From contig CAXHJY010001603.1 in assembly GCA_964016885.1 (NCBI GenBank), positions 1-64,000 on the forward strand: a DNA stretch of 64,000 bases, written 5' to 3'. Shown one piece after another: positions 1 to 64,000 of the stretch. Numbering within the stretch: the stretch's first letter is position 1; each line of letters begins with the position of its first letter. Below the pieces are notes generated by a model, which worked only from the letters and a program-made list of their open reading frames with translations, searched no databases and was not told the DNA's origin. Origin of the DNA: Eledone cirrhosa. Taxonomy: Eukaryota. The position numbers were made by a program, and so were the translations under genes.

Positions 1-661
1 CAAGCTTATTAGCTATCGTCAGCATCGTATACCTTTCTGTCAGATGATTGAACGTTTGAAAGTATATACTTTCCTTATGCATATTAACGGCTGAGCAGCC
101 TAGTTTGCATATCGAGTGAGTTAGACGGCCGGGCTAAATGATAAATGGAAAAGAATGAAACGAAATTTCATTTCTCACTCTTAGTACGGCTGATACCTAA
201 ATATAAGTATGTATACGTACATACATATATGTGTACAGACGTACAGTAGTATGTATATATATACATACATGCACACATATATATGTATGTATAGTTTTTT
301 TTGTATGTGGATGTGTGTGTTTTTGTATGTGGATGTGTGTGTTTTTGTATGTATGTATGTGTGTTTATATATATGTGTGTGTATGTATGTGTTTATATAT
401 GAGTATATATATGTATATGCATGCACATGTGTATGTATGTGTACGTATATCTATTTTATATATATGTATACACATATATATATGCATGTGTGTATAGGTA
501 TATATGTGTGTATGTATGTGTATATATATATATATATGTATATACATATCTTGTGTATTTGTTTATATTTAAGTTGTTTTGATCTCCCCCCCCCCCCCAC
601 ACACACACACCTATCGTTGTCAACACGTCCCTCCTTCTTTTACTTTATTTTGTTTTTGTTT

Positions 662-708
<47 letters not shown>

Positions 709-759
709 TAAGATGTATGGTAGGTCGTATGTGAATCGCGATGATCACGTCTGACCTAC

Positions 760-807
<48 letters not shown>

Positions 808-1120
808 AACCAGTAAGACCCCGACAGCTGAGCTCAAGCCGTTTCGACGGCTAATTCTGGACTCATATATATATAAATAATCGAGAATCGGAATCTCAGC
901 CCACGAAATAACGAAACACAATCTTCGAAATGTATGGCAAAGGCTCAATAGTTTGGATAAACCAGAGCTATAACTATCGTTTAAATACCAACACACAGAG
1001 ACAATGCTTAAAATCATTCGCACAGCCGAAAAAACGACCAGGAAAATTCGGGTCACACAATTAATAAATTAATAAATTAAATGAATGTAAAATCTCACCC
1101 GGACCCGCTAGATGGATGTT

Positions 1121-1176
<56 letters not shown>

Positions 1177-1783
1177 TAGAAGCGATATTTAATTTGTTGG
1201 AAATCCGACAAGTATAAATATAAATGTTTATAACTGATTTAGAGCATTCAACAGTTTTTTCCTGGAGTAAATATTCAATGATATTAAATAAATGGAAACT
1301 ATATTTATAAAACCATATTTATTTTATTATATATGTATTTCAAGGGTACCAAAACACTTTGGTACGCTTTCTTCAGATAAAATACAAAGTTTGTTTTATA
1401 AATAGAGACATACCCAGTAAAATCATACCTTATCAGTTGGATATTCTCTGGATAGTGGAAATATATTATGGATTTTTCAAAGTTATGGGTGAATATGCAA
1501 ATGAATATGTAAATAATTGAAAAGCGTTTATTTAAACGACTATAATATATATATATATATATATCGTTTCTGAATTTGTTTAGCAAGATTCTTTATCTGA
1601 AAACGTGTGTTGAAACCGATATTGTTATACTTTGGGAGGGTCATGTTGCCAATAAGAAACACGCACCAGTTGCTTTCACTCCAATTTATTGTAAATTTAA
1701 AAAAAAATTTTAAACATTTTTTCAAAACAAATTTATAGATTTCCGGTTGGTTGGTTCGACAACCGGACGGTTGTTCATATATT

Positions 1784-1826
1784 GTCAAAGTTCTTTCGTC
1801 ACACATTCTGTGACCTCTTCAGTTAC
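1784..1826 (-). ncRNA. Type I hammerhead ribozyme motif
   Basis: rc reads gtaa-CTGAAGA-ggtcaca..tgtgac-GAAA-gaa-CTT-tgac; one stem I mismatch. Confidence 0.75.
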
Positions 1827-1950
1827 AGGGGATTCTTTTCCTTGTTTTGTGCCTCTCCTTTGTTCTGTCCTACGCCATCTTATTTTACACAAAAACAAGA
1901 TGGCGTAGGACAGAACAAAGGAGAAGCACAAAACAAAGAAAAGAATCCCA

Positions 1951-1993
1951 GTCACTGAAGGGGTCACAGAATGTGTGACGAAAGAACTTTGAC
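1951..1993 (+). ncRNA. Type I hammerhead motif (A9G mutated copy)
   Basis: gtca-CTGAAGG-ggtcacagaatgtgtgac-GAAA-gaa-CTT-tgac. Confidence 0.7.
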
Positions 1994-2374
1994 AATATAT
2001 GAACAACCGCCTGGTTGTGGAACCAACCAACCAACCGGAAATCTATAAATTTTTTTTTTTTAAATTTACAATAAAATTGAGTGAAAGCTACTGGTGCGTG
2101 TATTTCTTATTGGCAACATGACCCTCCCAAAGTATAACAATATATATATATAAACAACTAAAATATATATATATATATTTTTTGTTCTTATTTATTTTTT
2201 TATTTAGTTATTTCTGCTTGCTTACTACTTGCCAAATTTGAGTGTATATATATGTGTATGTATTTATGTTCCTGTCCATATTTCTTTGTAGACGCTAATA
2301 CGTTTGTGTGAGTTTACGTCTACATACTTTTTAGTATATGCGCGTAGTTGATTGTGTGTATGTTTACGTTCTGG

Positions 2375-2441
<67 letters not shown>

Positions 2442-2445
<4 letters not shown>

Positions 2446-4475
2446 GACAAGAATCAAAGCTATGTTAGAACATTTAATTGCTGACAATTGTTTCTTCTAA
2501 GCCTAGGCTTGGAGTCTTCGGAGCATTATTAGCAATGTTTATACATATAATCAGCCTCCTATTTCGCTAAAGAATCATACAGATACGCATTGTGGACAAC
2601 AGTGTGGGATGGATGCGACATATATTATGTTAAATTGTACAATAAGATTCAAAATTAAAATTACAAGCTTTTGGTGGGGCACGTGAGGCAGATAATATAA
2701 GAGCGTCTAGTAAATAAATGAAATTAAAGAGACAGTACGTGCGTTAGTCATATAAAGCAATTGAACAAGCAAAGGTATCAAGCATATATGAGTGCTGGGT
2801 GTTGCGTACAAAATACAAGCACTTATAGCATGTGTGTTAATATATGTGTTAATATATTAAGGTGGTTTCAATGCGGAGATATCTTCTGTGTAGATCAAAT
2901 ATGCGCGTGTGCAGAATAAGAAAGATCCAGGTTTCACATCCATTACATTTGTCACGGTATATATGTATTGAGTGTTTGTTATAGTAATGGCTTGTGATGT
3001 AAAGTAACTTAGTGTTAGTTAGTCCGTGCCGTATATTACGTTTGTAGAGCTGGGAGATTCTTCTACTGTTTATTATCCGGAAGTGGAAATGTAAATAAGG
3101 GGAGCTAATGCGTAAGGGGAGGTAACTAGCTCATTGTAATAATATTTAAACTCATTGTTCTAAGGGATTTTATATAGTGTTATAATTGAGGGCCTAATAT
3201 AGAAACTATATATTTATATTTAATTCAATTATAAACCCAGTCCACTCTCTCCTAATACGTTAAGGTATCATTAGAAAGTTGCCTATCAAATATTATAAGG
3301 TGCCATAATTGAGTTTCTCATACAAAGTGTTATATATTTATATTAATTTAATCTTAGATAGTCTACCCTCCCAAAATATATCAAAGGTTTTATTAGATTG
3401 CTGTCTACCCTGTATATGGTGAGCTATGTAATACCGTATAGTTGTTTGCATGATAAAATAGATATATCTCTAGGGTAAATAAATAAACACATCCCTTATA
3501 TACAATGTTATTAATGTTAATCCATACATTTAATTATAGATGTATATATAATTCATTGTTCCATATTGCATTTAAGTTAGATAAATCCCTTATGCTCCTA
3601 CATTAATCCTATATATACAATGATATTAATTTTTATATTTAATTGAAAATGTATATATAATTCATTGTCACGTTTAATATTTAAAGTTTATCTAAATTAT
3701 ATTATATTTCTATCACTATATAATTATAAGTAATCTAATTTTACTATATTAAGAGTATAGAGTTATAGGTCGGCTGGATTGTGTAGAGGAAAGGGTGGAT
3801 CAAAGAGTGTGGTGCAGTGGTGCAATGCAAGCCCTACAGGTGAAGTGCTAATGGAGGTGTTGAGTTCAAAACTGACATTGTTATATACTAGGTTTAAAGC
3901 TTTGAAAAGAGTGTCGGAAGCAGTGCTGGCACGATGCAAACACTCCGATTTTTTTTTATTAAGGAGGTTAAGGTTCGAAAAGATTATTGTATGGGTCTCT
4001 AGAAGACAGAGGTTATAAAATGTATTAGGTGGTTTATACGATGCTGCCCTACCTACTACTTCCCATTGAAGTGTATATGATCTATTCCTATTTTTCAGAT
4101 AGTGTATGTATCTAGATAATGAAGTTGAGTTGGCTAGATTGTGCTTTCTGAAAAAGTGAAGGTGTGAGTTGTATCTCGTCTTGAAGCAGTTCGAAGTGGA
4201 GCCTATATAGGTTTTAAAAGAGTTGATAGTGTTGACCGTGCATGAGTAAATGATGTCCTTAAAGGGCAGGTTCTATTAGATCTACAGTTACATTTATTTT
4301 GGGTTAAATCTTGCCGGTTATTATGCTGCGTAGAAGTCTGGTTGCTAGGTATTGCATTAGTTATAGTTATAGTTTTTGAAGGTTTTATGTAACAGTTTCC
4401 TTGTTCTTTCTATATTAATTTTTTTATAGTCTATAAGGAGTAGTGCATCATCGCGGTATAAACCACCGTTGAGGT
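2442..4475 (-). mobile_element. Internally deleted, 5'-truncated Penelope-like element
   Basis: Manual rc translation gives NGGLYRDDALL (RT, ~4440-4470) and IIYSCTVNTINSFKTYIGSTSNCFKTRYNSH (GIY-YIG, ~4165-4255), then a long AT-rich 3' UTR ending in an HHR at 2479-2525. Confidence 0.8.
2479..2525 (-). ncRNA. Hammerhead motif, CCGAAGA (U4C) core
   Basis: rc: tgct-CCGAAGA-ctccaagcctaggcttagaa-GAAAC-aatt-GTC-agca. Confidence 0.7.
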
Positions 4476-4696
4476 ATGGTATATACGCATATATATGGTA
4501 TATACGCATGTATATGTATACATCGTATTTGTCAGACTACGAGTGTCAAGGTATGTATCTCCCCATGGACTTGACACCACCAACACATCCACCACACCAC
4601 CAAAAACGCCATTACCATAAACAACAACACCACACCCACATCATACACAATAATCAGCCACAAATATACACCAATCTGTCTACCGACAATCCATTA

Positions 4697-4880
4697 CCCC
4701 CACACCACAGCCCATCCCAGTCAGCGACCGTCACCACCATTTTATCATCACATCCACCCCCACATACACTACAGGCGAAGGTCAACCCCCCCCCCCCCCC
4801 ACACCACAGCTCATCCCAGCCAGCGACCGTCACCAGCATCTTATCATCACACCCACCCCCACATACACTACAGGCGAATA
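4697..4880 (+). repeat. Two-copy direct repeat, period ~99 bp
   Basis: acaccacagc.catcccag.cagcgaccgtcacca... begins at 4702 and again at 4801. Confidence 0.85.
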
Positions 4881-4986
4881 CATCCCTATGATCTATTCCA
4901 CCAACCAAAACAATTCATATTGACCAACACATGAACTTCTGACTTTATCATATAGCATGTATTCATTTTCTTATAGCATTTTAAAG

Positions 4987-5071
4987 GGTCCGTCGAGCTG
5001 CCGATTATAGAGTCGGGTAAGATCGATACAGATCGAACCTTGAGCTGATCAGTGGCGAAACGCGCGTCACC
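4987..5071 (+). ncRNA. Hammerhead-like motif with branched, expanded stem II
   Basis: ggt-CCGTCGA-gctgc[~50 nt with hairpins]gtggc-GAAAC-gcgc-GTC-acc. A partial paralogue at ~40343-40408 reads CCGACGA. Confidence 0.6.
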
Positions 5072-5208
5072 TACCAATAAATGTAATGAAGGTGTAACCA
5101 ATCGTCCTTGTTATCCTTTCAATATATTACACTCTGTATAGCTCTACACCTCAACACAGAAGTGAAACTAAACATCGAGTGCTCACCCGGTGAACTCCAA
5201 GTTACACT

Positions 5209-5270
<62 letters not shown>

Positions 5271-5369
5271 CCCTATTTCCTTTTCGTCGGTATTTTTCAG
5301 CTTTACTTTCATATTTCCTAAATTTTGTTTTCAAATCCATATTTAATAAAAACACCATGTTTTTTTATT

Positions 5370-5426
5370 CATTCTGACGACTGAAGACAGATACAACATC
5401 TGTCTTCAAGAAACGACTGGTAAATG
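5370..5426 (+). ncRNA. Type I hammerhead ribozyme
   Basis: catt-CTGACGA-ctgaagacagat-acaac-atctgtcttcaa-GAAAC-gactg-GTA-aatg; 11-bp stem II. Confidence 0.85.
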
Positions 5427-5499
5427 TTGTTTATTACATAACTAAATATATATATATGTGTGTGTGTGAGAAAAACCACAGACCCTCCATCTCAACTCA

Positions 5500-5537
5500 C
5501 CTTTTGAAAAGCAGAAGAACTGCGAAACCGGTAAAGG
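5500..5537 (+). ncRNA. Minimal hammerhead, U3:A8 core variant
   Basis: cctt-TTGAAAA-gcag-aagaa-ctgc-GAAAC-cg-GTA-aagg; palindromic helix III ACCGGT. Confidence 0.8.
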
Positions 5538-5671
5538 AACCAAATAAATATATATATATATTTTTTTTTAAATAAGACTCCAGTTGCATTTTCGATTTCA
5601 TCTCTTTTTCTTTATACTTTCACTCGTGTAGGACACCTCGGTTATTTTTCATTTTGTAAAAAAAACCTCAC

Positions 5672-5715
<44 letters not shown>

Positions 5716-5728
5716 TTAATATAGATGA

Positions 5729-5777
5729 GATTCTACAGGACTAGAACTGTTTCGTTCTTTAGAAATCATCAGGAATC
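5729..5777 (-). ncRNA. Type I hammerhead ribozyme
   Basis: rc: gattc-CTGATGA-tttctaaagaac-GAAAC-agttctagtcct-GTA-gaatc; same family as 29312-29410. Confidence 0.85.
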
Positions 5778-6146
5778 AGGCTGTCCAAAATAAATGTTGT
5801 GGTATTTATATCTTTTCTGGTGGTAGGAGAGGGTGGGGAGTGGGATGGGTTGAGGTCATTGGTTGAAAGAAAAGGGAATTCATTAAAAGCTATAATTTCA
5901 TTAAGGCTATAATTCATTAAGGCTATAATTTATATTTAGAGTGACAAAGGCAGAAAGAATGCTATAAACAAGTTCAAATTGGGGTGCCACTCCTTATTTT
6001 TAAGTTTCTCTCAAGCTAACAATGCCTATATTTCAGGTGTCTATAAGATGGTTGGGGGTCGGTCATGGTTGATGGATTTAAAGAAAAAGGAAATTCTTTA
6101 AAGCTAATTCTTTAAAGCTCTACTTAGAGTGACAAAGGCCAAGAGA

Positions 6147-6214
<68 letters not shown>

Positions 6215-6279
6215 ATAATAATAAAATTGAAGACTAAAATCCAAAGAGGGCTCGATAAGGAAAATATATATAAAATATA

Positions 6280-6580
6280 TAAGAACCGTAGGGCAAATAT
6301 TTATTAAAATAACAGATTAAAGTTTAAGCAAAGAATCGCTGCTTTCACCCTTAACGGGATCTTCTGAAACTAACAAAGTCAATCTGTAAACGCAGAACTG
6401 GATATTTCAAAAAACGTTGCAGCCGGAGGAAGACAGGAAGACGATACTTTGGTTCGTGGAAACGTTCGCTGGCAAAGAACGGGAAAAAACGAATAATATG
6501 TCATTAATAGGAGCGGTGAAAAACAATTACGCGCAAAGACAGAACCACGTTTAACATAAATAACAATCAAATTATATTTC
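6280..6580 (-). mobile_element. Solo 3' end of the PLE family at 29490-32545, with HHR at 6321-6371 (CAGAAGA core)
   Basis: Reverse complement of ~32290-32545; agttt-CAGAAGA-tcccgttaagggt-GAAA-gcagcgattctttg-CTT-aaact. Confidence 0.85.
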
Positions 6581-6591
6581 AAACATTTAAT

Positions 6592-6638
6592 AGCTTACGA
6601 TCGTTTCACCCAGATATAGGTCTGGAATCATCGGAGCA
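6592..6638 (-). ncRNA. Hammerhead motif, CCGATGA (U4C) core
   Basis: rc: gct-CCGATGA-ttccagacctatatctgggt-GAAAC-gatc-GTA-agc. Confidence 0.75.
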
Positions 6639-7039
6639 TATAAATGTTAAAACAAATATGTTCCTAATCACTAGAACATTTAACAGGATACATTATAGGT
6701 GAGAAGACTGATTATAAGTGTTAACACCAATATATTAAGGAGTAAGAGCATAAGAAAGTTGTACAGATATAAAAATAGTAATGAAATATAATGAATATAA
6801 TATAAATAATTGGAGGTATATGTTATATATAAAGATATGATTATTACTTATAACAAAAAATTATAATAAGAATATTATAGCAAAAATATTATATCAAAAA
6901 TATTAATTACAATAGAGTACATGCAATATATGTAAGAGAATGGTATAGTGAAAACATAAATGTAGGTATTAAAATTTATAAATATCAAAAGATATATTGA
7001 TTTTAGGCATTTATAATTTTTAATACCTACATTTATATC

Positions 7040-10010
7040 ACAGGGTGGAACAAGAGGGAGTTTGAGTCAGATCCAGGGAACAGGGCCCGTTGATAGGAAG
7101 AGGAAATGGCTGGACCAATTTAAGACCCTACTAGGAGAGCTGCCTTCCACAGACCAGAACACTGGGGAGATCAGGCAGCTGTTTGAGGAATTGGATATTG
7201 AGACAGAACCCTTTTCCAGAGAGCCAAGATGATGATCTAAGAGAAGATTGCGTGGCACCAGAGGTGAGTAAGAGGTGTGATTTTGATGCTATCATCCTGG
7301 AGTGCCCCGTGCTATAATATGGTGGGCTTTTAGAAAACTAGGAGTAGATGAATGGCTTGTGAAAGCTGTACAAGCCATGTACAGAGGAGCAGTCAGCAAA
7401 GTTAGGGTTAACAATGACTATAGCGAGGAATTTAGCATATAGGTTCTAAATTCCTCGCTATAGTCATTGTCAGAACTAGACAAACTTGGAAACAGAAGGC
7501 AACCTGACGAAGAAAGATCTGGAAGCTGAAAGACCCTTCAACCAGTAACAGAGACATTAAATGTAGAACACTGGGAGTTCCTAAAAAATAACTTACTAAA
7601 GGCGACGGACGAGATTTGTGGTTGGAACAAGACCACAGGGAGGAGGAGAGTGACTTCGTGGTGGAACAATAAGGTAGATGAGGCAATTAAGGCTAAGAGA
7701 CAGGCATGGAAAGAATGGAATAATGGGGGAAGCAGGGTACATTACATAGAGACCAGGAGGGAAGCTAGGCGACAACTATACTTAGCTAGAAGGGAAGTGG
7801 AGGATAGAAAATTCAAGCATGTTTTGCAGCATGAGGACCAGAAAAAGGAGGTGTTCAGGATTGCGAGGCAGTGTGTTAGAGAACATTGTGATGTCATTGG
7901 AGAGAAGTGTGTCCGGAACGATAAAAGTGAGCTTGCCATCACAAGTGCCGAGAAGAAAGCCGCGTCGAAGAGCCATTATGAAAGATTACTAAATGAGGAG
8001 AATGCATGGGAGAAAGAGACTCTGCCCCAAGTGGACACTATAGAGGGACCAGTAATACAAGTCAGCAGCAGCGTAGTAAGTAAGGCAATTAAAGATATGA
8101 AGACTGGGAAGGCAAGCAGTCCATCAGGTATAGCTGCCGAGATGCTGAAAGCATCTGGGTCGGTAGGCCACACCATAACCACACGTATTGTTAACCAGGT
8201 AATACAAGAGGGTGTCATACCAAAGGATTGGTGCAGCAGCATCATTGCCAACTGCTACAAAGCTAAAGGAGATACACTAGATAGAGGAAATTATAGAGGT
8301 ATAAAGCTGATGGACCAGGTCATGAAAGTAACAGAAAGAATTATAGTATACTTTATTAGGAGCCGGGTGAAACTAGATGAGATGCAATTTGGGTTTGTGC
8401 CAGGAAGGGGCACCACTGATGCCCTCTTCCTTGTGAGGCAGATAGAGGAAAAGTGCCTAGCTAAAAGTAAGCCGCTAAAAGTAAGCCGATGATCGACGAG
8501 GGCAAGGCCCATTGAGATGATTGCGTGACACCAGAGGTGAGTAAGAGGTGTGATTTTGATGCTATCATCCTGGAGTGCCCCGTGCTATAATCCGGTGGGC
8601 TCTTAGAAAACTAGGAGTAGATGAATGGCTTGTGAAAGCTGTACAAGCCATGTACAGGGGAGCAATCAGCAAAGTTAGGGTTAGCAATAACTATAGCGAA
8701 GAATTTAGCATACAGGTCAGTGTCCACTAGGGCTCTGTTCTTAGCCCTCTCCTGTTCATTATAGTTTTGCAGGCAATAACGGAGGAGTTTAAGACCGGAT
8801 GCCCATGGGAACTCCTGTATGCATATGATCTCACACTTATAGCTGAATCTATGTTAGAACTAGAGAAGAAATTCCAAACATTGAAGCTGGGACTAGAAAG
8901 AAAGGGTCTCAAAGTCAACCTGACAAAGACTAAGGTCCTCGTAAGTAGACGAGAAAACAGAACCCAGATCCTTCAGGGAAATGGCCTTGCTCAGTATGTA
9001 GGAACGGTGTAGGTAGGAATTCCATCCTCTGCGCCAAATGCAAACAATGGGTACACAAGATATGTAGTGGGATCTCAGGAAGCTTAACTAAGAATGTAGG
9101 CTTCACATGTAGCAGCTGTGCTGGGACAGCAAGTAGCTACCAAGCTCTGGGAGGGCTCTGTAGAAGCAGTAGACAGCTTTTGCTACCTAGGTGACCGAAT
9201 TAGCAGCGGAGGTGGGATGGAACGGGATGGAATAAGTTCAGGGGCTACTGCCACTGCTAGCTGCAAAAGGTTTTTCCCTCAAAATGAAAGGCAGACTGTA
9301 TGATGTGTGCACACCAACAGCAATGTTACATGGTAGTGCGACCTGGGGGCTGTGCGTAGAAGACTTGCAAAGATTAGAAAGAAACGAAGCTTGCATGCTC
9401 CGATGGATGTGTAATACGTGAACGGCAAAGCATAAACGAACTGAGAGAGAAGCTGAACATAAGAGGAATCAAATGCTGTGTGCAGTAGAGGAGCATGCGT
9501 TGGTACGGACATGTGATGCGTATGAAAGATGACAGCTGCATAAAGAAAGGCAGAGCACTAAAAGTTGATGAAACCCGTGGAGTGGATGGACTCAAGAAGA
9601 CCTGGAACGAGGTGATAATAGCCGACCTTGTCCAATTGCACCTCTCAACGGCGATGACACAGGACCGTGACCTCTGGCGTCACGCAGTAATACAGAGGCA
9701 ACAAGCCGAAGCGGAAGCATATAGGAAATATGCCCCCTTCCCCTCGTGGAGGTGTCACGACAAAAAAGCACCCAAACCACACTGTAAAGTGGACGTGCTG
9801 GGTGCTTTTTTCCGTGAAAAAAAAACACGCAGTACTGACTGTAAATGAGGTTGGTGTTAGGAAGGGCATCCAGCTGTAGAAATCAAGCCAAAATCAGTTC
9901 CCGTATGAGCAAGACAAGGTCAGCCGACTGGGCACAGCCCACAATAGGACAACCCGTCTAATCCATGCTAGCGTGGAAGAATCGATTTAAAACGGTGATG
10001 GTCATGATGA
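7040..10010 (+). mobile_element. RTE-clade LINE, 5'-truncated, rearranged and decayed
   Basis: WWNNKVDEAIKAKR..., NYRGIKLM, QFGFVPGRGTTDALF, PWELLYAYDL, RWYGHVMR; frameshifts and stops; (atg)-like tail near 10000. 7250-7440 duplicates 8525-8712. Confidence 0.9.
7650..9720 (+). pseudogene. RTE reverse transcriptase, fragmented
   Basis: ORFs 7650-8492, 8767-9012 and 9495-9848 are colinear pieces of an RTE ORF2. Confidence 0.85.
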
Positions 10011-10089
10011 TATATAATATACAATTTGTTTTGCAAGGTTTTTGATATGAAATCGTGTATTGAAACATATTGTTCAATATGTATATACT

Positions 10090-10164
<75 letters not shown>

Positions 10165-10198
10165 AGTGTAATTTTCTACACAAAACGAAGGTTATAGC

Positions 10199-10738
10199 GA
10201 AAATTGAGGTTGGTAATGGCACATGGAATATATAAGAGACAGAATACTTTTTTGTGAAAAAACATAATTTTATAAGGTAAGGAAATAATAAAGGGTATAA
10301 AAAATGACCGGTTTCGATGGGTCTGCAAAAGCCATCTTTTCAAATGTTGATTAATATTAAGAAAAATTAATAATACGAAGAGTTAAAATTTGAGACTTGA
10401 AAATTCAAGTATAAAATTCATTGTGGGATTTCATAGCAGTTTTCATCTAGGTAGCAACAACAGGTTGACTGCTGTGTCCCTTTCTGGTAGTGAATGAGAA
10501 GTTATTTGGGGTGTGGGTTATTTTATAAAGGTCAGATTTAGCAATCACCAGCTGGCCAGCTGCTGGTCAGTGAGGGGGTGGAAGCAATATACATACACAT
10601 ATCTTCTTGTGGTGGGTAAGAGAGTGAAGCGTGATAGAAAGGGATTTAGTGCACTTACACCTATATATACACACATACCTTCATCCACACATACATACAT
10701 ATACATATACATATATATATATATATATATATACATAT

Positions 10739-10789
<51 letters not shown>

Positions 10790-10828
10790 TATACACATAC
10801 ATACACCCACACACAGAGAAATGGCCTT

Positions 10829-10832
<4 letters not shown>
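10199..10832 (-). mobile_element. Left arm of large inverted repeat (PLE-type 3' UTR with U3:A8 HHR at 10301-10348)
   Basis: Reverse complement of 17570-18645 apart from a few substitutions and microsatellite length; rc core TTGAAAA-gatgg..ccatc-GAAAC-cg-GTC. Confidence 0.9.
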
Positions 10833-10866
<34 letters not shown>

Positions 10867-10995
10867 CAGACACATATATTTTTTCCATAATATAAGAAGT
10901 TGGGGCAGTGAAATTAAAATACAAGTCATTCTGATCACATTGAGTTCTTCATGTAGATTGGGCCCCGCAACCGACAGTGGTGAATTCTGTGTGCG

Positions 10996-11047
<52 letters not shown>

Positions 11048-11205
11048 TAGATATATATGTGTGTGCACGTGCAGGGTTTAACATGGATGTGTTGGTCACA
11101 CAAAGGCATGGTCTGTCAATGAATAAACCTGATTCTACAGAATTGGTCTCAGGTCTTTAATAGTAGTGATTCCGTGCGTATGTGTGTTTATATTTTATGA
11201 CAATT

Positions 11206-13536
11206 CTATTGGGGTGATAACCCGTTTAGTTTTGGTTTAAATTTGTTAAGGAATAGATTTTCTTTGTTTATTCTTTGTTGCTGTGTGAACGAATCTGAGC
11301 ACTTGTAGAAGGGGAAGATTTTAAAGTTGGGTAGTGTCATTCCTGCGCAGTTCGCAATATGGCTGCTCAGGGGGATTTTTCTTGTGTTAGCGTCCCGGAT
11401 TTGTTGGCGGTGGATGGTCATTCTTTTGCGTAATGAGGTGCCCGTCTGTCCTATGTAGTTGTGTTGGCACCCACCGCAAGTTATTGCGTAAATCAAGTTC
11501 TCCGAGTTGCAGGTGAAATTGTTTTTTACTGTAAATGTTTGGCCATCTTTGAATGTAAATGTTTGTCCTTCAGTGAGGTAGAGGCACGTTCCACAGTTTG
11601 TTCTACCACATTTGGTAACTGTAGGGTTGAGGATTGGTTTGGGTATATTTGGTCCAGTGAGAATGCGTTTAAGTGATTTGGGTTGTCTTTTACTTTTAAG
11701 GATCTTGTGTCTTTCAAGAATAGACTTCATTTTTGCATCTTTAAGTAGGATGGGGAGGTTTTTGTGTAGGTGATCAAACATTTCGGTATTTCTGGGGTTG
11801 AAAGTGGATACATATGGCAGGGTGTTGAGTGTGGTTTTCTGTTTTGGATTGTTAAGTTGATGGGGATTTAGGTGTTTTGCCCTGTCTATTCCATTGTTGA
11901 TTATTTCAAGTGGAAAGGCTCTTAAGATAAGGGTGTCTTTTAGTTTTTTTAGTCTTTGCTCCCGTTTAGGTGGATCTGATACTATGGTACATATACGTTT
12001 GGCCAAATTGTAAGGAATGTTAAGTTTTGTATGTTTTGGGTGACTTGATGTGAAAAAGAGGTATTGCTTGGAATCTGTGGGTTTATAGAATATATCTGTA
12101 TCTAATTTCCCGTCTATTACAGAGATGAGAATGTCCAAGAAGGCTAATTCCTTAGGATTGGATTCCATTGTGAATTGTATGTTATTATCTATGTTGTCTA
12201 TCATGTTTTTAAACGTAGTAAGTGAGTTCATGTCTTCTTGCCATAGGATAAAGCAGTCGTCTAGATATCTTTTCCAATTGGCTTTGAGGTGTGTGTGGAA
12301 AGAGTCTCCAAATAAGAGAAGGGACTGACTGTATATTTGTTGTTCATGGAATCCCATGACTAGGTTGGCATATGTGGGTGCTACTTTCGTGCCCATTGCC
12401 GTACCTGATACTTGTCTGTATGTTGAACCATTGAATGTGAAGTAGTTATTTTGTAGGATAAAGCGGAGTCCGTCAGTGATAAAATCTGTGTTGATGCGTG
12501 TCGGTATTTCTGATGGGTGTGTGTTAAGCCAGTATTGGACTGCTGTTATTCCATAGTTGTGAGGTATGTTTGTGTAGAGGTTTATTACGTCAAAGGAGAC
12601 AAGAATTGTATTTGCACTTACTGTTTTAGGGAGGTGTTTCAGCATGTCAAGGTCATCTCGTATGTAGCTCTGTATATGTTGTAGAAAGGGTTTCAGTAGG
12701 ATGTCCAGAAAGTTGCTAAGTCTGTGGGTTTCACATGTAGGGCCTGCTATAATTGGCCTGAGTTTTAGATCTTCTGGTGGTGTTAGTTAAATGTAATTGT
12801 TGGTTGAGGTGTCACATGCATCGTTTATGGGTTTACATTTGTGAAGTTTCGGTAAGCCGTAAAAAGAGCTTGTATTGCATTTGAAGTGGCTTATATAGTT
12901 AAACTCTTTTGTGGTTAAGCTGTTGCGGTATTTATTCAGTAAGGTCAAAAGGTTCCCCATTGTTTTGGTGTGTTTGTAGTTTTCTGTTTTTTCATAGTAT
13001 GTGTTGTTTTCTAAAATGTTAAGTGCGAGGGTCCTATAGTAGTCCGTATTCATAATGACAACAGTACTGCCTTTATCGGCTTCTTTGATAGTTATCTCAG
13101 GGTTGTTTCTAAGTGTGAATAATTCTTCCCATTCGTGTGTAGATAGGTTTGATTTCGTGTGTTTATTTGTAATTTTTTCATAGGGAAAGTTGGTGATGTG
13201 TTCGCAGTACGTGTCCAGTGCTTTATTTCTTCCCTTTTGTGGGCAGAAATTGCTTTTATTTCTAACCAGTGGTTCGTCTTCAGTGTTGGTGTCGTTGTGG
13301 AAGAATTCCGTTAGTCGCAGCTTTCGGCAGTATTCCATGATGTCATCCTTCATTTCGGGGAAGTTTGGTTTACGTGGTGTAGGTGTAAATTTCAGGCCCT
13401 TACTTAAAATGTTGATTTGTGTGTTGGTTAGAGGTGTCTTTGAGAGGTTGATTATTTTTGGTTTCTCCTGAGGGGGGGCCATCGAGTATCCTGGTATTTC
13501 AGGCTTTTCCCTAAAAAAGGAATGTAGTTTTGTGTG
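11206..13536 (-). pseudogene. PLE RT/GIY-YIG polyprotein with one in-frame TAA (12787-12789)
   Basis: LSKGLKFTPTP, KEADKGSTVV, FYGLPKLHK, [stop]LTPPEDLKLRPIIAG, SFDVINLYTNIP, GTAMGT, RYLDD, CGRTNCGTC linker, LIYAITC..YIGQT. The two track ORFs are in the same frame. Confidence 0.92.
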
Positions 13537-13826
13537 TGATTTACGCAATAACTTGCGGTGGGTGCCAACACAACTACATAGGACAGACGGGCACCTCATT
13601 ACGCAAAAGAATGACCATCCACCGCCAACAAATCCGGGACGCTAACACAAGAAAAATCCCCCTGAGCAGCCATATTGCGAACTGCGCAGGAATGACACTA
13701 CCCAACTTTAAAATCTTCCCCTTCTACAAGTGCTCAGATTCGTTCACACAGCAACAAAGAATAAACAAAGAAAATCTATTCCTTAACAAATTTAAACCAA
13801 AACTAAACGGGTTATCACCCCAATAG
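13537..13826 (+). pseudogene. Inverted duplicate of GIY-YIG C-terminus
   Basis: IYAITCGGCQHNYIGQT...GLSPQ is identical to the end of ORF 11206-12645. Confidence 0.9.
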
Positions 13827-14160
13827 AATTGTCATAAAATATAAACACACATACGCACGGAATCACTACTATTAAAGACCAGAGACCAATTCTGTAGAAT
13901 CAGGTTTATTCATTGACAGACCATGCCTTTGTGTGACCAACACATCCATGTTAAACCCTGCACGTGCACACACATATATCTATATCTATATATATATATA
14001 TATATATATATGTGCGCACACAGAATTCACCACTGTCGGTTGCGGGGCCCAATCTACATGAAGAACTCAATGTGATCAGAATGACTTGTATTTTAATTTC
14101 ACTGCCCCAACTTCTTATATTATGGAAAAAATATATGTGTCTGTATGTATATATATATAT

Positions 14161-15450
14161 ATATATATGTGAATATAGACATAGAATATTCGAAAATATT
14201 CTGTATGTTTATAATAAACATTTTGAAGACCTAATCGCTATAGAATAGAATACGTCACGTATTACAATTAGATTCTCGATAAAAGCAAGGGAAGTAATCT
14301 ACGCGTTTCATTCTCGTTAGAAATCATCAGGACTACATATCCAGTGCTTTTATCGAGAATGACACAGCTAGAGACTTATAGAATACTTAGCTGTGTACAG
14401 GAACTGGTTTGAAAGAGCGGTTGCCGGTCCGGCAGAAATTAGAAATTGGAATAAATGCTCTGAAATAGCGATATATATGTGAATATAGACATAGAATATT
14501 CGAAAATATTCTGTATGTTTATAATAAACATTTTGAAGACCTAATCGCTATAGAATAGAATACGTCACGTATTACAATTAGATTCTCGATAAAAGCAAGG
14601 GAAGTAATCTACGCGTTTCATTCTCGTTAGAAATCATCAGGACTACATATCCAGTGCTTTTATCGAGAATGACACAGCTAGAGACTTATAGAATACTTAG
14701 CTGTGTACAGGAACTGGTTTGAAAGAGCGGTTGCCGGTCCGGCAGAAATTAGAAATTGGAATAAATGCTCTGAAATAGCGATATATATGTGAATATAGAC
14801 ATAGAATATTCGAAAATATTCTGTATGTTTATAATAAACATTTTGAAGACCTAATCGCTATAGAATAGAATACGTCACGTATTACAATTAGATTCTCGAT
14901 AAAAGCAAGGGAAGTAATCTACGCGTTTCATTCTCGTTAGAAATCATCAGGACTACATATCCAGTGCTTTTATCGAGAATGACACAGCTAGAGACTTATA
15001 GAATACTTAGCTGTGTACAGGAACTGGTTTGAAAGAGCGGTTGCCGGTCCGGCAGAAATTAGAAATTGGAATAAATGCTCTGAAATAGCGATATATATGT
15101 GAATATAGACATAGAATATTCGAAAATATTCTGTATGTTTATAATAAACATTTTGAAGACCTAATCGCTATAGAATAGAATACGTCACGTATTACAATTA
15201 GATTCTCGATAAAAGCAAGGGAAGTAATCTACGCGTTTCATTCTCGTTAGAAATCATCAGGACTACATATCCAGTGCTTTTATCGAGAATGACACAGCTA
15301 GAGACTTATAGAATACTTAGCTGTGTACAGGAACTGGTTTGAAAGAGCGGTTGCCGGTCCGGCAGAAATTAGAAATTGGAATAAATGCTCTGAAATAGCG
15401 ATATATATGTGAATATAGACATAGAATATTCGAAAATATTCTGTATGTTT
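14161..15450 (-). repeat. 310-bp tandem array, ~4.2 units, HHR on minus strand (retrozyme-like)
   Basis: Unit starts at 14161, 14471, 14781, 15091 and 15401; HHRs at 14294-14336 plus 310n (4 copies). Confidence 0.95.
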
Positions 15451-17553
15451 AAGTCTCTAGCTGTGTCATTCTCGATAAAAGCACTGGATATGTAGTCCTG
15501 ATGATTTCTAACGAGAATGAAACGCGTAGATTACTTCCCTTGCTTTTATCGAGAATCTAATTGTAATACGTGACGTATTCTATTCTATAGCGATTAGGTC
15601 TTCAAAATGTTTATTATAAACATACAGAATATTTTCGAATATTCTATGTCTATATTCACATATATATCGCTATTTCAGAGCATTTATTCCAATTTCTAAT
15701 TTCTGCCGGACCGGCAACCGCTCTTTCAAACCAGTTCCTGTACACAGCTAAGTATTCTATAAGTCTCTAGCTGTGTCATTCTCGATAAAAGCACTGGATA
15801 TGTAGTCCTGATGATTTCTAACGAGAATGAAACGCGTAGATTACTTCCCTTGCTTTTATCGAGAATCTAATTGTAATACGTGACGTATTCTATTCTATAG
15901 CGATTAGGTCTTCAAAATGTTTATTATAAACATACAGAATATTTTCGAATATTCTATGTCTATATTCACATATATATCGCTATTTCAGAGCATTTATTCC
16001 AATTTCTAATTTCTGCCGGACCGGCAACCGCTCTTTCAAACCAGTTCCTGTACACAGCTAAGTATTCTATAAGTCTCTAGCTGTGTCATTCTCGATAAAA
16101 GCACTGGATATGTAGTCCTGATGATTTCTAACGAGAATGAAACGCGTAGATTACTTCCCTTGCTTTTATCGAGAATCTAATTGTAATACGTGACGTATTC
16201 TATTCTATAGCGATTAGGTCTTCAAAATGTTTATTATAAACATACAGAATATTTTCGAATATTCTATGTCTATATTCACATATATATCGCTATTTCAGAG
16301 CATTTATTCCAATTTCTAATTTCTGCCGGACCGGCAACCGCTCTTTCAAACCAGTTCCTGTACACAGCTAAGTATTCTATAAGTCTCTAGCTGTGTCATT
16401 CTCGATAAAAGCACTGGATATGTAGTCCTGATGATTTCTAACGAGAATGAAACGCGTAGATTACTTCCCTTGCTTTTATCGAGAATCTAATTGTAATACG
16501 TGACGTATTCTATTCTATAGCGATTAGGTCTTCAAAATGTTTATTATAAACATACAGAATATTTTCGAATATTCTATGTCTATATTCACATATATATCGC
16601 TATTTCAGAGCATTTATTCCAATTTCTAATTTCTGCCGGACCGGCAACCGCTCTTTCAAACCAGTTCCTGTACACAGCTAAGTATTCTATAAGTCTCTAG
16701 CTGTGTCATTCTCGATAAAAGCACTGGATATGTAGTCCTGATGATTTCTAACGAGAATGAAACGCGTAGATTACTTCCCTTGCTTTTATCGAGAATCTAA
16801 TTGTAATACGTGACGTATTCTATTCTATAGCGATTAGGTCTTCAAAATGTTTATTATAAACATACAGAATATTTTCGAATATTCTATGTCTATATTCACA
16901 TATATATCGCTATTTCAGAGCATTTATTCCAATTTCTAATTTCTGCCGGACCGGCAACCGCTCTTTCAAACCAGTTCCTGTACACAGCTAAGTATTCTAT
17001 AAGTCTCTAGCTGTGTCATTCTCGATAAAAGCACTGGATATGTAGTCCTGATGATTTCTAACGAGAATGAAACGCGTAGATTACTTCCCTTGCTTTTATC
17101 GAGAATCTAATTGTAATACGTGACGTATTCTATTCTATAGCGATTAGGTCTTCAAAATGTTTATTATAAACATACAGAATATTTTCGAATATTCTATGTC
17201 TATATTCACATATATATCGCTATTTCAGAGCATTTATTCCAATTTCTAATTTCTGCCGGACCGGCAACCGCTCTTTCAAACCAGTTCCTGTACACAGCTA
17301 AGTATTCTATAAGTCTCTAGCTGTGTCATTCTCGATAAAAGCACTGGATATGTAGTCCTGATGATTTCTAACGAGAATGAAACGCGTAGATTACTTCCCT
17401 TGCTTTTATCGAGAATCTAATTGTAATACGTGACGTATTCTATTCTATAGCGATTAGGTCTTCAAAATGTTTATTATAAACATACAGAATATTTTCGAAT
17501 ATTCTATGTCTATATTCACATATATATCGCTATTTCAGAGCATTTATTCCAAT
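15451..17553 (+). repeat. 310-bp tandem array, ~6.8 units, HHR on plus strand (retrozyme-like)
   Basis: aagtctctag at 15451, 15761, 16071, 16381, 16691, 17001 and 17311; reverse complement of the left block's unit; 7 HHRs. Confidence 0.95.
15492..15534 (+). ncRNA. Type I hammerhead ribozyme of the 310-nt monomer (representative of 11 copies)
   Basis: gtagtc-CTGATGA-tttctaacgagaat-GAAAC-gc-GTA^gattac; palindromic helix III ACGCGT; stem I extended by 16-bp attctcgataaaagca/tgcttttatcgagaat. Confidence 0.92.
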
Positions 17554-17569
17554 ATATATATATATATAT

Positions 17570-17857
17570 TTGAAGGCCATTTCTCTGTGTGTGGGTGTAT
17601 GTATGTGTATATGTGTGTGTGTGTGTATGTGTGTGCATGTGGATGTATGTATTGTGTGTGCGTGTGTGTGTGTGTGTGTGTATGTATGTGGGTATCTGGA
17701 TGTATGCGTATGTGTATATATATATATATGTATGCGTGTGTGTGTGTGTGTGTATATATATGTGTGTGTATGTGTGTATATATATGTGTGTGTGTGTGTA
17801 TGTTTGTATGTGTGTATGTATATATATATGTGTGTGTGTGTGTATGTATGTGTGGGG

Positions 17858-17935
<78 letters not shown>

Positions 17936-17974
17936 ATGTATGTGTGTATCTGGATGTATGTGTATGTATATATA

Positions 17975-18029
<55 letters not shown>

Positions 18030-18094
18030 ATGTGTATATATGTGTGTGTGTGTATGTGTGTATGTATATGTATGTGTGTGTGTATGTATGTGTG

Positions 18095-18133
<39 letters not shown>

Positions 18134-18640
18134 GTATATGTATATGTATGTATGTGTGGATGAAGGTATGTGTGTATATATAGGTGTAAGTGCACTAAAT
18201 CCCTTTCTATCACGCTCCACTCTCCTACCCACCACAAGAAGATATGTGTATGTATATTGCTTCCACCCCCTCACTGACCAGCAGCTGGCCAGCTGGTGAT
18301 TGCTAAATCTGACCTTTATAAAATAACCCACACCCCAAATAACTTCTCATTCACTACCAGAAAGGGACACAGCAGTCAACCTGTTGTTGCTACCTAGATG
18401 AAAACTGCTATGAAATCCCACAATGAATTTTATACTTGAATTTTCAAGTCTCAAATTTTAACTCTTCGTATTATTAATTTTTCTTAATATTAATCAACAT
18501 TTGAAAAGATGGCTTTTGCAGACCCATCGAAACCGGTCATTTTTTATACCCTTTATTATTTCCTTACCTTATAAAATTATGTTTTTTCACAAAAAAGTAT
18601 TCTGTCTCTTATATATTCCATGTGCCATTACCAACCTCAA

Positions 18641-18645
<5 letters not shown>
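17570..18645 (+). mobile_element. Right arm of large inverted repeat (HHR at 18496-18543)
   Basis: Mirror of 10199-10832 with an expanded TG/TA microsatellite. Confidence 0.9.
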
Positions 18646-18726
<81 letters not shown>

Positions 18727-18732
<6 letters not shown>

Positions 18733-20045
18733 ATACTTTGGGAGGGTCATGTTGCCAATAAGAAACACACGCACCAGTTGCTTTCACTTCAATTTATTAT
18801 AATAAATTTATAAATTTAGGAATTTATAAATTTCCGGTGGGTTGGTTGGTTCCACAACCAGAGGGTTGTTTATATATTGTCAAAGTTCTTTCGTCACACA
18901 TTCTGTGACCTCTTCAGTGACTGGGGATTCTTTTCTTTGTTTTTGTACCTCTCCTTTGTTCTGTCCTACGCCATCTTGTTTCTGTGTGTGTGTTGTGCGC
19001 TCAGTCTGCGCATGCGCCACATCCGGGTGTCTGTGTGTGTTTATATTCGTTTATTTATTTGTTTATTTACATGTTACAGGTTGGTTGTTTGTTCTATGTG
19101 CGTGTGTGTTTTCATTTTGTCCTTAATTGTAAGTTGTGATGTTGTTGTTCCACTCATATTTTCTATTTAATTTTGGTTGTAATTCTTTTATGTTTATTGC
19201 CTCTGTGATTTGTCTAAACATTGCCTCTTTTCTCTGTGTAGATTCTATTTTTATTTCTATGTTCTCTAATTTACCCTTATGTTCTATTTTAGCATGTTGG
19301 TAGAGTACAGATGATTCTTTACTATCTTGAAGGTCTCGCCAGTGTTCATTTATCCGTTCCCCTACACTACGAGCTGTCTCACCTATGTACACTATATTTT
19401 TGTCTCTACATTGTCCTTCAATACATCTTATGCTATATACTACATTTCTAGTTTTACAGTTAATATGGGGGCTTAATTTACAGGTTATACATTTCTTATC
19501 TATACAGGGGGGTCTTTGAAAAGGGTATGTCTTGCTAATAAGTGTTTTTACGGAAGTACCTAGTCTTTCTACTATCTTAATATTGAGTTTATGTTTATCT
19601 AGGGCCCTTCTAAATTTGTAAGCTAATTCACCTCTAGGGGTTGTATCGATGAACATTACACTCTGGTATTTATTGCTATCATACCATGAGTTTATTCTAT
19701 TAGCCTTATTCCTAGTTCTTTCTATTCTATTCCAAAATTTACTCCTATACAAGGAGCAGGTCCCATTTGTGTCATTATTTACCATTTTTTCCCATTTGGT
19801 TCTGGCTCCTCTATACACTCTGATTTTATCTCTCTGATTTTAACCAGAGAACTGCATACGGTGGATGAAGTGTTGTATGTGTCTCTCTAGTTCTTCGGGG
19901 TTGCACATGCGGGACACGTTTCTCATCACCCGTACCAAATCCGCAATCAGTATGTTGATTTTGGTATGGTCCGAAACAGGTGAGTTTCGGTGGATCAGAT
20001 ATTTGGAAGTCATGGGTTTGGCATAATGGGAATGGAGGATTTGTT
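18727..20045 (-). mobile_element. 5'-truncated PLE (RT C-terminus, GIY-YIG, 3' UTR with intact HHR at 18879-18921)
   Basis: QILHSHYAKP..., CIDKKCITC, NVVYSIRC...YIGETARSVGERINEH; rc gtca-CTGAAGA-ggtcac..gtgac-GAAAG-aa-CTT-tgac. Confidence 0.92.
19123..19818 (-). CDS. PLE GIY-YIG endonuclease-containing ORF fragment
   Basis: VVYSIRC/YIGETAR GIY-YIG motifs and a terminal LN motif. Confidence 0.8.
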   Translation of the reverse strand: MYRGARTKWEKMVNNDTNGTCSLYRSKFWNRIERTRNKANRINSWYDSNKYQSVMFIDTTPRGELAYKFRRALDKHKLNIKIVERLGTSVKTLISKTYPFQRPPCIDKKCITCKLSPHINCKTRNVVYSIRCIEGQCRDKNIVYIGETARSVGERINEHWRDLQDSKESSVLYQHAKIEHKGKLENIEIKIESTQRKEAMFRQITEAINIKELQPKLNRKYEWNNNITTYN

Positions 20046-20232
20046 TCAACAAAGGAAGGGAAATAAGCTGACAGATCTGTTTCACACTGTTGGTGTTCAT
20101 CAGAGCTTAGCACTCGCCAACCATTGCTGAAATTTATAGAGGCTTTTTTTAAATTAAACATACAGTATATTGCCAAATATACTATACATACATTCATGTA
20201 TACATCGCTATTTTAGAGCACCAATCCTAATA
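20045..20232. mobile_element. Diverged relative of the 310-bp retrozyme, fold-back; HHR at 20065-20108 on minus
   Basis: rc aagct-CTGATGA-acaccaacagtgt-GAAAC-agatct-GTC-agctt with extended stem I (tttcagcaa/ttgttgaaa). + strand taaacatacagtatatt...atcgctattttagagca matches the monomer. Confidence 0.75.
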
Positions 20233-21052
20233 TATATAAATATATATATAATGAAGGAATGAAGAGTAACATGGAATAGCTATACAGTAGGGTTTATTCC
20301 CAAGTATTAACATATGTTTCATTTGCTGGATGTTTCTAAAAATTGCTATCTGCAGTGCTTTTGTGACATTCGATCTTAAATACTGCTTTTACCAGCAAAA
20401 TGATCAAAATACTGTTTTATACAGCGATACTCAGATGTATAAATAATATCATGAAAAACAACACGATGAAAAGCGGAATGAAATAAGAAATAATAAGATA
20501 AAATAAAATAAAAAATATAATAACAAAAAAGTAAAAAATAAGAATATAAATATAGGTATATAGATGTGAAGATGAGAAGTAATAGGGTGAGAAACTATAA
20601 TAAAATACAGTAAAGTAAATCCAAAGATATATCAAAATTTATGAATGCAGAGATTTATATATCTGATGGGTAATAAAGATGGAGGGGTAAGATAGTGGAG
20701 GTATGCAAATGGCAATAATAAATGATTGATGCCATATGTGAGGGTAAGAGAATTGAAGGGGTGTATGTATAAAGATAGAATTCCTATTCAGTGTGGGAGT
20801 GTTCTTAGCTTGCCAGCTTCTCTTGCATCTGATTGGTTAAGAGTTTGTTCCTTGCATTTTATTGATTAATGGTACATCCTCTACTTTGATTACCTTATAG
20901 GATATATAATTTATATATATATATCCTATAAGGTAATCCACTACTTGGAGTACCCTAACTGGACTACATCTAAGTGGACTACCTATAACAATAATTTGTT
21001 ATCCCGTACATATATATAGATTGAGAAAATGCGAAGTAGTTTCAGTTGCGTC

Positions 21053-21120
<68 letters not shown>

Positions 21121-21127
<7 letters not shown>

Positions 21128-21412
21128 GTTAAATAAAAGTCAAATGATTAAAATTTAGCTTCGTTTATTACTGCTATATATATATTTCAGTGACAGCCAT
21201 CTTTGGCTGTGACCTCTGCCTGAAGAGGTCACAGCCAAAGATGGCTATCACTGAAATATATATAGCAGTAATAAACGAAGCTAAATTTTAATCATTTGAC
21301 TTTTATTTAACTTTATTTTACACTACTCCGGAGTAACCAAACCAACCTGCGCACTTCGTCGAGTGCTCCAGCCTGCATACTGAGGTGTTGGTATACAACC
21401 TACATAAACTCA
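21121..21412. mobile_element. ~200-bp near-perfect palindrome of an HHR element; HHR at 21216-21268 (+)
   Basis: 21121-21217 mirrors 21224-21318; ctgc-CTGAAGA-ggtcacagccaaagatggctatcact-GAAA-tatat-ATA-gcag. Confidence 0.85.
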
Positions 21413-21431
21413 ATATATATATATATATATA

Positions 21432-23722
21432 TATAACAATTTACTGGTGTGTATGAATATAACAGGAGACTCAGTTGTGTATATAAAGTTTTATTAACAA
21501 GTTGAAGTTATGTAGTATAGAATTGTTGACATGTCAAGAGTAGATGAAATATGAAGTAAAGTTATTTGTTACCCTTTTGTAATTAGCTCGCAAGAGACCA
21601 TGTTAGGGTTGCCAGAGAGTAGAGACTTGGCGAACGCGCCTGGCCGAAGGCCAGCAGCCGAAAGGGCAAATGAGAGAGAGATCGCTCTGAGTAGCTCTTT
21701 TATAGGGTCTCAAGACGGAAGTGACAAAAAGGGTTCTGCCACCCCAACGGGAAGTAACTCCAGCTACTTCCTGCCTAGAGAGCGTTAATCTATTGGTGAT
21801 GTGATCGTCACAACAAGGGAGGCAACTCTTGCTACATTATCTCCCGCCAGATTTTTAAAACATAAAAATCGAATGAACCATGTATGAAGTAAGATGGCGA
21901 GCATGTTGTCCTGTCATGAAAGTTACGAAAAAAATAATGTTTGCAATAAAAGGAAAACAGCAAAATATATGCATGCAAAAATCAATGATAGATATCAAAG
22001 TAGCCAACCGCTCTTGGCCACAGAACGACTGGACATTTATCTATCCATCACTCAAAGATACAATGTAATCAAAGTAAAAGAAGAGGTCAAAGTTCAAATG
22101 TTCAAAATACAGTTCACAGGTGTGCAATCACATGACAGCAGGAAAGAAAGTGTGTTCCAGAGAATGTATGCAGGTGGTTTCTGGTCTGTGGTATAACGTG
22201 AAATTTCCAACCAGGGATTTTCTCACAGGAAGAGTGCTGCAAAAATAAATTCTCTGGCTTGTTCTGCTGGTTATGGTTGTTGATGAAGCTGTGTTGTTGT
22301 TGTTGGTGTTGTTGTCTCGCGGAGTGAGCGTATTCGATGTTTAAATTCACAATAAAAATTTTCCAAGAAAAAATGAGTTGCGCAAAGTGCTAGAAATAAC
22401 AGCCAAAGTTGATGGTCGATGTTGAGAATGCGTTGACCTGGAAGGGTCAAGAGGTCAGCGACCAAAGAAATAAGCATTCTGAATAAATGCGCAGTTTTCA
22501 ACGGCAAATTTACGTGGTAAATTTTTAAACCGGCAAATAGGAGAATATAGCTTAAGGCTGGAGAATCCTTGGCAAGAAACATTATCTATGGCGTGTGGTA
22601 TCTCAGTGAGTCGAGATGTGTGCTGCCCACACGTGCCGAAACAAGGTTAAAGTCAAGTCGAAAAAAATATATTTCTATGGCGTGTGGTATCTCAGTGAGT
22701 CGAGATGTGTGCTGCCCACACGTGCCAAAACTCGTGTGTGAACGTGATAATATGATGAAACAGAAAGAAAGGCTTCACTTGGTATAACAAATATGGCGAG
22801 TTCAACTTTTTTGTGAACGATGAAAAAAGCTTGGCGGAAAGAATAAGCAATAGCTGAGATTCAGCGAAATAAATGTTCATGTTGAAATGTGTAAAAAAAA
22901 AAAAAAATCAAATTTCCCTTTTATTTTTTAAATGTTCGTTGTAAGAAGAAACGAAAAACATATATATACATCCAGTGAAATGCGACACATAGTTGATGTG
23001 CGACACGTGCGTGAAAGGCAACATTTTCTGTTTATTTTGCTTGCTGAGAAAAAAATTTTTTTCTGATGTGTTCGTTATAAGACAGTGTATGCGGAGAGAA
23101 ATCCTTGTCTAAGGAGGGATTTCTTAGTCCGAAAAAAAAATATCACGTTAGGTGAGAGAAGAAGAGTCTGTCTGAACGAGAATTTCACATGTGTGTGTGT
23201 TCGTTTCTGTGTCTTTGTTAATAAAGTTTGCTGCGTATTCGAAATGTTGGTCAACACATTCCAACGAAAATGGGGTACTACTAATTAATTTTTTTATATA
23301 TATTCACACAACACCAGATCCTATAATTTTTTTCTTTTTTCGGGGTCACCACTTATAACAAAATACTGGTGTGTATGAATATAACAAGAGACTCAGTTGT
23401 GTATATAAAGTTTTATTAACAAGTTGAAGTTATGTAGTATAGAATGTTGACATGTCAAGAGTAGATGAAATATGAAGTAAAGTTATTTGTTACCGTTTTG
23501 TAGTTAGCTCGCAAGAGACCATGTTAGGGTTGCCAGAGAGTAGAAACTCGGCGAACGCGCCTGGCCGAAAGGGCAAATGAGAGAGAGATCGCTCTGAGTA
23601 TCCCTTTTATAGGGTCTCAAGACGGAAGTGACAAAAAGGTTTCTGCCACCCCAACTACTTCCTGTCTAGAGAGCGTTAATCTATTGGTGATGTGATCGTC
23701 ACAACAAGGAGGCAACTCTTGC

Positions 23723-23726
<4 letters not shown>
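21432..23726 (-). mobile_element. Non-autonomous LTR element (no coding region) in (TA)n
   Basis: LTRs 21432-21836 and 23354-23726; PBS TGGTGACCCCG (tRNA-Trp type, rc of 23341-23351); purine tract rc at 21837-21850; 1.5-kb internal region with no RT/IN similarity seen. Confidence 0.9.
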
Positions 23727-23793
<67 letters not shown>

Positions 23794-23876
23794 ATATATA
23801 TATATATGTATGTATATACATATATATATATATGTATGTATATATATATATATATATATGTATGCATATACATACT

Positions 23877-24280
23877 GGGAAAAGGACAACAGATGCCCTC
23901 TTCTTAGTGAGTCAACCGCAAGAGAGGTTCTTAGAGAAGAATAATCCACTATATTTAGCTTTCGTTGACCTAGAGAAGGCCTTTGACAGAGTACCCCGAT
24001 ATGTCATCTGGTGGTCCCTAAGGAAACTAAATATGGAGGAATGGCTTGTGAGGACAGTGCAAGCTATGTACAGAGAAGCTGTCAGTAAAATGAGAGTAGG
24101 AATGGAGTTTAGTGAGGAATTCGAGAAAGAAGCAGGAGTTCATCAGGGTTCGGTCCTCAGCCCACTTATTCATTATACTTCTCCAAGCCATAACAGAGGA
24201 GTTTAACACTGTACTCAAGAGGTGTAGTGGGGTAGCAGGCAAACTAACAGGAAAGGAAAACTTCATATGTAGTAAATGAT
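23877..24280 (+). pseudogene. RTE RT fragment
   Basis: [11 protein letters not shown]...[15 protein letters not shown]...[11 protein letters not shown]. Confidence 0.88.
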
Positions 24281-24379
24281 ATGATATATACATATATATT
24301 CCACTACATAACATATTCCCTTTCACTCTCATAATTCCCCCTTCTCTCACTAAACCAACGAATTCTTTCCCGCTTTCTA

Positions 24380-25215
24380 TATTTCTCTCACAATTTTTTC
24401 GATATTTTGAAAAATCTCAAAATCTCAAAATCAAAAGAATTGAAAAACAAAAAAAATTAAAATATCCAAGAATCGAAAGAATCAAAAAGTCGAAAAATCA
24501 GAAAAGTAGTAAAAATCCAAAAATCAAATAAAAATCAAATAATTGAAAAAAGAGATTTAGCTTCTTAGAAGAAGTATGTATTTCTTCTTGTATAGAGAAG
24601 GTTTTGCTTGTTAAAAGAGATATGTACCTATATGTATTTCTTCCTGTATAGTGAAAATCAAAAACTCGAAAAAAAAAAAAAATTTTTTTAAATCGAAAAA
24701 TCGAAAAAAATCAAATAATAAAAAAAAAATCAAGAAATAAAAACAAATAAAAAAATCAAAAAGTCAAACTCTTCTTTAAACATTCTTTACATACCTCCTC
24801 TAACAATCTAAATCTTTGATTTTTTCGTTTCTGGGATTTAAAAATTTATTTGTTTTTATTTTTTTAAATTTATATATTTCTTTTATTTATGTTTTTTTTT
24901 TTTTTATTATTCATTACTTGATTTTTTATAATTTATTTTTTTGTTTTATTTTTCATATTTTTTTTTTATAATTTCCTTTTTTTTCCTTTTTTTTAAAAAT
25001 TAGTTTTTTATTTATTATTTTTTATTTGTATTTTTATTTTTATTTTTTGGGTTTTTAATTTTAATTAGTTTTTTATATTTTTTATTTGAATATTTTTTAA
25101 ATTTCATTATTTGTTTTTTTATTTTCCTTTATATTTTATTGTTTCTATTTTATTTATTTTTTTTAATTTTATTACTTTTTTGTGTTTTTTTATATATTCT
25201 AAAATATTTTAAAAA
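24380..25215. repeat. A-rich then T-rich low-complexity tract (aaaatc-like)
   Basis: Degenerate aaaatcaa/aaaatcga repeats switching to their T-rich complement; a T-rich tract resumes at 25720-26120. Confidence 0.6.
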
Positions 25216-25218
25216 TTT

Positions 25219-25715
25219 GATTTAGCTTCATGCATAGCTGTATACATATATGTATTGAAATTTCGTATTTCTAAAGAAATAAGATAAGATAAGTATTTAG
25301 AAAGCCGTAGCTATGCAAAACACTGAGGCTATTGCCCTCTGGTGGTGTCCAGCAGAAACAAGGGGGACAATCGTCGATGCATTTCGAATTTAACTCATCA
25401 AGACGATCCCTCTCACTCTTGCGACGGCATGATTTGAAAACAGGCGAGAATATATGGTTTTCTCGTCTGTCTAAATGAGGTGATTAACTTGTGCAGCTTC
25501 ATATACAAACGAGATCAATCACCTCATTTACACAGACGAGAAAGCCAGCAGTCGCAAGAGGGGAGGGATTGTCCTGATGAGGACCAGTTAGTTCGAAATG
25601 CATCGACGATTGTCCCCCTTGCTTCTGCTCGATACCACCAGAGGGCGTTAGCTACTGCTTTCTAAATGCTTATCTATAAACATACCGTATTTCTTTAGAA
25701 ATACGAAATTTCTAT
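25219..25715. mobile_element. Fold-back of a short HHR element; HHRs at 25370-25407 (-, decayed) and 25568-25610 (+)
   Basis: attgtc-CTGATGA-ggaccagttagttc-GAAA-tgc-ATC-gacgat; the arms are diverged reverse complements; third copy at 52110-52320. Confidence 0.85.
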
Positions 25716-26297
25716 TTTAAAATATATATTTTTTATTTGTTGATCTTTTTATTTTTATTTATTTTCTGTTTATTTTCTTTTATTTCTTTCTTATCCTTTT
25801 GTTTTTTATTTCTTTGTTTTTTATATTTTATTCTATTTTTTTTGTTTTTATCATATTATTTTAATGATTAGTTGATTTTTTAGTTATTTTTCTATTTCTT
25901 TTCTTTTATTTATTTCTTATCCTTTTGTTTTTTATTTGTTTGTTTTCACTTGTTTGTTTTATGTTATTTTATTATTTTAATTATTTGTTTGTTTTTTATT
26001 TGATTTTTCATTTTTTATATTTTTTTAAATAAAAATATTGTTTTTTAATTCTTTTGTATTTTTGTTTTTTAATTTGTTTTATATTTCTATTATTTTACTT
26101 TATTTTTTATATTTTTGTTCTTGAATGACAAAGGAATAAGTATAAACTCAACAAGCAGGAGCAGAATATAAGTAGTTATATATATATATAAGGTGGGTAA
26201 TAATAAATATAACCTCGATGTTAAATAACAAGGCTCTGTAGAGCCGAACTACGATGTAAATTACAATCAAAGAGTATTTAAATCTTTCAAACATTTA

Positions 26298-26349
26298 ATC
26301 ACTGACGATTGTTTAATACTAGCACAAGGCCGGAATCATCGGAGTTGAT
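26298..26349 (-). ncRNA. Decayed hammerhead motif, CCGATGA core
   Basis: rc: act-CCGATGA-ttccggccttgtgctagtat-TAAAC-aatc-GTC-agt; similar context to 6592-6638. Confidence 0.55.
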
Positions 26350-27036
26350 AACAAAGGTCAAACACAAATATAAGATCAAAACTTTGTCACAAGAATATTA
26401 GGATGATACATAATATGCGAGGTTAGATAAGCATAAGCATCAAACTGGTGAGGAAAAAACATAAGAAAAAACATAAGAATAGGAGCAGATAAATGCAATA
26501 AATTAAAAAAAAAACATGCTGTTACAGATAAATTAAGTACAGTGAAAATCATATATCAGAAAGTTAATAAGAGAAAACATGCAATTAAAATATAAATTTA
26601 AAAATATATCTCAAAAAAATATATTAAAATATGTTTAGATGCACGTGTAGCATAGCCAGGGATTACAGAAAGGTACAAAATTATAAGTTCGGCTATATAA
26701 TTCAGTCATAATAACAATTATTATTCAAAACGTCCAAAGGAGCTAAATAAATGTGAAGCAATAAATACAACCATCAAAGTAAAAGATCCAATATATGTTA
26801 TCAGTTAGGCACTCAAGATACATCATCTAAAGCACCACAGTTCAATAGAGGAGGCAAAGTCATATGCCATCAACAGTACAAATCATCCATCTTAGAATGG
26901 AATTTAAAAATTAAACCTTAAAATAAGCGGTTAAAACAAAATAAAGGGGAGGTAATTTATGTAAGAGATTCTATAAGAGTGTTACTATATATTTAGTGAG
27001 GAAAAATAGAAATTTCGTATTTCTAAAGAAACACGG

Positions 27037-27190
27037 TTTTATCGACCCCGTAAGGATGAAAGGCAAAGTTAACCTCGGCGGGATTTGAACTCAGATCATA
27101 ATATATATAATATAACATGGCATATAAGATATACAATTGTACAGAACGAATCAGCAATTCTGCCCAGCTCAACTGTGAGTCAATTAACTC
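27037..27190 (-). mobile_element. tRNA-derived SINE fragment
   Basis: rc gagttcaaatcccgccgaggttaactttgcctttcatccttacggggtcgataaa (B-box plus conserved central domain). Confidence 0.8.
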
Positions 27191-27264
27191 ATACATGTGT
27201 TCATTAACTAAACAAGACAGTGACCATATGATGTAGCTCCGCAAAAAATAAACAATGGCGACAA

Positions 27265-27451
<187 letters not shown>

Positions 27452-27556
27452 ACGAGGGAAGTGTGGTAAGGAACCAGGTGGACCAGGTGAGTCCAGAAAT
27501 AGATGTCGAAACGGCTTGAGCTCTGCCATCGGGGTTCTAACTCTTTTCCTACATAT

Positions 27557-27649
<93 letters not shown>

Positions 27650-27655
<6 letters not shown>

Positions 27656-28432
27656 ACTGCAAGTTTACGATTATGTGTGTCCGCCTAAAACTAGCAAACT
27701 ACCGGACCAAACTCTTCAAAATTATATGTACATATTCACTATACACTCGGACAGGTAACGGTCGAAAAAGTTTTACTTTGCAAAGGAAGGAATTCATTTA
27801 AATTCAATTTATCTTATTTTCTAATGAATAGCAAAAGAGATCATCCATTTTTGTTTGTTATGTTATCTAGTCTGTAGAGAAGAGAGTGAGGGATGGGAGA
27901 GAGAAAGAGAAAGAGAGTAAGGGATGAGAGAGAAAGAGAGAGTGGGAGATGGGAGAGAGAGAGTAAGGGGATGAGAGAGAAAGAGAGAGAGTGGATGGGA
28001 GAGAGAAAGAAAGAGAGTAAGGGGATGAGAGAGAATGACGATGAAAGAGAGAGAGGGAAAGTAACCAGCGTTCTTAACTTTTATTTATTTATTATTTTTA
28101 CACACTTTTTAACCTCATAAACCTCCTAATTGCAAAAGTTCGCCAAAAGCAACATATTGCCCTTGCTGTGGCTGCAAGTGGCATTGCAGCAACACTTCTG
28201 GATGGAGGTAGAACTGCACACTCCATGTGTAAGCTGCCCATAGATCTCAAACGGCATGAACAATCTGTTTGCAACACCAAGAAGAACTCACCCAAGGGCA
28301 ACCTTCTGCAAACATGCAAGATGATAATTTGGGATGAAGCTACTATGAGCCATAAAGGAACAATTGAAGCTTTGGACCAGACGATAAGGGATCTGAGAGA
28401 AAATAGTTGCATAATGGGAGGAGTGACAATGG
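27650..28432 (+). mobile_element. Helitron fragment with PIF1-family helicase remnant (~28115-28432)
   Basis: ALAVAASGIAATLLDGGRTAHS...LLQTCKMIIWDEATMSHK..EALDQTIRDL..MGG. The upstream extent is tentative. Confidence 0.8.
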
Positions 28433-28570
28433 TCGAGTCATAGTCCTTGTATGGATCTGGCTGATTCTACTTCTGCGGGTTCTTTCAAAATTTACTTCAG
28501 ACGTAACACCCTTGTCTGAAGAACCCGCAGAAGTAGAATCAGCCAGATCCATACAAGGACCATGACTCGA
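28433..28570. repeat. ~60-bp-arm inverted repeat
   Basis: tcgagtcatagtccttgtatggatctggctgattctacttctgcgggttctt / aagaacccgcagaagtagaatcagccagatccatacaaggaccatgactcga. Confidence 0.9.
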
Positions 28571-28729
28571 GCTATATGCCGGCGAGATATTTGTAACACG
28601 AAATAAACTAAGTCCAGATGCATCACTGATTTTTCGTTTTCTTTATAATATCTACACTCTACTCTGATGAATATCGAGTGCTAATTTTGGCACACCGCCT
28701 ATGGAAGCACCATACCTACCACTATACAC

Positions 28730-28763
<34 letters not shown>

Positions 28764-28849
28764 AGAAAAAGAAAAAGACGATCGATTTTCGTCAAATCGG
28801 ACCGAGGGAACAATGTTTCCCTTGGTCTTTCCAATTGCTAATACTATCT

Positions 28850-28984
28850 ATCGGTCGCAACTCCAGGTAGAAGGAGCAACGTGAAATAAAGTGTCTAGCT
28901 CAAGGACATAACGCTTCACCTGGTCCAGGAATCGAACTCACAACCTTACGATTGCGAATCCAATTCTCTAACCACTCAGCCACA

Positions 28985-28990
<6 letters not shown>
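28850..28990 (-). mobile_element. tRNA-derived SINE (CORE-like domain), 5' part
   Basis: rc gtggctgagtggtt (A-box), gagttcgattcc (B-box), gtccttgagctagacactt. Confidence 0.75.
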
Positions 28991-29029
<39 letters not shown>

Positions 29030-29030
29030 G

Positions 29031-29070
<40 letters not shown>

Positions 29071-29087
29071 TGCGTGTGGCTGAGTGG

Positions 29088-29224
<137 letters not shown>

Positions 29225-29297
29225 GTAGGTCCTGGGTTGAGTCGGGGATAACCACAGTAAGTAAGGTACTCAATACATGGCAGAGTAAAATTTTTTT

Positions 29298-29419
29298 ATT
29301 TTATAGAAGGAGCTTCTACAGGACTAGTACTGTTTCATTCAGATGAAATCTTCAGGAAGCTTTCATCTGAAGATTTCATCTGAATGAAACAGTACTAGTC
29401 CTGTAGAAGCTCCTTCTAT

Positions 29420-29424
<5 letters not shown>
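29298..29424. ncRNA. Head-to-head double hammerhead mini-element (29312-29360 minus; 29367-29410 plus)
   Basis: CTGAAGA-tttcatctgaat-GAAAC-agtactagtcct-GTA-gaagc on both strands. Confidence 0.85.
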
Positions 29425-29489
<65 letters not shown>

Positions 29490-29494
<5 letters not shown>

Positions 29495-32400
29495 TCCTTC
29501 GGTTGAGCACTCTACTGATTTATATTCATCATGCAGAAACAACATCTGAATATTTCTACAAAGAACATACCCGTACCAAGCAGGAAAACACCTAAAACTC
29601 CTGATACAGAAAACAGACGCGTTCATTAAAAGGTTGCGTTGGCGTGCCTTTTATTTCGATAATCCGCGAAAATCAGACAACAAACAGGATAAATTTGGAT
29701 TTAAAACCTATAATAACCCTCCAGCATTGCTACCCTTCGAAAATGATGTCTTGGAACTCATTCGGAGTATCAAATTTCGGAATAGGAGCAATTCCTTCCA
29801 GAAAGACCTGAAGAATAGAATTCGTTCTATTAAGGATTCTAACGCCGTGCACGTCCATTCCGACAAAACTGGCAACCTATATCAAGTGGAGCGCAGTACT
29901 TACCATCAACTACTACATAATGCTGTAACTAAGGATTACCGTAAAACTAATCGGTGTGTCATCAATGAAATCAACGATGCTGGGTTTAAAATCACATCTG
30001 ATCTCAACATCATGGACCGGACCGAACCTCTGGACCCTATCTCTCCCCACTTTACCCTGAAGGATCACAAATCCAATTTTCCGAACAACCCCTCTATTCG
30101 GCTTATTAACCCTACGAAGTCCGATTTAGGTAGACTTAGTAAAACGATTCTTGATAGAATTATACCTGAAATTAGAAGTTTGGCCCCTCTCGCACTGTGG
30201 AACAATTCCTTCGCGGTGATTGATTGGTTCAACGGCATATGTAACAAGGAACATTGCCGTTTTATCCAATTCGACATCAACAATTACTACTCCTCCATCA
30301 CTTTACCACTTCTCCTTAGAGCTATCAATTTCGCTAAAACACTCACAGTGGTTAAGGATTTCGAAGTTCATGTCATCCTTAATGCCCGAAAGTCGGTGAT
30401 TAATTTCGACGACTCTATTTGGATTAAAAAATCCAATAGCACCCCATTTGACGTGAGTATGGGCGCCAGTGACTCTGCAGAGGTTTCTGATCTTATTGGC
30501 CTTTTCCTTCTTTTCTCTATCAAGGACGAATTCCCCAACGCGGGCGGTGGTTTGTACCGTGACGATGGTCTTTTGACCATGACTAAGTGCGGACCTCGTG
30601 CTTGCGACAGGTTCAGAAAGAACTCACAGCCTTCTTTAAAGGCTTCAACCTCTCTATACAGGCTGAGGCCAATCTCTCGGTCGTTAATTACCTCGACGTT
30701 ACCCTCAATTTATTGAATGGGTTGTATTACCCGTATAGAAAGCCGAATGATACGCTTAATTACATAAGTAAGCATTCCAACCATCCTGCCAGCATAGCCA
30801 AGAACCTGGTAAAAAACGTTTCGTTGAGGCTTTCCCGTCTTTCCACCAACGAGCGCATTTTCAACGACCATTCCACTTATTACAATGAAGCTCTTGCTCG
30901 AAGTGGATTTGTCGATAAGGTAGCTTATACAGAGTACGAAAATAGACCTAGAAGAAATAGATCCCGTCGCATTTGTTGGTTTAACCCACCATATAATATG
31001 GAGGTGGCCACACCATTAGCTAAGATCTTTCTTTCCCTTATTACGAAGCATTTTCCCCCTACACATAAATATAGTAACATTTTTAATAGAAATACTATTA
31101 AAATGTTTTACTCTATGACTCCTAACCTTGCACATAACATCACAGCTTCAAACTTAGCTAAACTACCTAGCCGTAGGAACACGTGCAACCCTGTAGTTAG
31201 TACTAACTGTAATTGTAGGAATCGGGCTGATTGCCCTCTATCCGGGAAATGCCTCTCTAGTAACATTGTCTACAAATGTAAGGTTGTAACACCCACGTCC
31301 CGTAGGGCCTACATAGGGTTAACCGCCAATAGTTTCAAGCAGCGTCTTTACATGCATACCCATTCTTTTCGTTACCCTCTAAGAAGGAATATGACGTCAC
31401 TTTCAGCTTATATCTGGAGTCTAAAAGACAACCACACCCAATATAAGTTACACTGGGAGATCCTAGCTAGGGCTAGATCGTATTACGGAAATAAAAGACC
31501 ATGTGACCTCTGCGCCGCTGAGGCCCTGGAAATACTCTACGCCACAGACCACATCTTAAACAAAAAATCTGAGGCAATTTCGGCTTGTATATGTTTTGTT
31601 TATTCCTTTACTTATTTGCATAGGTAAGTATATATTACCCGTATGTTTTGTGAAGGTATGTATACCTTCTCGTACGTATATTTGACTGTTATGGCGTATA
31701 ATTTTTACATATTCTGGTATTTAGGGTTTGGCTATGTGTATACGGGAGTTTTGCGTCTGCGTGAGTATGCAGGTTCGTACGTATGGTGGGTGTGTGTATA
31801 TGTGTACTTCTTGTTTTAGTTGACTTACGTCTCCGAACATTCGTGGATTTATTTGTAGGTATGTGTGTGCGCTTGTTATATACGTATTTATTTACTTATA
31901 TACGTTTATATAAATATTTATTTATTTGTACACAAGCATACACACACACACATATTTATATGTGCGTGGTTTTGTATACCCATGGTAAGGTTTTGCGGAT
32001 GCTTGTGTATGTACGTATCTGTTTGCGTGTATGTATTTATTTGTTTCTATTACTTCTGTATTGTATTTATTTACTTTGTTCTTAACTCTGTAGCGGAGAT
32101 TTCATTTGGTCTCCTAGTTAGAATTTTAGTCTACGACTTCTGCTATACCATTTACGTGGTTTTGTCTTTGCGTGCTATTGTTCTCCACGCTCCACATATT
32201 ACTTATTATCTTCGTTTTTTCGTTCATTGCCAGAGAACGTCTCTATGCACCACCTAAGAGAACATTAGTCTACGACCTCTTTTATACCATAAACGTGGTT
32301 CTGTCTTTGCGCGTAATTGTTTTTCACCGCTCCTATTAATGACGTATTATATTCGTTTTTTCCCGTTCTTTGCCAGCGAACGTTACCACGAACCAAAGTA

Positions 32401-32545
32401 TCGTCTTCCTGTCTTCCTCCGGTTGCAACGTTTTTTGAAATATCCAGTTCTGCGTTTACAGATTGACTTTTTTAGTTTCAGAAGATCCTGTTAAGGGTGA
32501 AAGCAGCGAGTCTTTGCTTAAACTTTAATCTGTTATTTTTATAAA
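29490..32545 (+). mobile_element. Near full-length PLE with 3' HHR (32474-32524, CAGAAGA)
   Basis: STKNIPVPS N-terminus; LRWRAFYF, SDKTGNLY, TLKDHK, RLINPTKS, QFDINNYYSSI, MGASDSAE, GLYRDDGL; CNC..CPLSGKCL, IVYKC..YIGLT; 3' UTR with ~135-bp duplication at 32125-32390. Confidence 0.93.
29530..31627 (+). pseudogene. PLE RT/GIY-YIG ORF with frameshifts (near 29590 and 30610)
   Basis: Overlapping ORFs 29634-30716 and 30587-31627. Confidence 0.88.
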
Positions 32546-32557
32546 TATATATATATA

Positions 32558-33161
32558 TGAAAGACGTAAAATAAGAAAATTATAAAAATTAACTTACTTA
32601 CTAAAATTTCACTCCAACTAATTAGTTTCTGAACGGGAATAAACATAGTTTCCGAAGAAACGTACGAAGAAGCCTTTCGTCATCAGGGAAGTCTATTCTC
32701 AGCTAAGTTTCCAGGCAATGCGTGGATACAGGGAACTTATACAAAAATAATTCAGTGGATGGAAAAAAGCAAAGCGTGGACTAAGTTCCAAGCCATTGAA
32801 AAAATCACTGCCTACTGCGTTCGGCTGCTGTCTTCTTAACAAACCACTCCTCACTGATTAACCTCGATGTCACGTAATTGATTCTTTTGAATTTGCCACC
32901 GACGCTGTAGGCAGTGATTTTTTCAATGGCTTGGAACTTAGTCCACGCTTTGCTTTTTTCCATCCACTGAATTATTTTTGTATAAGTTCCCTGTATCCAC
33001 GCATTGCCTGGAAACTTAGCTGAGAATAGACTTCCCTGATGACGAAAGGCTTCTCCGTACGTTTCTTCGGAAACTATGTTTATTCCCTTTCAGAAACTAA
33101 TTAGTTGGAGAGAAATTTTTGTAAGTTAATTTTTATAATTTTCTTATTTTACGTCTTTCAT
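32558..33161. mobile_element. Fold-back HHR element; HHRs at 32612-32691 (-) and 33031-33110 (+) with enlarged loop II
   Basis: ~265-bp inverted arms around a ~75-bp spacer; ttcc-CTGATGA-cgaaagg[~35 nt]cctttca-GAAAC-taatta-GTT-ggag. Confidence 0.8.
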
Positions 33162-33272
33162 ATTATTGTTCTGCATCCCCATGCATTGAACCACAACGTT
33201 ACTAAGACAAAACCTATATATTTTGTGGCATAGGTATGCATCTGTATATATATGTTAGTAGATATACTAATT

Positions 33273-33326
<54 letters not shown>

Positions 33327-33410
33327 ACACAAATGTTATTGCATGATGATATTTGTTTTTGAAATGCGCATAATAAAATACATGGAACTCTTTTAACCAT
33401 CTTTTGATCT

Positions 33411-39179
<5,769 letters not shown>

Positions 39180-39185
<6 letters not shown>

Positions 39186-39757
39186 TTGGAGCTCTGAAAT
39201 AGCAATATATATATGGATGTATATATAATGTATTTTGCAATGCACTTTATGCTTAATTAAAAGCATTTTGAAGACCGTAAGCTATTGTTTTAAAGTAGTG
39301 ACAAATTCACTTACTTTGATCTCAGCAAACAGGGGAGATAAGCCTACAAGGCCTTGTTTCGCTTTTGTTGAAGCTTATCAAGGCTAACTACTCCCTCCTG
39401 TCTACCGATATATATACAGCTACCAATATATATACATCCATATATATATTGCTATTTCAGAGCTCCAATTCTAATTTTTAATTTCTGCCTGACCAACAAC
39501 CGCTCTGTATAATCAGTTCCTGATTATTTACTAGAATTCTATAAGAATATAACATCAGTGATCTCGGTAGACAGGAGGGAGTAGTTAGCCTTGATAAGCT
39601 TCAACAAAAGCGAAACAAGGCCTTGTCGGCTTATCTCCCCTGTTTGCTGAGATCAAAGTAAGTGAATTTGTCACTACTTTAAAACAATAGCTTACGGTCT
39701 TCAAAATGCTTTTAATTAAGCATAAAGTGTATTGCAAAATACATTATATATACATCC

Positions 39758-39760
<3 letters not shown>
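39180..39760. mobile_element. ~318-bp retrozyme relative: partial minus copy plus one full plus monomer; U3:A8 HHRs at 39341-39385 (-) and 39587-39631 (+)
   Basis: agcc-TTGATAA-gcttcaacaaaagc-GAAAC-aaggcctt-GTC-ggct. Shares GGTCTTCAAAATG, GCTATTTCAGAGC, AATTTCTGCC.GACC..CAACCGCTCT and CAGTTCCTG with the 310-mer; tacatcca recurs at 39433 and 39751. Confidence 0.88.
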
Positions 39761-39788
<28 letters not shown>

Positions 39789-40519
39789 TATGTGTGTGTG
39801 TATGTATGAATGTTTGTGTATGTGTGTGTGTATGTGCACATGTATATTTATATTCATTTCAAACACTAACCACAATCCCTATTTCTTTATAGTACACATA
39901 TCCCTTTAAGGATATAGATAGTTTACACCGTAGCCTCACCCCTAACGTAGGTTAAACTACTTTCCTTATCTTTTTCTTCATTTTCATTTTTATTTTATTT
40001 AATTCCTCTCAGACAAACCACTGACCAACAGAAGTCCCCCCCTCCTCAGTACAGCACCACACTCTTTCAACTCCCATCACGCATAGCCCATACCCACCTC
40101 CATACCCAGCACCTTGCCCTCACCACATACACACCTAAATGTCTATGAAACAGCCAAATACCACATCCCCGCAACTCACACCAACCATCGCTCCCCACCA
40201 CTACCTCTTCATTATGACCCCCCCCCCACACACACTTATCACACATACCAAAACTTTCCCTATAACAAAACCACCAATCAAAATAGCAGTAACTGACCAC
40301 CATAAATGAATGCGAATCGTTATAGACCTTTTTAAGCCCTACAGGTCCGACGAGATTTTGATTCCAGAATCGGGCTAGATCGATACAGATCGAACCTTGA
40401 GCTGATCAATAAACATAATGAAGACATAACAAATCATCCTTTTATTATATAATGAACAGCCACGAAATTTAGTAGATAAATTATGTAATATTTATTCATT
40501 ATTTATTCATAGTAGGATG

Positions 40520-40700
40520 GATTGGCAGTATCGGTAGAGGGTCGGACGCCATGCTTTCCAGCATAGTTACGTCCCTTTACGATCTGAGTTCAAATCCCGC
40601 CGAGGTTGACTTTGCCTTTCATCCTTACGGGGTCGATAAAATAAAGTACCAGTAATGCACTGGGTAATTGCTGACCTTGTGCCTAAAGTAGAAACAATTA
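40520..40700 (+). mobile_element. tRNA-derived SINE (Meta/MESC-like central domain)
   Basis: tggcagtatcgg A-box, gagttcaaatccc B-box, gcctttcatccttacggggtcgataaaataaagtaccag. Confidence 0.85.
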
Positions 40701-40782
40701 TTTATTCATAGTAATCCAACTTATTTTACAAACGGGATAAAAAACAATAAACCGTACACAATCCCGCAGACCTTCCTTTATT

Positions 40783-40823
<41 letters not shown>

Positions 40824-41280
40824 CTCTCACCTTCTTTCGCCCCCTCTGTCAGTTACACTTTCTCTCGACTGACCTCTTCCTCGCACTTCCACTCACTCAC
40901 TCTCTGTTTCTCCCTTCTCACTTCCTCCCGTTTGGCTAGTAGTGAGTTCTCTTCTTGCTCGCATCTCACTCGCGTCGGACGGTCTGTATCCCCGATCGCT
41001 CATGAAGTCCACCCAGTTTGTGCTGACCGGATAACCATGTTGCTTGTTTATTCCCATCTTTGCGTTGCTGTCATCCTTCTGTGTTGTTTGCTTGTCTCAC
41101 TCGCTTTACGCGATTTACTTGTCCCAATAGCTTTATTTAGCTATTGCTCGCACCAACCTGAGGTATATGATTTTTAATGCGATGAAATATCAATGATGGT
41201 TGGCAAATCACTGACGAAGGACTATTTTTGTCATGTGTGACCCATGTGCAACCATGCAGTATTCTTCTTTCTTCTCATGT

Positions 41281-43775
<2,495 letters not shown>

Positions 43776-43949
43776 GATTTATTATTACTCCAAGTGTTTA
43801 CAACATAGGAATTACGGCATACCCGCAGCATCACTATGAAAACGCCTTGTTGAGTCAAACCAAGCCAAGCGTTAATATCATCCACTACCTGGAATACCAT
43901 AACTGGACTTTACCTAAGAGGACTGCATTTAACTATTATTTGTTACTCC

Positions 43950-44003
<54 letters not shown>

Positions 44004-44131
44004 ATGTGTGTGTCTTTTCTGTTGTTCATTGGACTTTGCCTGCTATTTCTGGTTCATATTCTCTGTTTTTCATTTGCTTGTTTCCTTATAGTTTACCATC
44101 ATTCCGTTGGTATACATCTATTACGCAATTT

Positions 44132-44189
44132 ACACCCGAAGATGTCACCGGGTTCTTACGCAACCTGGCCACTGAAATGTGCACTGTGT
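44132..44189 (+). ncRNA. Decayed hammerhead motif, CCGAAGA core
   Basis: acac-CCGAAGA-tgtcaccgggtt..aacctggccact-GAAA-tgtgc-ACT-gtgt; resembles 21216-21268. Confidence 0.55.
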
Positions 44190-44779
44190 TTGCAGAAATA
44201 AATAATTAAGGAAATTCAACATATTTGGCCTCCTGTCATTTCACTTTATAATACATTTACTCCGTTCCCGCACCACCAACATGATTCAACATTAAAGATG
44301 GATGAGTTGCATAGCGTCGAGTGCTTTTTTCATATTACGTCATGATTAACCAGTGCTAAACCGCCAAATTTAAATGTATATATATATATATATATATAAA
44401 TTAAATTAGAAGTCGATTGACATATATGTATAAAATAAATATATCAAACATTGACAGGGGATAATTTGTAAAGAGTGTAAACACACATAATTACGGAGGT
44501 AACATATTAAAATTTAACGAGAACTTGCAATAATGAATAATGATTAATCTCCTTTGTATATATTCCATTAAAGAAATATAATTCACCATTAATAGGTGGA
44601 TCAGACATGTTAAATCTTAGATCGTTATCAAAGGAGAAGATTTAAAACTATTTATGATTAAACCCTAAGAACAAATAACGATGAAAAGCACATGTGGTTT
44701 GTTAAAATACACATCGCCCCGTCGTCAACCCAGTGACGTGAATAGGCTTATCGACAGCTATAAATAGCAGCCGAGGCCT

Positions 44780-46910
44780 TTCAACAGAAAGTATTTAGGA
44801 GCCGCAAATACAAAATTAAAGATGTCATGTCTGAGAATGTCAGAAACATGCGCCATACCACCCGTAGAAGAAGCTCAAAGATTCTAAGGAATAAATCCAA
44901 GCATTTATTAAAAGTGTGTGTGTGTGAGCGTGTGTGTGGGGTGGGGTGTGTGTGTGTGGGGGGGGGGGGGCGTTTGGAGTTTGGAGGCCGCACGAAAACA
45001 GGCAAGGCGGTGCTGCTCGAGCTGGCACGTGAGCCTGTCTGACACCAGGCTGCACTGGATAGCATCCCAAATGCTTGGGGGCTTGACGTCAGCAGGGGGA
45101 GAAGGAGGAGGAACATCTGCTGGGCTAAGTCCCAGCTGGTCCCACGTCTCACAGGCGGCCTCACGTTCCCTGACCACAGATGGTTCTATTGTGTTTTGGA
45201 GAACTCTGCTGACGGGGACGCGGCATGAGGTTACGGACGAAAGAAACGCCGGCAAAGCCAGGGAGATCGGGAACTGGAGGCCAAGGCCGCCATATCTTAC
45301 AGGGAAAGTGGCCTGTTGCCATCCAATGTCGTCAAACCTGACGTTGCATATCTCCTCGGCGGCTGCTCGGATACAAGTATCGAGGTCAGCGAGGAGAGAT
45401 GCGTGGGTGTATCACGGAGCGCTGCGAAGGGTATAGAGGAGCTTCGGAATGGCGAAAGAGACATGGGTGGCCGTCGATCAAGCCCAGTCGGCTCGTGAGG
45501 GTCTGGAGTTGTTGCAGCCTGGACCTGATAGTGGAGCGGATGGCTGGCGGGTGGATCGGTGACCCGAGGATGAGGACGTCCTCTTTGGGGGTCACCTGTA
45601 CCTGGTGGAGAAAGGACCGCACGTCCGAGACGGAGGTTGCAAAGCTCTCAGCATCGTGGCTGACGTTCACCACCTCCGACTTGGACGAGTTGACCTGGAG
45701 GCCGATTCCTGCCAGAGCAGGAACCACCGATAGTAGGTCATGGCAGACAGTCTCTACGGGCCTGCCCAACGTAGCATCTTCCAGATGCCAAACGTTGAGA
45801 AGGGCCGTGATACTCCGAGCAATGTGGTCTATACCAAGGGCAAACAGGAGGGGGCCTAAAGGGTCGCCCTGTTGGACCCCAGTGGCCGAAGGTATGACCG
45901 TATCAACAGCAAGGAGCATGCTCGGGGTTCCATACGACAGGTAGGCCAGCGGGTAGGCAAAGGGGACTCCGCTGAGGCAGGCATCGAGCAGATGGTCCCG
46001 GTGTATGCAGTTAAAGGCATTCCTCATGTCAAGCTTGACAATGAGGTGCCTGGAGTCCCTGGATGCCGGTTTCGGTGGGCAGCTGTTGAAGAACTGCCTG
46101 GTTGCATGTGCCCCCCCCCCTCACAACCACCGGACACCGACACCCAGTTGCACCGGACTGAACTCCTCACCCAGTTCAGGTGTTATGGACCTGCAGAGCA
46201 CCTTGGCAGCCAGCTTCTGGAAGACATTGCCCGCAGCGATGGGGCGTATGCCACCCTCATTCTTGCTGAGAACGGTCAGGCTAGCCGAAAAAAGAGGCCT
46301 CGGGTGTGAGGGTCCAGGGCGCCATGGATAAGCCTATTGGTGAGTGCTACAATTGCACTCAGAAGGCGGCGCCCGGCTTCAGCGGAAAGTGGGGATAGCG
46401 ACTCCTTGAGGTGGCCTGGTCGGAGACTATCAGCACCTCCGCTGCTGCTAGCTGGGAAGGACTTGATGGCAGACATGATGTCTACGTCGGAAGCCACAAG
46501 GAGCAAGTGGGGATTGGGTGAAGGTATGGGTCTGAGGTCAGCGGGTGGTCCAGGGTGCTTGAGTCGCAGGGCAGCCAGGACCTCCTCGGTGAGTTGGAGG
46601 ACAGTGTCCTCTGAGGCAACCACTCTGACTGCGGCCGAGAGATCACCCATGATTAATTTGGCGTTTACGTGGTCATGCAAACGCTTGGCGCTGGCCACAG
46701 AGGTGGAGGATTGGGGGCACCCAAGAGCGGGTTGTGTGGCGTCCTTAGGCACGCTTGGAATGGGCGTTTGCCCAAAGGACGAAACATTGGCCTTGACAAA
46801 GGCCGCTGTCGACCGGCCGCCTCGGTTAACGCCAGAGCTGGGGGGCCGAGAGCGAGTGGAGCGAAATAGAAGAATCGCTCCCAGTCGCTGGCTCGATTGG
46901 AGTCCAGGTG
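44780..46910 (-). mobile_element. CRE/SLACS-like non-LTR retrotransposon RT region, decayed
   Basis: LRLKHP, SFPASSSGGADSLRPGHLK, GGIRPIAAGNV, LDMRNAFN, GVQQGDPLGPLLFALGI, WHLED (YLDD-derived), LILGSPI. Clade call is from motif memory. Confidence 0.75.
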
Positions 46911-46914
46911 TCGA

Positions 46915-47225
46915 CTGGTCAAATTCTAGGTTACCTCTTTTTTGGCGTAAACAAGCCTGCTGTATGCGTGGGCGATCCCTCGAGGCAAGGGACAGAGGAA
47001 GCTGGAGATATAAATAGCCTGTCTTAGACTAGGACAAAAGACAGTTCTAGAGAGAATTTCCTATCACCAAAAGAGAACGTGACCTACTTTTATCACTGAC
47101 CGAGGACTACTACCTGGCTGCAGCGGCCAACAAACATTCTCGGGCCACCTGTAGAAGAAGCTCAAAGATTCTAAGGAATAAATCCAAGCATTTATTAAAA
47201 GTGTGCGCGCGCATGTGTGTGTGTG

Positions 47226-47258
<33 letters not shown>

Positions 47259-50200
47259 CTGTGTGTGTGTGTGTGTCTGTGTGTATGCGTGCGTGCGTGC
47301 GCGCGTGTGTTAACAACAAAAACATCGTCAACCTTTATAACTTGTAGTAACTTATTCTGTGTTCATTTATTAACTGAAGTGAAGTAAATTTTGTATCAAA
47401 ACGAAACCATCTATTTTGTGTTATTTCACCTCTAACAACATTTCGATCATATGCTAGACTGGCGACCGTGTGGGGACTAGCGGTTTCTTAACACACGCAC
47501 AAAACCCGATAAGTATCCGGTGCCTCACATACAAGATTTCTCTGCTACCCTACATGGGTATTTTCGAAAATCGACCTCGTGCGGGTATCCCACCAGATTC
47601 TTATTGAACCGAATCACATTCCGAAAACGGCCATTACAACTCCTTTCGGCCTCTTCGAGTTTCTTAGAATGCCATTTAGTTTAAGCAATGCGGCATCGAC
47701 CTTCCAGCGTTTCATCGACCTTCCAGCGTTTCATCGACACAGTAGTACGTGGTTTACCATGTGTCTACGCGTATATTGATAATATGCTGGTAGCCAGCAC
47801 ATCCTATGAGGAACACGAAAGGCACCTACAACTGCTCTTCGAGCGTTTTTCTCAGTTTCGTGTCATCATCAACCTCAGCAAATTCTTTTTCAGTGTTTCT
47901 TCCCTTGATTTTCTGGGGCACCATATCGACGGACGAGGAATCCGTCCCCTCCACGATAAAGTTAAGTCTATTTTTTAGTTTCCGACTCCTACGTTACTGA
48001 GGAAAGTATGTGAGTTCCTCGGCCTCATAAATTATTACCGCCGGTTCATTCCTCGCTGTGCAGAGTCTCTCCAGCCGCTAACAGACATCCTACGGCAGTG
48101 CAAACGGAAGAACCAGCTTATCACTTTCGATGACGCACAAGCGGCTGCTTTTCTGAGAGTAAAGTGGGCCTTAGCAGAGGCCACAATGCTGGTTCGTCCC
48201 AACCCTGACGCACCACTTGGTCTATTCGTCGATGCATCGGTGGCGTCCTCCAACAATGTGTAGACGATACGTGGAAGCCAATTTCTTTCTTCTCTAGGCG
48301 ACTCAAACCGGCCGAAACAAAGTACAGCACATTCGGTCGGGAGCTTTTGGCAGCGTATGAGACATTTCCGGCACATGTTAGAAGGTTCGGTGTTTTCTAT
48401 TTACACGGACCATAAACCTCTCACGTACGCTCTGTATTCCAAGCCTGACCGCTACTCACCTAGAGAAGTGCACCACCTGGATTTTATATCCCAGTATACT
48501 ACGGATATTCGCCACACTAAAGGTTCAGACAACTCTGCAGCCGATGCCCTTTTTCGCGCACACTTGGGTGCAATTCACACCTCTTTTTCTATCAGCCTCC
48601 GAGACATTGCCGCAGACAAATGGGGAGCTCCTCAAACTCCGAAATTCTCCATCTTCTTCTTCCTTGTCTTTCAAACTCCCCTCTACCTTTTTCTTCTGGT
48701 GGTATCTGGTGTGATGTGTCTACGGGTCACGCGCACCCTTATGTACTTCTACAGCATCGACGTTCGGTTTTTTTTTTCTGCGCTGCACAACCTATCCCAC
48801 CCTGGTGCACATTCTACCTTGAAGTTAATAACAGCCCAGTTTGTTTGGGTTGGTGTGAAAAAGGATGTCAGGGAATGGGCCAGACGTTGCGTCCAGTGTC
48901 AGTAGGCGAAAATTCACCATCATGTCAGAACTCCTCTGGGAACCTTCGCAATACCAGATGCACTTTTCTAACACGTACACATCGACATCGTCGGACCACT
49001 CTCTCCTTCTCAGGGTTGCACTCACCTTTTGACCTGTGTGGACAGATTCTCCCGGTGGCCTGAGGCCATTCTTCTTTCCGACACCACAACCGAATCTATT
49101 GCCAAGGCGCTATGGCACACCTTCTACCATCACAACGGAGAGGCGGCCAGTTTGAATCAAAGATTTTTCAAGAAGTGACACGCCTCCTCGGTTGTAGTTG
49201 AACACGTACAATAGCTTACCACCCTGCAGCTAATGGTATGGTGGAACGTTTCTATCGGCAATTAAAATCAGCTCTCAGAGCCTATGTCAACAACAGCTAC
49301 TGGTTGCAGATCTTTCCCCTCATCCTTCTTGGAATTCGCCCCACCGTAAAAGGACTCGGTTTTAAGCCGGCTGAGCTGGTTTATGACACGACATTGGTAT
49401 TACCCGGGAAAATGATTGTCTCTGAGTCTAAATATCCCGCAGATCCAATGAACTATATCCATCGCCTGCGGACCTACATGGTAAACCTGCCATCCGTTGC
49501 CTCGCGCCCTCAAAGCATCACTGCGCAAGTTCCATCCGACCTACAGCAATGGACACAAGTTTTTGTCAGAAGGGACACTATCAGGGCTCCTTTGCAACCA
49601 CCATACTCGGGTCCCTACCAAGTACTCAAAAAGACACCCAACGCATTTCATCTTGGACATTAATGGAAAGAGGGATGTTGTCAGTGTCGACCGGTCAAAA
49701 AAAGCTCATGTGGATTTGGATGAACCCTCATCATCAAACCAAGTTAACACAACACCAGTGCTCTCATCCACCAGCAATCCGAACTCTATACCAACAACAA
49801 GCACTAGATCCGGTCGACGTGTGTACAGGCCATCTCGCTATGCTCAATATGTCAAGTAACATTCCTCATCTCATCTATAATTTGTTCATTTTCATTTAAT
49901 TATTTATTTGTCTTATCATTTTTACGTTATTTTTAATTTTTTGTTTCGTTTTTCTCTTTCTCTTTCGCTAACTTTTCGATAATCCACCGCTGCTCCTGCA
50001 TCGATCTAGGCGGGGAACTAATGTAGCGAAATCTGTCCACACCTTGACCCCTGGGGGACACTTAATGGTCAAATTCTAGGTTACCTCCTTTTTGGCGTAA
50101 ACAAGTTGATGCGTGGGCGAACCCTCGAGGCAGGGGACAAAGGAAGCTGGAGATATAAATAGCCTGTCTTAGACTAGGCAAAAGCCAGTTCTAGAGAGAA

Positions 50201-50350
50201 TTTTCTATCACCAAGAGAAAACATGACCTACTCTTATCACTGACCGAGGGCTACTAACAACGACAAAAAAAACATTCTCTGGCCACTCGCTATTTCACAT
50301 TAACAACAAAAACATCGTCAAACTTTATAACTTGTAGGAATTTATTCGTT
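46915..50350 (+). mobile_element. Second Ty3/Gypsy element, gag/protease deleted, decayed
   Basis: 5' LTR remnant 46915-47458 matches 50067-50348; PBS tggcgaccgtg at ~47460; [36 protein letters not shown]; PPT 50008-50021 then TGTAGC. Confidence 0.9.
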
Positions 50351-50404
50351 CTTTGTGTGTGTGTGTGTGTGTGTGTATATGAATATGCGTGTGCGTGTGT
50401 AAGC

Positions 50405-50437
<33 letters not shown>

Positions 50438-50494
50438 CTATATAATCTAGGTGCTCCAAACGTTTGAATATTATCTTAATGTAAACATTAAGAT

Positions 50495-50672
50495 TGGATC
50501 AGCAGTATCGGTAGAGGGCCATGCTTTGACGCATAGAGTTACGGCCCTTGCCATTCTGAGTTCAAATCCCGCCGAGGTTAACTTTGCCTTTCATCCTTAC
50601 GGGATCGATAAAATAAAGTACCAGTAATGCACTGGATAATTTGCTGGCCTTGTGTCGAAAGTAGAAACAATT
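50495..50672 (+). mobile_element. tRNA-derived SINE with target-site duplication
   Basis: Same family as 40520-40700; flanked by attatcttaatgtaaacat (~50470 and ~50670). Confidence 0.85.
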
Positions 50673-50697
50673 ATCTTAATGTAAACATACTTATTTT

Positions 50698-50747
<50 letters not shown>

Positions 50748-51337
50748 GATATTTATATCCTGAACATTCTACATATTATATTTTCAAGGGAGACAATTCT
50801 GATGATTTTACGTATTGATGTTCTCCCTTCGTGGATGTGGATGTGTTGAGTATATGTTTGAATACAGACAGATAATTAAAGCTACACACACACTATGAGA
50901 AAGACAGGCACATAGCTGAGAGGAGCGTGTGACGTCTTGTATCTATCTAATAACTTCTCACTGAGAACTTCATGTCTTTCTCTTAATATTTTAGAGAGAC
51001 CCATCAATGTTAGTTTAAATGACTTACCACCTACTACTAAATCACATCTTCTTTCCTGTTGGAATAAACATAATATACATTTGGATATTCAACCACCCTG
51101 AACTTTTTTCAATCATGAATTAGTATTTACACTCTCTACCCTGAACTCTTTTTTCTTTATGAACACATACATTTAAGTATAATCATAACACACAAAAACA
51201 CTCACATAGTTACTATAATTACATATTCTTTGTTATACCTTTAAGACACACACATTGACTACTCTCATTTCTTTCACTTTTCATACTCAATAAGATGCAT
51301 TGAACACTCCTTTTTTTCTATTTAACATTTATACAAT

Positions 51338-52045
51338 TCATCATCATCTTCACTGTTTTACGTCCATTCTTCCACGCTAGCATGGGTTAGACGGGTTGTC
51401 CTGTTGTGGGCTGTGCCCGGTCGGCTGACCTTGTCTTTCTCATACAGGAACTGATTTTGGCTTTATTTCTACAGCTGGATGCCCTTCATAACACCAACCT
51501 CATATACACATGAACGCTGGGAGCTTTTTTTCCGTGGCGACCACTTTACAGTGTGGGCTGGGTGCGTTTTATCGTGGCACCTCCACGACTACTTTGCAGT
51601 GGGAGAGGGTGGGGGCAAATTTTCTATATGCTTCAGCTTCGGCTTGTACTCGTGGGAAGTCGAGTCTTCTGTATTACTGCGTAACGCCAGAGGTCTCTGT
51701 CCTGTGTCATCGCCTTTGAAAATAATTGGGTATGGTCGGCTTTTATCACCTCATCCCAGGTCTTCTTGGGTCTCCCCACTCCACGGCTTCCATCGACTTC
51801 TAGTGCTCTGCACCTTTTTATGCAGCTGTCATCCTTCATACGCATCACATGTCCATACCAACACAACCTCCTCTCCTGCACACAGCATTTTATTCCTCTT
51901 ATGCTCAGTTTCTCTCTCTCAATTCGTTTAAGCTTTGCCCTTCGCGTATATTACTGCAAGCTTCGTTTCTTTCTAATCATCCAGGTCTCACTACCATGTA
52001 ACATTGCTGTTCGTATGCACGCATCATACAGTCTGCCTTTTATAA
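51338..52045 (-). mobile_element. RTE LINE 3' fragment
   Basis: rc matches ~9285-10010 (WYGHVMRMKDDSCIK, 3' UTR). Confidence 0.9.
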
Positions 52046-52109
52046 AAGAGGAAACTGAAATCCATCTTTTTCTTTCTCGCGGCCTTTTCTCAAACTGATC
52101 ACATCGAGC

Positions 52110-52320
52110 GCAAGCAGTCGCAAGCGATGGGAGGGACCGTCCTGACGAAGGCCAGTTAAGCCTGAAATGCATAGACCGTTGTCCCCCTTGCTTCTGCTGG
52201 ACATCACCAGAGGGCGTTAGACCCCCGGTGTTTGCATAGCTACGGCTTCCTAAACCTGTATTTCTTTGGAGATACGAAATATTTATACATATTGTATAAA
52301 GCTATGCTTGAAGTGAAATC
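52110..52320 (+). mobile_element. Short HHR element (HHR 52136-52179)
   Basis: gtc-CTGACGA-aggccagttaagcct-GAAA-tgc-ATA-gac; family of 25219-25715. Confidence 0.82.
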
Positions 52321-52325
52321 CTATT

Positions 52326-52436
<111 letters not shown>

Positions 52437-52560
52437 GAGGTTATATTTTATTTGTTGGGATTCAACAAGCTTAGACATTTTTATAACTGATATAAAGCAC
52501 TCAACAATTTAGTGGAGTAAATATAGTTTCCATTTATTAATATATTGTATATATATATAT

Positions 52561-54440
52561 ATTGTTATACTTGGGGAGGGTCATATTTGTGTAATAACAT
52601 TGCCAGAATTAATAACAACACACTCACTGTTTGGTTGGTTTTCGCTTCTGTGTCTTTTATATAGGTTAATTTAATTTATTCGGTCCTCAATGTTACCATT
52701 GACTGACCAACGGTCAAAAATACAGATACAATATAGACACAAACACACATATATATATATAGTCTAACAAAGTTCTTTCGTTGCACATCTGCAACATCGT
52801 CCGTGGTGCTATTACGTTTCCTCCCGTTGCATTGTATGCCTACGCCATCTTTATTTAGTCTGTATATTTATTTTTTTTGTCTTCTCTGCGCATGCGTTTG
52901 CGTGTGTGTATAGTGTTTTGTTTGATGTGTGTTCGTGTTTGGGTGACTGTGTATTGGTTATTATATTCTATCTTAGTTTACTAGTGTGTGTTTATATGTG
53001 TTTGTTGTTATTGTGCTTGTGTATGTATTTATTTCTTTATTTATACTTCTCTTAGGTCAGTGTCGTTTGTTTGGGTGTTGTTGTTATTCCATTCATTTTT
53101 TCTGTTTAGCCTTGGCCTTCTAAGTTCTATTTCGCTGGCCTCTCTGATTTGCCTATTTGCTGGGTCATTTCTATGTTTAGCTATTATTCTAATTTCTATG
53201 TTGTCTATGTTACCGTCGTGTTGTTGTCTGGCATGTTCGTATAGTAATGAACCGTTTTTTCGTCCTTTTAGTTCCCCCCAGTGTTGGTCTATCCTTTCAC
53301 CTATGCTACGAGCTGTCTCGCCTATGTATGTTGTTGTCATGTTTCTGCAAGTACCCTCTGTACATCTTATTCTATAGACTACGTTTCTAGTTTTACAGTT
53401 TATCCGGGAGTTTACTTTACATATAATACATTTCCTATTAGTACAGTGGGTTTTCTTAAAAGGGTAAGTTTTGCTGATCAGGGATTTTATGGTGGTTCCT
53501 GGCTTTTCTACCACCTTAATCTTTAAGTGGGTCTTTCTACACTGGTTAGCTAATTTCCCTCCAGAGGTAGCGTCCACAAACATGACACTCTGGTATCTCT
53601 GGTTGTCGTACCATGAGGTGGCTTTCCCTATCTTATGTCTAGTCCTATCTAAGCTATTCCATTATTTTCTCCTGTATAATGGGCAAATTCCTTTCATGTC
53701 CAGTTCTATGAGGGTCTTATACTTCTCCGTGGCTCCTTGGTATACTCTGATTCTGTCTCTTTGGTTGTAGCCAGAGAACTGCATGCGGTTGATGAAGTGT
53801 TGGATGTGTCTTTCCATTTCTGTTGGATCGCACAGGCGGGACACGTTCTTCATCACTCGTACCAAGTTTGCGATCAAAATATTAAACTTAGCACTACTGG
53901 ACATTGTTGAGTTTTTGAGTATCAGGTATTTGGAGGCCAAGGGTTTAGTATAGTGTGAGTGGAGAATTTGGGCTCTCTCGTCTATAGTGTTAATCCAGAG
54001 TTCCGTGTCTAATACGGGTAGTTTATTGTTAGGGTGTTTGGAAGGGTAGTCGATAGTTACAGTTATACTCTGGTGTATGGAATTAGCTATCTGCTGGATG
54101 CTTTCCATTGTGCTACGTTCTAAATCAAACTTGTTAGTACTCTCTTGTGGGGATGTCCTTATTACTATATTGATGTCGTCTACGTAACGAGAGTACATGA
54201 TGAGGTCTATGGAGCTCCTTTCCCACCATACCATAAAAAGGTTGGCAACGTCACCAGCTATGCTGACGCCAATGGCTGCTCCCTCATTTTGGGTGTAGAT
54301 CTTCTCGTTGAATTTGAATATGCGGCCCTTTAGGGTAGTTTTGATACTAGCCCCTATTGCATGTGCGACCATTTTTCTTACCTGATCATTGTTTTGGGGA
54401 TCCGTATGGCTTTGGTCCACCCAATCCACCTTCTCATGGG
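52561..54440 (-). mobile_element. 5'-truncated PLE related to 18727-20045 (HHR remnant 52766-52808)
   Basis: GAAIGVSIAGDVAN, RYVDD, LPVLD; NVVYRIRC..YIGETAR; 3' end attgttatacttggggagggtcat. Confidence 0.92.
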
Positions 54441-54514
54441 AGTCTTTTTTGCCATTGAGATTATGGTCTACCTCTTATGAGCCAAAACTAATTCATCGCC
54501 ATTATATATATATA

Positions 54515-54951
54515 AATGAAAATAGAGAAATTAATTGTTTCTATTTTTGGCACAAGGCCAGCAATTACCCAGTACATCAGTACATTACTGGTACTTTATT
54601 TTAACGACCCCGTAAGGATGAAAGGCAAAGTTAACCTCGGCGGGATTTGACCTCAGATCATAAAGGGACGTAACTCTATGTTTCAAAGCATGGCGTCCGA
54701 CTCTCAGAGAAATTAATGTAAGCAAAGAGACAACAATAATTCAGACATATAAGTGACTGTGGCAGTATCGGTAGAGGGTCGGACGCCATGCTTTCTAGCA
54801 TAGTTACGTCCCTTTACGGTCAGAGTTCAAATCCCGCCGAGGTAAACTTTGCCTTTCATCCTTACGGGGTCGTTAAAATAAAGTACCAGTAATGTACTGG
54901 GTAATTGCTGGCCTTGTGCCAAAAGTAGAAACAATTAATTTCTCTATTTTC

Positions 54952-54952
<1 letters not shown>
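54515..54952. mobile_element. Inverted pair of tRNA SINEs, 3' ends outward into (TA)n
   Basis: 54515-54706 on minus and 54760-54952 on plus; both end in the extra tail aattaatttctctattttcat. Confidence 0.88.
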
Positions 54953-54990
<38 letters not shown>

Positions 54991-55003
54991 TATATATATA
55001 TAT

Positions 55004-56012
55004 ATTGTTATACTTGGGGAGGGTCATATTTGTGTAATATTGCCAGAATTAATAACAGAACACACTCACTGTTAGGTTGGTTTGCGCTTTTCGCTTCTGT
55101 GTCTTTTATATCGGTAATCTAATTTATTCGGTCCTCAATGTTGCCATTGACTGACCAACGGTCAAAAATAATACAGATACAATATAGACACAAACACATA
55201 TATATATATAGTTTATCAAAGTTCTTTCGTTGCACATCTGCAGCATCGTCAGTGGTGCTATTGTTTCCTCCCGTTACATTGTATGTCTATGCCATCTTTA
55301 TTTAGTCTGTTTATATATTTATTTATTTATTTGTTTGTTTGTTTATTTTATTTTGTCTTCTTTGCGCATGCGTTTGCGTATGTGTATAGTGTTTTGTTTG
55401 GTGTGTGTTCGTGATTGGGTGACTGTGTATTGGTTAATGTATTCTATCTTTACTAGTGTGTGTTTATATGTGTTTGTTGTTATTGTGCTTGTGTATGTAT
55501 TTATATATTTATTTATCTATTTATTTATTTATTTATACTTCTCTTAGGTCAGTTTTGTTTGTTTGGGTGTTGTTGTTATTCCATTCATTCTTTCTGTTTA
55601 GTCTTGGCCTTCTAAGTTCTATTTAACTGGCCTCCCTGATTTGCCTATCTGCTGGGTCATTTCTATGTTTAGATATTATTCTAATTTCTATGTTGTCTAT
55701 GTTACCGTCGTGTTGTTGTCTGGCATGTTCGTATAGTACGGAACCGTTTTTTCGTCCTTTTAGTTCCCCGAGAAAGACCCACTTAAAGATTAAGGTGGTA
55801 GAAAAGCCAGGAACCACCATAAAATCCCTGATCAGCAGAACCTACCCTTTTAAAAAAACCCACTGTACTAATAGGAAATGTATCATATGTAAGGTAAACC
55901 CCCGGATAAACTGTAAAACTAGAAACGTAGTCTATAGCATAAGATGTACAGAGGGTACTTGCAGAAACATGACAACAACATACATAGGCGTGACAGCTCG
56001 TAGCATAGGTGA
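55004..56012. mobile_element. PLE 3' fragment with internal inversion (minus 55004-55768; plus 55769-56012); HHR 55215-55257
   Basis: Close paralogue of 52561-53540; rc ca-CTGACGA-tgctgcagatgtgcaac-GAAAG-aa-CTT-tg. Confidence 0.9.
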
Positions 56013-56016
56013 AAGG

Positions 56017-59000
56017 ATTTTTTTATGGGGGGGTCCGTTTTTTATTTGTGTGCCCCATATTTTATTTGGGTGTCCCGTTTTTTTATGGGGTGGTCCGTTT
56101 TTTATTTGGGTGTTCCGTTTTTTATGGGGGGTCCGTTTTTTATTTGGATGCCCCGTTTTTTTATGGGGGTTCCGTTTTTTATTTGGGTGCCCCGTTTTTT
56201 ATTTGGGTGCCTCGTTTTTTATGGGTGGGTCCGTATTTTATTTGGGTGCCCCGTTTTTATTTGGGTGTCCCGTTTTTTTATGGGTCCGTTTTTTATTTGG
56301 GTGCCCAGTTTTTTATTTGGGTGCCCCGTTTTTTATTTGGGTGCCCCGTTTTTTTATGGGGGGTCCATTTTTTATTTGGGTGCCCCGTTTTTTTATGGGG
56401 GGGTCCGTTTTTTATTAGGGTGCCCCGTTTTTTATGGGGGGGTCCGTTATTTATTTGGGTGCCCCGTTTTTTTATGGGGTGGCCCGTTTTTTATTTGGGT
56501 GTTCCGTTTTTTTATTGGGGGTCCGTTTTTTATTTGGATGCCCCGTTTTTTTATGGGGGGCGCCGTTTTTTATTTGGGTGCCTCGTTTTTTATGGGTGGG
56601 TCCGCATTTTATTTAGGTGCCCCGTTTTTATTTGGGTGTCCCGTTTATTTATGGGGGTCCGTTTTTTATTTGGGTGCCCCGTTTTTTTATGGGGGGTCCA
56701 TTTTTTATTTGGGTGCCCCGTTTTTTATTAGGGTGCCCCGTTTTTTATGGGGGGGTCCGTTTTTTATTTAGGTGCCCCGTTTTTTATGGGAGGGTCCGTT
56801 TCTTATTTGGGTGCCTCGTTTTTTTTATGGGGGGCGCGTTTATTATTTGGGTGCCCCGTTTTTTATGGGGGGGGTCCGTATTTTATTTGGGTGCCCCGTT
56901 TTTATTTGGGTGTCCCGTTTTCTTTATGGGGGTCCGTTTTTTATTTGGGTGCCCCGTTTTTTTATGGGGGGTCCGTTTTTTATTTGGGTGCCCCGTTTTT
57001 TATTTGGGTTCCCCGTTTTCTATTTGGGTGTCCCGTTTTTTTATGGGGGAGGGTCCGTTTTTTATTTGGGTGTCCCGTTTTTTATGGTGGGGGTCCGTTT
57101 TTTAATTGGGTGCCCCGTTTTTTTATGCGGCGGTCGGTTTTTTATTTAGATGCCCCGTTTTTTATTTGGGTGACCCGTTTTTTATTTGGGTGCCCCGTTT
57201 TTTTATGGGGTTCCGTTTTTTATTTGGGTGCCCCGTTTTTTATTTGGGTTCCCCGTTTTATTATGGGGGGCACCGTTTTTATTTGGGTGCCCCTTTTTTT
57301 ATGGGGTGTGTCTGTTTTTTATTTGTGTGCCCCATTTTTTATTTGGGTGCCCCGTTTTTTTATGGGGTGGTCCGCTTTTTATTTGGGTGTTCCGTTTTTT
57401 TATGGGGGGTCCGTTTTTTATTTGGATGCCCCGTTTTTTTATGGGGGGGTTCCGTTTTTTATTTGGGTGCCCCGTTTTTTATTTGGGTGCCCCGTTTGTT
57501 ATTTGGGTGCCCCGTTTTTTATTTGGGTGCCCCGTTTTTTTATGGGGGGCGCCGTTTTTTATTTGGTTGCCTCGTTTTTTATGGGTGGGTCCGTATTTTA
57601 TTTAGGTGCCTCGTTTTTATTTGGGTGTCCCGTTTTTTTATGGGGTCCGTTTTTTATTTGGGTGCCCCGTTTTTTATTTGGGTGCCCCATTTTTTTATGG
57701 GGGGTGCATTTTTTATTTGGGTGCCCCGTTTTTTTATGGGGGGGTCCGTTTTTTATTAGGGTGCCCCGTTTTTTATGGGGGGGTCCGTTATTTATTTGGG
57801 TGCCCCGTTTTTTTTATAGGGGGGTCCGTTTTTTATTTAGGTGCCCCGTTTTTTATTTGGGTGCCCCGTTTTTTATGGGGTGGCCGTTTTTTATTTGGGT
57901 GTTCCGTTTTTTTATGGGAGGGTCCGTTTTTTATTTGGATGCGCCGTTTTTTATGGGGGGTTCCGTTATTTATTTGGGTGCCCCGTTTTTTTTATAGGGG
58001 GGTCCGTTTTTTATTTAGGTGCCTCGTTTTTTATTTGGGTGCCCCGTTTTTTTATGGGGTGGTCCGTTTTTTATTTGGGTGTTCCGTTTTTTTATGGGAG
58101 GGTCCGTTTTTTATTTGGATGCCCCGTTTTTTTATGGGGGGTTCCGTTTTTTATTTGGGTGCCCCGTTTTTTATTTGGGTGCCCCGTTTTTTTATGGGGG
58201 GCGCCGTTTTTTATTTGGGTGCCTCGTTTTTTATGGGTGGGTCCGTATTTTATTTAGGTGCCCCGTTTTTATTTGGGTATCCCGTTTTTTTATGGGGGGG
58301 TCCGTTTTTTATTTGTGTGCCCCATTTTTTATTTGGGTGCCCCGTTTTTTTATGGGGTGGTCCGTTTTTTATTTGGGTGTTCCGTTTTTTATGGGGGGTC
58401 CGTTTTTTATTTGGATGCCCCGTTTTTTTATGGGGGTTCCGTTTTTTATTTGGGTGCCCCGTTTTTTATTTGGGTGCCTCGTTTTTTATGGGTGGGTCCG
58501 TATTTTATTTGGGTGCCCCGTTTTTTATGGGGGGGTCCGTTATTTATTTGGGTGCCCCGTTATTTTATGGGGTGGCCCGTTTTTTATTTGGGTGTTCCGT
58601 TTTTTTATGGGGGGTCCGTTTTTTATTTGGATGCCCCGTTTTTTTATGGGGGGTTCCGTTTTTTATTTGGGTGCCTCGTTTTTTATGGGTGGGTCCGCAT
58701 TTTATTTAGGTGCCCCGTTTTTATATGGGTGTCCCGTTTATTTATGGGGGTCCGTTTTTTATTTGGGTGTTCCGTTTTTTATTGGGGGTCCGTTTTTTAT
58801 TTGGATACCCCGTTTTTTTATGGGGGTTCCGTTTTTTATTTGGGTGCCCCGTTTTTTATTTGGGTGCCTCGTTTTTTATGGGTGGGTCCGTATTTTATTT
58901 GGGTGCCCCGTTTTTATTTGGGTGGCCCGTTTTTTTATGGGGTCCGTTTTTTATTTGGGTGCCCAGTTTTTTATTTGGGTGCCCCGTTTTTTATTTGGGT

Positions 59001-62000
59001 GTCCCGTTTTTTTATGGGGGGTCCATTTTTTATTTGGGTGCCCCGTTTTTTTATGGGGGGTCCGTTTTTTATTAGGGTGCCCCGTTTTTTATGGGGGGGT
59101 CCGTTATTTATTTGGGTGCCCCGTTTTTTTATGGGGTGGCCCGTTTTTTATTTGGGTGTTCCGTTTTTTATGGGGGGTCCGTTTTTTATTTGGATGCCCC
59201 GTTTTTTTATGGGGGGTTCCGTTTTTTATTTGGGTGCCTCGTTTTTTATGGCTGGGTCCGCATTTTATTTAGGTGCCCCGTTTTTATTTGGGTATCCCGT
59301 TTATTTATGGGGGTCCGTTTTTTATTTGGGTGTTCCGTTTTTTATTGGGGGTCCGTTTTTTATTTGGATGCCCCGTTTTTTTATGGGGGGCGCCGTTTTT
59401 TATTTGGGTGCCCCGTTTTTTATTTGGGTTCCCCGTTTCCTATTTGGGTGTCCCGTTTTTTTATGGGGGAGGGTCCGTTTTTTATTTGGGTGTCCCGTTT
59501 TTTATGGTGGGGGGTCCGTTTTTTAATTGGGTGCCCCGTTTTTTTATGCGGCGGTCGGTTTTTTATTTAGATGCCCCGTTTTTTATTTGGGTGACCCGTT
59601 TTTTATTTGGGTGCCCCGTTTTTTTATGGGGTTCCGTTTTTTATTTGGGTGCCCCGTTTTTTATTTGGGTTCCCCGTTTTATTATGGGGGGCACCGTTTT
59701 TATTTGGGTGCCCCTTTTTTTATGGGGTGTGTCTGTTTTTTATTTGTGTGCCCCATTTTTTTTTGGGTGCCCCGTTTTTTTATGGGGTGGTCCGTTTTTT
59801 ATTTGGATGCCCCGTTTTTTATGGGGGGGTTCCGTTTCTTATTTGGGTGCCCCGTTTTTTATTTGGGTGCCCCGTTTTTTTATGGGGGGCGCCGTTTTTT
59901 ATTTGGTTGCCTCGTTTTTTATGGGTGGGTCCGTATTTTATTTAGGTGTCTCGTTTTTATTTGGGTGTCCCGTTATTTTATGGGGTCCGTTTTTTATTTG
60001 GGTGCCCCGTTTTTTATTTGGGTGCCCCGTTTTTTATTTGGGTGCCCCATTTTTTTATGAGGGGTGCATTTTTTATTTGGGTGCCCCGTTTTTTTATGGG
60101 GGGGGGTCCGTTTTTTATTAGGGTGCCCCGTTTTTTATGGGGGGGTCCGTTATTTATTTGGGTGCCCCGTTTTTTTATAGGGGGGTCCGTTTTTTATTTA
60201 GGTGCCTCGTTTTTTATTTGGGTGCCCCGTTTTTTTATGGGGTGGTCCGTTATTTATTTGGGTGTTCCGTTTTTTTATGGGAGGGTCCGTTTTTTTATTT
60301 GGATGCCCCGTTTTTTATTTGGGTGCCCCGTTTTTTTATGGGGGGCGCCGTTTTTTATTTGGGTGCCTCGTTTTTTATGGGTGGGTCCGTATTTTATTTA
60401 GGTGCCCCGTTTTTATTTGGGTATCCCGTTATTTTATGGGGGGGTCCGTTTTTTATTTGTGTGCCCCATTTTTTATTTGGGTGCCCCGTTTTTTTATGGG
60501 GTGGTCCGTTTTTTATTTGGGTGTTCCGTTTTTTATGGGGGGTCCGTTTTTTATTTGGATGCCCCGTTTTTTTATGGGGGTTCCGTTTTTTATTTGGGTG
60601 CCCCGTTTTTTATTTGGGTGCCTCGTTTTTTATGGGTGGGTCCGTATTTTATTTGGGTGCCCCGTTTTTATTTGGGTGTCCCGTTTTGTTATGGGGTCCG
60701 TTTTTTATTTGGGTGCCCAGTTTTTTATTTGGGTGCCCCGTTTTTTATTTGGGTGCCCCGTTTTTTTATGGGGGGTCCATTTTTTATTTGGGTGCCCCGT
60801 TTTTTTATGGGGGGGTCCGTTTTTTATTAGGGTGCCCCGTTTTTTATGGGGGGGTCCGTTATTTATTTGGGTGCCCCGTTTTTTTATGGGGTGGCCCGTT
60901 TTTTATTTGGGTGTTCCGTTTTTTTTTATGGGGGGTCCGTTTTTTATTTGGATTCCCCATTTTTTTATGGGGGGTTCCGTTTTTTATTTGGGTGCCTCGT
61001 TTTTTATGGGTGGGTCCGCATTTTATTTAGGTGCCCCGTTTTTATTTGGGTGTCTCGTTTATTTATAGGGGTCCGTTTTTTATTTGGGTGTTCCGTTTTT
61101 TATTGGGGGTACGTTTTTTATTTGGATGCCCCGTTTTTTTATGGGGGGCGCCGTTTTTTATTTGGGTGCCTCGTTTTTTATGGGTGGGTCCGCATTTTAT
61201 TTAGGTGCCCCGTTTTTATTTGGGTGTCCCGTTTATTTATGGGGGTCCGTTTTTTATTTGGGTGCCCCGTTTTTTATTTGGGTGCCCCGTTTTTTTATGG
61301 GGGGTCCATTTTTTATTTGGGTGCCCCGTTTTTTTATGGGGGGGTCCGTTTTTTATTAGGGTGCCTCGTTTTTTATGGGTGGGTCCGCATTTTATTTAGG
61401 TGCCCCGTTTTTATTTGGGTGTCCCGTTTATTTATGGGGGTCCGTTTTTTATTTGGGTGTTCCGTTTTTTATTGGGGGTCCGTTTTTTATTTGGATGCCC
61501 CGTTTTTTTATGGGGGTTCCGTTTTTTATTTGGGTGCCCCGTTTTTTATTTGGGTGCCTCGTTTTTTATGGGTGGGTCCGTATTTTATTTGGGTGCCCAG
61601 TTTTTAATTTAGGTGCCACGTTTTTTATTTGGGTGCCCCGTTTTTTTATGGGGTGGCCCGTTTTTTATTTGGGTGTTCCGTTTTTTTATGGGGGGTCCGT
61701 TTTTTATTTGGATGCCCCGTTTTTTTATGGGGGGTTCCGTTTCTTATTTGGGTGCCTCGTTTTTGATGGGTGGGTCCGCATTTTATTTAGGTGCCCCGTT
61801 TTTATTTGGGTGTCCCGTTTATTTATGGGGGTCCGTTTTTTATTTGGGTGTTCCGTTTTTTATTGGGGGTCCGTTTTTTATTTGGATGCCCCGTTTTTTT
61901 ATGGGGGGCGCCGTTTTTTATTTGGGTGCCTCGTTTTTTATGGGTGGGTCCGCATTTTATTTAGGTGCCCCGTTTTTATTTGGGTGTCCCGTTTATTTAT

Positions 62001-64000
62001 GGGGGTCCGTTTTTTATTTGGGTGCCCCGTTTTTTATTTGCGTGCCCCGTTTTTTTATGGGGGGTCCATTTTTTATTTGGGTGCCCCGTTTTTTTATGGG
62101 GGGGTCCGTTTTTTATTAGGGTGCCCCGTTTTTTATGGGGGGGTCCGTTTTTTATTTAGGTGCCCCGTTTTTTATGGGAGGGTCCGTTTCTTATTTGGGT
62201 GCCTCGTTTTTTTATGGGGGCGCGTTTATTATTTGGGTGCCCCGTTTTTATTTGGGTGTCCCGTTATCTTTATGGGGGTCCGTTTTTTATTTGGGTGCCC
62301 CGTTTTTTATGGGGGGTCCGTTTTTTATTTGGGTGCCCCGTTTTTTATTTGGGTTCCCCGTTTTCTATTTGGGTGTCCCGTTTTTTTATGGGGGAGGGTC
62401 CGTTTTTTATTTGGATGTCCCGTTTTTTATGGTGGGGGGTCCGTTTTTTAATTGGGTGCCCCGTTTTTTTATGCGGCGGTCTGTTTTTTATTTAGATGCC
62501 CCGTTTTTTATTTGGGTGACCCGTTTTTTATTTGGGTGCCCCGTTTTTTTTATGGGGTTCCGTTTCTTATTTGGGTGCCCCGTTTTTTATTTGGGTTCCC
62601 CGTTTTATTATGGGGGGCACCGTTTTTGTTTGGGTGCTCCTTTTTTTATGGGGTGTGTCTGTTTTTTATTTGTGTGCCCCATTTTTTATTTGGGTGCCCC
62701 GTTTTTTTATGGGGTGGTCCGCTTTTTATTTGGGTGTTCCGTTTTTTATGGGGGGTCCGTTTTTTATTTGGATGCCCCGTTTTTTTATGGGGGGTTCCAT
62801 TTTTTATTTGGGTGCCCCGTTTTTTATTTGGGTGCCCCGTTTTTTATTTGGGTGCCCCGTTTTTTTATGGGGGGCGCCGTTTTTTATTTGGTTGCCTCGT
62901 TTTTTATGGGTGGGTCCGTATTTTATTTAGGTGCCTCGTTTTTATTTGGGTGTCCCGTTTTTTTATGGGGTCCGTTTTTTATTTGGGTGCCCCGTTTCTT
63001 ATTTGGGTGCCCCGTTTTTTATTTGGGTGCCCCATTTTTTTATGGGGGGTGCATTTTTTTATTTGGGTGCCCCGTTTTTTTATGGGGGGGTCCGTTTTTT
63101 ATTAGGGCGCCCCGTTTTTTATGGGGGGGTCCGTTATTTATTTGGGTGCCCCGTTTTTTATAGGGGGGTTCGTTTTTTATTTAGGTGCCCCGTTTTTTAA
63201 TTGGGTGCCCCGTTTTTTTATGGGGTGGTCCGTTTTATATTTGGGTGTACCGTTTTTTTATGGGAGGGTCCGTTTTTTATTTGGATGCGCCGTTTTTTTA
63301 TGGGGGGTTCCGTTATTTATTTGGGTGCCCCTTTTTTTTAATAGGGGGGTCCGTTTTTTATTTAGGTGCCTCGTTTTTTATTTGGGTGCCCCGTTTTTTT
63401 ATTGGGTGGTCCGTTTTTTATTTGGGTGTGCCGTTTTTTAATGGGAGGGTCCGTTTTTTATTTGGATGCCCCGTTTTTTAATGGGGGGTTCCGTTTTTTA
63501 TTTGGGTGCCCCGTTTTTTATTTGGGTGCCCCGTTTTTTTATGGGGGGCGCCGTTTTTTATTTGGGTGCCCCGTTTTTTATGGGTGGGTCCGTATTTTAT
63601 TTAGGTGCCCCGTTTTGATTTGGGTATCCCGTTTTTTTATGGGGGTCCGTTTTTTATTTGGGTTCCCCGTTTTTTATTTGGGTGCCCCGTTTTTTATTTG
63701 GGTGCCCCGTTTTTTTATGGGGGGTCCATTTTTTATTTGGTTTCCCGTTTTTTTATGGGGTGTCCGTTTTTTATTAGGGTGCCCAGTTTTTTATGGGGGG
63801 GGTCCGTTATTTATTTGGGTGCCCCGTTTTTTAATGGGGGGGTCCGTTTTTTATTTAGGTACCCCGTTTTTTTATGGGGGGGTCCGTTTCTTATTTGGGT
63901 GCCTCGTTTTTTTATGGGGGGCGCGTTTATTATTTGGGTGCCCCGTTTTTATTTGTGTGTCCTGTTTTCTTTATGGGGTCCGTTTTTTATTTGGGTGCCC
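56017..64000. repeat. G/T-skewed ~20-22-bp satellite with higher-order structure
   Basis: Alternating monomers ccgttttttatttgggtgcc and ccgtttttttatggggggt, running to the window end. Confidence 0.97.

What the first reader, a model, noticed from the sequence alone, without database searches (positions are those of the whole stretch)
18727..20232. PLE-retrozyme chimera: candidate direct footprint of the helper RT
Seen: on minus, the extended stem I of a retrozyme-family HHR (20045-20145) runs with no spacer or TA tract into PLE RT coding sequence (...gttgaaacaa|atcctccattcc = QILHSH). That PLE continues to its own 3' end at (TA)n 18727. An inverted retrozyme arm (20150-20232) closes the insertion at another TA tract. 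Inference: one TPRT event switched template from PLE RNA to retrozyme RNA, which would identify this PLE family (also 1621, 52561, 55004) as the mobilising partner.
Basis: partly seen in the sequence, partly recalled or inferred. Interest (0 to 1): 0.8.

Follow-up and report, generated by a model that had tools for sequence, protein, structure and literature searches.

The report
Penelope element fused to a retrozyme
In this octopus-type genome a truncated Penelope-like jumping gene is joined directly to the hammerhead-ribozyme part of a small non-coding 'retrozyme' element; the join is likely two neighbouring insertions fused with loss of about 100-140 bases, though a single copying event that jumped between the two RNAs remains possible and would show which enzyme spreads retrozymes.

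Summary
The sequence observation holds. On the minus strand a type I hammerhead (core 20103, cleavage site 20070) of the 310/318-mer retrozyme family runs, with about 3 shared bases (20044-20046) and no TA tract, into the last 307 codons and 3' end of a Penelope-like element (PLE). An inverted retrozyme arm (20147-20231) ends at a second TA tract. The mechanism is not settled. Retrozymes here insert as head-to-head pairs, so any 5'-truncated PLE arriving from outside meets an arm in the same orientation: orientation is not diagnostic. The same layout, with its TA tract kept, occurs at 52561-54953. I favour a PLE landing beside an older retrozyme pair and joining it by microhomology with loss of about 105-140 bp (0.5) over a template jump (0.35). 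Even a jump would only nominate this PLE family: the window holds at least three PLE lineages and SINE-containing insertions at TA tracts. The firmer result is that the window's retrozyme insertions carry the PLE signature (inverted arms, TA targets, two ends 34-36 nt apart, like the PLE 'tail'). This supports PLE-class mobilisation without needing the chimera. No whole genome or junction-spanning record was available.

The parts
18644..18727 (.). (TC)n(TA)n tract at the PLE 3' end; left anchor
18728..19122 (-). PLE 3' UTR / pseudo-LTR region, ending at the TA tract
   Evidence: 93% to both arms of the 1619-2140 copy; deepest part of the stretch
18879..18921 (-). The PLE's own minimal hammerhead (core 18917, position 17 at 18883; helix I 4 bp, II 6 bp, III 2 bp)
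   Evidence: architecture as described for PLE min-HHRs in PMC4209133
19123..20046 (-). 5'-truncated PLE ORF: RT C-terminal part, CX4CxxC linker, GIY-YIG-type endonuclease region; one in-frame stop at 19840-19842
   Evidence: 61.7% to an Octopus vulgaris RT-domain protein P0007, 54% to O. bimaculoides P0001
20044..20046 (-). Fusion junction; about 3 nt shared by both parts, 23-26 nt 3' of the hammerhead cleavage site, at the base of extended stem I
   Evidence: (record 24)
20044..20143 (-). Retrozyme hammerhead hairpin (canonical type I, palindromic helix III, C17 at 20070)
   Evidence: 59 X1 contigs cover 20062
20143..20147 (.). Inversion point between the two retrozyme segments
   Evidence: (loose end at 20147)
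20147..20231 (+). Inverted retrozyme arm ending at the long ('tail') end, site B
20232..20250 (.). Short interrupted TA tract; right anchor, followed by low-depth flank
14161..17553 (.). Reference: head-to-head 310-nt retrozyme arrays (4.2 and 6.8 copies, 100% identical units); left end at site A, right end at site B, 34 nt further
39181..39757 (.). Reference: head-to-head 318-nt retrozyme pair with an altered core; left end at site B, right end at site A, 36 nt apart

Best explanation
A 5'-truncated Penelope-like element is joined without a spacer to the hammerhead arm of a head-to-head retrozyme pair, likely because the PLE inserted into the TA tract at the left end of an already present pair and its truncated end was likely joined by microhomology about 105-140 bp inside that arm, removing the tract and the arm's outer part. 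Steps: (1) inferred: a retrozyme RNA is copied by PLE-type machinery at a TA tract from its two start sites, giving left arm, inversion and right arm, as at 14161-17553 and 39181-39757; (2) shown as a pattern, inferred for this locus: TA tracts next to earlier insertions are hit again; (3) inferred: the PLE cDNA, primed at the left TA tract and stopping after about 1.3 kb, anneals through about 3 shared bases at the base of the hammerhead hairpin, or an equivalent deletion follows later. Either way the junction is not a footprint of one RT reading both RNAs.
For: Head-to-head pairs point both 3' ends outward, so a PLE 5' end arriving from the left always meets a same-strand arm. The undeleted version of this layout is in the window: sister PLE 52561-54500, a 14-nt TA run, then the inverted pair 54516-54953. 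Of 10 hand-picked adjacencies between TA-anchored elements, 8 keep a TA run and 2 do not. The locus closes a pile-up spanning about 10160-20250. All 5 outer ends of this retrozyme family in the window lie at site A or B; the fused end at +23 to +26 is at neither, so it is not a primary start. The retrozyme part has the geometry of a normal pair that lacks only its outer left piece, which would have ended at site A opposite the site-B right end. Precedent: a Penelope 5' junction formed by microhomology annealing without TSD, and many Penelope copies broken by microhomology deletions (PMC3846280, passages).
Against: It needs two events plus loss of at least about 105 nt, and I have no rate for such losses in PLEs. 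A second TA-less, same-strand fusion sits at 27037 (HHR-family 3' end to a SINE fragment, 110 nt in all, TA on both sides), which suggests that joining of different RNAs may be common. The two parts look similar in age: the PLE part differs by 31 of 1006 nt from 7 listed contigs that I picked for low difference counts, and among the 40 of 343 variant rows shown there are 4 near-fixed differences in about 190 retrozyme nt against 13 in about 1310 PLE nt (my count; both lower bounds). One short end plus one tail end also fits a single insertion. PLE template jumps have been proposed before (PMC3846280).
Confidence: 0.5

Rival explanations
1. One PLE-driven insertion used two RNAs. One DNA end was primed on the PLE RNA and, after about 1.3 kb, the RT jumped to a circular or uncleaved retrozyme RNA at the base of stem I and read across the cleavage site for about 100 nt. 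The other DNA end was primed at retrozyme site B, and the two cDNAs were joined.
For: No TA or spacer at the junction, about 3 nt overlap, landing at the single-stranded foot of a 9-bp (family allele 12-bp) stem. One short end and one tail end, as in the 310 and 318 pairs. Parts of comparable divergence. A purified PLE protein cleaves and extends both strands, starts at two sites that bound the tail and is predicted to be a dimer (PMC11167929). Second composite at 26992-27101. L1 forms same-orientation chimeras by switching and opposite-orientation ones by twin priming (PMC13174262, passages).
Against: It needs a heterologous jump and a second start on the other RNA in one event. Orientation and microhomology are equally expected from fusion. 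The landing site is not a canonical start. Jumping by a PLE RT was not shown in the parts of PMC11167929 that I read.
Confidence: 0.35
2. The fusion is a copy of a pre-existing chimeric master: a retrozyme promoter read through into a truncated PLE, and the composite RNA was retrotransposed with twin priming.
For: The inverted arm ends about 60-80 nt upstream, on the monomer, of where the hammerhead segment begins, which fits twin priming on one RNA. Trans mobilisation of foreign sequence by Penelope is reported (PMC3846280).
Against: No sign of an abundant fused family: X1 depth in the junction bin is 74,364 against about 93,000 expected from the two families simply ending there (summed contig depth, a rough measure). 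On a 310-nt circle any point is 'upstream' of any other. It only moves the origin of the junction back one step.
Confidence: 0.08
3. The junction is an assembly error between two repeat copies.
For: No listed record bridges 20044, and none of the 59 X1 contigs at 20062 carries the window's letter.
Against: The window has no N and resolves 100%-identical 310-nt arrays, which suggests long reads (inference). The window's letter at 20119 is seen in X1 at depth 7.5, similar to the unique right flank (7.2). The tool filters records, so a hole proves nothing.
Confidence: 0.04
4. A self-cleaved retrozyme RNA was ligated to a PLE RNA fragment before reverse transcription, as proposed for U6/L1 chimeras.
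For: Retrozyme monomers carry 2',3'-cyclic phosphate ends (PMC7229834 Discussion); ligation is a proposed route for U6/L1 (PMC13174262).
Against: Ligation predicts a junction at C17 (20070); the junction is 23-26 nt further 3' and the cleavage site is read through intact.
Confidence: 0.03

Closest known systems
Non-LTR retrozymes of animals (Cervera and de la Pena 2020, PMC7229834; Li, Clavereau and Pollet 2026, 10.64898/2026.07.22.740005)
   Same: About 300-nt AT-rich non-coding monomers in tandem, each with a canonical type I hammerhead; PLEs with minimal hammerheads in the same genome; PLEs proposed as helper.
   Different: Here they insert as head-to-head pairs at TA tracts with two ends 34-36 nt apart. 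In PMC7229834 'inverted' and 'target site' occur 0 times in the main text; the preprint's main text argues from co-occurrence and pLTR similarity only. Unlike 24 of 57 Xenopus families there, this family shows no similarity to the neighbouring PLE's 3' UTR. Expression, cleavage and circles were not tested.
EN+ Penelope-like elements with a CX2-5CxxC linker (Neptune/Nematis type; PMC8557442) and their inverted, tailed insertions (PMC3846280, PMC11167929)
   Same: C-terminal GIY-YIG-type domain with CX4CxxC linker and C-C-H-H-like residues, minimal HHR in the 3' end, 5' truncation, TA targeting, inverted copies.
   Different: The inverted partner at this locus is a retrozyme, not the element's own pLTR. 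Full-length relatives carry DKS and some RWK/RWR in place of DKG, so the clade is not fixed.
Chimeric LINE-1 insertions, such as U6/L1 and tRNA/L1 (PMC13174262, passages)
   Same: A small abundant RNA 5' of a 5'-truncated autonomous element, in the same orientation, plus an opposite-orientation piece.
   Different: There are no TSDs here to prove a single event (TA tracts on both sides), the element is a PLE, and the junction is not at the small RNA's 3' end.

Membership tests
Type I hammerhead ribozyme | CUGANGA and GAAA core, U-H at 16.1/17, three helices, open helix I | tested here: met
   helix I 6 bp, II 4 bp, III palindromic, C17 at 20070; shuffle mean 0.01. Rfam models gave no hit at gathering score.
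Type I hammerhead ribozyme | Self-cleavage activity | not testable with these tools
   Needs in vitro transcription; this copy has private changes that weaken stem I.
Non-LTR retrozyme | Tandem 150-400-nt monomers, each with a type I HHR, non-coding | tested here: met
   Met by the family (310-mer arrays); the finding itself is a fragment homologous to them, not an array. The 310-mer has a T-T at the base of helix II and missed my strict descriptor.
Non-LTR retrozyme | Expressed as linear and circular RNA | not testable with these tools
   No RNA run was available to lay.
EN+ Penelope-like element | RT followed by C-terminal GIY-YIG endonuclease in one ORF | tested here: met
   By homology and motifs; relatives P0006 and P0056 carry PF01541. 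Direct Pfam scan of the two pieces of this copy found no RT or GIY-YIG hit; the sister's RT piece hit RVT_1 below its cut-off.
EN+ Penelope-like element | Minimal HHR in the terminal repeat region; 5' truncation; inverted copies | tested here: met
Neptune/Nematis-type PLE | CX2-5CxxC linker and CCHH motif | tested here: met
   CIDKKCITC linker and C-C-H-H-like residues; definitions from PMC8557442
Neptune versus Nematis clade | Placement in an RT phylogeny with labelled references | not tested
   No labelled reference sequences were in hand.
Hydra clade PLE | CxCX5C linker, no CCHH, DKT | tested here: not met
   Not in this family; 29550-31627 has RWR, DKT and CxCX5C, and 42409-43797 has CxCX5C.
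Single-event chimeric retroinsertion | One pair of TSDs or an empty orthologous site around both parts | tested here: inconclusive
   TA tracts hide any TSD; no genome; no bridging record shown.
Single-event chimeric retroinsertion | Junction at the small RNA's processed 3' end (ligation type) | tested here: not met
   Junction 23-26 nt 3' of C17.

The most novel reading that the evidence does not exclude
One dimeric PLE complex started on its own RNA at one DNA end and on a retrozyme's canonical start site at the other, and jumped between the two RNAs. The locus would be a physical footprint tying this CX4CxxC-linker PLE family to retrozyme mobilisation. Together with the inverted, tailed retrozyme arrays in the window, it would give sequence-level proof of the PLE-retrozyme helper relation and name the enzyme and RNA to test in vitro.
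Probability: 0.35. Interest if true: 0.65.

Novelty: new member of a known kind. Interest (0 to 1): 0.4.

Why it matters
Which enzyme copies animal retrozymes is open: PMC7229834 calls PLEs a strong candidate, and the 2026 preprint argues from co-occurrence and terminal-repeat similarity. The 34-36-nt two-end pattern and head-to-head arms on retrozyme insertions match the PLE tail, which PMC11167929 ties to two RT start sites. That is mechanism-level support for PLE-class mobilisation and maps the candidate start sites on the retrozyme. If the chimera were one event it would also nominate a specific PLE family. As a fusion it is an ordinary product of crowded TA-tract insertion, and a warning that same-orientation chimeras are not diagnostic where elements insert as inverted pairs.

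Tried and rejected
Whole genome: none held, so consensus building, junction counts and the empty-site check could not be run. Rfam: 0 hits in 64 kb at gathering score. ARAGORN: 0 tRNAs. Collection scans for related DNA found nothing: retrozyme-arm pattern in metagenome contigs, 0; PLE protein in metagenome contigs, 134 pattern matches and 0 confirmed; PLE 3'-end pattern in viral contigs, 0 and genome contigs, 0. Sequencing runs: no RNA holder listed. I laid 4 of 23 listed runs on 18735-20480 only, so the left flank was not tested; output was cut (40 of 343 variant rows, 15 of 282 joints, 24 of 1823 loose ends, 24 of about 23,770 pieces), and the retrozyme's natural continuation past 20044 was not among the rows shown. 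Covariation count on alignment A1: my structure string was out of register, so the result is uninformative and was replaced by the descriptor scan. Retrozyme derived from a neighbouring PLE 3' UTR: 4 retrozyme queries against 5 PLE 3' regions gave nothing clear (best 4 of 200 shuffles, among 40 comparisons in all). A structural reason for the inversion point: the finding and the 310 array invert within about 10 nt of the same two monomer positions, but these do not pair in the predicted circle, the 318 pair differs, and the short shared motif is about 16 nt out of register; left as unexplained. RNA ligation at the cleavage site: rejected on position. Earlier scan notes: nothing by place, by sequence or by the long word list. 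Literature searches listed no paper on cephalopod retrozymes or PLE-retrozyme chimeras; the library is open-access only and I saw most hits as listings.

Full report
Host and data. The best named protein hits are Octopus bimaculoides and Octopus vulgaris, so the window is from an octopus-type cephalopod (inference). No whole genome is held. The evidence is the window itself, one laying of four public runs, protein relatives and papers.

The observation. Reading minus from 20143: a hammerhead with core at 20103, helix I 6 bp, helix II 4 bp, palindromic helix III and C17 at 20070. A strict descriptor finds 5 such motifs in 1-56000 and a mean of 0.01 in 100 block shuffles. Extended stem I pairs down to 20044. 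The frame QILHSH... starts at once and runs through a CX4CxxC linker and GIY-YIG-type region to 19123, with one stop at 19840-19842. A 3' UTR with its own minimal hammerhead (core 18917) ends at the TA tract at 18727. On plus, 20147-20231 is a retrozyme arm that ends at a short TA tract. Both retrozyme pieces align to the 310- and 318-nt monomers better than all of 1000 shuffles. The arm motif has 16 matches in the window against 0.58 expected; 14 lie in these retrozymes and 2 are unrelated 2-mismatch hits. Direct Pfam scans of this copy found neither RT nor GIY-YIG, so the PLE call rests on relatives and motifs. Rfam was blank.

The junction. A depth-90 contig from run X5 matches the PLE over 19742-20046 with 10 differences, and another X5 relative leaves the window at 20043. 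Stem I needs 20044. About 3 nt are therefore shared; by loose alignment to the 318-mer the overlap could be up to 7 nt (my reading). The junction is 23-26 nt 3' of the cleavage site, which excludes ligation of a self-cleaved monomer. At 20062, 20119 and 20123 nearly all contigs and reads differ from the window; by my pairing, the family letters at 20062 and 20123 strengthen stem I, so this is a decayed copy of a structured family. Both families are very deep, and PLE depth falls from the 3' end toward the junction as expected from 5' truncation. Summed contig depth is not a copy number. The junction bin (74,364) shows no excess over about 93,000 expected if both families just end there. No listed piece bridges the junction, but only 24 of about 23,770 were shown.

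How retrozymes insert here. The 310-mer arrays (14161-17553) and the 318-mer pair (39181-39757) are head-to-head, with both 3' ends at TA tracts. In each, one arm stops at site A and the other at site B, 34 and 36 nt further (site A is followed by 8-10 nt of AT, so the tail is 26-36 nt). The finding's right arm stops at site B: 5 of 5 outer ends are at A or B. PLE insertions are described with inverted copies and a 30-40-bp tail at one end (PMC8557442, passages and the Hydra section; PMC3846280, passages). For a lizard PLE the tail is the stretch between two RT start sites, and the protein cuts and extends both strands (PMC11167929, parts 1-2 of 4). The retrozymes thus bear the PLE signature. 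This rests on two pairs plus one end, and is the best-supported inference in this report. In PMC7229834 (passages and Discussion) PLEs are a 'strong candidate'. The 2026 preprint (parts 1-3 of 5, abstract to discussion; supplements closed) uses co-occurrence and pLTR similarity. I did not see the tail or inversion argument in either, and searches listed no cephalopod retrozyme paper.

One event or two. Because pairs point both 3' ends outward, a PLE that primes in the left TA tract and presents its truncated 5' end to the pair is always on the same strand as the arm it meets. Orientation therefore carries no weight. The window has the undeleted analogue: sister PLE 52561-54500, 14 nt of TA, inverted pair 54516-54953. 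Of 10 adjacencies I picked, 8 keep a TA run and 2 (20044, 27037) do not. The finding closes a pile-up (about 10160-20250) whose other members look young: arm-to-arm substitution 0.8% for the 10161/18643 pair and 0.5% for the Neptune-like pair, and identical units in the 310-mer arrays. The retrozyme portion looks like a normal pair that lacks 105-140 nt of its left arm. Microhomology 5' joints and microhomology deletions are reported for Penelope elements. For a single event: there is no residue of TA; the ends are one short and one tailed; the parts are of similar divergence (31 of 1006 nt for the PLE against 7 selected contigs; at least 4 in about 190 nt against at least 13 in about 1310 nt near-fixed differences, my count from the 40 rows shown); and a second compact composite exists at 26992-27101. 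Landing at the hairpin foot fits either an RNA template or resected single-stranded DNA. I put fusion at 0.5, template jump with twin priming at 0.35, a chimeric master at 0.08, assembly error at 0.04 and ligation at 0.03. These are judgements, not computed odds.

Does it name the helper? Not by itself. The window holds the finding's lineage (18728, 1619; sister 52561 and 55004 at 72-73% in the 3' UTR), a Neptune-like element with DKG (10863-14147), whose right-hand TA tract hosts the 310-mer arrays, and Hydra-like elements (29550-31627, 42409-43797). The retrozyme pieces show no clear similarity to any of 5 PLE 3' regions. A SINE that elsewhere has 17- and 19-nt TSDs (40518, 50495) appears as a TA-anchored inverted pair (54516-54953) and fused to another HHR family's 3' end (27037; E 1e-11 and 9e-27 for the two parts), so TA-anchored composites are not specific to retrozymes. 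That the SINE is tRNA-derived is my recollection of octopus SINEs; ARAGORN found no tRNA. L1 chimeras (PMC13174262, passages) are the closest precedent, and there TSDs and orthologous sites decide the matter; TA tracts remove that test here.

Verdict. A real composite of two known element kinds, in a group where my searches found no retrozyme report. The single-event reading is live but second. The wider signature in the window supports PLE-class mobilisation more firmly than the chimera does. Interest 0.4; new member of a known kind.

Noticed in passing
window 14161-17553 and 39181-39757: Retrozyme insertions are head-to-head at TA tracts with one end at site A and the other at site B, 34-36 nt apart, matching the PLE 'tail' signature.
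   Followed up: yes
window 26992-27101 (-): Second TA-less same-strand composite: 65-nt internal SINE fragment joined to the last 45 nt or so of the 25.5k/52k hammerhead family, TA on both sides.
   Followed up: partly
window 54516-54953: A SINE that has 17-19-nt TSDs at 40518 and 50495 occurs here as an inverted pair between TA tracts, in PLE style; both arms carry the same 16-nt 3' extension.
   Followed up: partly
window 10161-10831 and 17570-18643: Inverted pair (0.8% arm divergence) with a 40-nt extension on the left end only and a degenerate hammerhead-like core near 18505-18540; it encloses the Neptune-like PLE and the 310-mer arrays.
   Followed up: partly
window 29550-31627 (+), 42409-43797 (-), 3763-4272 (-): PLE fragments; the first has the RWR, DKT and CxCX5C motifs of the Hydra clade, the second CxCX5C; the third resembles them by eye only.
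   Followed up: partly
window 5712-5800, 21121-21318, 25254-25715, 29300-29422, 32559-33159, 52111-52326: Further hammerhead-core-bearing inserts of at least three other families, most as inverted pairs at TA tracts; the 52k copy has TA on the right only and lies 67 nt from an RTE-like fragment on the left.
   Followed up: partly
window 15450 and 20143-20147: The inversion points of the 310-mer array and of the finding fall within about 10 nt of the same two monomer positions; the 318 pair differs; unexplained.
   Followed up: partly
window 18735-18803, run X4 (table 5c): A depth-1153 contig returns from 18803 to 18735 with 17 letters between, suggesting a short tandem derivative of the PLE 3' end.
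   Followed up: no
window 6956-7036, 7411-7470, 28433-28570: Small inverted duplications without TA flanks, two of them next to or within RTE-like and helicase-like fragments; inverted structure alone is not PLE-specific in this genome.
   Followed up: no
window 33591-39146 and 47457-49350: LTR-retrotransposon-like copies: 683-nt direct repeats at 98.8% around protease, RT and integrase-like frames, and a related fragment.
   Followed up: no
window 56018-64000: 20/40-bp satellite that abruptly cuts the inverted arm of the 55004 PLE.
   Followed up: no

Follow-up and report, generated by a model that had tools for sequence, protein, structure and literature searches.

Non-LTR retrozymes of animals have been proposed to be non-autonomous elements mobilised by Penelope-like elements (PLEs), the published link being shared hammerheads, co-occurrence and similarity to pLTRs (PMC7229834; bioRxiv 10.64898/2026.07.22.740005). 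The hallmarks of PLEs are an inverted truncated arm, a tail of 30-40 nt and (TA)n targets, and their reverse transcriptases (RTs) are sister to TERT (PMC8557442). In vitro work on an anole PLE has identified the tail as the stretch between two internal RT starts, with both strands cut and extended; RNA 3' of the starts, to +172, was required and hammerhead cleavage was dispensable (PMC11167929). A further point of reference is the A-clade R2 3' UTR, in which a protein engaged in TPRT recognises and positions its template by a pseudoknot and compensatory mutations rescue (PMC12180492). How a PLE RT chooses its RNA, why there are two internal starts and a 30-40-nt tail, and how retrozymes borrow the machinery are left open in these papers.

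We analysed a 64,000-nt stretch of contig CAXHJY010001603.1 from Eledone cirrhosa (hereafter the window). The locus at 39180-39759 is a known kind of element with an undescribed covarying RNA fold, and the origin of the PLE tail is now directly testable. We assign a probability of roughly 0.7 to the reading that it represents a two-armed retrozyme insertion whose predicted pseudoknot serves as a handle for a Penelope-like RT and sets both of its start points.

Architecture of the locus and its retrozyme family

The locus consists of two arms between (TA)n tracts (Table 1) and is a Penelope-style insertion, not a lone monomer. The first-pass annotation had described a second, diverged 318-nt retrozyme with the layout of the 310-nt monomer. 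All of its named pieces were found on the plus strand, the repeat period of the family is indeed 318 nt and the 310-nt array shares the layout, while the single-monomer picture gave way to two arms with a filler between them. The hammerhead has an intact core and all three helices, as is usual in non-LTR retrozymes, and its core is the same U3-A8 covariant that has been reported for PLE hammerheads (PMC4209133). In Rfam it produced a sub-threshold match to HH9 at 39584-39640 (22 bits); at the gathering score there were zero matches in the window and none for the non-ribozyme domain, for which such a search had been suggested. As the annotation had stated, the ribozyme stems have diverged from those of the 310-nt monomer, with 46 of 99 ribozyme columns identical compared with 139 of 217 outside (Fisher p=0.0045). 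Each arm carries one hammerhead, on opposite strands, and the copy lacks the two or more consecutive hammerhead units by which active copies are recognised in bioRxiv 10.64898/2026.07.22.740005. Having neither a tandem hammerhead pair nor a contiguous fold, it is likely a product rather than a template.

At the level of the family the unit is short (~300 nt), non-coding and tandem, like the ~300-nt AT-rich non-coding tandem units with type I hammerheads of the described non-LTR animal retrozymes; an RT-recognition structure, fixed end sites and an inverted two-arm layout do not appear in the accessible text of these reports (PMC7229834; bioRxiv 10.64898/2026.07.22.740005). Canonical EN+ PLEs likewise have a hammerhead upstream of two internal RT starts, the U3-A8 core variant, an inverted 5'-truncated arm, a 30-40-nt tail and (TA)n targets (PMC8557442; PMC11167929), and as in non-autonomous Penelope-like elements an inverted 5'-truncated arm stands here beside a direct arm.

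In the genome (3.0 Gb) the 318-nt unit has at least 99 matches (40 of 1261 candidates scored), most of them 95-100% identical. A two-block pattern matched 18,145 times and two further patterns 1224 and 1696 times, with 0 matches in the controls. The 153 distinct full units form 27 clusters at 10% distance, and these form four lineages, A to D. Divergence from the consensus is 1.5% in A (310 nt), 2.6% in B, to which the copy at 39180-39759 belongs, and ~5% in C and D; the 318-nt hammerhead retrozyme family is young. Tandem arrays of 318-nt units lie elsewhere, for example at loci L002 and L017. Beyond these stand lineage F, with at least 46 matches (40 of 2460 candidates scored), and lineage E, made of hammerhead units of ~480-510 nt (L124 7300-9501; L404-L423) in which the helix designated P1 below holds an insert of 170-290 nt with a variable (TA)n tract.

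Lineages A-D provided 182 distinct arm ends, of which 84 lie at one position (site 1), 73 at another (site 2) and 25 at neither, the positions being uncertain by ~2 nt because of AT microhomology. The 157 ends at the two sites run into TA or CA repeats, and 24 of the 33 two-armed loci have one end of each kind. The GCTATT block comes directly after site 1, and site 2 lies 7-18 nt beyond this block; the two are fixed 3' ends 33-34 nt apart. As the internal sequence that follows site 1 in lineage D is not an AT repeat, the end is positional. One arm thus has a tail of 33-34 nt in A-D and F, within the 30-40 nt typical of PLEs; the tail is 42 nt long in the autonomous element treated below and about 55-59 nt long in E. 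By analogy with the anole PLE, the two arm-end sites can be equated with the ends of the Penelope tail, which are known starts of reverse transcription.

Table 1. Coordinates, within the 64,000-nt window, of the locus, its predicted RNA features and related copies.
Feature	Position	Strand	Remark
(TA)n target, left flank	39147..39180
Inverted 5'-truncated arm	39408->39180	-	hammerhead through P1, 5' pseudoknot strand and tail; ends at site 2 in (TA)n
Filler at head-to-head arm junction	39409..39426		18 nt
Direct arm, lineage B	39427..39759	+	~1.05 units of the 318-nt monomer; ends at site 1 in (TA)n
(TA)n target, right flank	39760..39791
Named conserved blocks	39451-39463, 39480-39509, 39514-39522, 39536-39545, 39696-39708	+
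P1 3' strand (predicted)	39451..39456	+	pairs with 39686-39691 of the preceding unit or circle
P5 5' strand (predicted)	39458..39463	+	site 2 ~11 nt after (near 39474)
3' pseudoknot strand (predicted), TGACC	39490..39494	+	flanking hairpin P6 broken in lineage B
P5 3' strand (predicted)	39502..39507	+
CAGTTCCTG and ATTCTATAAG blocks	39514..39545	+	outside the pseudoknot fold (CAGTTCCTG at its edge); promoter-like candidate
Type I hammerhead	39560..39654	+	stem I is long, helix III a 4-bp palindrome; U3-A8 core; cleavage predicted after 39627
Stem I extension	39560-39575 with 39639-39654	+
Hammerhead core TTGATAA (UUGAUAA in RNA)	39591-39597	+
GAAA of the hammerhead	39612-39615	+
Palindromic helix III	39615-39626	+	predicted cleavage after C39627
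P1 5' strand (predicted)	39686..39691	+
5' pseudoknot strand (predicted), GGTCT, start of GGTCTTCAAAATG block	39696..39700	+
Three covarying hairpins inside P1	39706..39759	+	the arm end truncates the third; site 1 near 39759
Sister lineage A (310 nt) array	14161..17553		4.2 inverted + 6.8 direct units; ends at site 1 and site 2
Distant lineage F copy, two arms	25259..25710		family supplies compensatory changes in P1, pseudoknot and P5

Conservation and a predicted fold outside the ribozyme

Mean identity among eight family consensuses was 0.60 in the ribozyme domain, 0.92 in the tail, 0.83 both before and after the tail, and 0.78 and 0.71 in the two flanking hairpins; the non-ribozyme region was more conserved than the ribozyme in all seven family pairs tested (p<=0.015). 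The proposal that an element outside the ribozyme is more constrained in sequence than the ribozyme stems is therefore supported (0.60 in the ribozyme domain against 0.71-0.92). In a count over 24 clusters, which left out A, B and one chimeric copy, variability was 0.072 in the named blocks, 0.140 in the rest outside the ribozyme, 0.071 in the ribozyme core and 0.259 in the ribozyme stems, with the qualification that three of the blocks and the core had served to select the copies, so that the apparent conservation of these is inflated. Among 11 clusters of lineage D, the blocks unused for selection scored 0.094, the rest of the non-ribozyme region 0.096 and the ribozyme stems 0.226, which excludes in this lineage that the blocks are islands above the rest of their domain. 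Their conservation is thus upheld relative to the ribozyme stems and not as that of unique islands, and the near-identity of their sequences applies to the closer lineages; in distant ones the letters change and the pairing is kept.

Variants common to at least three genomic sites (overlapping loci merged) numbered 35 in the ribozyme domain and 26 outside, whereas private variants numbered 95 and 189 (shared-versus-private contrast, p=4.7e-4; per lineage, p was 0.013 in B, 0.039 in C and 0.14 in A). Inherited variants avoid the non-ribozyme domain and private ones do not, which indicates that the whole domain is under selection during propagation. A conserved short ORF across the blocks was considered and rejected, as lineages A and B use different frames. 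A>G was the top change in A (6) and C (12) and not in B, with no clear strand skew, and A-to-I editing behind the fast ribozyme stems is not supported.

The conserved blocks are predicted to fold into a pseudoknot of ~140 nt across the unit junction or in a circle. In the predicted topology, a strand containing GG lies inside helix P1 together with site 1. P5 comes immediately after P1, with site 2 and a 5-nt loop inside it; this loop pairs with the GG strand, the loop-loop pair being GGUCU/UGACC in the copy at 39180-39759. The whole fold is carried by nine junctions of the lineage A array in the window. Single monomers of A and B fold independently to the same P1/P5 frame (z -4.0 and -5.8), with an unpaired GGUCU and the hairpins inside P1 and an unpaired (G/U)GACC inside P5. 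Over 17 copies of A-D, 95.3% of 680 cells were paired and 24 cells had changed on both sides (0 of 500 shuffles). Two-sided change affected five pairs, a number reached by 58 of 500 shuffles, and four of these are in the hairpins; P1 and P5 had no two-sided change within the 17 copies, which therefore prove little for these two helices.

Between lineages the long-range strands appear to have been rewritten with pairing kept. Lineage F has P1 GCAUAGCU/AGCUAUGC, P5 GAAGCU/AGCUUC and the loop pair GGCUU/GAGCC, the last present in 6 of 10 copies, and a model of A-D that contains no pseudoknot pairs places the GGCUU and GAGCC of F onto GGUCU and GGACC (L302, 41 bits; AT-repeat background reached 36 bits in this search). 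The main subfamily of lineage E has CAGG/CCUG, with all four strands matching in 37 of 46 copies, the second subfamily CGGG/CCCG together with a matching change in P1 (3 of 3 copies), and GGCCU/GGGCC is found in a metagenome relative treated below. Within A-D, AACC occurs in 2 of 10 GGUU copies and in 0 of 94 others (p=0.008); nine of these ten copies, which carry GACC (7), AACC (2) or UACC (1), had been fetched for GGUU. The fold tolerates changes of the G-U type. Hairpin P6, which presents the loop, is broken in lineage B by two C-A oppositions in 34 of 38 copies.

On this comparative evidence we consider it very probable that the fold is real, and the blocks seem to be conserved largely because they pair over long range within one fold, rather than as independent sequence motifs. 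The second selected RNA element postulated in the first-pass annotation is borne out by the conservation above the stems in all seven family pairs, the bias of inherited variants and the covariation of helices across lineages; the opposite picture, of unremarkable blocks without covariation, was looked for and was not what we found. A descriptor of the fold was written from these examples and tuned after the fact. In its first form it missed the autonomous element by one spacer base and gave 9 background matches beside 12 matches to A and F in 1.10 Mb. A loosened form, tied to the two end sites, matched A, C, D and F, for each of which none of 300 shuffles did so. It also matched B (0 of 2000 shuffles), apart from a first B copy that lacks the 5' half, and the two variants of the autonomous element (0 and 1 of 2000 shuffles).

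The ATTCTATAAG block, outside the fold, resembles a TATA box and hardly varies in A-D; the 163-nt unit described below does not contain it. It is plausible, though somewhat less likely than not, that this block is a separate, perhaps promoter, element. Just 3' of P5, lineages E and F carry an octamer, ATGCAAAT, that could likewise speak for a promoter. Internal promoters have been reported for hammerhead satellites, namely an snRNA-type promoter in newt satellite 2 and a Pol III promoter in a schistosome satellite (PMC2220036). That the blocks altogether are DNA promoter elements which keep the retrozyme transcribed is nevertheless very unlikely, as it explains neither the register of the arm ends nor the changes on both sides of the pairs in P1, P5 and the loop.

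A candidate autonomous partner and relatives with the fold

The P0001 family is abundant in the genome, with many intact frames of 900-905 aa. Its single ORF encodes an RT plus a GIY-YIG domain at the C terminus, and its pLTRs have a hammerhead and a tail, as is characteristic of EN+ PLEs. By eye, the DKG and CCHH motifs are kept and the linker, CX4CX7C, is unlike the Neptune and Hydra forms in PMC8557442; judged by this linker motif the clade is likely Nematis-like. An octopus protein is the only close relative with a species name, and no match was found among solved structures. The 59 ends of its copies fall in (TA)n at two sites separated by 42 nt, 33 at one (a class assigned by exclusion) and 26 at the other. 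In the RNA of this family, P1 (GCAUUGU/ACAAUGC) lies over the start codon, P5 reads GUGAACU/AGUUCAC and a GAGCC loop faces GGCUU. The commonest young variant has GGCCU; its 5-nt pairing is interrupted by a C-A mismatch, leaving only UGGC/GCCA, 4 bp in a shifted register.

Sequence likeness of the retrozyme domain to pLTRs was found neither in 50 GIY-YIG loci (150 of 10596 candidates scored) nor in 50 loci of the P0001 family, the retrozyme arm occurred in 0 of 50 autonomous loci, and the A-D model detects neither the autonomous element nor its metagenome relatives. The link consists of topology, register and one chimera. At this chimeric locus (L151/L152, G000:C1:56077000-56080195), four 163-nt units without ribozyme are joined head to head with a 5'-truncated arm of the P0001 family. 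The units span exactly the fold, from P1 to just past P5, and alternate units share variants; the chimera could also be a later deletion between neighbours. The P0001 family is thus the best candidate partner, and the balance tilts slightly towards its being the actual mobiliser of lineage B.

Other candidates were rejected. The 163-nt unit is not a family of its own, given four matches at one locus, a second 163 spacing being an inversion junction. Elements of the Neptune type share the tail and the TA habits, yet the loosened descriptor has no match in two of their 5' regions. As for a closer autonomous family, the 74 listed matches of a 56%-identical relative are all 55-56% identical to it, and those cross-checked by coordinates belong to the same family.

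Three distinct elements with a start region are present among 36 metagenome loci. Two of them have the whole fold at the ATG, namely L339/L340 (GGCCU/GGGCC) and L342 (GGCUU/GAGCC), with 1 and 0 of 1000 shuffles respectively; the fold is absent from the start region of L354 and from a 3' copy, L343. P1 and GGYYU over an ATG are found in 3 of 13 metagenome 3' regions (16 in all, three too short to test), where 0.1 are expected. In the printed anole template (PMC11167929) we recognise by eye a 7-bp helix of +50-56 with +94-100 and a 4-bp complement of +63-66 with +132-135, the latter in the loop of a hairpin, 14 nt beyond the start given in that study; a helix enclosing site 2 was not seen in this reading.

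These relatives bear on two further explanations. The fold might serve circle formation or stability, or restrain the hammerhead, with the arm ends falling at exposed single strands. The whole fold needs the unit junction, as in a circle, and metazoan retrozyme circles need some block of the ribozyme (PMC7229834), whereas the same topology at the start codon of linear autonomous elements and its retention in the ribozyme-less 163-nt tandem make such a role very unlikely. It is more improbable still that the fold is a passively carried relic of translation or splicing signals of the parent element. The 3' strand of P1 does overlap the first ATG in the autonomous element, L339 and L342, and in B-D a stretch of 121 nt lies between splice-like words, GTAAGT and TTTCAG; yet retrozymes, which have no conserved frame, are still under selection in this region, and several copies as well as lineage A have lost the donor-like word. 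As to a retained intron, no joint at the splice-like words was found in four sequencing runs, which are DNA or unlabelled and so uninformative on splicing.

A proposed role of the pseudoknot at the starts of reverse transcription

Site 1 lies 6-11 nt before the 3' strand of P1 and site 2 15-20 nt before the loop strand, and these offsets stay similar while the length of the tail varies; lineage E fits the register by eye. Because of the fold in the P0001 family, this end register and the arm-end counts, RT recruitment is favoured among the three roles that the annotation had offered, a promoter being a possibility for ATTCTATAAG only. We therefore propose that the pseudoknot probably recruits a PLE RT and positions it. 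A tandem transcript would be cut by its hammerheads and probably circularised. An autonomous protein with RT and GIY-YIG domains, for which the P0001 family is the best candidate, would bind the fold and nick both strands of a (TA)n tract. Synthesis of one cDNA would begin some 8-11 nt to the 5' side of the 3' strand of P1, that of the other some 15-20 nt to the 5' side of the loop of the pseudoknot, and the two 5'-truncated cDNAs would join head to head to give an inverted pair with the tail on one arm.

The same register is predicted if the fold acts after or beside RT loading, as a single-stranded structure, of DNA or RNA, by which the GIY-YIG nuclease would know the intermediate that it resolves, leaving the tail. 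The tail of the D. virilis element was needed for endonuclease recognition, as recounted in PMC11167929, and PMC8557442 ascribes the tail to endonuclease-mediated resolution. This alternative is unlikely, since no terminal unit ever includes a copy of the loop strand or the 3' strand of P5, both of which are situated 3' of the two ends, the tolerated G-U type changes suit RNA, and the ends of the anole tail in vitro are RT starts (PMC11167929).

If the pseudoknot positions the RT, its closest functional analogue would be the pseudoknot-hinge-stem of the A-clade R2 3' UTR, with which it shares conservation of fold and not of sequence (PMC12180492). In R2, reverse transcription begins downstream of the pseudoknot, where the RNA has its 3' end, whereas both starts here are internal and lie between pseudoknot strands; moreover, the RT clade and the nuclease of R2 are unrelated to those of PLEs. 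In the anole study an AC-rich stem-loop was reported at one start and the binding motif was left unmapped within 172 nt (PMC11167929), while here a covarying pseudoknot brackets both starts. A pseudoknot at the starts of PLE reverse transcription did not turn up in the literature searched, which covers few subscription journals; the one PLE passage checked there concerns a frameshift pseudoknot.

Telomerase RNA has an internal start within a helix-closed loop beside a pseudoknot. Its template/pseudoknot core resembles the predicted PLE fold in these respects; the PLE fold differs in having no short repeated template, in that the whole unit is copied processively, and in the order of its elements. 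As PLE RTs are the sister group of telomerase, the fold bears on the origin of pseudoknot-guided internal initiation. With a covarying fold at fixed offsets to both starts, each of the questions left open by the literature could be approached by changing a handful of bases in an assay that is already established in vitro. The fold also offers a means to pair non-autonomous families with their mobiliser where sequence similarity is gone, and suggests a short cassette for PLE-based insertion. It is tempting to go further and see in the pseudoknot a general template-recognition module of canonical Penelope-like RTs, from invertebrate clades to the vertebrate Poseidon, which alone sets the tail, forms a portable cassette of 160 nt that would make any RNA (linear or circular, with ribozyme or not) a PLE template, and is a living counterpart of the template/pseudoknot core of telomerase RNA; we regard this extension as rather unlikely.

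Several other elements were noticed in the window and the genome. Positions 11218-13566 (-), 13900-14160 and 17569-18200 of the window belong to a PLE of the Neptune type (56% to L114), one arm of which is inverted; the 310-nt lineage A array sits in a (TA)n tract of this inverted arm, and the other arm holds an empty-site copy of this target at about 10818-10925. By eye, the 5' pLTR of L114 (-) has a possible simple H-type pseudoknot around the outer end site, of different topology. U3-A8 cores are also present in several Neptune-type families (L084, L091, L098, L108, L114, L115, L123, L125, L133), and in 5' pLTRs of the P0001 family (L322 (+) 990-1110, others) the core often has CC instead of CU, while 3' copies keep CU. 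A TA-inserted element of ~170 nt at L116, L119, L123 and L132 has a hammerhead resembling the core of lineage A and often forms an inverted pair. Old tandem arrays of lineage C at L203 and L204 contain units that differ strongly in the ribozyme stems. The window further holds a copy of the second subfamily of lineage E at ~80-230 (-) and a degenerate lineage D arm at 20134-20235 (+), which ends at site 2 (59.6 bits). A pair resembling long terminal repeats surrounds minus-strand ORFs at 33812-39148 and ends at the left (TA)n flank of the locus at 39180-39759; identical 49-nt tandem repeats lie at 33812 and 38686, and 34228-34275 equals 39101-39148. The end of the window, 56018-64000, is filled by 8 kb of a satellite rich in T and G, arrayed in 20/40-nt units with a strong strand skew.
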